NCBI GenBank assembly: GCA_051362555.1
Contig: CM120641.1
Location: 44,150,401 to 44,214,400, forward strand
Reading direction: 5' to 3'
DNA: 64,000 nucleotides
From: Lingula anatina
Taxonomy: Eukaryota > Animalia > Brachiopoda
Shown here: in pieces, positions 1-64,000 of the stretch
Layout of the letters: each line of letters opens with the position of its first letter
How positions within the stretch are numbered: the first letter of the stretch is position 1
Program-made: the position numbers and the translations under genes
The notes under the pieces: generated by a model
What the model was told of the DNA's origin: nothing
The model's database searches: none
What the model saw: only the letters and a program-made list of their open reading frames with translations

Positions 1-255
1 CTTTAAGCTTGCCTTTGTAAAGCTAGTTTTTCTCCCAAATGCTTGAAGCAGGGATGAGAGTTTTCCACATATTTGCGAATTTCATTCTTTTGGGGAGCCA
101 AATTATCATTGGCCTAGGCAGCACTTAGACCCAACACTGTATTTTTTGCACTAAATAGCAGACTCAACCCTATTGAAGGTGCATATTAAGCAAGCACTTA
201 TGTCCAATTATTATTGCCAGTTAAATGAATCTATTTCCTATTATTCGCTGACCAG

Positions 256-2117
256 GATGAATTCCTTGACTGTGAGTGATGACTGGTCATCTGAGGTCCA
301 GGCAGTCAACCAGTTTACCTCAAAGAGTGCCAAACTACTCCCTTCTCGGAGAGAAATCCAGGAGTTCCTTAAAAGGTATACTTGGAAAATTGTGTTATGT
401 GCAGTTATGTCACTTTTCAGTGATCTCTAAAACTAAAGGTGCTTGTTGTATTTTTAAAAAATATTATTTGACTTGGTTTAATAAGCTTGACTTTAACAAG
501 CTTGGTTTTATCTTGCTTGCCTCAGAGGTCATTTCAAATGAAATACATGTTGACCTAAAGAGCTTGGTTTAATTTTTATTAGCCATTTTTAAAAACTTGA
601 CTGATAGATTATGTAAAGATGTTATATGCAGCTCTGTTTTTTTTTTTTTTTTTTTTTTGTTTAATTTTTCATCAGCAAATACACTCTGCAGCATTCTTTT
701 CATAAAAGTTTTTTTTTAGGTGCCAAATATTGAACTGTGAAAAAATAACAGACTTGTTAAATGATGCTCTCACTTCTACAAATGATGTGATGCTCATGGT
801 AGGTGGTATTGGAGACTAAAGCAATTATCCAGGCCATCTCTAATGAATTTCTTCAGAAAACTAAGAGCATGATAAGCATCAGACTGCAATTGAATATTTT
901 TTTAGATACTTTTAGTATCCAACAAATACAATTGTCAGTGATTCTTAGTCACAGCTTTTTCAGGTGTCTGTTTCTCAAAAAAATTATAATATTTCAGTCT
1001 TATAGTCTTAAACCGATTAATATACATTGTGAACTACTCTAATTTTAAAAACTGACCTGAAATCTCCTATGAAACGATTTACCCATGTTAATGTTAACAC
1101 TGAGAGTGACAGTCAATATGAAGATTATCACAATTTGCTGTAGGGATGTAGTTAAGGACTAAAATAAAAGAGGCAAATGGTCATTAAGATTCTTTGTGAA
1201 ACACAGCATAGTCAGCTAAAATTCTTAGCAGTTAAGTCTTTGCTTTGAAAAATATATAGACCCTAGTTTAGCAAAAGTGTAGTTGACACAACCCATGTTT
1301 TGGGATGTAGCAACTCCAGACTTCCCTCTCCAGACGAATAGATTGCAGTTATGTGATTACTATTGAATGCTACCTTTTTCAGCGGTGCTTACTTCTGTTG
1401 GAAGCAATGATGCGGTCAGATCTTTTCACCGTGGACCAGTTGACTTTGGTGTTCAGCAAGAACCTTATTATGTTTTATCAACATAAAGAAGGGGCAGTCC
1501 AGGCCAAGGCCAGAAAGGTCAGTTTTACTGTATGAGAGCATATTTGTTGTATGGATGCTAGGAGGGGATGGGGGGTAATAAAAATCTTCTGCGACACAGT
1601 CACTGTGGTCAATTTGTAATGCATACATGATAGATTTAAATCCTTAGGAATTGTTTTTATTTTATAAAATGGAATTATGCTTGATGCTATGATGGTGTTA
1701 TTACATAAGTTTTTATATAAAAGAGAAGTACAAATATTATCTGATATCATGTTAGAGATTAATTTTGTATTCCAGATAATTCGACAGATGGAAAAACTTT
1801 CCAAACACTCAGAAGTCTTTTCAGTCATACCTGCAACTAGTTCAACCAACACAATCCCCATGTCTTCAAGCTCAACTAACACAATGAATAAGTCTTCCAC
1901 TGGTACTTCCATTGATGGACTTGCACAAAGTTCAGATACAAGCTTAGTGGCACCATTTTATGTTAGTACAGATACACTGTTGATAAATAATTCTGGCGAG
2001 GAGGTAGATAGTGGACTGGATAATGGCAGTGAAACCAATACCGATAGCTTTGCTGACCTGCTGGATAATGTACCATCTTTACTAGAAACTGAGGGAGAAA
2101 GAGGCGAGGATAGCTGA
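256..2117 (+). CDS. TEPSIN: AP-4 complex accessory subunit tepsin (ENTHD2), last four exons: 256-375, 720-798, 1383-1517, 1776-2117; the 5' part lies upstream of the window
   Basis: GT-AG introns join in frame to give ...SEVQAVNQFTSKSAKLLPSRREIQEFLKRCQILNCEKITDLLNDALTSTNDVMLMRCLLLLEAMMRSDLFTVDQLTLVFSKNLIMFYQHKEGAVQAKARKIIRQMEK. This matches by recognition the tepsin VHS/ENTH-like domain (SREEAQHFIKACGLLNCE...SSDLL...VTNKATKILRHFE). A Ser/Thr-rich acidic tail follows, with TGA at 2115-2117 and AATAAA at 2164. Confidence 0.85.
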
Positions 2118-3404
2118 TGAGAGAGGAAACTTAAAAACACAAAAGAGCATTAGACTTTTCAGTAATAAAATTTTAATTTTCATGGATATTTCAGCATTTT
2201 CCCTTTAATCATCGAAGTATACAATATCCAAATCTTACACAGAAATAAGATCCGTGTGCCTATTTTTTGAGTTTTTAGTTCTCAAGTTCTTGAGCATAAT
2301 GGAGATAGAGACCAAAATGTTTTATACAGGGTGGTAAAAACTGGAAACAGAGAACCAGAAAAACAGTTTGGATACAGATACATTGTCGGACTTAAAATTA
2401 AAGTCAAAATTAATGAAATTTCCAGTTTTTAAGGTCTAGTACTCATTGTGCATCTGTAAAAATGGCTTTAGGACTTGAGCAAAGGGACGTATTTATTTCA
2501 AACTTATGTGGGACACATTCATGAGTTAATTTGTGTCACTAGGAGACAGTTGCTGCAGTGATAACAGTACAGAATTCATCAATAATTTTATGATTCTAGC
2601 AATGATTTCTGTGGAACTCCTCACTTACCTTAGACTATGTAATAATTGATTATTACAAATTAAACAGGATTTTGTTGGACACAATTTGTCATTGTGAAAA
2701 TTAACAAAAATGCTCATTGCCAATGCAAGGAAAGATTGCTTTACTAAAAAATGCACAATTCATTGGCAGTGAAAAGCTACATTAATGAAATTAACAAACA
2801 CTTTATATATGAATATCTTAAGAATCAATAAGTATATGAAATAAATTCTCTGACCACGTAGTAATTATATTTAATAACATAATTATTTTTAATAACACAG
2901 GCCCCAGAGTATTGGACCCTGTAATGAGCACCATAATCTGATCTGCCTTGGACAAATGATAATAATGGCTACTTATATTACTATTATTATTATTAATGTG
3001 GTATAGACTGATGGCACCTAATCGTATCTTCTAACATTGTCTTGGAAATACAATTCCTGTCATTTATACTCCAATAATCTAATTTAAATGAGATATAACG
3101 CTAACAGCAAGTACAACCTTCTACCATGCTAAGGAATGATGATAAAAAGTAAATTGTGCTTTATAAAATCACAGGACAATTTTCAAAAAAAGGCACTGCT
3201 TTTACAATTATGCATGCATAAATGCAAGAAAGATCCATATATATTTTTAATGTCAAGATGGCACAATTAATTAAATGTAAACAATGTTCAATGATTTTTT
3301 TTAATTGATTTTTTTTATTGGCATCAGTGAGTAGCTGTCACTGAGAAGAGAGGAATGATGTAAAATTACAATATGCTTATACAGCAGACTGGACTCCATG
3401 GAAG

Positions 3405-6400
3405 TTAAATGGAAAACCCGCCATCCACAGACATGTTATGGCCGTTGACCATGGCTGCTTTGTCACTGAGCAGGAAAAGTATGACCCCTGTAACATCTTC
3501 TATTTCTGAAAGGAGAAGAGTTATTATGAATAAAACAGATTTTTAAGCAATGAGCAATTACATATCGAAAAAAGTATTGATTATTGAGAGAAATGACAGC
3601 ATTTTGTAAAGCAAATGTGTGGAGCCAAAATTAAATCTGGGAATCACTTGGTACATTTTTCTGTGAAATGCTAAAAATATGAATAAAACATATCTGAAAA
3701 CCTAATTACTATTTCCATATAATCACATAATCTTCACCAAATGCAAAAAGAAAAAAACTTAAGGGATGCATTTTCATTTATGTGACTTGATGACTTATTT
3801 TATGATTGTGTATACAGCCTAGAAAAACTTAAATCCTGGGAGAATGTCAGAGAAATGCTAATAAGTATGAATAAAACAATTTTCCAAAACTTAATCACTC
3901 TTTCCACACAATTCTGACAAAATGCTAAAAAAACAGAACAACCCTAGAGATGCTTTTTAAGGAAATGTCAATATTGTCAATAGTGATTACCATCCACAAT
4001 GTGAATATTTTACTTTACAACTAAACCTCCAGTCATTTTTCAATTGGATTTTTAATACAGCATGTAAATTTATACAAAGCAATCTTCCTAGCTTTATTTA
4101 TTTTGCAATTCAACACTCTAAAGAATGGGTGAGTTCATTAGCAATTGGAACATGAAGATTGTTTTTTTTTTATGTTATCATTAACTGTCAGTGGAGGGAC
4201 ATATGAAGTTATAGGGATATTTCACCTACCACATTGTAAGACTTGATCACAGAACAATAACTGAAATATTTTAAAGTAAATACTTAATTTTCAAATTGGG
4301 TCAACTAAGGAGGTAAAAAGGTTGAATTTTTCAAGAAAGACCCCCCTCCCCTTTAAAATTGCTGTCAACAGACCATTTTAACTGTTTTAATGTCAGTTTT
4401 ATATTGTCATATATGAACATAAAACGTGTGCTCTGTTCAACAATTACATAGGATGACTTTAAGATGAATGACTCTCCTTAAAAACAAAGTGTTTTAAACA
4501 CCTGTGTATATACTGCACTAACTGTTAAAAGTGAGGCCATTTTTTTCATGTCATGTAAATTTGGACTGACAGGTAAATGAATGCTTTTCAATTTGTTCAA
4601 TCTAGCAAACTTAAAGGAAAGCCCAATTGGGTCCATTAGGCATAAAAAACGACTTTACCCTGAAGATAAGTTTACCACTTTACTTGCTGAGTATCCTCTG
4701 AAAGGTGACTTGTTCATAACTTGCCAGATCGAAGCAATTAAACTGCTGTACTTATTTGAAGCAGTGTATAGATGACAGCTGAGAAACTGACAAGTGAAGG
4801 GAGAGACAAACAACTTACTTGCATGAGGAGAAATGAATAAGTTTAGGAGAAATTCTACAGAGATGTATTCAAAATAAAATGTCTTTTTTTTCTTTCAACT
4901 TTAAATTACTGTTTCTATATCTTACTACAAGGAGGTCTGTAGGAGCAGTAATCAGTTATAACATGAACCTTTCTTGTACTAGAATTAGAAGTTGCACAAC
5001 TTGCATTTCATTGAGAATAAACTGGAAAAATCAATACCCGACTTAATGTCCTGCATATGCACACACCAAAATCAACACAGTTGTTAACTCACTAATCAAA
5101 ATTCCAAAGTGTTTTTGTTTTCATTACACAGATAAAACATGTTTGATAAAATATAAAATAAACATCTGGATGCTCAGTAAATCTAATATTTGAGAATATT
5201 AAGTCATTACAGGTACAAAAAGTCTACAAAATTAAGATGGGTATGCCAACTCTCTTAAAGAAATAAGCAGCATTGGCAATAAGTTTTTATTTTACTTAGG
5301 TTCATGAAGATTGCTAACCAGAGATATCTAGTTGAGATAATACACAAAAAAAATTTTGTTCCTGTTCTTGAACTAACCACAAAATGTTATTCAGATCCAC
5401 ATGTAACCAGTAGAAGTTATCATCATTATAATATCTTCATAATAACAGATATAATGGAGAAACTTCATATATATCTCAGTACAAAATTAAAGGGATAATA
5501 ACTCTTCGTATGATATCTTTATTTCACAATAAAAACATTGTGAACAACTCATAGAAATGTAATGTATTCTGTTTTACCACAAAAACAGCAGTTATAGCTA
5601 TTATTCTGATATCTGAGCTTGTCTTCAGATCACGTGACTTCCATTGATGGCTGTACTCTGTTATAATCTCTCAAGAGATTTTAACAAAAAACCAAACTTT
5701 TTAGAAAAAAACCAGGGACTAACTTTGAATGCAAAAATGGACTCATTAACCACTGGTAAGCATGGGAAAACTGTTGTTTACTCCAGGAAAATTCATTTTC
5801 TGGCCAAAACAAAGAGTTATTATCCCTTTAATCAGGAATGTACCAATTTTCCAAGGTAAAATGTTTCCTCCTCACCTGCAAATCTCCCTGTAGGTATTCT
5901 GTCCAGCAGTGGTTTACTCTTGACTGGGTCATCCCCCCAAACTCTCTGCCCCATTGGAGTTAAGATAACAGTGGGATTGACTGAGTTCACACGGATCTGG
6001 GGAATATATGCATCACAGATTATTGGTTTAGTAGGAGAAGAAATATAAATGTATCATTTAATGAGTGCTTCTGGAGCACACGCACATGCACACACACACA
6101 CACACACACACACTTACACAGAAAGAGAGAGATGTTTACGGCACACAAGTACATGCAAACATAAATAAAACATATGCATTCACTCACACAGGTAAATTAA
6201 CTCACACACATACTTGTTATATTTGGCATACACTACCAAATATACTATAGTCAAACAATAACACTAGCTTATGCACTGCATCAGTACACACTAAATTAAA
6301 ACAGTTAGTATTTTCAACTTAATCAAATTCTAAGACAAAGTTTATGTCAATTACTTCTGAATTAAAGCTGTTCTGTGCAACAATACTGTATCAAATTTCC

Positions 6401-9400
6401 ACAACTGGAGTTAAAAAATCACATAAAACAATTTTAATGTAATTACAAACATTAGTTGCAAGAGGTAAAAGGCCTGAAATTATCAGAAAATTGACACAGC
6501 ATGCACTACAAGCACATTGCACAGAAACATTTCTCCTGCCATCCAAAAATCTAATGAATTCTAAGACTTGGCCTTCTGAAAATCTAACATGGCCATTTTT
6601 ATGACACCGAGTAAAAATCAATAAAAACAAACAAATAGACACTGCTAGTCAAAAAGTATCTGTGAGGCCAATAAAATGGCTTGTCTTCATAGGAAATATC
6701 AGAATCAATAGAAAAGTCCCCAAGTACAGCATTTTTATGTAGGTCTTTGGCCTCCAAATGAAAGCCACTAGTGAGGGTTTATATTTATGTATGAGGACAT
6801 AATGTTTTTGGGTGCTTTTAAGGTGATTTCAGTGAAACTGCACAGCAGCAAATATGACTTGTACAAGTTTTTAACTGGTACCCTGCAGACCTAGGCTACT
6901 TCTTAACCTTATAAAATTATATAAACAAAAGAACCCCAAACATCATTATTCTTCCCCAGTGACTGCATGAAAGAATGATGGTCTCTCCATCAGGTGTGCC
7001 AGACAACAGATATAGATATTGTCCGGGCCGTAGCAATAGTCCGAAGGTTCATTGGCCCGAATGTTCAGACCAATGAACTCTTGATTTAAAAAATGATGAA
7101 AATTTTACCATTTTCGGACCAATAAACCTTCTGACCAGTAAACCTTTGGACTATCGAGACAAGATATTGTCTACTAATCTCTATCAATAGACTACATGTA
7201 AGTATGCATGTGGCAGCATGGAATGGCACATACTTATTCTAAGAACACACACTAGTATTCCATTTACGTATTCTAAGGATGTAGACTATTAGTATTCCAC
7301 TTATTCTAAGGACATAGGCTACTACAGGTACTACTTTGGCTTAATATGTAATCTATTAAAAAATAAACTAAGAGAAAAAAAATGCTTAGGCTACTGATTA
7401 CCATTCATTTCTTACAAATACCAGATAGCTGTTTTTTTTATAATAATTTACAATGAAGAAAAATAGCATGACCTTTGTTGAATAATCAGTGCATTTCTTA
7501 TTACATAACAATCATCCAACACAACATCAGCCACAGCCATATTCACACCATATTCATTATCCAATTTTCCTATATATATTCAAAATATTATTTTTGAATG
7601 AAAAGACATGAAATGTCTCTAAATAATAAAAGGTACAGTGTACTGCTCCAGCAGCTACAGTATAAATCAACATCATTTAGTTAATTGGCATTGTTACCAT
7701 GGTAACTACCGAGTGACTGAGTATCAAATTTAAATATTGTGAACAGGTTTATAAAGGTGGCAAAATGACAGATTCTGAGAAGAAAGTGTTTTTTTATGAA
7801 ACATAACTAGGAGCACATCCAGAACAAGTTGATCTGCAGACTAAGGCCGCATTCACATCGAGTTGAGCCATGGCTCTACAAAGCCACGACCTAAATATGG
7901 CGGACGTACATGAAAGGAAAACCGTCTAATCTTTAAATAGTGTCTCCTCCTCTCACATGCCTCCCCATGCGTCGTCCCTGCGGGGGTACAGTCATTAAAT
8001 CGGTACCATTGGGACGACACATGGGGATGCGTGTGAGAGGCAGAGAAACTATTAAAAGATTAGGCGGTTTTCCTTTCATGTGAGTTCGCCATGTGAAGGT
8101 CGTGGCTTTATAGAGCCATGGCTCAACTCGATGTGAATACGGCCTAACAGATCTGCGGATCATATATGGTTGACCCACTTAAAAGCAATGCCAATTAATC
8201 TCCTGATGGTCTCCCCACCTCCACATGTGCCGTCTCAGGGGCCTAACAATTAAACCTCGGAACCAAGATTTAATATCCTGTAGCATAACGCAGATTTAAT
8301 CTTTATATAATCCATTTAATCTTTTCATGTAATTTATTTATGCATAATGGCACAAAAATGAATCAAGCTTCTTTCTATAAGCCTTAACCTGAAATAAGTT
8401 ACTTCTAGCATGACCTCAGCAAAGCATTTCTAAGAGCTCAGTAACTATATCTAATCTTGTGCAGCAAACTAAACAGATGAGCCATTACTCTGAATCAAGA
8501 TAAGGAACCATTCATAATTCAATTTTTTAAAACTGCACCGCTGCTACCATGGAATAATGGAAACTATGGAGCTTGTGTAGAGGTGTATTGATCAGGACAT
8601 TCAGTCTTAGTTTCTTCAAGGCAAATATCAGCTACAAATCACGAAAGCCCCCAGGACAGGCAGATCTCAGGGACTGGGCAGATCTCTGGTCACAGGAGAA
8701 ATGAAAAACAAAATTTGGTCTAATCTTTAAAGATCAAAACTGAAGTCTATTTTTATTAAGGAAGAATCTGTAGACTAGTAAGTAGTCCAATTAAATATTA
8801 CAATTAAAAAATTATAGGGCTGTTTAATGAAAAAAGGAAATAATTCAAATTTCCTCCAATAGTAATTATTATTCTTAAGTGGTATGCTATATAAATTTAT
8901 CCCAAACTGAAGTAGACCGGAATTCTTTGGGCTTAAATCTAAGACCAATTTTCAATATTGCTTTCTTTAGTAGAACTAAAATATGGGACAGGCAGCTCCA
9001 TGTTCACACCGTGGAGGTTCCCCAGCAGGAACTACCTAGCACCCCCTAACAAACCACTCAAATGGACCCATCCATTGTTCCGCTCTGTCCATGTGGAGTT
9101 ACGTCTGCTAGAGTAATGTCATGCTGCTATGGGGCTTACCACACAGAACCAGTGTAGTCTTTGAAAAAGACAGTGACTAGTTAGCCTGCACTCAGTTAGT
9201 CCAATGCAGAGGTAAAAAATAACATTTCTCCAAAAAAAGACGGAAAAAAACCTTTTATAAGAGCCTACCTGGATATTTGATACAACTTAAGAAAAAAAAA
9301 CACGAAGCTAGTTGGTCTGTGAAGGTTTTGATTTTCTCAAAAGGGAGAAAAAACATCTGTCCTCGGCTGCTCCAGTACCTTTCCCATCTCCGCAGCATTT

Positions 9401-10755
9401 CCTGGTTTTACCAAGTGAAGTGGAAACCTTCAGTAGGTCAAGAAGGGGAATCCTTTATAGAAATTGCTGTTTAATTCTATGGGATGAATGGATCACAAAT
9501 CTATCACAGCACAAATGACTCAGAGCACAGCCAGCAGCAAGCCTGGAATGATCAATGAATTGACATGAGAAAATCCTGGCCGTTTACTACTTCAGTCTGT
9601 CATGATGCACTCTTCGGTAACTCACCAGTCATAACACCAAACATGCTGCCTTTGATTATTGACATGAAACTTCAAAGCCAGAAAGACAGAATGAGAAAGG
9701 AGTAAGATAGAGACAAGGATTAAGATACAGGTAGATGACGATTAAGTGCCATCATGTCTTCCTGGTATTTGCATTCTAGAAGATATCCAAACCTTCAGGA
9801 TTGGAGACGAATTAACATAGCAATAACGGTGCATAATGGGGCCTTGGGCAACCTACACAGTACCAAACTTGTGTGTAAATGGCTTAAAATAGGTAAGGCG
9901 ATAGCAAATTAAAAGTAAACATTTCTGAAATTAAATTGCAAAGATATTTTTTTACTCTTCAATTAAGTTACAAAAATGAAGTTCTTGTTACAAAATTGTG
10001 ACTGTATGTAGTATACATGACTTCATATTTTAAGACAGTTTATTGTGTTACACATGAGTTAAACAAATGGCACATTCAAGTTGATTATATGGGTAAATTT
10101 TTGCTGGATTAAAATGTCTTTCTGAGTGTCATTCAAGCTTGCTGGGCATTTCAATATTGTGCAATAATAAATTCCAATCTTCCTTCACAATAAATGACAT
10201 AATGGTTAAAAGTAGTGCCTTTGAGAGCTTGAGAGCTCCCACACAGATGACAGCAGAGAAAGGATTAATGGAAATCTTGTAAGAAAGTGAAAGGCTAAAT
10301 ACATATTTAAAATATAAAAGGGGAGAAAAAAAGAGAGACATCTCCAATTTCCTTCTTGCAACAGAAAATCAATAATAGTTCAGCATCTGCCTATCATATT
10401 TCTTAGCTATTATCAAAACAACTTGAGGGTTTTGGTCATGATTGGCAGGTTAAAGAAGACTGACCTGTGAAAATGCGAAAAGCCTGGCTTCCTTCCTTCT
10501 ACATTTACCTTCCCTTTCCTAATAGCAACTTATTGACTTCTTACCGCTTGTTAGTCCAAATCCTTTCTCCTTGTTTGTCTTCTAATGAAGAGGCATTTAC
10601 ACTTTCTTAAGTCATTGATCTCTTAAATGAGCCAAATATTTAACATAAAATATCTAGAATTTGCTGACCAAAAAAAAGTGAGTGATTTAGGCTACCATTG
10701 TGATTTTGATAAGTGCAAACACAGGATTTTGAAATGATGAGGGCAGAACTGATGC

Positions 10756-10839
<84 letters not shown>

Positions 10840-13800
10840 CACCTTTAAACACCTTACATGCGAGCACAAAAAGAAAATAAATGCAGTAATGATTAAAAAA
10901 ACTGCACGGTCAGTTACTGCTTCATTGAACATGGTCCATAAGACAATATTTGATAAGTGAGCTGAACACTGCTAATGCTACAATTCAATTATTGCCAAGT
11001 AATGATAATGGGAATGGGGGAAATTGAAAGATTGCAACATTATGCTTTTCTCTCTAACAGCTCTCTACAGTTATATATATATATATCAAGAGGCCTGTTT
11101 CAAAAGGATTCAAAACATCAAAATTGTAACCATTTTATTTGCACATATTGCATGAAGTAAGGCAACAAAAACAATAATTAAAAATAAAGTCCACTGTCTT
11201 TTAAGCTAAACAACATGACCCATGATTTCCAATGTTGGCCATTTTTCATGAGGCCATGGCGGCAAATCAACATCCATTATGCAGGCTTCAAAACAAAGGA
11301 GATCACAGTCTCCAGAAGATCGACTACAAATTACATCATTCCAAAACAGCAAATAATGAAATCACAAATTCGGAAGAATTATTGCCTTTTCACGCCGACC
11401 ATGTTTCAGTGGGTAGACTAATGGACCGTGGGCTAAGTATTGGAATCTATTTACAAAGTAAACCAATGTACTGACTCTCTAAGCCCCCGTGGTCATTCCG
11501 CCTGGCCAGTTGACCACAGGCATTTTGGAGTGGACTAAGCACTGGACAATGCAGATCTATTACCTGATAAATATTATTTCAGAAATGGGTGAGTTATGAA
11601 AATTCACCCAATCTTTGATCTTATGCCCACGGGGGGACGCAGGCACCCCAAGCCACCTGGATTGAGTTCTCAACAAAAAAGTTTCTTGAAACTTTTAGCA
11701 CGAAAAGACGTAACGAAGCTCACCCAAGGGAAATCTGACAAATAAACTACTTACAGCCCTTTTAGACATTGTTTGTACAGAGAAAAGAAAAGAGTAAATC
11801 TAAAGGAAAAGTGTGACATCTGATCAATCACTGAACCGTACAGACATTAACAATTAGGGGTACAAACACCTGACAATGCACACTGGTGGTCCTTACTTAG
11901 ACCCCATGTTCTAGGAGGCAGAATTTGGTTACAATTAGAAACAATAAGGATTTAGTGTTCATGTATATACTAAAACGTCTTAGGCTAGAACACATTTTAA
12001 GGATTAGAGTTTACAAGTGCAAAAAAAAAAAAAAATCACTCAAGTCAATTGAGATTTAGAATATTTTAAAGTACAACTTGAGTGAGTATGCACTAAAATA
12101 TTTATTTAGTGTGAAAATAATCTTAAATATTCAGTGTAAAATTAACTATTCATTTACAAGAATTAAAAGTTGTCTGCTTGTTTAAGAAATGGCGCCTGCA
12201 GCACGTTAGTTTAAGTGATCTAACAATGAAACATTTCTGCTGTATTTTTCTAGTAACAGAGTCATTTTCAGCTGCACGATAAGAGTTAGAGGCTATGTTG
12301 AAGTTTTCATAGTAATTATTTTCAGAGCAAACAAAAGTTTTATCAAAGGCAGGAGTTAGGTGCCTGTCTATTAAACCATGTGTGAGTCTAACTATGCACA
12401 GTATGACTAACAAAAAAATTAAAACCTTTTAAAACAACAGAAGTTCTCCAAATAAAATATTCAATCAATTCCAACAATATGGAAAAATTCTGAAAAAGAA
12501 ATGAAAAACATATCACAAAAATCACCGATCTCACGTTTCTGAGTAATCTGGCTCGGTTCTGAGGACAAACACTAAATCAATTTATTGTGAGAAATGTGCT
12601 GTTCAAAACATGGTATTTCATTCCAAATATCTCACAAAACTGCTCTACCTTCTGACAGAAATAAGATAAACCTCTCTCTCTGAATGGTAAACATCAAACC
12701 TAATTCTGATACCAAGCCAAATATATGGCTGATATTAGTGGTGTAGCTATAACTTCATATTAATAGATTGTACCCTGTTGGTACAATGAAATTTTATTTT
12801 GTTGATCTGTGAAGATGCAAATCTTCCTTACTACCCCCAGTACTAGTATTTTCATCAAAATTTAAAGCCGAAATGAAATGAAAAAAAGAATACTGGCACA
12901 TTAATTTCTTATTCCCTAAACATTATAGTACAAAACTCATTAAAATAATAAGCAGAGATTCTGAGATATATCTGGTCATTTTTATTTTCATCAAAATGTG
13001 TGATCAACCCCTGTCTCTAGCTCTCTCTCTTTCTCTCTCTTGCACTACACCACAGCTGATCACCTGAAGGGCACTGTAGGTGGACAAATGTTACACCTGT
13101 CCCCCTTATGTAAACATTAATCTGCTGACCATTTGATTGCAGCTAACAGCAATATTTTTCCAGTCATCCATGCATGTTGACACGGTTAAGCAGAACATTC
13201 AGAGTTCACAAGTTCCAGAAAAAAGGCTCTGGTAATATCGTGGCTCAACTATTTTGTATCAATGAGTAAAGAACAACAATAATATCCTGAAGGACACCAA
13301 TACTAATTTCGTAATGTTATTGACTCAAGAGCAAGGTATTTCAACAGTATGTGAATAAATCTGTACTTGGATATGGTGGACATTGAATACTTGTATTGAT
13401 TGTAACATAATATCATAAAAGTAGTTTGTAAGACACTAGACTCAACACAGACTACATCTTGTCAATAATGTATACTGGCATGGATTACATAAACAAAATA
13501 AATTACTGCAATACAAATATTTATTACTGTAAGAGTGATATATGCTATAACAAGAAATAGGGTGTTTACAATGCAATACAAATGTTGAAAATATACTTTG
13601 TTTTACTATGAAAAAAAAATTCAAATGCAACTTAGTAAATTCGACCCTTGAGCAATAAGTTACCATAATATGTAAGTTCTTGGAGAGAGGTGCAGCAGCA
13701 AGAAACCAATCACTGTGATTATATACATTTCAAACTGCACCCTCATCTGTACAAGTTGGTGGCAGGTACAAAAATCCATAGGTGATTTCATTCAATTACC

Positions 13801-16800
13801 AGAGTTAAGTCTCCCAAGTATGCTTTATGTGTACGTATATCAAAGACATATGCTGGAAAAATGATTATAGACATTGCCTCTATCATAAACAATGTTGGCC
13901 TCTAAATAGATTTCATAATTGGATTTCTCAATGGGCAATAACGGGAAATGATTTCTGAAGTAAAAACCTGATATACTTATTAGACGTAGATGAGGATTCA
14001 TCATAAATGTCAGCCAAAATGATGGATAGTTTTAAAGATCAAAAATTCTTCTTGGAGTAAACTACGTTATTATACGTACCTCATACCTTTCATCCCACTG
14101 ATTCTGTCCAGTAGAGCCCAGAAGTCTACTCATTCAAATCCAGATTTCCTGGTATGATGCTAAGGGAATTCTATGGATGGGATATCAGCCAAATACAATT
14201 AAATTTCATTTCAATGTGCCAACTTATAAAATCATTAACTTTGTAAAAATAATGAATACGGTAACTGCAATATTTTTGCAATTCAGTATTATTACTTATA
14301 AATAGGTTTCTGGGTCATAAAACACTCTGAAAGAGTAGATATCTTAAAAAAAATAAAATAAAATAAAAATCAAATCCTGCACTCATACTATTGTTGTCAG
14401 GCATGATTTTTCACATATAGAGATTTTTTTGCAAGTACTTCTGGATATTCACCTAAAACGTTACTCACTTCCACCTTGAAAAAAAGGAGAAGAAAAAGTG
14501 AAATACAAAAAGCCTTTTGTTAAATGCTGGAAACACACATACAGCGAGAAAACTGTTTTCGTGCACCTACAAGCATTTACATATTACCATTAATACAAAC
14601 TGACTGTTGGGGAGATCCTAATTACCCCCAACTTACTTTGTCTAAATGCAAACCTAACTTGATTACACCATAACATGTTCTTTCCATTTCTATAATAATG
14701 CGGCCCCAGCCACTGGAGGCTGGGTTTACTTACTAAATGTTCTCTCAGTGCATTATGTTACAAGGCCAAAGCATACGGTAATCACTTATCAAATTTGAAC
14801 AAAATACACTGATATCATTTTCCGAAAATATGTTTTGATGGTTACAGAAGAAAGATGTTGATATGGAAATTGTGAAAAGGGAGCTATCTACTTGTCAATT
14901 AGTTAATCTTTATGAAAAACTGAAAATGATAAATCTTGAAAAAGCAAAATATTGTAATGTGAAAGATGTTTGAAAATTTCTAGAAATTACAGTAACGGCG
15001 GTTACTAATAAAATTAGCTAGCTTGCTTCGAGATAAAGATTTAACACTTGTACTAAGATGACCTTTCCTAACTGGATTGCCGAGTCCTTAAACTTAGTTT
15101 TACTGGATAGTCTCTCAAATTTCAATGAATTGTATAGATCTACACCCAAAGGATGTTTTTGTTTTTCATCAACGACATGAAAACACTTCATTTCCCACTT
15201 TGTTCAAGGAAAAAAGTCCCTATTCTGGAATAAGCTGGTTTATTAATCCATTTACTGAAAGGTACATCAAGGCATTTTGTTCATTGCCTGTAATCAAACA
15301 GTCTGTACGTTGTCTCAAAAGGTCGTAATATTATTTTCAAATAATCAAGTTAGTGTCTGGTATTTTTTTCACAAAGAGGGGTGGATAAGGGATCTGCCAA
15401 TAAATTTATCTATCTATCTACTTATCTATCTCCTTCACTTCTGTTTCAAAATACCAATCTGCTTCCCTAAGCCAGAGTATAATCACTTGTTTTTACCTCT
15501 GCCAAGCTTTTGAGTAATGTTATCAATGTTGTTCATCTGTCTCAGTCTCTGTCTCTTCATAGCCTACTTCTTCAACAATAACCTATGTCGTCACAGACCT
15601 ACATAAGTTGCATATTGTAACATTATGAAAACATGTCACACGAGTTGATAGAGTTTGAGAAACGTGCCTTATGCTTGTTTGACTACTTGAACAATTGTTG
15701 TACAGCTAATCCCTTTCCAACCAATCTAAGACTGCATTCCCATAGATTAAGATCGCTCCATCTAGAACGACATAACTCCCTGGGGGTTCACGCATAATTG
15801 CTGTCAGCCGAGCGTGCATGGTAGTTAATTATCCCCTTACAGCTTTTAGTAGGCGGGACAGACCCTTAAGCTGGCTAAGCTGACAGTAATCTAGTGAGAC
15901 TCCCCACAGGGATAGATCGATCTAAAATCTGTGGGAATGGGGTCTAATCAATGAGAGGCTTCATTTGGTGCTATTTTAGTCTTCTTATCATATAACCAAC
16001 ATATATATTTTTTCTTTTTAGGTCTTTTGAACCTTTGTCTCCTGTTTCTCTTCTTGCACCTGATGGGCAAGTACAGAAGTATTCACCTCCGAGCAGAAAA
16101 TGTGAGAGAAGAAACTGACTCAAAATTTATTCTTGCAAAAAGAAACTTTGTTCAACTTCCATCCAACATTCAATTGTCTCGTATGAGCATTCCACGCCAT
16201 TTTCTCCTTCCAAGTGCAAATACTCCAACAGATTTATACAATTTATACAATGAAGTTCCTGAAACCCATAATAGTGACATTGCATGCATACTGACAAAAA
16301 CCACACCCAAATTTCCAATATGTGTCTATGAATCAGATGAGGACAAATTCATCTCCGCAGCCCTTCGTTCTGGAGGATTCTGGGAACCTCACATAACAGA
16401 TGTCTATCAAAGAGCATTGGCAGCTGTCCCAGAGGCATTTGTAATTGACATTGGTGCTAATATTGGCTATTACACACTCTTGGCCATCAAAATGGGTCAC
16501 ATGGTTATTGCAGTAGAGCCATATTGGGAGAGTGTGCGCCGCTTTCACAAGAGTATCCGTCTCAACAACTGTACCAGCCAAGTTCTCCTAGCAGTAAATG
16601 CAGTCTCTGATATGCACGAAAATGTGACATTCATTGACAATGTAGACAACCAAGGTGGTGTGAGCGTGCGACAACTGGACGCCATCGACCGTGAGATTTT
16701 AAGTAAGGGTCACCCTCTCCCAACTGCAAGGACCATTTTCATCGATGATATTTTGGACCTAACAGATACCCCTGTTGCAATAATAAAACTGGATATAGGT

Positions 16801-19800
16801 TGGTATACTTTTAATATTAGAAATATTAGTGTATACTTAACTTTGAATTGGGAAAGAGTGGGAAAGATCAAAAAAGGGTTTATTCTGTTCTTCACTGTAT
16901 AAATTGCTGCAAGTTCCAGTTACTCTTGTATCATACATGCATCTGACAAAAATTTCTTTGTCCATGCTCATTGAAATACAAAATGAAAGGTAAAAAATAC
17001 TCAGATTTTGTTTCAAGTATTTATTATTTATTTTCATTTATTTATTTTTTAAAGCAATTCAAAACCATTTATCCAATACAAAGTGGTCACTAAATACTAA
17101 CTTGTCACAATGATTTAAGTTATTATATTCTTTAAATGATTTTTAGATAATTTGATTTAACTAATAAGCTTTCAGGGAACAAATTACAAACATAAACATT
17201 ATTTTCATATATGCATGCACAATACAACTTCAGTTGTCTTAGGATAGCACTTAGCACTCTTGAAATATAAACTTTCGTACCACAGTTTCTGTGCTGTCAA
17301 TCAAAGGAACCCCATATTACAAAAAAAACCAGAAATCTGCAGTGAAGAGAAAAAAATCCAAACCGGACCTTCACTGCACTTGAAACAACACCTTCTTGAC
17401 ACTTACATCTGAGAATATTTTCAATGAGATTAACCCCCTGATCTATGCAACCTTTAAGTTGAAAAAAAAAAACATGCTTCACAGCCCTTAGGTACTCTTC
17501 TGCAGAGGTTAATAATATATAGTTATCATTTTCATATGGTTAATCATACAATGTAATGGGGATCAGGCTTGATTCCACTGAAGTATCAGATATAAACTAA
17601 TTATCAAATTATGGCAAAGGGAAAACTTATGTTACCATGCACATTAGACCTCAATACAGGGGGGAAATCCTGGAAATTTCAGCAATATTTCTATCATCAC
17701 CAAGCTATAACTTAATTATCAGAAACTGTCTCAAAAAAGAGCATAATCTTGTCAACAGTTTAATGACAGTGATGAATTCAAAGGGAAAATGTTAAAATTT
17801 CAAAAAAAAAAAAAAATTAATCTTTGCTATACCAAGGCCTTCACTTACAGGGAGTATGACTTTATTGCAGTGTGACTTTATGCACTTAATTCACTGATGG
17901 ATAATTGATGTATTATAATGATAGAATCAAAACATGTCCAGTTTACTTTCTCAGTGTTCCTAAAATGACAAACAGGTCTACTTTCCTCAAGATAAAAGTG
18001 AAAATTAGTTATCTTTAATCAAATCAATTTCAGATCAATTTCATCTAATCACTTTCATTTTCTGAATTGTTTATCTTAAAAATTGGAAACATGACATAGG
18101 GTTATAAACAATATATATCAGTATGTCCAAACATTTCAATATTAAGACACCTTGTTTAGTTCATATATATAAAAATTGGAATGGGAGTGAACACTACCAG
18201 TATTTGTAACCTTTCTTATGCAGTGTGTAATCATTATTTCCCAGAATTCAGAAGTAACTGAGAAAACTAGACCTAATTAAAAGTATTGTATCAGGATTAG
18301 CAAAACTAAATTCTGTGTATATTTTCAGTAGTCAAGACAACTTTTCAGTTTGTCCTTCAGATTTAAACATCAAATGTAACATAAGTAGCCAAACAGAGAA
18401 AGTAGTGAGCTGCATCTGCATGGCCATTAGCAGACTCAGATATCTATTAAGATCAAAATTATATTGCTACTAATTAGGGCAAGCATTGCCTATAGACCTC
18501 TGGTCACTAAAAAAACGATGAAAAAATATATTTCTAATTTTAAGTGGTCCAACTAAAAACAACTTTAACTGCCAAAGGTATATTTTGTCTCTGGTGAAAA
18601 AAAGAAAGAAAAAAGTGCCTGTACCACCCATTAAAAAATTCAATTACATGCTGTTTTCTCATCATTAAGTGTGCACTGATATCTACGCTGTGTCAAAAAA
18701 AATTCACTACATATAGATCTTTTCTGAAAACAACTCATCATACACCCACCCCAAGCTTATTTACTCAGCCTAACTACCTACTTCCCTTCAATTAACCTAA
18801 CAGTTGTTCTACACTCACAATAACAGAGCACCAAATTGATGTCCATGTTTCACACAAGGTATCCACAGATAGCCGTATTCTAAAACACCACGGTATATTA
18901 GCACCTTAGCTGTAACAGCACCTGCCTAGGGGAAGAATTGCCACATTGTTTGGCTTCAAAATTTACGCCATCGTCCATCTATTGCTGCCACTACAATATA
19001 TATTTGCCTCACCTCCTCTGAAAGGTTTGACATTTCCTAGTCAATTACGAAACAGTCACGGCATCTTTTGAAGATATTGAACCTAAACAATGTGAAAAAG
19101 TTGAATAAATCTATCTTCATCAAGCGTAACAAGAAAATAAATGACACCAGGCGTGATAATGTTTAGAAAAGGCAACTTGATCAGGAAGTCTAATATTTTT
19201 TCTCATTGACTAGTATATTTACCATTCCTCTCCTTGTTATGGAGGTTTTCACAGCATGGTATAGCATTATGTAATATCAACAGTCTTATATTTACTTACA
19301 TCATATCCAGTACAACTTCACTTATACCTGCCACTTCAATCCCAATCACTTTCATATGATTTCAGAATCTGTTTACATTTGCCCATACTAAAATACTTCT
19401 TATAATTTTACTCTCTCTTATAGAGTAGTAGTAGACCACAAACCAAACTTATTTTTCTCATCTATTTACATCATACAAATGTATTCATTATATCACCTTA
19501 AAAAATATAAAGGAGAAATCTAACTTGCTCTTACAACTGGGAGAAGTGCCTTATCTTTCTGAGCTAGGCTACAATGTAAGACATGCTTTCAAATACATAA
19601 CTTCAGACATACAGTATTAAATTATTTCTTCTATTTGATTGTTACCAAGTAGACCCTAGAAGACTTGGTAACAATCAAATATTCATTGTCATATTCATGC
19701 ACTGGTCAAATAAGATACACATTACATGATTACTGCATATATATGTCTAACTACATGTTTTAATTCATCAACCTGATTTGAACTTCCAGAGGGATATGAA

Positions 19801-22800
19801 TGTAAAGCCATGGGGAAGGCCACCACATTCCTGGACACTGTCTATGTCCCTTACATCTTCATGGAATGGAAAAAGATGTTTGTTGACCAATTAAAACCAG
19901 ATTCACCATGTCCCACCAAAAGCCTGCAAAGACTGTGTCAGCTGTTGACCAGCAGGGGGTATGCCCCCTATGAAGTTCGGACACATATAAAGTTAAACCC
20001 GGAGCGCAGTACCAAAATTTGGAGGGTTGGAGACATATACTGGAGACACAAGTCTGCTAAAGTACTCTTCCCTCCTTGAACCATGCAACAGCGACTAAAT
20101 TGTGGTCACAGCAAAGAAAGATGAAAAAGATGGATTTCATGGAATCTTAGATGAATTGCCAGTAAATTGAAGTGAAAGTTTGCACCATACTGTGGGCTGC
20201 ATGAGGTAGACAAGACAGTTTTGGAGTGGTACAATTTATCTAGGCAACAGAGCTACATAGGATTTCTGCAAGCCTGAATAAACTAGCCTAGCTTTCATAA
20301 CAGTTGGCATTACATGATGTGAAAAGCCAAACAATTATTAGAATGGCTGAGGTAGAGAAGTAGTGTCACAGAGCTTTGGCATCAAAATTAACTTGTTTCC
20401 AGTATATGCTATAGACTGTACAAGGCATGAGTTGTGCATTTATATGTCATCATTTTTTTTTTTTACTTTAGTAATTTGTTGACATACATGTCAGTCTGTT
20501 AAGTAACTGACTGCAATATGAATTTCCATATCATCATATTAATTGAAATAATGTTTATAGCTAGATCTATATAACTTATTCAGATTAATATTTTATAACA
20601 TACTTTTTTGTACGACTGATAGAGCAAGACAATGTGCAAGACTTGTTAAATATTTGCATTTCAAGTTGAAGACCACATCAAATCACCAAGGAAGTATATA
20701 TGCCTCCTTGGACTCACTAAAGATTGGCTATACAATAATAACAGAGTAGAAAAAAAATACTTTTTAGCCAAACACTTGCAAAAATGGTGATATATTATAA
20801 ATATCCCAGATGCTTAGAAAATCTTTAAAATTTCCTCTACAATTATGTCACTCTAGTGTATACTTAAATATTGGCAATGCTATTGTACTAAGTAAATGCA
20901 CACACACACACACACACACAAATACACACACACACACATGGAAAGATAGAGAAAGAGAGAGATTGTTTGTTTCATTCGTTTTTTATTGCTACCGAGGATG
21001 TAGATTGATAACATACATGTACCTGTGTTACAAGTAACATACATGCCTATGGAACACATGAACCTGGCAGTAGCAATGCTGTATTTAGCTTTACTGGTGC
21101 AGATTGGCACACATACTAAATATGCTTGAAAGCTTGTTAGACTGCTATATATATAATGTATGTATTACACTTAAGGACCACTTATATCTATTCACACAGA
21201 AAATCTTATTTAGTCCAAATGAATTCAACTCATTACTGAGCTGGCAAGTTCTCAAACCAACGACGGATCCCTTCCCAGTATCCACAGAACATTTCTCCAT
21301 AATTCACTTTTCAAGCCAGGCTCTTGATTGAGAAATATATACATGCTAGCATCCCTGTATGTACAAATACAAAGATATATTCTTGAAAAAAGTGTATGTC
21401 TTTATATAAAAATCAAGTATTGGATGATTTCATCCTTAATAAAATGTTTTTCTTCTCAATATTTCTACAAGAAATGGTGTTCATTATACTGACAACTTAT
21501 TTACAAAAGAGCTGAGGGATGGAATGCAAGCACATCTGTTGCAGTCTATTCTACATTTGGTTTGCTTATTTTTCTTATTCTAATTCATTTCAATCACTAA
21601 TTGAAATGAAATTGTTCTGAAACATGCAATAAATGCCATCCATTTGGTGAATAATAATAATTGTTCTAAACTTCAAATTTTGATTTTTCAAATATGTCTA
21701 CTTTTATAATAAAAAATTCAATACTTAGTATCTGCTTATACTTCTTTGTCCAGTCTGTTTAAAATTTGACTCAATAGATTTTGGTAAAAAATTGTATCTT
21801 ACTCTGTATATAAATCTAAAAATTTCACTGCCAGAATTCATCATTCCATTATTCCTTGATTGAAAGCATTCCTCATAAAAGTTTCAGTTTTTATCAAAGT
21901 GATCAACTTTGATAAAGCTCATATGCCCAATCAATGTTTACTTTTGGTTAAAATCTGCTTCAATCAAGGGACGAAAATACCAGACTTATTTAATGTGTGA
22001 ATGTGCCTTAAAGAGTGTGAATGTTATGTGATAGACTAATGGGAAATCAATAACATTACATTTAAGAATTGATTATATTCAGTAGAATCTGTTCCCCTGC
22101 CAAATGTTCCAAAATGAAAATACAGGGCGGTTTAGTTAATTTTGGAGTAATATTCAAACAAGCATGAGCAGCACATTCTCTCTGACTTTGTACCTGGTCA
22201 TCAAAATAACATATTTATCGTTCTCAGAGAGTTTCTGAAGTGAAGTATTTTTTATTATATTTGAAAATTGAATTATACAGATGAGCACTAACAACTAATC
22301 AATATTCCACATAACATCATCATGTAAGACATCAAAAAGGAATTTTTTTGTATTTTGAAAAATCTGTTTCATCAATTTCAGGGTTAAATACCACCTCTCC
22401 TTTTTTTCTTATTTTTATCAATTCTTAAATCTAAATGTCACACTCTGACTGAAACACATGGAAACTGTGAAAAATAAAGTTCCCACACTTCACTGAAATC
22501 GTAGCTTTCAAGTGCTTCTTGTACATGTTACTGTAATGTAAAGAAGAATGTGAAAATTTAATAAGACTCATTAAAGGCTATGATTTCACATTTCAAATGT
22601 CAGGTGTTGCCCCTAGCAATCAGAGGAGATCTGCACATTCACTTTTCAGCCAAGTTCTTCAAAAACATCGTTGGAACAAATTCAGAATTTTGACTTCGTT
22701 AATGATGTGCTTAACCCTGGGTGCTTATGAGTCAGACTGTCTAGCTGAGATGAAGAAGCTACATGGACACTTTTTCATACTTGTGATAATTATGTACATG

Positions 22801-25800
22801 GGTTATGCACATCAAACAAGAAAAATCTTCACATCATACAAATTTGGATATGGATGAATTGAGTTAACCATCCTGATATGTTTTTTTCGCTCCATCTCGT
22901 CGTGCCCTCAACCAATATCATGAAGTTATTGTTTCTTCATTGTAAAGCTGATCTATACTGGCTTATATTATATTATTTGTGGCTGGCCTATGCTGTATTA
23001 TATCATGTTATTGATATACACTCAAAATTATATGAAATGCAGATGATCTCTAAAAAATTATCACACAGAAACAAAAAAGAATTTAAAAAAAAACATAAAA
23101 GTACATAGCTAGTAGCTTTTAGAATTCTAATTTACATTATCAATACTGATCTTGTTCCTAGTGAAGATAAGTTTTTTTTCTATTTTAATCTCATCTATAA
23201 TTGCCATTCTTAAGTACAAATGCATGTTATTGAAAACAGAAATAAATTCACCTTTGTGTAGCAGCCAAGTTTCCACTGCCTTTCGACTTAGAAGTACTGC
23301 CAACCTAGCAAGGGTTACATCCTTTAAAATAAACACCATCTGTCGGCTTGATCTGTTTGCTTGAATTGCTGATATAGTATTTATCTTTTTCTTTTCATCC
23401 CCTGCTGTTGTATTCAGCCTAATGCACATCACCACTGGCAAGAAAAGGTTGATTTAGCCTTGTGTTAAAGATGCTAAATGTCAGTATATATAAAATCAAG
23501 ATATAAGAGTATCTGGGATCCTGGGTCTTTAATCATTTATTTATTATTATTATTATTTTTTTGTTTTTTAGTTTTTCTTTTTAGTAAAATTGGTAAAAAC
23601 ACTATGTTTGAACTGAATAACTGGACGGTCTGAAACCTGACCTCAGGAAAAATACTGCAGCAGTGTCCTATTTGATCAATGAAAATTAATTGTCTTCACA
23701 CTGCATAAACAGTTTTAAGTACCAAATTACCAGTTTATTAGTTCTTATAATATTACCATAGTTTACATATATGTAGCTCCAGAAAAATATGCCTAAACCA
23801 AAAAATATATGATTTAAAATATTATGTAACACTTAAATGAAACACAGCTGTGGATAAATCTTCATTCATTTGAAATATGGCACAGCATTTTATTTAGCAG
23901 TAATAACTGGCCATGTTATTGCAGTCTAACCACCCTCCTCACTTCAGGCAAGAAACAGAGAACATAATATATGTCAGGCAAATAACATGAAGCAGATTCC
24001 TATCCTCAAGCAGATTCATCTGACACCTGGTTTTTAGTGATAAAACCCTTTTTTCTACTTGAACAAAGCCCACAAGTGGAAAGCTGTGTAGTTATTCATT
24101 TTTAGAGCAAGAGTAATTTATATCGGTTTAGGCTACATAAATGTAGCTGCTACCTTTTAAAAGGAACAAGAGTGGATTAAGTTGTGTTAATTGTCTCCTG
24201 GATATCCAACACATTTACCATCTGAGGCACACCAAGCACAATCAACAACAAACCACCTACATTTGTAAAATGAACCTGATAATAAAAGATTTTTCCAAAT
24301 GCTAAAACTTTAATTACTAATTGCAATGCCCTTTTAGCAATTTACAGCAGTTTCATCTTAATGCTTAGTTGCATTAAAAATTAGGCTATTGGCTTATTCA
24401 AAACAAAAAATCCCACAATTGGTTTCATTTTAAGATCTTAAATGTTTGTCTTTTAAAATTTTAAGACTATACATGTACAATTCCAGGGTGTAGGGGTGTT
24501 CATGCGCTTGGCTTCACATCCAGTGTTGTTAAGGCCGGCTAGTCCACAAGGGCGAAAGGTGAAATTTAAGTAGCTTGCCGGTGACCCGTAGATCACTCAA
24601 GTCAACCTCTCCTCCCCGTGGTACACCCTGGAAACTAGGTCCTAGCGGGCCTAGGCTAACGAGGCTCTGGCTATGGGAAGGAAAACCCTGACATAAAACC
24701 TACCGCGGGGGGCCAACAACCCTCCCGGTTCAAATTAATTGTTACAGAAACCACAAAAACTTCTACTTCAACTAGGTCCTCAGTGTATTCGAGTCAAGAC
24801 CACGACACTATGACCATTTCTGATGAAAGCCCACCACCGGAAGTCAGGAGTGCGAAGTCGGATGCACTGGGGCCCAAATCCATCCTTCGTGTTGGGGCAT
24901 GGAATGTCCGCACCATGTTTGAGACCTCCAAAACAGCTCAAGTTATCAATGAGATGAAGAGATACCGACTAGACATCCTGGGTATCAGCGAATGCCGTTG
25001 GATAGGATCAGGACGTCTCACGACAAACGATGGCTCACTTATCCTGTACTCTGGACACGAGAGCACACACAGTCATGGGGTAGCCATCATTCTCTCGAGA
25101 GAGAAGGCCAGAACTCTCATGGAATGGGAGCCTATCAGTGAGCGGATTGTTAGAGCGCGTTTTGACTCAAAGTACTGTAAGCTCACTATCATTCAGTGCT
25201 ACGCACCAACTAACGACGCTGAGGCTGATGTGAAAGATGACTGGTATGAGCAACTACAAGTGGCAGTATCAAGAGTCCCACAGCACGACCTACTCCTAGT
25301 CATTGGTGACCTTAATGCAAAAGTGGGAGCTGACAATTCTAACTCTGAGAGAGTGATGGGGCCCCACGGATGTGGGGTGATGAATGAGAACGGTGAACAC
25401 CTGGTTGACTTCTGTATGAACAACAGGCTGGTCATTGGAGGAACCATTTTCCCGCACAAGACCATTCATAAGCTCACTTGGACATCACCTGATGGAACCA
25501 CAACAAACCAGATCAACCACATCATTATCAATGGCAAGTGGCGAAAGTCCCTTAAAGATGTTCGAGTTTACCGGGGAGCTGATGCCAACAGTGACCACTT
25601 CCTTGTCGCCTCCTCCATCAGGCTGAAACTCCGGAAGGTCATTCCACAGAGTCAACAACGGAAGCGGAAACAACTGGACATCTCCAAACTCAAGTGTCCT
25701 CGTACCAAGACTGCATTTGTTCTCGAGCTGAAGAACCGTTTCAGCGCTCTAGCAGGAGAAGATAGGATTGAAGCAGTCAATGTCAGCCAGAAATGGGATA

Positions 25801-28800
25801 CCATCAAGAGTACTTACTGCACCACAGCAGAAGCAGTCCTTGGTTTCAAGAAGAAGAAGAACAAGGAATGGTTAACACCAGAAACATGGAAGCTTATTGA
25901 TGAAAGGAGAATCCTGAAAGAGAAGCTGTTGAATACCAAATCACCTAGGCTCGTAGAACAAGACAGAGCAGCCTACAAGAGCAAGGATAAGGAGGTGAAG
26001 AAAAGTGCTAGGAGTGACAAGAGAGCCTTTGTGGAAAAGCTAGCTAGTGAGGCTGAACAGGCAGCAGCACAAGGTGACATGGGTACTGTCTACAAGATCA
26101 CCAAACAGCTTAGCGGAAGCCACAACAACAACCATTCTGCTCCGGTGAAAGACAGGAACGGTAACACTCTGTCCACAGAGCGCGAGCAAGCAGCACGGTG
26201 GGTTCAGCACTTCAGGGAGGTCCTTAACCACCCTGACCCCAGTGAACCAGCTAATCTCACACCCACAGATGGTATCCTGGACATCAACAAAGATCCGCCC
26301 ACCAGGGAGGAAGTCAGGAATGCTATCATTGCTATGAAAAATGGCAAAGCTTCTGGCATTGACAACATCCATGCAGAAATGCTGAAAGCTGATGTTGGCA
26401 TGGCCACAAACTTGCTGACTGACCTCTTCAGTACCATCTGGGAGAAGGACACGATACCAGACGATTGGACAAAGGGTCTCATTGTAAAGCTCCCCAAGAA
26501 AGGCAACCTCCATGAATGTGACAACTGGCGTGGGATCACTCTCCTATCCATCCCCAGCAAGATCTTCTGTCGAGTTCTGCTGAAGCGTATTGACCGAGCC
26601 ATTGACTCCAGACTCAGAGAGGAGCAAGCAGGTTTCTGGAAAGGCAGGGGATGCATTGACCAGATCTTCGCCCTGCGCAACATCATCGAGCAGTGCCTGG
26701 AGTGGAACACACCTCTTTACATCAACTTTGTCGACTTCAAGAAAGCCTTTGACAGTGTGCACCGGGAGACATTGTGGAAAATACTGCTGTCATATGGTGT
26801 ACCACCTAAGATTACCACTCTAATCAGCGTGTTTTACAACCACTTCCAATGTAGTGTTATCTTGGACAATACCCTGACGGAGTGGTTCCCAATGGATTCA
26901 GGTTTACGTCAAGGCTGTATCTTGTCCCCAATTCTCTTCCTTGTAACCATCGACTGGGTCATGAGAAAAACAACATCCGACAAACCCAGAGGCATCCAAT
27001 GGACCCTTCTATCCCAGCTAGAAGACCTTGACTTTGCTGATGACCTTGCCCTCCTGTCCTCCAAACACAGCCATCTCCAGGAGAAGACTGACCGTCTGAG
27101 TAGCTTTGCTGCACAAGCGGGACTTGCCATCAGCACCACCAAAACCCAGGTCATGTGCATTAACAACAGTACGACAGCACCTATCACCGTCAGTGGGAAA
27201 CCACTTGAGTCTGTCGATGACTTCACATATCTGGGCAGTCTAATCAGCAAAGACAACGGGGCTCAGAAGGACATCAGGGCAAGACTTGGCAAGGCCCAGA
27301 GTTCATTCGCTAGACTCCGCACAATCTGGAAGTCAGAGCAGTACAGCTTACACACCAAAGTCCATCTTTACAACAGCAATGTGAAGTCTGTTCTGCTCTA
27401 CGGGTCTGAATGTTGGAGAGTTACAAAGTCTGACATGAGCAGAGTAGAGTCCTTCCATAACAGGTGTCTCCGCAGGATCTGCTGCATATTCTGGCCAAAT
27501 AAGATCTCCAATCATGACCTGTACATACTGACAGGGAGCCAGAGTATTGTAGGGCAGATCAAGCGACGGCGATTTAAATGGCTCGGCCATGTACTTAGGA
27601 TGGACGAGAACAGAGTACCAAAGGTAGCTCTGAGATGGACACCACCCGGAAAAAGAAAGAGAGGAAGGCCCAAGACCACCTGGTGCCGAACAATGATGGC
27701 AGAGCTGAGGGAGGGGGACCTTACATGGGGACAGGCCCAGCACGTAGCCAGAGACAGGGCCAAGTGGAAAGAAGTGACTGTGGCCTTATGTCCCACGCGG
27801 GACGAAGAGCAATGATGATGATGATGTACAATTCCATAAACATTCATCAAAACTAATTGAGGATATATTGGGTTTTTTATTACTTAAAATCAGAAACGAA
27901 AAATGTTTTAGGCCAATCGATACTATACTCTAAAACTTAAACTTCCACCGTTTCAATAAAGATTAAAAAACACCCAATTTTCTGGTCTTAAGGTTTTGGA
28001 GTTCTTTTGTGAAATTGGACCTCAATGGAACAAGAAACAAGCTCCCCTTACCTTGTACTTCCCCAGTTCTAAACACATACATTTGGTCAGCATGTCCACT
28101 GCAGCCTTAATGGAGCAATAGACACTGTGGTCAAGCAAGGCACAATGTGAGGCCACACTGGACACATTCACTATGGACCCTCCTGTACCCTTATCTATCA
28201 TACTCTTGGCAACCACCTGTTGAAGAGACTCATGCTCTACCAATCATGTCAATAAATGTATGTTTAAATAAATTTAATTCGATAAGTCTTTTTCTTTTAT
28301 CAAAAATAATGCACTTTTGTATTCAATAATCAACAGAAATAAACTTAATGTACACATATTGCCAGCATTTACCTGAGAAATGTTAAACATTGCCTTCAAG
28401 TTAACGTCTAAATGCCTGAAAAACATCAACAAAAAATTCTTTCGAGTCCCTGTTCCAAAATCTTTTTAAAAAGATCTCTGATCAATTTCTTGAAAATGTA
28501 ACTGAAAATTGAACTGCTTCCTGTTCCTGATTGTTGTAGTTATGAAATTCTGAAATTTTCATCAAAATCTGTCTACAGTTTTAGTTTCCCATAACCATGT
28601 TGCTAACAGTCAAACACACAAAAGGAAATACAGACAAATGGAACCAAAAAACAACCTTGTTTGCCAGAGTAACAATTACTTTAACATTAGGTACCTGTTA
28701 AGACATACAAATATAGACTAAGGATGAAAACAAAAAAAATGGGAAATTTTAAACCAATAAGGTCTTACATGCTAAGGTTTTCCTCTGTAACCTCCAAGAA

Positions 28801-31382
28801 TGGCAGAACAAAACTGACGGCTGCATTATTGATAAGGAGATCAAAGTGTCCTGCCTCCTGGACTGCTTTCCTGGTGGCCTTCCAGTCAGATATGTCAACA
28901 CATACTGTGCGCACTCCTGGAACCTGAAACATAGGAGATACCAAGAATGAATGAACCCATTTCCATGAAACAGAGTCCCTGTTGATATCTGGGTAATCTG
29001 AATGTGCTGTTGACAATAATGCAATACATCACTTAATGGTATTCAGATGCCTGCACAAAAATTGATCAGATATAAGAGTTACTATAAACTCATCATACCA
29101 AGTATTTTATTTATATTAAATAATGATTAAAGCAATAAAAAAGGAGCATATTGTACTTGAAATATGGCAGTAATATGATACATGTACCGGTACATGACAA
29201 TAAGACCTTCCATGTTAGTGATGTTTATCTTGTTTGGCCACAACTGTACATCTCTGACCTCCTCTCTCTCTAGCGTCTAAAAGCAAGGGTGGCTGATAAT
29301 GAAGTAATTACCTCTTCTTTAAGGGAATCCAAATCAGCCTGTGTCCTGCTCAAAGCGCAGACTTCAGCACCACATTTAGCAAGGACTTTCACTAAATCTC
29401 TTCCAAGACCTGAAGAACCAAAACAAAATGGCCATGCAAATTAATTAACACACATATAATGGAGACAAGAGCTGTGAAATCAAAATGAATGAAAGACATT
29501 GATGTAAAGGATGATGCCCAGAGAAAGAATAAATGTTGATATGGAATCTGGTATCTAAAAAGTTCTCATTACCCTTATGAAAATTTCCTATAGGATTTCC
29601 TATAGGATTTCCTATAGGATCCTATAAGATTTCCTATAGGATATCCTATAGGATCCTATAGGAATTCCTATAGGATCCTATAGGAAATTGTCCCTTTTTC
29701 TTATAGGATCCTATAGGAAATCTTATAGGATCCTATAGGAAATCCTATAGGATCCTATAGGAAATCTTATAGGATCCTATAGGAAATCCTATAGGATCCT
29801 ATAGGAAATCTTATAGGATCCTATAGGAAATCCTATAGGATCCTATAGGACATCTTATAGGATCCTATAGGAATTCCTATAGGATCCTATAGGAAATCTT
29901 ATAGGATCCTATAGGAAATCTTATAGGAAATCCTATAGGATCCTATAGGAAATCTTATAGGAACCTATAGAAATTCATATTAACTGCTTTGAATATTTTT
30001 ACAGATTTTTATATATTGTTGGATCTTTGGCAAAATTGGTAATAGGCACTGGTCCCTCAAAACAAAAGAGAATATCATGTTTACATTCTTTATTCAATAT
30101 GTATAAATGTATGTACATATTCCACAGTATGGTATGCAACCAGCTTACTAGAGAACTGTTTTATAGATTTTTGCAAATTTAATGGTGTTGCTACTGCTTT
30201 TTAATTATAAGTTCTATAAGTTATCACAAGTATCCAATATGTCTTGTCAAGCTGTGGCGTCACTGTCTGTTTCTTGTGTGAGTTTGAACTCCTGCCAGAA
30301 TGAGTGGCTAAAACCTCCCTTGGCCAGACCATGTCCATTGTCAGCATACTGCTTTAGTCACTTAATAATTGAAGAATTTCAGACAAAAGTCTTTTGCACA
30401 TTGTTCAACTTTACTGTGATAAGTCTTTTGCACATTGTTCAACTTTACTGTGATGGCCTTCTTAACCTCTGCCTGAGTTGTGTTGAACCATTTGCAGATG
30501 TATTCTGAAAGATAGACATTGTGAATTTCAATTAATTGTACATATCTGCAAAAATGCAAAATGATGAAGGAAAAATTTTCTAATGAGATCAATAATAATC
30601 ATTGCACCAATTCTATTTTGAGCAATTCATAGCCTTTATTAGTTTACTGAATTTTTTTCAAAGACAAGGTATTAAAGCTGGATAATTTGTAAAAAAAAAA
30701 TATATATATATATATAAAGAACATGAACATATTTCATAGGACCAAGTCCACAGGAACAATCAGAAATGCATTTTAAAATGCAGAAATTTGCATTGGAGAA
30801 AACTCTACTCTGGTTAAATATGCATTTGGGCCATTACAGAGCTGCCAGGGCCAAAAAAGTCCCAAAAACTATAAGAAAACTCATTTCCAAGGGTAAACAG
30901 TAATTCCCTATTTTCACCAGTCTTTGCTTGACCCAAATCATCAGTCCAAACCACAAAAAAGCAATCCCCAAGTTAAAATTTATAGCTTTTGTGTAAGCAA
31001 AATGGTCAGATTTTCACAATGCACATTTCATTTCCGTTATGTATAGGTTAGCAAAAAATATTTTTAAACAAACTATGGTGTTTACCTCACATTAAGGGTT
31101 GAAAAGAAACATGTTAATTGTATGTTAATTATTAGCATGGGTCTTCCTCAGTTATATATCATGATGGTCCCTTGGAGGCAGTTGTGGATAACATTAAATA
31201 GATAATTTTTAATAAATCACAAACCAAAAGTTAAATGAAATGTCATTTTTTTTAGATTCAACTGCATTTAAAGAAATATGAACAATTGATCACAGTTTTT
31301 ATCCTATAAGAAATAAAGATCAGCAATGATTGCATTATGAATCCTTTTTTCTTCATTATAATATATAACTTGTTTAATGTAA

Positions 31383-31458
<76 letters not shown>

Positions 31459-33643
31459 GTTTACAAGGTACACTACAAATTAGATCAATTAATTATCTCA
31501 TTTTCAATTTGATTAGATGATCCAATGCATTACTGTAATACATACCTTCCTCAATCCGATTTTTCTACACTCTGTACCCTTCCACTATGCTCCTGAATTT
31601 AAACTGTCTTGATAGCTGTATACTCATTTGCTGCTTGTCTCAAAGCAAACAAAGACTTAGACAGGATACCACACATCTGATAACACCTAATAGGCGGTAA
31701 CTGTTACTAGTGTAACAATAGCTACAGGAGTAGTGACCTAATAATAGGTGCCAGGCTAACAAAAGAAATTCACAGTTGTTGAATATGTGGTTATGGCTGG
31801 TGGAGTAGGGCATTCTCTAGCTAACATCAGTTGACTGTTAAACCTTACAAATGATTGAGCATGGTTTATAATGTATCTTTATATTATTTTAATTTGTCCC
31901 CATTTCCCATCCTTTATGAGGGACATTACTATACCCATAATGTTCACTTATACTTTTACATTATATTTTATATATTAGGCAGGATTGCATTTTCACTTTT
32001 TAAAACAGCCAAGGTCAAGTAAAATCCAATTAGTTAAGGTTGACGTTCAGTGTAATAGAAAAAATATGAAGTAAGTGAATATGATCACACAAAAAGTAAA
32101 AATACATTATATACTGATATTAAAACCAGTTTCATTATTTTTCATTCAACCCGGCTTTATAAAAAATCACTATATGAATTAGCATAGGTTCCTATAGAAA
32201 TTCCTATAAGATTTCGTATAGGATCCTATAGGAATTTTTGTAATGGTCTGAAAATATATTTAAAATTATATACTGATATTTAGACCAGTTTCATTATTTA
32301 TCATATAACCTGGCCTTATAAAAATTTCCTATATGAATTAGCATAGGATTTCCTATACGTTCCTATAGAAATTCCTATTAGATTTCCTATAGGATCCTAT
32401 AGGAATTTTTGTAATGGTATGAACATAAATAAAAAATAAAAATTATATACTAATATTTAGACTAGATTCATTATTTTAATTCAAGCCGCCCTTATAAAAA
32501 TTCCCTGTATGAATTAGCATAGGATTTCCTATAGGTTCCTATAGAAATTCCTATAAGATTTCCTATAGGATCCTATAGGAATTTTTGTAATGGTCTGAAC
32601 ATAAATTAAAAATTAAAATTATATACTGATATTTAGACCAGATTCATTTTTTTTTTCCATTCAACCCGGCCTTATAAAAATTTCCTATATGAATAAGCAT
32701 AGGATTTCCTATAGGTTCCTATAAGATTTCCTATAGGATCCTATAAGATTTCCTATAGGATCCTATAGGATTTCCTATAGGATCCTATTAGATTTCCTAT
32801 AGGATCCTATAAGATTTTCTATAGGATTTCCTATAGGATCCTATAAGATTTCCTATAGGATCCTATAGGAATTATTGTAAAGGTCTGAACATAAATTTTA
32901 AAAAATAATTTCAGCTTCAATGATTTGGTACAAAAACATTCATAATGATAAAATATTTCTCCATAAAAGATTACTTTACAAATGATCAATTTTTCAAGAT
33001 TTCTTTAAAATAGAAATTAAAGAATTTCTATAGAATCCTATAGATGACTATAAGATTGTGCATTATAAACAATAAAAAGCATTTTTGCTTTAACAGTGAT
33101 ATATAATTGACAATTCCACTGATAAAATTGACCTATATCAAATATCTTTTGTTTAGAATGATATTTGTTTATAAGATATGTATTTTTCTCAAGATTTTAA
33201 CTTACAACAATTTCCTATAGGATCCTATAGGAAATCCTATAGGAAAGGTGCCCTATAGGATCCTATAAGATTTCCTAAAGGATCCTATAGGAATCCTATA
33301 GGATCCTATAGGAAATTTTCGTAAGGGTACAGATGCTATTACAGCTGTCCTTTTGCGGTACTGTGACCAGAACTGTCATGCAGCTCTTGTAAATGTTTCA
33401 CTTCAAACAGAATCATCAAGCCAAGGAGAAGCCAAGGCACCCAACGCCTGTGCCCACTAGTCACCAGTGACACTACTCCACCTCTATACCTGTATTTAGC
33501 TTTATCTACGTTTTGCTAACTCGATCTTGAAGTTGATGGCCAATGCAATGATGCATTTGCCTCGTTTTACCCTCATCCTACAAACCTTTCCCAGCCCCTG
33601 TGACGAGTGCCTTCTTCCCATTAAACTGTATTGAAGTGTCCAT
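3405..33643 (-). CDS. DCXR: L-xylulose reductase / D-erythrulose reductase-like short-chain dehydrogenase, 246 aa; exons 33643-33586, 29409-29312, 28923-28769, 28415-28373, 28216-28052, 5996-5876, 3505-3405
   Basis: Seven GT-AG exons total 741 nt in one frame: [42 protein letters not shown]...LINNAA...IVNVSS...[40 protein letters not shown]...[24 protein letters not shown]. The TGxxxGxG, NNAA, catalytic Ser and YxxxK motifs are intact. Confidence 0.93.
3630..3960. repeat. Old, diverged tandem duplication (~190-bp period) in DCXR intron 6
   Basis: ttaaatctggg...gaaatgctaaaaatatgaataaaaca...aaaacctaattactatttcca recurs as ttaaatcctggg...gaaatgctaataagtatgaataaaaca...aaaacttaatcactctttcca. Confidence 0.6.
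6077..6130. repeat. (CA)n/(GA)n microsatellite
   Basis: Read directly from the sequence. Confidence 0.85.
7024..7161. mobile_element. Small non-autonomous DNA transposon with a 10-bp TSD (MULE-like)
   Basis: The direct repeat agatattgtc flanks it at 7014-7023 and 7162-7171. The interior has inverted ~15-bp subrepeats (atagtccgaaggttcattgg vs ggaccaataaacctt / accagtaaacctttggactat). Confidence 0.7.
7845..8144. mobile_element. PIF/Harbinger-like foldback MITE, 300 bp
   Basis: TAA TSD at 7842-7844 and 8145-8147. The TIR ggccgcattcacatcgagttgagccatggctcta matches its reverse complement, and the arms stay complementary for about 135 bp. Confidence 0.9.
10759..10837. repeat. Compound (TC)n(CA)n microsatellite
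   Basis: Read directly from the sequence. Confidence 0.95.
15730..15944. mobile_element. Harbinger/Tourist-like MITE, copy 1 (second copy at 49523-49736)
   Basis: TAA TSD at 15727-15729 and 15945-15947. Imperfect TIR gactgcattcccatagatt / aatctgtgggaatggggtc. Colinear and highly similar to 49523-49736. Confidence 0.88.
16022..20079 (+). CDS. FkbM/Methyltransf_21-family SAM-dependent methyltransferase with an N-terminal hydrophobic anchor; exons 16022-16798 and 19790-20079 (first coding exon not securely placed; candidate 13314-13335); nested antisense in DCXR intron 5
   Basis: Motifs [12 protein letters not shown] and VIAVEP are present, and IIKLDI|EGYE is completed by a phase-1 intron (G|gttggt ... 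ttccag|AG). A strong acceptor sits at 16021. The segment [15 protein letters not shown] is hydrophobic. Stop at 20077-20079. Confidence 0.88.
19632..19681. repeat. Perfect 19-bp inverted repeat with a 12-nt loop
   Basis: tatttgattgttaccaagt (19632-19650) pairs with acttggtaacaatcaaata (19663-19681). Confidence 0.9.
20899..20960. repeat. (CA)n/(GA)n microsatellite
   Basis: Read directly from the sequence. Confidence 0.85.
24493..24664 (+). ncRNA. HDV-like self-cleaving ribozyme in the RTE 5' UTR
   Basis: Nested double-pseudoknot elements occur in the canonical order. P1 is GGGGTGT (24493-24499) with ACACCCT (24623-24629), including a G1.U wobble. P2 is CCTC (24606-24609) with GAGG (24661-24664). 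P3/L3 is tcc-TCCCCGT-ggt. The P1.1 GG is at 24630-24631. P4 is CTAGGTCC-tagc-GGGCCTAG. J4/2 is G-CTAA-C with the candidate catalytic C at 24656. P3 has one mismatch and P2 is short. Confidence 0.75.
24810..27815 (+). CDS. RTE ORF: apurinic-like endonuclease plus reverse transcriptase, ~1001 aa from the first ATG
   Basis: Endonuclease motifs WNVRT, LGISE, YAPT, GDLNA and SDH. RT motifs [33 protein letters not shown] and FTYLGS. RTE-type C-terminus [13 protein letters not shown]...GKRKRGRPK. No frameshift or premature stop. Confidence 0.95.
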   Translation: MTISDESPPPEVRSAKSDALGPKSILRVGAWNVRTMFETSKTAQVINEMKRYRLDILGISECRWIGSGRLTTNDGSLILYSGHESTHSHGVAIILSREKARTLMEWEPISERIVRARFDSKYCKLTIIQCYAPTNDAEADVKDDWYEQLQVAVSRVPQHDLLLVIGDLNAKVGADNSNSERVMGPHGCGVMNENGEHLVDFCMNNRLVIGGTIFPHKTIHKLTWTSPDGTTTNQINHIIINGKWRKSLKDVRVYRGADANSDHFLVASSIRLKLRKVIPQSQQRKRKQLDISKLKCPRTKTAFVLELKNRFSALAGEDRIEAVNVSQKWDTIKSTYCTTAEAVLGFKKKKNKEWLTPETWKLIDERRILKEKLLNTKSPRLVEQDRAAYKSKDKEVKKSARSDKRAFVEKLASEAEQAAAQGDMGTVYKITKQLSGSHNNNHSAPVKDRNGNTLSTEREQAARWVQHFREVLNHPDPSEPANLTPTDGILDINKDPPTREEVRNAIIAMKNGKASGIDNIHAEMLKADVGMATNLLTDLFSTIWEKDTIPDDWTKGLIVKLPKKGNLHECDNWRGITLLSIPSKIFCRVLLKRIDRAIDSRLREEQAGFWKGRGCIDQIFALRNIIEQCLEWNTPLYINFVDFKKAFDSVHRETLWKILLSYGVPPKITTLISVFYNHFQCSVILDNTLTEWFPMDSGLRQGCILSPILFLVTIDWVMRKTTSDKPRGIQWTLLSQLEDLDFADDLALLSSKHSHLQEKTDRLSSFAAQAGLAISTTKTQVMCINNSTTAPITVSGKPLESVDDFTYLGSLISKDNGAQKDIRARLGKAQSSFARLRTIWKSEQYSLHTKVHLYNSNVKSVLLYGSECWRVTKSDMSRVESFHNRCLRRICCIFWPNKISNHDLYILTGSQSIVGQIKRRRFKWLGHVLRMDENRVPKVALRWTPPGKRKRGRPKTTWCRTMMAELREGDLTWGQAQHVARDRAKWKEVTVALCPTRDEEQ
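28500..28671. mobile_element. Degraded Helentron/HINE-like non-autonomous element end
   Basis: The string aaattttcatcaaaatctgtctacagtttt...ttgctaacagtcaaacacaca...cagacaaatggaaccaaaaacaaccttgtttgccagagtaa resembles the microsatellite-plus-hairpin 3' end of HINE/DINE-type elements. Recognition by eye only. Confidence 0.4.
29585..29972. repeat. Tandem array of ~10-22-bp palindromic units (cctataggatcctataggaaat)
   Basis: Read directly from the sequence; forms the left subterminal region of the 29572-33327 element. Confidence 0.95.
31387..31456. repeat. (TA)n microsatellite inside the foldback element
   Basis: Read directly from the sequence. Confidence 0.95.
32100..32890. repeat. Four tandem ~160-270-bp units, each ending in CCTATAGG palindromes
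   Basis: The unit attatatactgatatt..accag.ttcatt...ggc.ttataaaaa...atgaattagcatagg...ggatcctataggaatttttgtaatggtctgaa starts near 32107, 32266, 32442 and 32618. Confidence 0.9.
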
Positions 33644-34138
33644 CCTCGTAGGTGCTGTGTAAACAAACTAAAGTAGGGCTTGCATTCTAACGAGCGAACT
33701 TTACGAAGCCCCTTGTTGTGAGAGATGGCCCGCCTCTACAAACTAACAGGGAGCCCACTAATAGCTACGTTGCCTAAAATAAATTAGAAGAAGTAGAAAT
33801 CTTTGTATATCGAAAGTGAAAATTTGTATAAGTATCTTTTGAGAGATTAATCTTGCCGGGCGAGTACCATGTTAGGCCTTCTGAGCCATACAATGAGATC
33901 CTAAAACGTCTGCATGTTCTAGGGATTTAACCCTCTACATCAGCTGGAAACATACACAGTGATTTTATTGGTCAATTTATCGTTTAATTTAACCAATCAA
34001 ACTAGCAGGTTACAATCTCTTCTCCGTAACAACATGGAGTCTTAAAAATACAAACTAAGTTCGATCTGTAAAAGTTTGAAGAGAAAAAGACCTATTGCTT
34101 TATTTGTTTTCAACTAGTACACCCCGAAAGAACTGAAG
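33644..34138. promoter_or_regulatory. Bidirectional promoter shared by DCXR (-) and the ankyrin-repeat gene (+), including a likely first non-coding exon ending at 34138
   Basis: Head-to-head arrangement, locally CpG-richer sequence, opposed CCAAT boxes (attgg ~33967, ccaat ~33993) and the donor aag|gtagga at 34138/34139. Confidence 0.6.
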
Positions 34139-34620
34139 GTAGGACATGTCAGCATTCCTGTCTCATAGTGACCATTTTGGTTTATACGTACTTGACAAGT
34201 CAGTGTAAAGTATTTAGATTGTTTGCGTTTGGATTCTCGCTTTATCATCTTAGGAATGTTTTTCCCCAATGATGCTGGTTGCTTGAATTAAACAGAAAGC
34301 CACATATCTATCTTGAATTTTTACACTTTCTCGTTTAAACTTGGGTAATTACGTAATATTGCCCATGGTTTAGGGAAAAATATTTTCATGTTTTAGTGAT
34401 GTCATATTTGCCAATTTTTCAAGACAGCCTCTTCAAAAAATGAGACAAAAGTTGATCCAACTTAATTTTGAGACTCTTAATATTGTCACAGGCACAAAAA
34501 ATGTTACACAGTCAATATGGGAGGTGGGCATGAATGCATAGTCAAATTTTTGGTTCACAGATTTTCCCAAGCAGAGAAATCAACTTGTACAATATATGAA
34601 ATATGGTCATACTGTTATTA

Positions 34621-35066
34621 GCGAGCGCAGACGTCCCTAGGTGGCGTTAGTTGTTCTATTTCGCGAAGCGCCATTAAAACTGTCCCCAGAGTATCAGATT
34701 TCAACCCGCTCTTACAATGCACGGCGTGTCTCAACTACTGCATCGGGAACAACCCTACCTTAACACGTGATAGAGAACAGCTGTTACTTCCTTTTGGGTA
34801 TTGTTTTCGCGATCTACGAGAGGTCAGAAGTGAAAATTTTTAAGGGCAAACTTTTAAACTGATTTATTTTTTGAAGTCGGCAAAGGGCGGCAAGACAAAA
34901 TATATGCCATGTAGAAGAACAAGGACTAAGGTTTCTAACCAACATTTCAGATTTTTGGGCAAATTTGGGCAAATATTTTTTTTGTAATTTATTTCAACGC
35001 CCCCCCCCCCCTCTCGCACACGCTTGTTGACCGCAGCCAGTCGAGGTCAATTTTTACTGCGTACGC
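34621..35066. mobile_element. CpG-rich ~450-bp non-autonomous element with a short TIR and TTA TSD
   Basis: tta-GCGAGCGCAG ... CTGCGTACGC-tta, with a subterminal hairpin ttgacc...ggtcaa. CpG-rich compared with the surrounding intron. Confidence 0.55.
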
Positions 35067-35384
35067 TTAACAAAAATTTTACATCGCTTGCATACATCAG
35101 TTAGAAGTGATAATAACAGAGAAAATCCTGATTGTGATGAGTTTGTTGGGAATCATGGTGAAATGCACTAAAAAGTTAAAGCCTGAGTGGACTTTGACAA
35201 GCTACTTTGACATAATTATTTAACTCTGAGCAGGTGTTTTCATCCGTTTTGCGGCATCAATACATTGAATAATCCTGACTCTTCTTCTTGGTTGTCTGGT
35301 TTGGCAAGGAGTTGTAACTTCTTGGGTTTAGCGTCTCTGACTGATTATAAAGGTCTTAATGGGGCCTTGACAGATTTATTATTG

Positions 35385-35415
<31 letters not shown>

Positions 35416-37318
35416 TTGGTGTGTGTGTGTGTGATTTACGTATGCTGTTTACACATCTTTGCCAAAGACTTCAAATGACCTGGAAGGTGTGAATATTAAG
35501 TCCCTTTTGGAAATTTCTATGTACATGTAGGTATTTGTGTGAAGAACTTTAGATTTAAGTATATGTATATAATTATATTTATATCTAGAACTTTAGGAGA
35601 TGGACGTACATCGAAATAAAATTTAAAAAAATTTTTTGAGGAAGCCAACAAGAGACAATAGGTTATCCATTTTTTTTTTTTTTGATTTACTAATGTTGTT
35701 TTTATATATCTCCGTGCCAAAGACTTAAAACAGCTCAAGTTCCCTTTTAAAACTTACTGTCATTTGTATTGATATATTATATTTACTTTTTATATATGTA
35801 GACTTCTGTAGTATAGTTGAACCAACAGCTTTTTAAAACTAAAATAATCAGTTTTGTGGTGCAAGAATTCCCTATAACAGAGGTTAAATCACATTTGTGT
35901 ATTCTTTACTTAAATTGGTAGACAAATTGGAAGCACAAATATTGTTACAGATAATTCTTATACTTTTTCAATATAATCTTGGATCAGAAAACTCTGTTAA
36001 GTCACATGAATTTAAAAAATTAAGTCTATCATTCATACGTGGCAAGTTAATTTTCAATGATATTTAAGCTTTAAAACATTTATGCATTACTAGTAGGTTT
36101 AAATAGTAGTATCACAGGTGCTACATGTATATAGCTTGATTTATTTTCTTTCAAGCTCACCAGATATTGTTTTCTGACATGAAATATATAATTAAATTTT
36201 GGTTTATACTAATATCAAGACAACTGCTGGAGAGAGAGAATTTTATTACAAACTGCCTTATCAGCATTTATAAGCAGGGGTGATGGAAATATGCATGGGG
36301 GTAACATCCTCAGAAGTGGGGGCATTTTTATTTTTTGCAGGAAGTTTATCATAAAAGAAAATTATGTGCCATGTACATACTATACATATGTGTTCGATAC
36401 TAAGGAGTAAGAGTATATATGCAAGAATAACCTTATGATCCCCAGGGTGTGGGTTGTTCCTAAGTTTGAATGATTGTTTTTTTTCACAATGACAATTTGC
36501 CACTTATACTATTGATTTTGTACTAATACTCATATGTAAGACAACTATTCTGCCAAGAGTTTTAGTCTTGTTGATTAATAAAACCTAAGAAATGTGTATT
36601 TTCTAGCATTTACCGTCAAAAAATCCTTCATTTTGCTTAATTCACATGCACATAACTCTGCTTAGGAAAATGCTAGAACCAAAATTTAAACTTTGGGTTA
36701 ATGCCCAACTTCTGTACTTAATGTGTGCCAAATTTCAAATGTCTGTGACAATATTAAGGGGATGAAAAATGATGGGGGCAACTTTTGTCTCATTTTTGAA
36801 AATGGCGCCTGAAAAAAAGAACAAACATGGTGTTACTAAAACTTGAATAACTTTTGATCTAAATGAGATAGATTAAAAATTCAAATTGATTATTCATACT
36901 CAAATGTGTGGCTATCTGTGCACCAAATTTCAAGTCTCTAGCTCACTTAGAAAAATATCATGTGTGCACCCTACTGTTATACAATGTATTGCTAGGTAAT
37001 TTATATTGTTGACCTAACGTTACAAACTGTTACGATTTGTTTATGTTTGTTATCAGATCTTCCACCATATTGTAAACTCAAAAAGAGTTCCCAATATAGG
37101 CAAGAATGTATTACCAAGAATGTTCAACCAAAATGGTCAACATCAGCTTGGAAAAATAGGTCCTAAAGTCAATTATTCTCACATTTAAGTTTCATGTTTG
37201 GTATTTGTTTACTCCCAAAGGTTTAATCTTTCAATTCCATAGAATTGCAATAAATTATTTAACATGGCTTCAAAAAGAAGTCCGCACAAATACAGCTCAG
37301 AAACAGAAAACAACTAAA

Positions 37319-39287
37319 ATGCAAATTGTACTATACCACTTACTGGTAAGGGTTTCTAATGTCCACTGACCACAGAAGCAAATTATAGTTACTATAGCTT
37401 TAGCTGTAAACACCTGTCTGGGGTAGCGCTAACACTCGCCAATTTAGCCAAGTGCTAAAACTGACTTATATTGGCTAAACAAAAAGGGCTCGATTTGACT
37501 TGTTTTAGTCAAATTATGACCATTTGGATTTATAACAAATTGACAAAAATGTGGTGATTTGGCTAAGCGAAAAAAATTGCTAGCGCTACCCCAGCATGTA
37601 TCTAGCACGGTGTCTAACTATAGCAGCTATATAGTAGTTTACTAGTACTGTAATTGCTCTATTAGACACTTTGCTATAAATTTGGCTTCTGGGGTCAGCA
37701 CCCTTTTGAGACCATATTGCATTTTTGGTAATTAATTCTTGATATATGCTAGTACTTTGCAGTGAGTTTCCAATGTGGTGGATGACTCATAATTTATAAA
37801 CATATTACAGCAGTTTGTAAAGTCACATGTATGTCACCAGTAGAAATTACCTGGCAATATATTTCATTTTATATCACCCTTATACCTAGCAAATGACCTT
37901 TCCCTGTGTTTACCATGTCTGGAGTTGTATTTTTTCCATTTTATTGCACTGTTTTGCACATTATAGTATGACCCTATAAAAGAGGCAAATAAAACAATAA
38001 AAAGATATAAAACAAATTGATACAATGTTTATTAATATTCTCCTAACATTGGCTTAATGGGGAACAAAAGGAAGATGCCAAAAAACAAACAAACAAAAAA
38101 TTGTTCATAGTTAACTCTTACAGAATATTGCTGAATGACCTTGCTGGTTATGTTATGTACATGCAACGAGTCAGCAAGGTTTATGAGATATACAACAGTG
38201 TATAGACAGTAAATCACATGTAGATATCACATAAAGCTTGTCGACAAAAGGTGTAGAGTTAAACCAGGGCAAAGATGGTGGATCTGGCATTCGTGCATGA
38301 TGTATGTGCAACAATCACAATGTTTGGGTCTTTTTCACAGCATCCACCATTGGCATAAGTCAGGGTAGTAAACATGATCGAAATTCAAGACAAACATATT
38401 GACAGACAATACAGAAAATTAGTACGATATTCTGGATATAATTATATCTAAGGTGTATGCAGTTCAGATGTACTGTTAATGATAAAAAATATGCTGTGAA
38501 AACATATGTTAACCATGCATTAGTATCTGTAATGCATACGTCTTTCTTTCATCAAATCTTTGAAAATTATGGTTTTCATTATTTGAACAGGTGCCTGGTC
38601 AGATATCAGTGCCTTATTACAGTTTTGTTTCTCTAATTAGCTGTCCTGGTTGTTTTCTTAAATGGCACTTGAACAAAATAGAAACAGAAAATGAAGTTAT
38701 CAGATTGGACCGTGCTGTTTCTACACACTGCTTAATATTTTTGTTGCTGCTAGAACTTGCCCACAGATGTTATGTGTAAGATGTTAAAGTTTAGTATGGG
38801 TATGATGAAAAACTTGCAATATGCTACAAAAAGGTTTCTTTTGAAGAACAAGTGCATATAGTTGTAATAGCTTATATTTTTAAGATCTTTTTGCTAATTG
38901 TCATTTATCGGCTTTCCGTAAGTCAGAAATGCAAACATAAGATATGTAGTCTTATCTGGACATTAATCTTTTCTTTAAAAATACAACATGTATTCAGTAT
39001 ATTAACATGGAAAAATTGGAAGTAGTTTTATATTGAAATAGATTCAATGAACTGAATGAACTATGTAATATTTAAAATAATAGAGGACTATCTTTCATTT
39101 CAGGCACTGGAAAATGCTGGAGAACTACATCCCCCAGCGTATGGGACCGAGCACACTGTCAGACGTGTGCATGTTTTTCTTCAAACTCGCCTGGCAATCC
39201 AGAATACGCCTCCCAGTCATCCTCACTGTGGTTTTTATGATCCTCGACACTCGTCTGCAGCTCGAGATCAACATCAACATCAACTAA
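37319..39287 (+). CDS. Putative spliced upstream ORF, 131 aa (37319-37345, 38591-38775, 39104-39287); its last 57 codons from ATG 39114 could also be a stand-alone microprotein
   Basis: Canonical junctions CTG|gtaagg, gaacag|GTG, GT|gtaaga and tttcag|G keep one frame open: MQIVLYHLLVPGQISVPYYSFVSLISCPGCFLKWHLNKIETENEVIRLDRAVSTHCLIFLLLLELAHRCYVHWKMLENYIPQRMGPSTLSDVCMFFFKLAWQSRIRLPVILTVVFMILDTRLQLEINININ*. By hand count, 42 of the last 57 codons end in G/C against an AT-rich background. Confidence 0.65.
37366..37698. mobile_element. Nested MITEs: outer element 37366-37698, inner element 37418-37594
   Basis: Outer TIR ctgaccacagaagcaaattatag / ctataaatttggcttctggggtcag. Inner perfect 14-bp TIR ctggggtagcgcta / tagcgctaccccag. 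Confidence 0.7.
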
Positions 39288-39448
39288 ACTTGCTTAAACA
39301 TCAGTGCAATATTTCATATAACTGGACTACAACAGATTCATCTGTGGCCAAAGTAGAATTTTGTAAAAGTTTGGTCTAAAGCTTAAAGACCAGCTTTTGG
39401 TATAAAGTTCTTGTTTGAAACAAGTCCCTATTGCTTCCACGGTTATCC

Positions 39449-39619
39449 ATGCCAACTCCCAAATTATTGGCATCTCTATTGCTCATGTATTCTTACAAAT
39501 GTATTCTATCAAAGTCCTTGATATTTTTCTTTCGGTTGGCTTGGAATGTGAGATTTGAATTTCCCTGCTCTGTCATTTTTGCTACATTTACTATGATTAT
39601 TGGGAGTTATTTGAATTGA
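39449..39619 (+). CDS. Second upstream small ORF (56 aa, or 44 aa from ATG 39485), paralogous to the C-terminal module of the preceding uORF
   Basis: MPTPKLLASLLLMYSYKCILSKSLIFFFRLAWNVRFEFPCSVIFATFTMIIGSYLN* aligns with LSDVCMFFFKLAWQSRIRLP--VILTVVFMILDTRL. Confidence 0.6.
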   Translation: MPTPKLLASLLLMYSYKCILSKSLIFFFRLAWNVRFEFPCSVIFATFTMIIGSYLN

Positions 39620-39782
39620 CCAGGAAAACTCCACAGACAAGCAAAATGTAGCTGTTAAAAGTAACTAGATATTCAATACATTCCGTCCATATTATTATAT
39701 AATTATATAGCAGATAGCATATATTAGCAGTGAATTACCTAAAGCTTTGTAAATATAAGCATAGATTGTATGATTAATCAAC

Positions 39783-42700
39783 ATGAGTCGAGGTATTAAA
39801 GATTTACGGGAACTGATTTGTGTCTCTCGCCTAACGGTGAGACACAGCGACGATGAAATGGATTTCAGTGACGAAGATGGCAGACTGTCCACGGCATTTG
39901 ATGCTTTGTCACTGGGCAGCGGCAGTGTGAGCAGTAGCAGAGAGAGCTCCGCCACATCTGAGAGACGCGCAAGCTCTGGAACAGTCAGTCCTGACTCTGG
40001 CTTCAACACAAATGGTTTATCCCCAGAAATGGGCACAAAAGGGAACGGAGAGAATGCCCCGGGACATTACAGCAGTAGTCACACCAGTGGAGGTGCAAGA
40101 CCTAAATCTAGGAAGAAGAAGAAAAAGAAGACAAAGGCCCTGGATACTTTACCCAGCAGACACGAACTTCCTAAGGCACAGCCTCTTCCACCTGTCAGTG
40201 CTAAAAGAGAAACAAACACAGAACCAGGCTCAGTTGGTAATGTTAGTGATGAGGATATGGAAATAGATGAAGAGTCTACAGAAATAAATGGGGCTAGGAA
40301 TAAAGACCCCCAGCCAGTTAACTTTGATGGGATGCTGGTGTTCATGGATGCAACCGTGGTGGCCGATTGGCTGCATCGCTCAAATGAGGCCGTCACAGAA
40401 CTAACAAATTGGGTCCACAAGGGAGAAAACTTTGTCCAGTTTGCTCACTTCTGGCTGACAGATTTTGATCCTCTTCAGCGACAGAGAATTATGGACATGG
40501 AGTATGGGGTGTTGCTGGATGAACTGACTGTGGCGTTTGCTGCCGGGAAGAAGAACAGGAAGCTCCGTCACTCTGACATAGTGCAGCTCCTTGAGGGAAT
40601 TTTCAGAGAGTATCCCAAGAAGCTAATGAGTTCCAAAGGACCTCACATGTTTCTCGACCATTTAGATGTGCTGACTTCGGAGAGACGGGGCGACTATAAA
40701 GTGCTTCTTGCTGATGTGAAATGTTCAACCAAAAATAAGCAGTTTGCTCAGTGGTTGCTGGCTACAAGGGCATTCTGCTTGGTGAATGTCTGGTCTGCCA
40801 TTGTGTTGTTCTACAGGACCCTGCAGGGCAGGAATGTTAGCCTTCCATTGCCTCCAAACCTTGTCAAACCAAAGGGAGATGTGCATGAAAGGCGCATGTA
40901 CCAGGCAATAAGGTAATGTCTTCCATACTCCAAGGCTGCCAATATTACAGCACTGTAGACCGCTTGTGCAACATGTTACAGTATTATCAATAAAATAACC
41001 CCTGAAACCAAACAAATAGATGTTGAAAAAAATATAGAATAATATGCATAGGAATTTAAACATTTAAGGACTCATTTCCATCAAAACTTTCAGTGTAGAA
41101 TGCCAGCTCCACAGGGACTCTTGCTGAATGCAGTCAGTTTAGCAGATTCTCTTGTTTCCACATACTTGTATAATCACCAGTTTTTCTGTGTTCTATTCAC
41201 TGCCAGGAGGCATGTTAATCTGTTAACTTGATTGCATTCAGTGGTCCCTGCAGATTTGGAATGATCTACATATAAACTGATAGGCTTTTATAATGGCTTA
41301 TGGTCATATTATTATATTGAAATTTAGAACTGAGGCACTGTGCAGTAGTTGAACCTCTGTAATATGCTAACAATAATGCATTTTGCTTGAATTCCATTTT
41401 AATTTTCCCTCACTGAAATGACTTTTTTATTTTTGTCACAGGCATGGCTTCCTAGATGTGGTTCACTACCACATCAGGTCTAAGAAGGTGAACCCCCACT
41501 ACAGGGATGAGCATGACCGCACCTGGCTTTTTATTTCTGTGATATGTAACAAACCCAAGATTCTACAATACTTTATAACTAAGGTAAGGATCATGTTCCT
41601 AGCAGCATAATATGGCTTTAACTATTGTCCTTATCATGTAACAAACTATTAGTTATACATTTAAGCTGGGTTCATGCTAAAATTTTTGAGTCAAAAACAG
41701 TCTAATCTTGCTATATAATCTACTATTTTTCATCAAATTATCCCTTTATTATTATTCCATATGTTGGTCCAAGTAGAATAATTCATATCTCTGATGTGCT
41801 GCTATTCCTCATGGAAGCAATACTTCATTAACTCTGCACAGAAACACCGTCAGCTTGCAGAAATGCTACCAATTTTCACAGTGTGTTTGGCTATTTTTAA
41901 TGATATATCTAGAGTATGTAACAATTTAAAAAGTAAAATTGTATTAGTCCTTTGTGCCAAAGAGATACACTTTGACAAGTTTGGCTGTCAAGATCTAGGA
42001 GCAGTTTTGATTTCTAATACCCAACATGTGATTTGTCCTGCAATCCCATGATTACACATGGCTGTGTTAGAGGCTGAGGACAGACTCTGAACACAGCTAA
42101 CACATTATCACCCAGAAAAAAACTGATGGAATAACGTTGTCCTCAGTTTGTACAAATACTAAATAACAATACCCATACCCATATATCTAGCAATAAGATA
42201 CACCAATGTGTACCGCCAAAGTATACCAATATTTGTCAGTAATATATAACCATATCAATTCATACCAATAAAAAATCATCTGTAGCCAATTCCTTATGAA
42301 ATGTTACATAAGAATTGTTTTGCATGAAATTGCAATAGTAAAAAAAGTGTAATAAATGAAAACTTGTTTGGGTCACTTCAGGTCAAGCTTGACCCCAACC
42401 TCCCATGTGATACTGGCAACACCCCTCTGCATGCTGCAGCCAACTGTGGCAATGTGGACCTAGTGGACCTGCTGCTGAGAGTGCCCACTGTGGAGGTCAA
42501 CCCCATCAATGTCCAGTGTGATCAGTCCACCCCACTGCATCTGGCTGTGATGCACGGTAAGAAGGAGATTGAGATGAGGGGTGTGGGTAGGGGTGGGGGG
42601 GTCAGGAACCCAAGCTCAAGTTGATGTAGTTTAGTTTAATTGAATGCTTATCATGTTTTATTTTGGCTGAGGAAAAAAAAATTTATTCTGGTTTTGCTAA

Positions 42701-45700
42701 AATTATCAAGCTTTTTTTCTAAATAATTGCCTAGAGTGAGTGTTGAGTACAATATTGAGGGGGGGGGGAGGCTTAAAAAAAAAAAACAGGAAAGCAGACT
42801 TGAAAATTATTTGTGGAACACAATCTAGGTGGTAAACTCTTAGAAGGATAAGATTTTAGGCCCAAAAGCTGACTTTAGACAATTTCTTTATAACTGTTCC
42901 ACAGGTCTTTAACCTGGGTGTCTGTGGTCATCAATCCAAAGTATTGATTTTTTTTATATAGATTTAGGGCTAAAGCCAAACTTCCATTATCTTAGTCACC
43001 TTATTGGTGATTTAAATGAATAAGAGAAAAATGTGAAGAAAACTTTTGTTTTAATTAGATACAGACCAGAAATGACATGAAATGCTGTGGGTGTGGCATT
43101 AGATCAGTACAAGATTACAATAAAATTTACATCTATTTAAGTCACTAAAGTTTACAATAGATTCTTTAAAGGTGGATTTTAAGTATTGTTTATCAATTTG
43201 ATACCTTATCTTTACAAGTTAACATGACCAGGTCCCTGTATTTAAATAAAAGTATCTGCTAATGGTTAAGGAGATGCACTTGAATTAGGATTTATCTTCC
43301 TTTATTAAGAGCACCCTTAGTTTTATGATTTACTGTAAATGAGAATTGCATTCTGAGAGTGGAAGTTTGTTTCCAGGAATCTCTGAAACATGGTGTGTGT
43401 AGATTACACCCCAGAAATTTTGTACTTAACACTTTGAGCAATGTTTGCCTTCCCCATATTCTTGTTAATGAATAATTAGAACTATAACTAACACAGGCTG
43501 TTCCTGTCTGATAGAATCATCTGCCATCAGCTGGCTGAATTGATATATAAGTTATTTCTCAAGGGTATTGTTTTTCAGTTCTTCTGTGGTTATTAGATGG
43601 TCTAAACAATATCCTGCCTTCATAAACAAATGGTTATGTAAAAGTTGAAAATATCAGGCAGTAGGAAGCAGAGGGGAGGAAATTAAATTCTTCTTAGACT
43701 GTAAACATAATATCAGATGATACATCCTTATGCCAAGTTCTGTGTGTTCATATTTGATTCTTGTGGATCTGTCCGAAATTCTTACTGCACCACCAGCTTG
43801 CATAGCTGAGGCCCCCATGAGATAAAATGGAATGAGTGTTAATTTGTACAGAATTTTTTAACTACTCTTTAATGAGCACTGCTGTTAAAGTTTTATTTTT
43901 AAATAACAGATTTAAGGAAGCCAACAACAGTTTGGGGTGCAGAGGATGTTCACTGCATCACTTGATGAGGACAGGAAGGAAGGGAAAGTGTCAGTTATAG
44001 AATGGAGAGATCATTTTGTAATGATCGATAGCAGAGCATTCCCTTTGTCACTGGCAAGGCAGGATTGGGAGCTTGTTCTTTAAGCTTAATTTAGTGGCCT
44101 CAGTATTTTTAACTGAGCTTCACAAGACGTGATTTTATGTTGCATCCTCTCTGTGAGTCTTACACTTCCTTTGCTTGCACAGTAACAATGAATGATACAG
44201 CAATTATCAAAGCTGAGTATCTTTGTCCAAGGAAGCAAGTGATCAGATTACGTAAATGATTAAACGATGATTCTTAAATACACTGAAGGAGAATGAGATA
44301 TCATTGTCTGATTTTACTGCTATTCTTGGAAAGTGTCATGTAGTTTGGCAAGTAATAAAAGTATTTGCTTTAACTGTTAAAGCATTGATGTTCTCATACG
44401 GTTACTCATCTGATGTCAAAATGATCCCAGTTATTTATGGAAGTGAATAAAGGTCACATGGACACCAAAGTGACCAACGTGTGGCCTACGTGGGACCTAT
44501 GGTCTCTCCATATAAATTGATATTAAAAATAAAAAAAGCATTGAATGAAATACCAGTCAATAGCACTCGAGGTCTCATGTGTCACAGTTGTGCAAATTTT
44601 AATTTAATTTTGTTTATAAAGGCCATTTGATTTGTCATATAAGACACTGAAATTTTCCTATGTCATCTTTTTATTTTTGAACATATGCTCTACTTACCAA
44701 ATGTGCTAAAAAGCCTTGGTAGTAGTTTTTTCAATACACAATATACAAATTTCATCAATAAGCAGAGCAGAAAAATAAAACAGTAACTAAAATAAATAAA
44801 ACATTTTTTTTTTTTATTGAATATATTAATTGCAGAGATATGTTCATCAGTCTGCTACTGCTGTCTACATTTTGATTGCAGTTAGATTCCTTCCTATTGA
44901 AATGAATGGAATATAAAGTTTATTTATTTATTTATTTATTTATATATTTATTTATATATTTGTTTATTTGTGGAACAGACCTATTTTCAAGCATCTTATT
45001 TATTTCATCATTGGTTAATATAAACAAAAACAGGAAACTGATCAGCATTTCCCTCTGATCAAATTGTGAGTTGGGCAAGTGCTTGCTTCACAGGTTTTAA
45101 CAGTATAGGAACCAGTTCTGGCTTTTTTTTCTTCAATCAAAACATCCTAGGTAAAAAGATGGAATAAAAATGATAACTTGACAAGTGATACACACATTAC
45201 TGTTCATGTTTTACATCTTCCATACTTTTGTCCTTCACTGACGATTGAGAACAGCTGTGGTTATTTTTATGGACCAGCAGGTTGTTTACGGAATTTAATG
45301 TTTTCAAAGGAAAATTTCTCCAATTTGACTAAACTTGAGAAATATATTTACTATAGTTATGAACAGTGTGGGCGGAAGGAGCAACTTCTTTCCGAAAGAA
45401 AGGAAATGGTGTGAAATTCTATCCCTATGGCAGATTAATTTGACAAATTTTTTGCAAGCCAAATGCTAGAAACGTGTATATGCATTATAATGAAAATAGA
45501 AGCATTATTTTTCCATAGTTGTCTTTAATAAGGTGTAAGTACACTGAAGTTGGCAAAAAGGGGAAAAAAGATACAGAAATTCACCAAACCAACTTTGTTT
45601 ACTGTATCTGAAGAGTGCTATTTGTAGTCTTATTTCTGTGATTAGTTGACACAGAAACAAGCAAAAAAAAAGTTGTCCTATCTACTATAATTGAACAGCA

Positions 45701-46308
45701 CTTCTCATAGGTCTATTTGATACTCCAGTCCACATAGAGATTGAATTAACAGGTCACTACAGGACATAACATGACCAGTCCAGCCACTGACCCTGACAGC
45801 AGGGGTTTCTTTTAAAACCAGTCTTAAACAGCACGTGGGGTCATTTAGGTTTATTCCAGTTTTTAATAGAAAAGGACCATGTAGTAATGTATTTTAATCA
45901 AATGTTTCACTTCCTATCACAGGATAAGTTGAGGCTTATTTATATTTTTTCAAAAATAACCATTTTATATTTCCTTGTATTTCCATCAGTATAATACTAG
46001 AAGATTTTACAATGTATACCCACCAAGTATAAAAGTACATACGTGCCAAGAACAACATTATCAATAAGAGATTATACTAGTAAGCTTACTTAAGCCGAGA
46101 ATCAGGACTTGGATATAGCTTAGTTATAAAATCTAATTGGTGGCTGACTGAGGGTAATATTGTCTGGTAAGCCCTCATTAGAGAACTAGTCCAAGGAGGA
46201 GTGAGATTCCCACCTTTTTGATTGAAGATTTATTCAATGGCATTTTCTTCTTAGATATCTGGTATTTGTTTTTACTTCAGCATGAACTTTTTTAGATTTT
46301 TTAACTAC

Positions 46309-46364
<56 letters not shown>

Positions 46365-46663
46365 GGACATTTAACATGGTTAATTTTAATTGGCACATTG
46401 GGTCTTGTAACCCCCCTTAACATTATTACATATTACCCTGCAATGTTAGGCAGTATTTTTGATCAAACACACACTATTGCACTATAATGCAGTATAAGTG
46501 GAGTAATATAATCTGTGTCTGTGTTTCAGGGCACTTCAGGGTGGTGGAGAGACTGCTGGAGGCCGGGGCAGACAGGAAAGCCAGTATGGGAGGACTGACC
46601 CCACTGGACATTGCCACAGATTTTGGACACGATGCCATAGTGAGATTACTGAAATCGACATAA
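39783..46663 (+). CDS. Uncharacterised ankyrin-repeat protein, 526 aa; exons 39783-40912, 41442-41583, 42382-42556, 46530-46663
   Basis: In-frame GT-AG junctions. The N-terminus is disordered and Ser-rich with a poly-Lys NLS-like run. A helical middle domain contains FVQFAHFWLTDF. The C-terminal ankyrin repeats include GNTPLHAAANCGNVDLVDLLL, STPLHLAVMHGHFRVVERLLEAGAD and GLTPLDIATDFGHDAIVRLL. Confidence 0.9.
46311..46364. repeat. (TTA)n microsatellite
   Basis: Read directly from the sequence. Confidence 0.95.
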
Positions 46664-47137
46664 CACATGGCACCATGAGACGTAATCATTAAAATCAATC
46701 ACATTCACAGTGGCCTAAATTGATCAGAATGACAGTGCTGCCAGCCAGACTATGAGCATAAGGGCATAGTGAATAAGGACAGTGGAATAAATGAACAAAT
46801 TTGCTCAAAAAGATGACACACTTTGAAGGTATTGTGTTAAACGATAGGGACAAAACGATGCGAGACGGTTCTAATTACATCAAAACTAGTACAGCAAAAT
46901 AAGGTGAAACTGCTTAGATTAAATCTGTGTCTTGACTTCTTGTGCCTCTCACCACGTTGTCGCACAGGGCATCAGAAAGATGCAAGTGGCTTTTTATAGT
47001 TGTTATCTCACGATGTGCTGACATGCAGAAAGCTATGAGCAAAGTACAGTTTTTTAATGTGAAATGCAAGGTAAACCCGATCAGAGGTGGAGTCATTCAA
47101 ATTGGAGTACATTTTCACTCGTACTTTTAAATAATTT

Positions 47138-47271
47138 TACCCCGAGTTTCTCATTTGCTGCCTGTTGGCTTCTTCGTTTTCAAATCTCGATGTAGTACAT
47201 GCCCACTTTAATGATCTGGAGATTTGAAAATGAGGATGCTACAGAGCACGCGAGATCTGAACCCCAGGGTA
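47138..47271. mobile_element. Small hairpin-forming MITE-like remnant
   Basis: Inner inverted repeat cttcgttttcaaatctc (47172-47188) / gagatttgaaaatgagg (47219-47235), with taccc...gggta ends. Confidence 0.5.
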
Positions 47272-49522
47272 GTTACTGCATGCACTCGGGAACTCCGTGA
47301 TGGCAGAGAAAGGAGTAAAGTTCACTAAGGATGGGTGAGACGTTTTCACTGAAGTTTGAGCATAAACGTCTGCCTTAAATGAGGTGTAGCGTCTGAGGCG
47401 GTGCGGAGGAAGGCCGCCGTAACCCTACAGGTTGACTAGTCAGACGACACTGGTTTTCCGTAATGATGATACCGCCCGGGAATTCTTGGAAGTCCTTAAA
47501 TAGAATGTGCTTTAGTACGTGGAACAACAGTTAGGCCATGATGTGTTAATTTTTTCTCTTTTTTTTAACAGTCTCACACACTCTCTCACACACACACGCA
47601 CATATGCAACATAGGAAAAGTTTTCCAGGATTTTCGAATACTTTGATCTCAACATTAAAATCCAAAATACCGTTTTGTTCTTTCTTGAAAACTGTCGTTA
47701 TTGGGATTTGAGTAATTTGTGGATTAGCTCTAAAATTAAATGCTATAAATTGTGGCTATTTTAACGACATGAGCGTTGTACGTACAGTGTGTGCAGTTTT
47801 ATGACATTGATAGCTTTTTTTCCAAACTTGTGTTGTTTTTGCTCCAATGCAGTAAGAACTCAATTTGGGAGTTGGCCAACACAAGGAGCACCCAAACAGT
47901 TATTATTTTGTCTACATGTACCGTTTGTGTAGAGGATTGTTTATCTTTTGCTGATTTATGCTGTATATTATATTTCAGAATAAACGGATGATTTTAAAAC
48001 CACATTTAAGCATAGTCTGTGTTGAGACTGTTTTGTTTAAATTAAGGACCCTTCGTACTCGTTGGATTGCTACTGGATACAATTGTTTCTGCTCTTTGTG
48101 TACGACTGCTCTTTTGGTCTTTGAGGAGAGGTGCAAGCTGTCTCCCCCTTCACTGTTTTCCCGCCAGTGCTTTCGTCAATGAAAATTTTTGTACTACGGT
48201 TCCTTGGCCAAGAGCCAAAGAATGCAAGGCCAAAATGTCAAGTGCGGAGCGAAAAGAGAGTACCGTGTTTGCTTTTACGTTTAAGAGCACGGGACCCTAC
48301 AGGAAGCTTACAGGAAGGTCTGTTGGACCATGCTTTTAACTGGACGCACCCTTTGATATTTTGTTAAATGTCACGTTTTTAACTGGATACAAGGTTAATG
48401 GTGATACGGAAACATTTTAAAGAGGGTTTTTGATGATTTTAAACGGCAAGGCTCTTGAAAAACTAATTTGAGAGATATAAGATGCGTAATGGTATAATCG
48501 TTACCTTGCAGATGTAGACATTGAAAAGAGCCTGTATATATCGTTTATGTTAGACTTCTGTACCATTGGTCTCGCTTATAGCTTAAAAGTAGGGGGCATT
48601 GATATCATATTCTGTTCATATCTTGTCGGCCACAAGTGGCAATCGCCTGGAAAATGCTTGAAAGAAGTGAACTCAGAAGTCATAAAATCGATCTGTTTTC
48701 AGTTCGGGCACCTTTCCCTAAACACCAGAATACTGAAAGGCTTAAGTACTGTGAATTATCCGATGAACGGATGCAGAAACGATTTATTACGGCGTGTTAA
48801 AGAGCTCTTCAGTGTATTAGATGTGAAGGCCCTCCTCTGTCACTCCCTCCCCTCCTCAATCTCACTCGCTCTCATAATTCAACTCACAATTAGTTATTCA
48901 TTGCTGACGTGATATGCCACGACTTCACAAAATAAAAAAATTGAAAAAAGAACCCATGTCGATAAGCTGGTCATGTCGATAGGCTGGCCTCTCTGAGGAC
49001 GAGCAGGTCTGCTTCAAATCCGCGATAAATGAGATACCATTTGCTATAATTAATGAACTAGTTTACAGCATCAGTCACCCCCCCCCCCCTCCTCGATTCT
49101 TAAATTAAACGGGGCTACAGTTACTGATTTATCATGGATCATATCATGAAGTGTTAGTTTTAAAGTTTAGACTAACTTTCCGTTCTATGTTTTTTTGTTA
49201 AATTCATTTCTGTAACCAAAGGTGTGAAATTTCGAAATGCAAGGAGCAATGCCTGTAGACCTGTAGACCCCGCCCGGTGGCTCTTGGGTACATAGCTATG
49301 ATCTTTTACATGCTTACACGCAAAACGAAAATAACGCGAGTATTTCATTTTTGTTATTTGTTTATTTGCGAATCTTGTAAATTGTGGTGAATGAATTTTC
49401 TGATCATTAATCGAGAGTTTCCAATCGGTATGAGCATTTTTCTGATTTTTGTAATACTTGGTAAAACTGAATTTAAAAAAAATCGCGGAAATGCAAATGT
49501 GCTGCCTGGAAGTGGTGTTATA

Positions 49523-49736
49523 GACCCCATTCCCAGAGATTAGATCGATCCAAACTAGATCGACCTAACTTCCTGGGGGTTCACGCTAAATAGCTGTCAG
49601 CCGAGCGGGCACGAAAGTTAATTACCCCCTTACTGCTTGTAGTAGGCGGGACGGACATTTAAGCCGGATTATCTGACAGTAATCTAGTGAGACTCCCCAC
49701 GGGGATAGATCGATCTAAAAGTATGGGAATACGCCC
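49523..49736. mobile_element. Harbinger/Tourist-like MITE, copy 2 (family of 15730-15944)
   Basis: Shares the blocks gctgtcagccgagcg, tagtaggcgggac and ctgacagtaatctagtgagactccccac.gggatagatcgatctaaaa with copy 1. Ends gaccccattccc / gggaatacgccc; flanks ATA and TTA. Confidence 0.88.
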
Positions 49737-50601
49737 TTAGTCTCCTGACCATCTGTGTAAAGACTGGATGCATGCAATTCAACAAATCAATATATAATGT
49801 TTTTTTTTTTTTTTTTGGCGGCTATATTAGTTGAATTACGTATATAGTAAATGTGATACTGTCATATTGTAATTAACAAAACATTGATTATATTGTGATC
49901 ATGTCTTGCATCTGAAACTATGGAATGGTACGTTATGTTACGACAGTTGAGTCAAATTTCAATAACATTACATGAGCACCTGTTATCTGTAATAATGCAG
50001 CCGTTTATACATAAACGGATAGGTATACCTCTATCTCTAATATCATTCATGATATCTAACTATTCAACTTTGCCAAGCTTGGGTCTTTTACGTTGATACT
50101 GAACTAAAATAAGGCCAATTTAACGAGCACATGTCGTTGTTTTTACTTTGTGGACTTAGCTGTTTTTGAGTGCTGGTTAGGGCGCCGCTAGACGCGCAGT
50201 TTTGACCTCCTAAGAACCCCTCCCAATCACTTTTTTCTAAGCCCCTCCTTCCTTCAACGGAAAATCATTACTTACCTGGCTGGTGCTTTGAAATCAGAAA
50301 TTCCCATAAATTTGGGTGTCGAATTCTATAATACATACATAATATTGACATTTAAACTTTGGAAAAAAACTGGTTATACCCACCAAGTCCCCCCCCCACC
50401 CCTCACTCCCCCCCCCCCCCCCCCCCCAGTACTCGTGCAAAGCTATTCAAAAAGTAGGTTTGTTGTACAACACGTAATTAAGGCAAGAATCCCGATGTTT
50501 CAAACGCCGATTTCTGCTTCTGTTGATGTTAGCTAAGACCAAAAGTGCACCAGAACATATGATGTGGCAGCTATTTTCGTGCACGCAAACCTCAGACAGA
50601 A

Positions 50602-50663
50602 TATAAATACAACGACAGCGTCTCCTTCCCTTTCAATTTGCTGTACTAAGTTCTAAACCACAG
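50602..50663 (+). promoter_or_regulatory. Candidate distal TATA promoter and short non-coding first exon of the secreted-peptide gene
   Basis: TATAAATA at 50602-50609, a pyrimidine-rich initiator-like site ~30 bp downstream, and the consensus donor CAG|gtaaga at 50663/50664. Confidence 0.55.
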
Positions 50664-51655
50664 GTAAGAAACCGATGCGATTCGTTATTTCTTTATTTTT
50701 TATTATTATTTTTTTTTTCTCAATTCATTTTCCCTGATTGGTGTTGCTTTAAATATTACGTATGAGTGATAATTTCTTTATACGTTTGTTTTTTTACTGG
50801 TTTTATTGTATTTTTACTGACTTGTTTATTTTGCTAAAGATCAGAGTTCTAAGACAAGAGATGAGAAACCTTCAGGGCTGCACCCATTGTGTATCCCTCT
50901 TGTATTTATCGGGGTCGCTTCCCATTTGAAGAATTTCGGGAGCGCTTGCTTACATTTCATCTGATATCTGCATGACTGTTTTCGCTGCCGTCAAAGGCCC
51001 TGTAGTGCCCACCCATAGGGCAGGCACACTGATCAGATTTTTTTCTTCAGACGAAACAATTCGCTTAAGTTCGTCAGCTTTCTCACGCTTTGTGTGCGAT
51101 CATAGCGCGTGTTACGTCGATACTCCTAAACACAGGAAGCAGTGCATTCTTCGCCGCTGATCCGGAAAAAAATTTGCACTCCCTCTGCGCTCAGTACCCT
51201 GTGTTTCAGAGGCCACTATTAATGGCAGATGCATGCCGATAATAGAGAAGTGAGTTTCCAGTGAGCTCTGAAATTCAGGTTGCCGAAAGGATGGCCAGCG
51301 CTAGTGACATCCATGGGTTGATATTCAATGAGGAAATCACTCTGTTGATGCACAGAGCACCCTTCGTAAGCCGTATAGATAAATCGTGTTTTTCCGAACT
51401 TGATAGTTACTGCAAATTTAGAATATTTTCTATTGAAGATAAAGTAAGATCGATAAAGTAAGCAAAATAAATCTTTTTACGTTTTTTTTAAGCAGGATGA
51501 ATGAGGACATATTACTGTAAGAAGGGATAATATATTAGGGTCGAGTAATGCAAGGGGAAAATGTTTCTGACCGTAAATTCCTTACAATTTTGTCGTCAAA
51601 TTTGACTAATGGAAAACCGGGTAAACGAATCGGGCTAGCTGTCCTAAAGTATCAG

Positions 51656-51894
51656 CCAATCAAAATTGACGCTTATCACTGACAGATATAAAACAATATC
51701 TCAGCGCGTTCAAATAAATACTTCCAAATCTTACTGGACCTCGGCCAAAGAAAACAAAACTCTTAATTGCCTTAGCGGCTACTGATTCGTTTCTGGATAA
51801 AGTAGGAGGCCTTCGAGAAATATAAGCAGAACTGTACGGGCGGACAGAGACAGACCTTCAGTACAGCTAAGAACGAGTCAGATCGATTTTTACG
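51656..51894 (+). promoter_or_regulatory. Candidate proximal CCAAT+TATA promoter and alternative non-coding first exon
   Basis: agCCAATca at 51656, TATAAAA at 51687 and the donor acg|gtaagc at 51894/51895. Confidence 0.5.
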
Positions 51895-52505
51895 GTAAGC
51901 TGAATTGATGTTCTCGCGGTATGTGTGAGGTTATGGAGTACGCAGAAGAGAAAAAGGAAATCGTGCCTTAAATTTCTTTTTTTTCCTCCTCAGTGCTTAA
52001 ATCACTAATTCTTTCTAAACACCAGGTGCGTTTGGGGATAATATGTAACATTTCCCTTTCGAGATTTGTTCGGTTACGAAATGCAAGTTCGGTTTCTTCA
52101 CGTTTTGACCAAACGATTTTGAATATCACATTCAACCTGATCTATGCGTTTATCCATCTCTAAGAAAACTTTTCCCTTGGGAGATCGACAAAATAGAGTT
52201 TGTGGGCGCTAAAGTTATCGATTTTTTCGGGTACATACCAAAAACAATCAAATCTGAATTAAACGTTGGCAAGGCTTTATAAAGAAATTTTACCGCGATC
52301 ATGTGTCATTGGATTCGATCATCTTTAGCGCGGATAGGAGAAGGTGCTTGTTAACTTGGGCATCTGTACTAAGGCGGTACCGGGAAACTTTGAGGTCAGT
52401 TGTTTGCGTCCTTTTTAGACCACGCGCGCGCGTGCACACACACACTCACAGACACCTGTCATCGGTGTAAAAATAACACTGTTCCTATCTATTTTCAGGG
52501 TAACA

Positions 52506-53134
52506 ATGAGGCAGCAGGCTTTTTTGATCGGGGTTGCGTTCATGAGCCTCGTTATTCTTTTCCTGGGAGTTGACGGTGCGGAAATACTTCACCAGGAAAA
52601 GTTGAACGAGGAAGACCATAGTGCAGGACTGAAATCTCGATCCAAACGCAGTGTAAGTCTCCTTTATAGTTTATCACTGATTTTTGTTACCGATGAATAA
52701 CTAATTTGTTGCACTTTCTTAAAGAATCGAAGTGGCTTTTTATACTTCATCGGAAACAAACCAGTTATGAAATTTGTGTATAAAGTAAAATGAATCAATA
52801 GAAATTTGGGAAAATCAGGCTTGCGAAAAATGGCGTGTAAATGTAGATCTTTCAAGATTGCTAATTTCAAAAGCAGGAGTGACGTCAAGATAGCTGGGTG
52901 TGATCTGTTGACTAATTATATCACTGCTGGTTTCTCAAAAAAGTCTTTGGGCTTAGTTTAGACAGTTCAACTTCAGTAGCAAATTACCTGGTAATGGCGT
53001 TTATTAAAACCTTTTTTCAGATATATAAAGGGATCTGCAAAATTCTAAGGCAAAACGTGTTTTTGTATCAAAATTGAAAGTTTTCTGATAGATGGATTGG
53101 TATTGGTAAAATATGCCTTAAGTCCTTGTATTTA

Positions 53135-53169
<35 letters not shown>

Positions 53170-54792
53170 AAGAAAGAAAAAACACTGAAATTAGAGATGA
53201 CGCACGGTGTGTGATAATCGTGAGGATGGCAAAAGTATGGCGATGGCAATCTTTTGTGATGTTCACCCAGTGTTTTCATTTGTATCATGAAAGATTGTTG
53301 CAATAGATGTCAAAAATGATCTAAATGTTAAAATTCTTCTCGTGCAGTGTTTTTGTGCTGTGCCTTGAAAAGTGAAAATGCCATTGATTAGATTTTAGTG
53401 TATGCTTCGTAATGCCGTGATCTTTAAAGTACTAATGATTAATTACGCAAAAAGATCTCTACATCTATAAAAATTAAATTATTAACTTCAAAAACTATTA
53501 GGGATTATTCTCAATATCCTGAGTGCTTTTCGTAGCGAGTCCACTTTAGTTCAAATTCAGTATATCACTAAAGGATGGAAACATGATTATGCTTTAACAC
53601 GCCCATTTCATACTTCATATTTTTACTTTCACAGGGCCTTTCCCACAGTGACGATATGTCAAGCTTTTTTGCCACTGCCGGGGAGCGCGATCTTCGCCGG
53701 TTCACGTCCCCTCCACGCAGCGGCAAAGTGGACTGCACTGTGGAAGTCCAACAGGTGAGTTCTCAGGCGCAAACGGGTCTGCTTCGGCATTTTCCGTGCA
53801 GTTAGTCGCAACTAAACTCCCGTTTTTAGGATACTAAGTTTTAGCAAGCCGATCAAAGTGCAATACGTCTTTAAATTGGGTGAGTATTCCAAGTAAATCT
53901 AATCCGAAAGGATCAAATATGTCGTTATTTGGCAGGACGACTGTAAAATTAATCTGGATTCAAGGAACTTAATCTAGAATTGTTCCGCTTAACTTCGTAG
54001 AACATGGTGAAACTGTCACGAACGATGTATAATCTGTCTCATTCCAAGTCTGGGTTTCTTCCTCTTGTGAACTTTTAGCTCCGAGAATGTCGAGCAAATG
54101 TCTAGGATGCTTATATAAAAATTGATTAACGTCTGATTTGAATAAAAAAGAGTCAACCCTGTTTTTTTTTTCAACCTCGCTCTTATTGACGTATTTGCAA
54201 ATTCATACTGGGGGATCTATAACGGTGTACTAGCGGCCGTCAGTCCTTTGTTGTTTTTGAAGATTTTTAAAAGTTTTTGTTCAGCTGTGTGGCAAACCTT
54301 TGAACTAAACCTTACGATATATGTTGACAATGATTTAAAAGCAAAGATTTAACTTATTATCATGTTTTTTGTTAGTTTTGTCGTAAGCTGCATTCCAGAC
54401 TTTAAAAATGGCCAAAGTCATTTAGCGTGGCTACAAAGAGGTTATTTTCTCCTATTCTTGTACCAAATTGCAATTTAATTTGTCGGGAATTTTAATTTTT
54501 ATTAAGAGAGTATTTAGCTCTGTATTTCACACATAATGCTAGAAGTAGATTAGTAAGATAAACGTAAATAATGTAAATAAAAAAAAATACATGGATGTGT
54601 AAATAACATTTAATCTTATTAAGAAGGAGTAAATAAATGGTAAATCCTATAAGATCTTAACCTAAACTTTTTTCCTTTCAGACCCGTCAGATTGGCGGCC
54701 ACTGTATTCGGGTGGGAAGGTTAAGACAGACTGTTTGCGTTGCTGAGGGGAAATTGTTTGTAAACAACCCCGACTGCCTTGCCCTCCACTGA
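52506..54792 (+). CDS. Small secreted prepropeptide, 125 aa, with four cysteines; exons 52506-52652, 53635-53754, 54682-54792
   Basis: MRQQAFLIGVAFMSLVILFLGVDG-AEILHQEKLNEEDHSAGLKSRSKR-S|GLSHSDDMSSFFATAGERDLRRFTSPPRSGKVDCTVEVQQ|TRQIGGHCIRVGRLRQTVCVAEGKLFVNNPDCLALH*. It has a signal peptide, an RxKR furin site and two phase-0 introns with strong GT-AG sites. The acceptor at 52498 lies just before the ATG. Confidence 0.85.
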
Positions 54793-55553
54793 GGTCAACG
54801 CGAATTCTTCGGTTTTTCTTCACTACTGTTTAGTTAACTATTTTGTTGGCAGCGATACTGAGATAATACTCAGTGAACATTGGCAGTATTGCTAATTCAT
54901 TTTAGACAGACAGAATGCCGTATTAGTGACAGAGCCCGGCTGTAGAAGATTTAGGACGGATGAACTATGTGGCAGTATGTTTGACTTTCGTGATACCACC
55001 CACCTTGTCAACTGATTCATTCCCTGTAAAGAGACTAATGCATTTAGATATTGTTTCATTGTAGTATGGATACAACGACATACAATACAAAAATTTAATA
55101 TTTATCAGCCGACTGCACTTTACCTCATTTTTGAAGATAATTATAATAATATACAATACTATTTACATCCGTTGAATTGAGTCAAACTAGGAGTCCAACT
55201 TTGGTAGAATGGCTTGCTCTTTATAATAATTAATGCCCGATAATTATTTCTTTGAATCAGATTGAGCTTTTTGTTGCTTTTAAATTATTTCTCTATTTAT
55301 TCTCGGCGCAGCGTTTTAATCAGTAGGTTGCTTGTTGTGAATTGTAGCATGCCAAGAGAGGGATAAATGTTCTATTTGCCCTTCTCTGTACATAACTATA
55401 TCTACGTATGCTTTATCGAATCACAAATATTTGCGTGTTATACCACTTTGTGAATGAAAACTTAGTACTTTGGACGGTAGCTTTTGGTGGATTTTACATG
55501 TCCAGCGCACTTAAACCTATATTTCAGCTCTTATTTATTTAGAATTTTGAGTA

Positions 55554-55639
55554 GAAGCCATCCAGTGGCGCCACTGGTCAAGAGTGTGTATTTATTTTTG
55601 TGGTAGAAAACATCTAGTGACGCCACTGGAGGCGGCTTC
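55554..55639. repeat. GC-rich inverted repeat containing a perfect 16-bp palindrome, in the probable 3' UTR
   Basis: gaagccatccagtggcgccactgg ... ctagtgacgccactggaggcggcttc. ccagtggcgccactgg at 55562-55577 is self-complementary. Confidence 0.75.
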
Positions 55640-57352
55640 ATTCATCTTATTTGCAGTGTGTTTCTCAAGATATTGTGTATTTTGCTGACCTCTGCTTTAA
55701 TGCTCTTGTGTTTCTGTGTAAATTTAGAAATTTAGCAAAAGAAAAAATGAAGGACTTATGTGTGAATAAAATGTTTTTGTCCTCAAATTGTGCTTTTTTT
55801 ATTCAGTCGCGTCTCAAAGTATTTTCTGGGGTCGTTGTCTGTCTATGAAATATCAGATGATCAAACGCGTTGAATGTTAAATTCTTGACCTCGTGCAATG
55901 ACGCGGTAGGGAATTGTAAAGCTCATTAAGGCTGAGGTTTCAAAACAATATTTGCAGTTAGTAAACAGAACGCGTTAAACCCGCCCGTCAACTTCCACTA
56001 TACCACGTTCACGTGTTCAATAATGTTTTTCTCCGTAACAGGCATTGTTTTCGTTGCATCAGATGCCTACTCTTTGCCTCTACTATAAGGTGAGTCTCTC
56101 CCAAGAACCAGCTCGGCCTAAACAAGCCTTAAATAAACGTCCTGACGCACTTTGGTGAGGAAATTGCGTGCAGAAATATCACAAGTGACTGAGGTATCTA
56201 TTTCTCTTAGAACAGAAAGTAAGTGGCGAACCCTTTGATCTTCTGCGACCCGAGCGTCTCAAATGATACGAAATGCGTTTGTTGTGCAAGAAGAAACTTT
56301 GTGGCACTTAAAATTGAGGTAGCATTTTCATGGTGTAGTCATAACAATTAAAAGTGAAGATCGGCTCGTATGTCTCGGAAGGCCGTATTAAGTGCATCGA
56401 AAGCGAGTGTAAGAGCAAAGTGAGGTCAAGCTGAGGGTTCTCTTTTATTCTGGTTTCCCTGAGGTTCACCAAGTGCCGCGCTGCAATTCGACCGCCAGAA
56501 GTAGTGGACTCCAGCATACTTACGCCTCAGGCTGTTACACAATTGTTACTCGTTTCGAAATTCATAAAAATGATTACAAAAACCACAGTGCCCTGTAACT
56601 CAATTCTGTTAATTTTTTAAATGGGCCTATGTCACATATCTTAGTTAACGGTAAGTGAAGTTTTATCAAATTAAAACAGTGACGTACAACTACGCAGGAA
56701 CAATAGCGACAAAAAGTATCTACTAAGTAGCTTTTGGTTAAGCTGACTGGTCTTGAAGTAGTCTTAGTCTTTTCCCTGATAACTTAATTAATAGCCCTGA
56801 AAGAAAGAGCTTGGCTTTACGTCGAACGTGTGCAAGAGGCCGTTTGCAAGTCGTAGTCTACGTAGGCAAAGGGGTAAAGGCAAAGGGGTTGAACTCCCAA
56901 GCCGGAAGTACGCTGAATATATTGATAATTCTTTCATTTAGTCTCTTTTACATACAGCATACTTATAATAATAGGAGCATAATAGAAACTATATCTTGTC
57001 TTTTTTCGTCCAAAATTTGCCCATAAAATATAGCACAAGTGCTAACATGGAAAGCCCTCCGATGCACAGTAGAGAATCATGTCATGAATAAGACAGCCAC
57101 ATACATGTGAAAACCTAGTTTAATAAAAACAATCTGTGGTCCTGGTAGAGGGTAGGATTTTTGGGCCTTTGCTCCAAACCGAATGTGTCAGTAAAGCTAC
57201 TGCAATTGTGAAGCGCAACCTTTCATCTCACCTAACACATTAGCAAAAGGCATATGTCAATGCATTCTTCCAACAACAATTTGCACAATATGTTTCAGAA
57301 ACCCTTTGTGCATTATTCTTATTGGGAGCACATAACATTTAAACAATACGAG

Positions 57353-57355
<3 letters not shown>

Positions 57356-57392
<37 letters not shown>

Positions 57393-57425
57393 CGTGTGTG
57401 TTATAGCGAGAGAGAGAGAGAGAGA
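57356..57425. repeat. (TG)n and (GA)n microsatellites
   Basis: Read directly from the sequence. Confidence 0.9.
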
Positions 57426-59316
57426 TACGTAAACTAAGAACACTGATCTTTTTTGTCTGCAAGTTTTGTAACATGCCATCGGCAAAGGCACTTGTAGAGG
57501 TTTAACTTTTTTCGCTAAAATTAGCTGCGCTAGAGAAGATGTTATTGTGACTTCTGTATCATTGCAAAAAAGTCCGAGATTATAATTAGTTCATTATAAA
57601 CAGAAATTATTGGGCAATACTGTAAAAGTACGACACAAAAGGAAAGGCCATACACAATTCCTGGTGTAATTTTAAGATAAAAAATTACCCTCTGGCATAT
57701 AAATGATGGAACATCCTAATATGGTATCAATTCTGTGATTCAGTAAGAAAAAAAAAAAAAAAAACAATCAATCAGCTTCTCCTTTGGATATACGAGGAGA
57801 CATTGTCATCCTTAAATTTCGCCATACAAACTTTTGACTGCAGCAGCACACGTAGACGTTGTGGTAAAATGGACTCGTAAACTTTCAATCTGCTCTGCAG
57901 CTTTGTCACACAGGGTGTACAGCTCAAATCACATTATTTTAGGATTATCTTAGAGACTTGTTCCACATCTCTAACTTGGAAATTGTTACACAGTCATTGC
58001 TACTGCCCGGCACACCAACAGTTTTGTGAAAAACAACAGTGGCATTGAAGGGAAATAAATATTTCTCTAGTTGTAGAAATGTACTATATAATTATTTTTA
58101 TCAAAGTGAGTTGCCATGGCCTGTGATGAAAAAAAATTCAACAAAAAGTTACCTGGTTTGTTATAGGAACATCAACTGGAGGGACAGTCATTTTAAATTT
58201 GGCAAGGCGAAGCAGCCGATTTTCGTTTAATGGCGATTTAGCTTGTATCCGCTTGTTGAATAACGTTAAAAAGGTAAAAAGTAGAATACATTTGAGCGTG
58301 AATGAGATAAGAAGCAATAGAAGAGGTATGAAAACAGATGTGGGTTACATAAAATAAGGTAAGACTAACAGACATTGAACGGACCGTTAGACCTACAGAA
58401 AGTCTGACAACAGATCTGACAGACAGATGTGATTTTAAACTTGATTAAACTTCCCACAAGGGATCTTTTAACACTAATGTGCACAAACAAAATGGAATGT
58501 GATGAAATATCAACTAATTATATAAAGATTTTAATGTAACTACATTATTACATCACTAGTAAAATCAGTCAGCCATTCTACATGGGAAATGGTACTGCAC
58601 GCGGGAAGACACCGCTCCCGTGGAAAACCGTTCTGGAGCGCACACGAATGAAAGTGACATGAGTATACTTTTGTCAGTAGGCCCACAAAACACACGAACC
58701 GAAAATAATGGTCAAGTGACGGTCAGTTGACCTAGACACCTTTTTCTGACCGCCTGGTTGATCAAAAGTTAATCTCCACACAGACTGCGTTTGGGTCCGA
58801 TTTCTCCATCTTTAGTCGGACTTATGAAGAAATGTATATGAAAGTTTTAAAGTCCCCGCATTGTTGAAAACTTCATATGGGATCCAGCCATTGTTTTGTC
58901 AGTTGCAAATCTTCTATTTTAAGCCAGTGGCAAATGTTTAATCTTGGAAGGGTCCTTGGTGGAAGGGGGGGGGGTGAAAAAAATTGACACCAACGTAATG
59001 TATTTGTTTAATATAGAGAGACTTATCGTTTGCTGATAATCAAGAACAAGTGTGGTTTCTTTCGGATCACTCTAGCAGAATGCTTTTGAGGCATGCTATT
59101 GTTGACTATTCATTCCCACGCAAATGATGTGGGTAGACCACTTCTCTTTTATGTCCGCTTTGGGTACAAACAGTGCTAGGTGGATTTCCTCTCTCCTTTG
59201 TCGACTGTGGCAGTCTTAAATCTACAAAGATTATGAATTTATTACACATATTATATGCTAAGGAATCTCGATTTTAGAATTAATCACAGAAAACTGCGAA
59301 CAGAGATGATTTAACT

Positions 59317-59319
<3 letters not shown>

Positions 59320-59360
<41 letters not shown>
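59320..59360. repeat. Poly(T) run of about 41 nt
   Basis: Read directly from the sequence. Confidence 0.9.
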
Positions 59361-59364
<4 letters not shown>

Positions 59365-61226
59365 AAGTTCAGTGACGCTGCACTGGGTTACCTTTTTTGA
59401 TAGAAGAGCTGAAAGACAAGCGATTTCCGTCTGGAATTGCGTGTAAGAAGGCCTATGGTCCTGTGAAGGGGTCATTTGGAATTGCACCTGGTCAACCTGA
59501 ACCCAGTGGTAGTATTACTCTATAATAAAGAAATGTCAGATCAAAAGAATTTAAAAACTTAAACGTTTATGATGAATACTATATTAAATTACTTTAAGGT
59601 TTGAAGATAAAGTTTTGTTTTTTTTAAACAAACATATAAAGAATGGAATGGAGCTAAGAGGAAGTTACCTGAATATGACTCTACGTCAATGGGAGGAATA
59701 CGAGATACCGCAGTTAATTAGTTATAATATACAGCACAAACATATCATGCTGAAAACATTTAAACTGCATTAGATGCGAAGGAAAGAAAGAAAAAAGAAA
59801 TCGAAATTTGAGATCGAGCGTGAACGTTTTATAATGGCGAGAGATGGTATTTGTTTCGTTCGCAACGAGTGAAATAAGAAAAACTCTCAAAATGAAGTTG
59901 GATGTATAGTGTTTGTCGGAATAAGGAAATGGAATAAAACCCCGCTTTGGTTGAGTGTTTATTTGGAAAAGGCGTTATCACTCACCATTTCGTAGTATTC
60001 CTTTATTTTTGGCAGGTGTTGCGGCACATCACCTCTGGAGATAAGCTCCTTGATTGGATTGTCATGATAAGCATAAAACACCATAAGGATGTACGATGCG
60101 TATCTGTCTTATCCAAATTCGTCCATAGCTTCTTAAACAATTATTTTTCCAAAAATAATCTATGATTGCTGACGGTCAACGACGTAAGTTCGCCAGTGTA
60201 TTTCACTGAGGCATAGGGTAATTGTGGGAAACATTTACGATTTCAACCGAAAGGCGACGATAGGTTTTCTGTTTGCATTCAGTACAAAGTTTATATACGG
60301 TGGCTTTTAGTCAGCCACCCTTGAAAACGGATTACACTGGTTTTCGTCAACGAGAGGACGGTTTCATTCATGTTACATGTACTGGTACAAGAACAGCATT
60401 TTAGAGCTGTCGTCAGGGTAAAATGTCAATGCAGCTATAGGACTGAAGGACAAGCCAAAAGATGGTGTGCTGGTACAAGAAGAACTTTAAAACTGTTGTA
60501 AGGACAGAATGTCGCCTTCGTACACTGTATGACGAACACTGATTTAAGAACGACAAATATTTTGTGTTTCTTTGAAGTATCGACTCAAAACCTTTAACTT
60601 ACTGTAACCTCTCCAGTTTTGACTTGTCGCAATTATCTGATTCAAAATAAATAAAATTGGGAAATGTAGACGTCAGATGACATTAAACAAGAAGTATTTA
60701 AAAGAATTAAAATAGTGAACTCAGTAAGCATCCTTTTAACCCAAATAATAAGCTCAAGGCCCGCTGAGAAATGTCGTTGGTCTCATAAATTTTCTAGCGG
60801 CTCCCAGCAGTTGAGTGTTAAGGTGACGCAAGGATGGAACGAACCTGGGTATATTTGTCAATGCGCTTGGGAACGTGCCCATTGAAAATTGCCCTTTTTT
60901 ACTCTCCAAACAAACCTTATTTCAATGACTGCGGCACGTGGAGCATAAAACCAAATGGGTCTTTTTTCTCCACCCCCGGTTTTTATTTTCGTCCCGGCAA
61001 TTCCCATTCGTCAACCGCCGTTGCAATATAGGGAGTAATCAAATTAGTGCATTATGTTGTGGTTTGGACCGGAGACGCTTTCCTGCCACAGAGTTTTAAC
61101 CTCTGAGGGTCAGAGGTCACAAAGTTGGGCCGTCTGGGTTTCAGACTGTTCTGTGGCAGCCTGCCTTATGAACGTGAGCCGAGACGGTCGACACTCACTC
61201 CCGATATAGGCCCTCGTGCGTCAAGT

Positions 61227-62232
61227 ATGCATGGGACAAGACAAGAGATTGGCTATCTGGCCCTTGGTTGGTGTCTGCTGAGTGTGGCGGGTAAGAAATT
61301 GTCTGTAATTTCCAGTCATGTATTTTCGTACCTGGTTTTACTCAGTCATCCTCTGCGAAGTTTTGTGTTTCTTATTTACGAACTTTTTGCTATGATGCAC
61401 GCGTTTTTGTGGCATCTGTGTTCAATTTATGTGGGCACACATTTTATTAGCCTTCAAATGAAAAAGCAATGCCATATGTTGTTTTCCTTTTTCTTGTATA
61501 TATAAGATATTCAGAGTTACTACTACCAGGTTCGACCATTTAAGTTGTATTTTTATGGACTTTTTTTAAAGAAGAAAAAAGTTTGGAATTGTTTTTATTT
61601 TGTTTTATACTCACTTGGTCTAACGAGTTTGTCATATTTCACGTCTGTCAGCGCCCCAAGCAATCTCGAAACTTTGTTGTTATTAAAGGGAGATGACCAA
61701 TCAAGATAAAGATCGCGAACCGGAGATTCCTTCCCATCCACTTCAAAGAAACACTAGTTACTTTATGTTTCGTTAAGAAGCATATTCTAACGCGTTTTTT
61801 TCCTGACTGTATACAAACTGCACACCCAGATATAACAGGCCTTCTTTAATTATAGAAGAAAAGTAAACGAAGTTGTGTTTATTATTCTTTTGCATTCAAT
61901 GGCGTCTTGTACTAGATTAAGAAGTCACACCGAGAAGCGTGGGTACCGAATTAAGCCGTCAATTGGAATCGTTACTCCTACTTAATTGGAATCGCTACTC
62001 CTACAACTCTCGCTCACGTTTGACCGACCCCTTCGCCTTGATCTGAATGTCCACCATGTTGTGTTTCAATTAATACATCATTAACACATATGTACTCTTA
62101 TTTCCCACGCATGTAGCCGCCGCAAGATTCCCCAACGACACCGACGCCGCAGTAAACCCGGTGCAGCACGAAGATAACGGTCTGGGAAGAGAGTCTGGAA
62201 GTATTGATATTGGCTTCCCACCTATTCCCCAG
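61227..62232 (+). CDS. 5' end of a probable secreted or membrane protein gene; exons 61227-61290 and 62117-62232, continuing downstream (probably beyond the window)
   Basis: MHGTRQEIGYLALGWCLLSVA|AAARFPNDTDAAVNPVQHEDNGLGRESGSIDIGFPPIPQ|. The signal-peptide exon ends in phase 1 (G|gtaaga). The next exon (tgtag|CC...CAG|gtaaga) is open only in the frame this requires. Confidence 0.6.
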
Positions 62233-64000
62233 GTAAGAGCACGCCATACGGATCTATGTTCTTCAAACGGCAATTAAATAGAAATTAAAAACATGGGGAT
62301 ACTGTTTTGTGGAACTTTAAAAATGGAAGCTTTTTAAAGTAGCGCATGCTTCTGTTCACATCATTCTACATTAGTAAATTTTAAACAGAAACACAAAAAG
62401 CAATTTTTTTCATGCGCTCTTTGTTATTCCTGGGCAAACAAAAAGAAAATTGCTCATAGAAGGAATAATTGATAGGTTTTTGCAATTTGGTAAATCGTTT
62501 AAGTTGCAAAGAGCAAGTCTCCGTTTGTTTGCCAAGCTGACCGGACTGTTTGTGTAGACTACAGCCATTGGCGGCAGAAATGTTCTCTTGATGTTAACTG
62601 AATAAGTTTTCCAACTACGACTCTCAGTAGGATTAGCGACAGGGTGATGTTTTATTATATAATTCAATTGAAGTCATGTAGGTAATGAGTGAGCTTGTGT
62701 CATTAACTTGACAGCATTACGCATGCGCAAGCAGTCCCACGGTGAACTCAAAACGTTTTTCGTAAATTGCATAGATTCTTAAATTTCTGAGGTAACAGGG
62801 CTACATATTACAAAGGACTTGTCCTTATTTGATGCCTCATATCTAGTTGCTGGGAGGGATAAGTGTTTCTGGTCTTGAATTTGTGCGTTAATTTTGAGTC
62901 CAGTCGCCTTTGTGTGTCTAGATTTTTAGACAAGTTTATAAGGGCGAGCTCTTTTTCTGTATGACACCCAGTTTAAAAAAAAACGATTTTTCTGCAACTT
63001 TGTTAGACCGAGTACCCCGGATACATTACATCATCGCTTTGGTCTTTTAAGCAAGTTAGGGGTTACTTTAACTACAGCATATAGTTATTAATTACAAGGT
63101 GTTAAAGTGTAGTTTAGGCATTTGTTCCCTTTTCAATTCACATTAGGGAAGGGAAGTTGATTAGTTGATTATTTAGTTACGGTTCACTACAAGCGATGTT
63201 CCTGTTCAGCAAATTGATGTCTTGACTAGATAGCAGCGCCACGTAGCGTGCACTTTGGACCTATTCATAACCAAAGCTTTTTTTCTTGATCTTCCTGCAC
63301 CAGGTACATGTATAACAACATACCCAATAATTACAAGGCGTCAAAGTGTAGAACAAGAGAGGACAATCATGGACAATGGCGTTCAGTTTGTCTGTTGTGC
63401 GAGCTTGCCCAAAATCTTATCACACCGTGATCAAATCTGCTTGTAATCAACAGATTATTTTCTCATCATGTTCTTTTTCATTAGTTAAATTAATAAAGTT
63501 ACACATGCTGTACAATTCCTGCAAGATACACTAGTCTCCAAACACATTACATTTGGAAGGGTCGGGTTTGTTTTGCACGCACCACGAAACAGCAAATAAA
63601 GCCAATACACGCACAGAGTAATCACAGCGGTCAACACACCGTGTCGATGATGATTTAAACCGTGCCTACACTTTGCAGATACAATTTCCACCCGGAGTCT
63701 CAGTCTAATAGAGATACATTTTAAGCACTGACGGAGCACTGGTGTGTTTTCCGTGGTTTGTTTCAAACATGAAAACTTCACGAGGCACATGGCCAGGACG
63801 ACTGGGCATACAAGCGTAAAAACTATTTTCGCAGATTGTAAAATCAATTTGGCGGGTCCAGTCGAAATCCTGCTGACTTTTTATTTTCAACTGAGCTTAA
63901 ATACGGAGGATTTACGACGTGTGCCATGTCAAGTCTTCACTCTAGAACGAGGGAAGCTACATATTGCAGTCAGTCGCAGTCTTGCAACTTTCAATGTTTC

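Follow-up and report, generated by a model that had tools for sequence, protein, structure and literature searches.

Does this locus of the brachiopod Lingula anatina give rise to one mRNA in which small hydrophobic peptides precede an ankyrin-repeat protein, and if so, is such a unit new? A preliminary description of the window (the whole stretch of 64,000 nucleotides that was analysed) had proposed a polycistronic mRNA of this kind, with two paralogous microprotein ORFs in its leader. Our answer is that the locus is probably the brachiopod orthologue of the SMIM10L3-FAM220A locus: an ORF of the SMIM10 family, a diverged copy of it and the start of a FAM220-ankyrin coding sequence (CDS) would stand on what is likely a single mRNA, the microprotein first. 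This reading is founded on the exons as observed, on the families identified and on an ORF order that is conserved. The orthology itself is likely, judging from domain likeness and shared layout.

What is the structure of the transcript? Four of nine raw-read RNA runs of the same species (X1, which is stranded, X4, X7 and X9) were mapped to the region 32000-48500, and the following features were obtained.

Exon 1, 34030..34138, + strand: non-coding save a possible 3-codon ORF at 34034; joint to 39104; 3' end exact, 5' end approximate and taken from bin depth only.
Upstream "exons" of the preliminary description, 37319-37345 and 38591-38775 (37319..38775), + strand: intronic in the observed mRNA and outside the unit.
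Exon 2, 39104..40912, + strand: contains both small ORFs and codons 1-376 of FAM220-ankyrin; bounded by RNA joints on either side in four of four runs.
ORF1, 39114..39287, + strand: SMIM10/DUF4560 microprotein of 57 aa, with a PF15118 match and a predicted helix-break-helix fold.
ORF2, 39449..39619, + strand: diverged SMIM10-like copy of 56 aa, without the C-terminal signature.
FAM220-ankyrin CDS, first part, 39783..40912, + strand: conserved N-terminal motif, low-complexity linker and FAM220 domain.
Exon 3, 41442..41583, + strand: coding, the ankyrin region begins; RNA joints in four of four runs.
Exon 4, 42382..42556, + strand: coding, ankyrin repeats; RNA joints in four of four runs.
Exon 5, 46530..47990, + strand: end of the CDS at 46663, then 3' UTR to about 48000 (approximate); placed by joint and depth.

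The first joint, from 34138 to 39104 with GT..AG borders, was found in all four runs (33 reads in X1, 2 in X4, 18 in X7 and 17 in X9), and 24 further X1 reads are a second form of the same join. The coding joints were also present in every run: in X1, X4, X7 and X9 there are 34, 11, 9 and 12 reads from 40912 to 41442, 48, 4, 8 and 12 from 41583 to 42382, and 44, 3, 9 and 11 from 42556 to 46530. Over the four runs together, the first junction is crossed by 94 reads and the coding junctions by 66, 72 and 67; thus transcripts that begin with exon 1 suffice for all the FAM220 mRNA seen, and an internal promoter is not needed. The small surplus at the first junction may leave room for a minor short isoform. 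Taken singly, three of the four runs have at least as many reads at the first junction as at the coding junctions, X4 having fewer. The leader, counted from the assumed start at 34030, is about 790 nt long.

The single exon 39104-40912, which had been predicted from the letters, is confirmed by RNA joints at both ends in all four runs, and no joint inside it is among those listed. This one transcribed exon on the + strand holds both the DUF4560 ORF and the FAM220 CDS, the layout of the SMIM10L3-FAM220A locus. The X1 depth in three bins over 39163-40815 is 35 in the leader bin and 53 and 43 in the CDS bins, on the + strand only, and among the molecule ends listed none falls between ORF1 and the main ATG. 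The reported absence of AATAAA before the ankyrin ATG also holds for 39104-39783, the first such signal after 39104 being at 40283, though the variant poly(A) hexamers TATAAA (39401), AATACA (39675) and AATATA (39752) do occur in the leader. In X1 alone, read starts pile up at 39482 (8 of 30), beside two allele differences, and this pile is unexplained. Depth and junction counts fit ORF1 and the FAM220 CDS on one mRNA, which is likely, although short reads cannot link the two within one molecule.

How long is ORF1? The preliminary description had it open upstream across two introns, reaching 131 aa. This form exists only as a paper assembly of 37319-37345, 38591-38775 and 39104-39287. No joint for either upstream piece is listed in any of the four runs, the depth is 0 across 38061-38611 in all of them, and the reads near 37417-37596, which map to both strands and often have loose ends, are repeat-like. 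The observed donor is 34138, and the leader spliced from 34138 to 39104 has an in-frame TGA four codons before the ATG at 39114. Therefore ORF1 is 57 aa long, and the 131-aa form was ruled out by the RNA joints together with this stop.

To which families do the two ends of the unit belong? Both small ORFs lie where they had first been placed. ORF1 matches PF15118 with 31.8 bits (E 1.4e-7, profile positions 27-64 of 64), above the Pfam cut-off of 27, and scores 84.0 bits against a family profile of 110 sequences. We take DUF4560 (PF15118) to be the SMIM10 family. A HMMER search found 115 proteins, from which P0137 and P0154 were dropped, their repeats being unrelated to the family; three two-unit proteins (P0073, P0086 and P0095) were left out of the profile. 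A word-index search with ORF1 alone as query gave no candidates, and an ESM Atlas search gave no usable match. The nearest relatives of ORF1 are named spider and insect proteins. One apparent fusion, P0194, was rejected as a PAP2 protein wrongly clustered with P0149. ORF1 carries the hydrophobic core F-F-x-L-A-W...P and the C-terminal signature D-x-R-x-Q-x-E-I-N. Its predicted structure has helices at 14-28 and 32-56 (mean pLDDT 77.5, pTM 0.36), and its best 19-residue hydropathy, 1.47, is rather low for a membrane helix. The first ATG that follows the splice junction, ten bases on, is that of ORF1; it has A at -3, and 42 of the 57 third positions of ORF1 are G or C; given this start and this strong third-position bias, ORF1 appears to be the main product.

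The downstream gene had been called an uncharacterised ankyrin-repeat gene. The ankyrin repeats are there, C-terminal to a FAM220 domain, but the gene is more than an uncharacterised ankyrin gene: it encodes a FAM220-family protein, matching PF15487 with 200 bits over profile positions 1-271 of 271 (cut-off 27 bits). The spliced CDS is 526 aa long, and its product differs at 3 residues from P0001, the Lingula anatina LOC106172316 protein with FAM220 and ankyrin repeats. A search with the FAM220 domain retained 72 proteins from 497 candidates, the named ones being from molluscs, an annelid and a gecko, and the N-terminal motif at ATG 39783 is common to most of the 72. Several of the UniRef homologues are named "SIPAR domain-containing". 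Across the domain, the gecko protein XP_060116859.1 and the Lingula protein are 37% identical (E 2e-33). "Salivary gland specific protein SAGSIN1" is the annotation of the gecko records, whose isoform X1 has FAM220 plus ankyrins; since a FAM220-ankyrin protein bears this name, an ankyrin tail is also present at the vertebrate locus.

Is the order of the two genes kept in other animals? A scan of metagenome contigs with the FAM220 alignment gave eight loci from 170 candidate stretches. In four of them (L001, L002, L004 and L005) a DUF4560 ORF of 53-62 aa stands ahead of FAM220, scoring 42.3, 37.3, 37.9 and 33.7 bits and ending 86, 66, 167 and 136 nt before the FAM220 ATG, respectively. No SMIM10 ORF was found upstream in L003 (348 nt searched) and L008 (667 nt, start uncertain), and the leaders of L006 and L007, 79 and 152 nt, are too short for a test. 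Between ORF1 and the uORFs of the four loci, 27-33 of 40 second codon positions are identical and 13-17 of 40 third positions, which is, at the level of sequence, the pattern of a coding frame. The score of the L004 uORF against the 110-sequence profile is not independent, because P0107, which is in the profile, is identical to it. With a SMIM10 ORF 66-167 nt before FAM220 in four of eight loci, the pairing likely predates the protostome-deuterostome split. Indirect support comes from contig sizes: of the 36 SMIM10-like clusters for which one is stated, 4 have the size given for one of the 72 FAM220 proteins, matched by eye: 49206 (P0113/P0015), 1486869 (P0109/P0016), 1651 (P0108/P0060) and 2374 (P0123/P0006). 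The last is a Logan contig whose FAM220 protein includes spliced ankyrin exons, and of the two short matches one may be coincidental. Insect SMIM10-like proteins with acidic tails come from short contigs without a size match to FAM220.

Has the unit been described before? In mammals it has. PMC12807706 (HGNC 2026) places SMIM10L3, originally called SAGSIN1, within the FAM220A 5' UTR in mouse and human, and for this it cites Ueda et al. 2009 (PMID 19659802); the title of that paper presents the two mouse products as acrosomal and salivary-gland-specific. In PMC13303939, Dataset EV1 has FAM220A/SMIM10L3 as a candidate bicistronic transcript, ENST00000313324.9, which is positive in 79 of 82 long reads with both ORFs Ribo-seq positive; the PhyloCSF is 31.1 for the human uORF and -23.2 for FAM220A, and the uORF ends about 60 nt before the FAM220A ORF. 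PMC6032216 and PMC10641680 were consulted beside these two. Thus the claim of an undescribed operon-like unit falls, SMIM10L3 in the FAM220A 5' UTR having been named by HGNC and traced to the 2009 paper. The polycistronic reading stands: exon 2 is transcribed from ORF1 into the CDS, the layout recurs in four of eight loci, and the human counterpart is bicistronic according to the long reads and Ribo-seq just cited. No human sequence was among the matches that the searches returned. For the pairing in invertebrates, no published description was found by a search that most subscription journals lie outside.

How might such an mRNA be translated? Under the reading that we prefer, a non-coding first exon would be spliced to one large exon with the SMIM10 ORF, its diverged copy and the FAM220-ankyrin start. 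Scanning ribosomes would translate ORF1 first, giving a hydrophobic two-helix microprotein; as the probable main product, ORF1 would therefore act as an independent cistron and at the same time hold down the output of FAM220-ankyrin, which would be reached only if scanning were leaky or by weak reinitiation. Seven further ATGs separate the ORF1 stop from the ATG at 39783, so reinitiation at the latter should be hard; some ribosomes may reinitiate at ORF2, and fewer, past the seven ATGs, at FAM220-ankyrin. ORF2, which probably arose long ago by tandem duplication of the uORF together with its spacer and has lost part of the family signature, would capture reinitiating ribosomes and lower FAM220-ankyrin further. 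Stress-dependent relief, which PMC13303939 reports for STREMI-SLC35A4, is a possibility here. Most likely, the microproteins and the ankyrin protein share a transcript but are independent of each other, with no obligate complex.

There is a further question of concern, what is ORF2? It reaches 22.9 bits against PF15118 (E 7.8e-5), below the cut-off of 27, and 29.1 bits (E 1.1e-7) against the 110-sequence profile, over positions 11-37 of 54 only. Despite the low Pfam score its homology to the SMIM10 family is clear at the peptide level. The likeness of the two peptides and the divergence of their DNA, both noted earlier, were borne out: the peptides are 27% identical, with a local alignment score of 60 that none of 5000 shuffles reached (maximum 48), while a blastn comparison of the leader's two halves gave nothing above 17.5 bits, and the third-position G/C of ORF2 is 21/56, at background, against 42/57 in ORF1. 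The idea of a paralogous pair holds as to homology but not as to equal standing, ORF1 being a full member and ORF2 eroded. The C-terminal signature D/N-x-R-x-Q/R/E-x-E is matched in 104 of 120 sequences, ORF1 included, and not in ORF2, though the strict pattern is also missed by some clear members, such as the near ORF of L005. A frameshift hiding the C-terminus of ORF2 was considered and rejected, no shifted frame having scored on the C-terminal half of the profile.

The gaps from ORF1 to ORF2 (161 nt) and from ORF2 to the main ATG (163 nt) are alike, beside 66-167 nt from uORF to FAM220 in the four other loci, which suggests that a uORF with its spacer was duplicated as one unit. In a weakly supported tree of 48 columns, the two ORFs are not sisters and the ORF2 branch is long, and ORF1 takes only place 29 of 119 in likeness to ORF2; the data thus do not establish a simple recent duplication, and the duplication would be old, or the copies would have evolved at very unequal rates. 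That ORF1 and ORF2 belong to two ancient subfamilies was also considered and set aside, the kin of ORF1 being spider and insect proteins and the tree too weak to decide. No third SMIM10 copy was found in the window at E < 1.

One explanation is that ORF2 is a decaying duplicate whose peptide is no longer important and which acts at most in cis as an extra uORF; we regard the chances of this as about even. It fits with a profile match from which the C-terminal half has gone, with the long branch, and with a weak start context, the ORF2 ATG, the first after the ORF1 stop, having T at -3. It also fits with residue-changing differences between conspecific RNAs: among the differences listed, 2 of 3 in ORF2 change a residue versus 2 of 14 in the FAM220 CDS, an excess that is a hint only, and in one of the two the new residue also occurs in other family members. 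Against decay, the frame is intact although the third positions look saturated against ORF1 (13 of 34 identical), so that its long retention without selection is hard to explain. The decay reading fits within the preferred reading, and it differs from the one considered next solely in the fate of ORF2.

That next explanation is a truly tricistronic mRNA, with ORF2 as a second, functionally distinct SMIM10 microprotein under selection, which we hold to be possible if somewhat doubtful. In its favour, ORF2 is stop-free with an ATG, an ORF as long having arisen in 141 of 2000 shuffles of the gap; the sole indel between ORF1 and ORF2 is an in-frame one of 2 codons; and no stop or frameshift is among the ORF2 RNA differences listed. 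Against five uORFs, 14-18 of 20 second codon positions of ORF2 are identical and 5-9 of 20 third positions, an agreement biased upward because the blocks were anchored on protein. L005 also has a second, degenerate SMIM10-like frame, at 663-824 just behind an acceptor-like site, with 18.7 bits (E 2e-4) against the 110-sequence profile, where the best other frame among 4445 has 6.0 bits. Two SMIM10 units stand in frame in P0073, P0086 and P0095, which are unnamed predicted proteins and may be gene-calling joins. What tells against the tricistronic explanation is the score of ORF2 under the Pfam cut-off, the lack of the motif that 104 of 120 sequences have, the T at -3, third-position G/C at background, and the share of residue-changing differences; moreover, L001, L002 and L004 hold a single copy, no second being found within 1.6-2.7 kb. 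A broader scenario, rather unlikely in our judgement, is that SMIM10-FAM220-ankyrin has been bicistronic since at least the last bilaterian ancestor, and that the microprotein was duplicated repeatedly (in Lingula, in L005, perhaps in P0073/P0095) into tricistronic mRNAs with a selected second membrane microprotein and serial reinitiation.

Ankyrin repeats are protein-binding modules. Could the SMIM10 peptides then bind the FAM220-ankyrin protein, the shared mRNA ensuring co-expression of operon-like partners? The ankyrin repeats in the main protein and a linkage kept from brachiopod to human speak for it, but we consider it improbable. In a review, SIPAR is tied to STAT3 dephosphorylation and the phosphatase TC45, whereas human SMIM10 is cited, in a second-hand passage, as mitochondrial; the mouse products are, by the 2009 title, one acrosomal and the other salivary-gland-specific; the acidic-tail insect proteins lack a FAM220 size match; and the STREMI-SLC35A4 products have no direct interdependence according to PMC13303939. 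A predicted complex of P0001 with ORF1 had a score of 0.00 with alignments unused, and is uninformative for or against binding. The one support found for the earlier suggestion that the small peptides are partners of the ankyrin protein was shared transcription, and we give it less weight.

Alternatively, SMIM10 could be made from a short RNA of its own and FAM220 from another RNA, begun at an internal start site. This would agree with the X1 depth, which is lower in the leader (35) than in the CDS (43-53), with the read-start pile at 39482 and with the variant hexamers in the gap, but it is highly improbable in view of the first-junction reads in three of four runs, the lack of listed molecule ends and of AATAAA in the gap, and the 79 of 82 long reads of the human counterpart in PMC13303939.

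What does the preferred reading, a brachiopod orthologue of SMIM10L3-FAM220A, add to what is known? The mammalian system itself is not new; new are the probably ancient SMIM10-FAM220 linkage and the doubled, partly eroded uORF. A SMIM10 uORF and FAM220 are likely on one transcript from brachiopod to human. If this link was kept, one human bicistronic locus dates to early animal evolution, and there should be a lasting reason for the link, of which cis-control of FAM220 translation is the likeliest. Human FAM220A is shorter, and the original function may be easier to recognise in the invertebrate form, which carries ankyrins and a conserved motif at its N-terminus. In the doubled uORF, nature offers a test of the limits of serial reinitiation. 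The annotation of LOC106172316-type genes should be corrected as well, because by our protein searches the uORFs are missing from it.

Compared with SMIM10L3-FAM220A (HGNC:56768 and HGNC:22422; also Acpin1, SIPAR), the unit likewise has a DUF4560 uORF ahead of FAM220 on the same strand, and the short gap of that locus, about 60 nt in human, is matched by the 66-167 nt of the four other loci. Lingula differs in having two SMIM10-like ORFs instead of one, and 495 nt with 7 ATGs from ORF1 to the main start. Its uORF is intronless in exon 2 while the human SMIM10L3 uORF spans an intron, and its main protein keeps ankyrin repeats as in gecko, whereas the human FAM220A ORF is 780 nt. Within the SMIM10 family (SMIM10, SMIM10L1, SMIM10L2A/B and the acidic-tail arthropod forms), ORF1 shares the core and the C-terminal signature without the acidic tail, and ORF2 lacks the signature. 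The peptides of Drosophila tarsal-less/polished rice are very short, several in number and nearly identical, and no long CDS follows them; tarsal-less likewise has more than one related small ORF per RNA, but the Lingula unit, with ORFs of 57 and 56 aa that are 27% identical before a CDS of 526 aa, is outside this type. MIURF-MIEF1, PYURF-PIGY, ASDURF-ASNSD1 and STREMI-SLC35A4, as given in PMC13303939, are unrelated to it in sequence, but they too have a conserved leader microprotein ORF before an unrelated CDS, and there the leader ORF is likely both a cistron and a translational control, as proposed here. By the same source, STREMI-SLC35A4 arose in jawed vertebrates, whereas the SMIM10-FAM220 pairing is common to a brachiopod and mammals.

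The promoter region of FAM220-ankyrin, the main coding sequence, is common to a divergently transcribed minus-strand gene, seen at 33772-33867 and upstream of it. Among the RNA reads, a CT..AC joint marks a minus-strand intron (n = 2 in run X1 and n = 4 in run X4), and this joint lies about 170 nt from the first exon of FAM220.

The FAM220-ankyrin protein itself begins with residues 1 to about 17 (39783-39840) that are strongly conserved among invertebrate homologues, and a variable acidic/basic linker with a run of lysines joins this N-terminus to the FAM220 core. The N-terminal region together with the linker may comprise a binding motif as well as a nuclear signal. Two gecko proteins, P0197 and P0070 (XP_060116858.1, XP_060116859.1), are FAM220-ankyrin proteins, and their annotation carries SAGSIN1, the name of the uORF. 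What does this label mean here? It is a naming swap, typical for bicistronic loci.

Other features of the window are the following.
15955-16902, minus strand: open frame of 315 codons with a SAM-methyltransferase-like motif
24660-27815, minus strand: open frame of 1051 codons, intact-looking endonuclease and reverse transcriptase
32500-33330: array of low complexity, built of short units that are in part self-complementary
37417-37596 and 41112-41243: short repeats within introns, with reads on both strands

The shorter frame appears FkbM-like, and the longer one, judged by its motifs, presumably encodes the endonuclease and reverse transcriptase of a LINE retrotransposon. Back-running joints appear in the RNA reads over the array. 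The intronic repeats collect many reads that originate elsewhere, with loose ends and opposite-strand joints; they are likely dispersed MITE-like elements.

Many SMIM10-like proteins (P0074-P0187) bear long acidic tails, and those with organism names are from insects, namely cricket, leafhopper, spittlebug and planthopper. Two spider proteins in the same range are almost without a tail and stand nearest to ORF1, the intact uORF. The acidic tail may go with a lost FAM220 linkage.

Second SMIM10-like units are found elsewhere. Three ENA proteins (P0073, P0086 and P0095) each hold two units in a single frame, the first shorter or weaker than the second. The metagenome FAM220 locus L005 has a second, degenerate frame at 663-824, immediately 3' of an acceptor-like site and 316 nt ahead of its intact uORF. 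The worn copy comes first and the intact one second in L005, whereas in the window the order is reversed, with intact ORF1 followed by worn ORF2.
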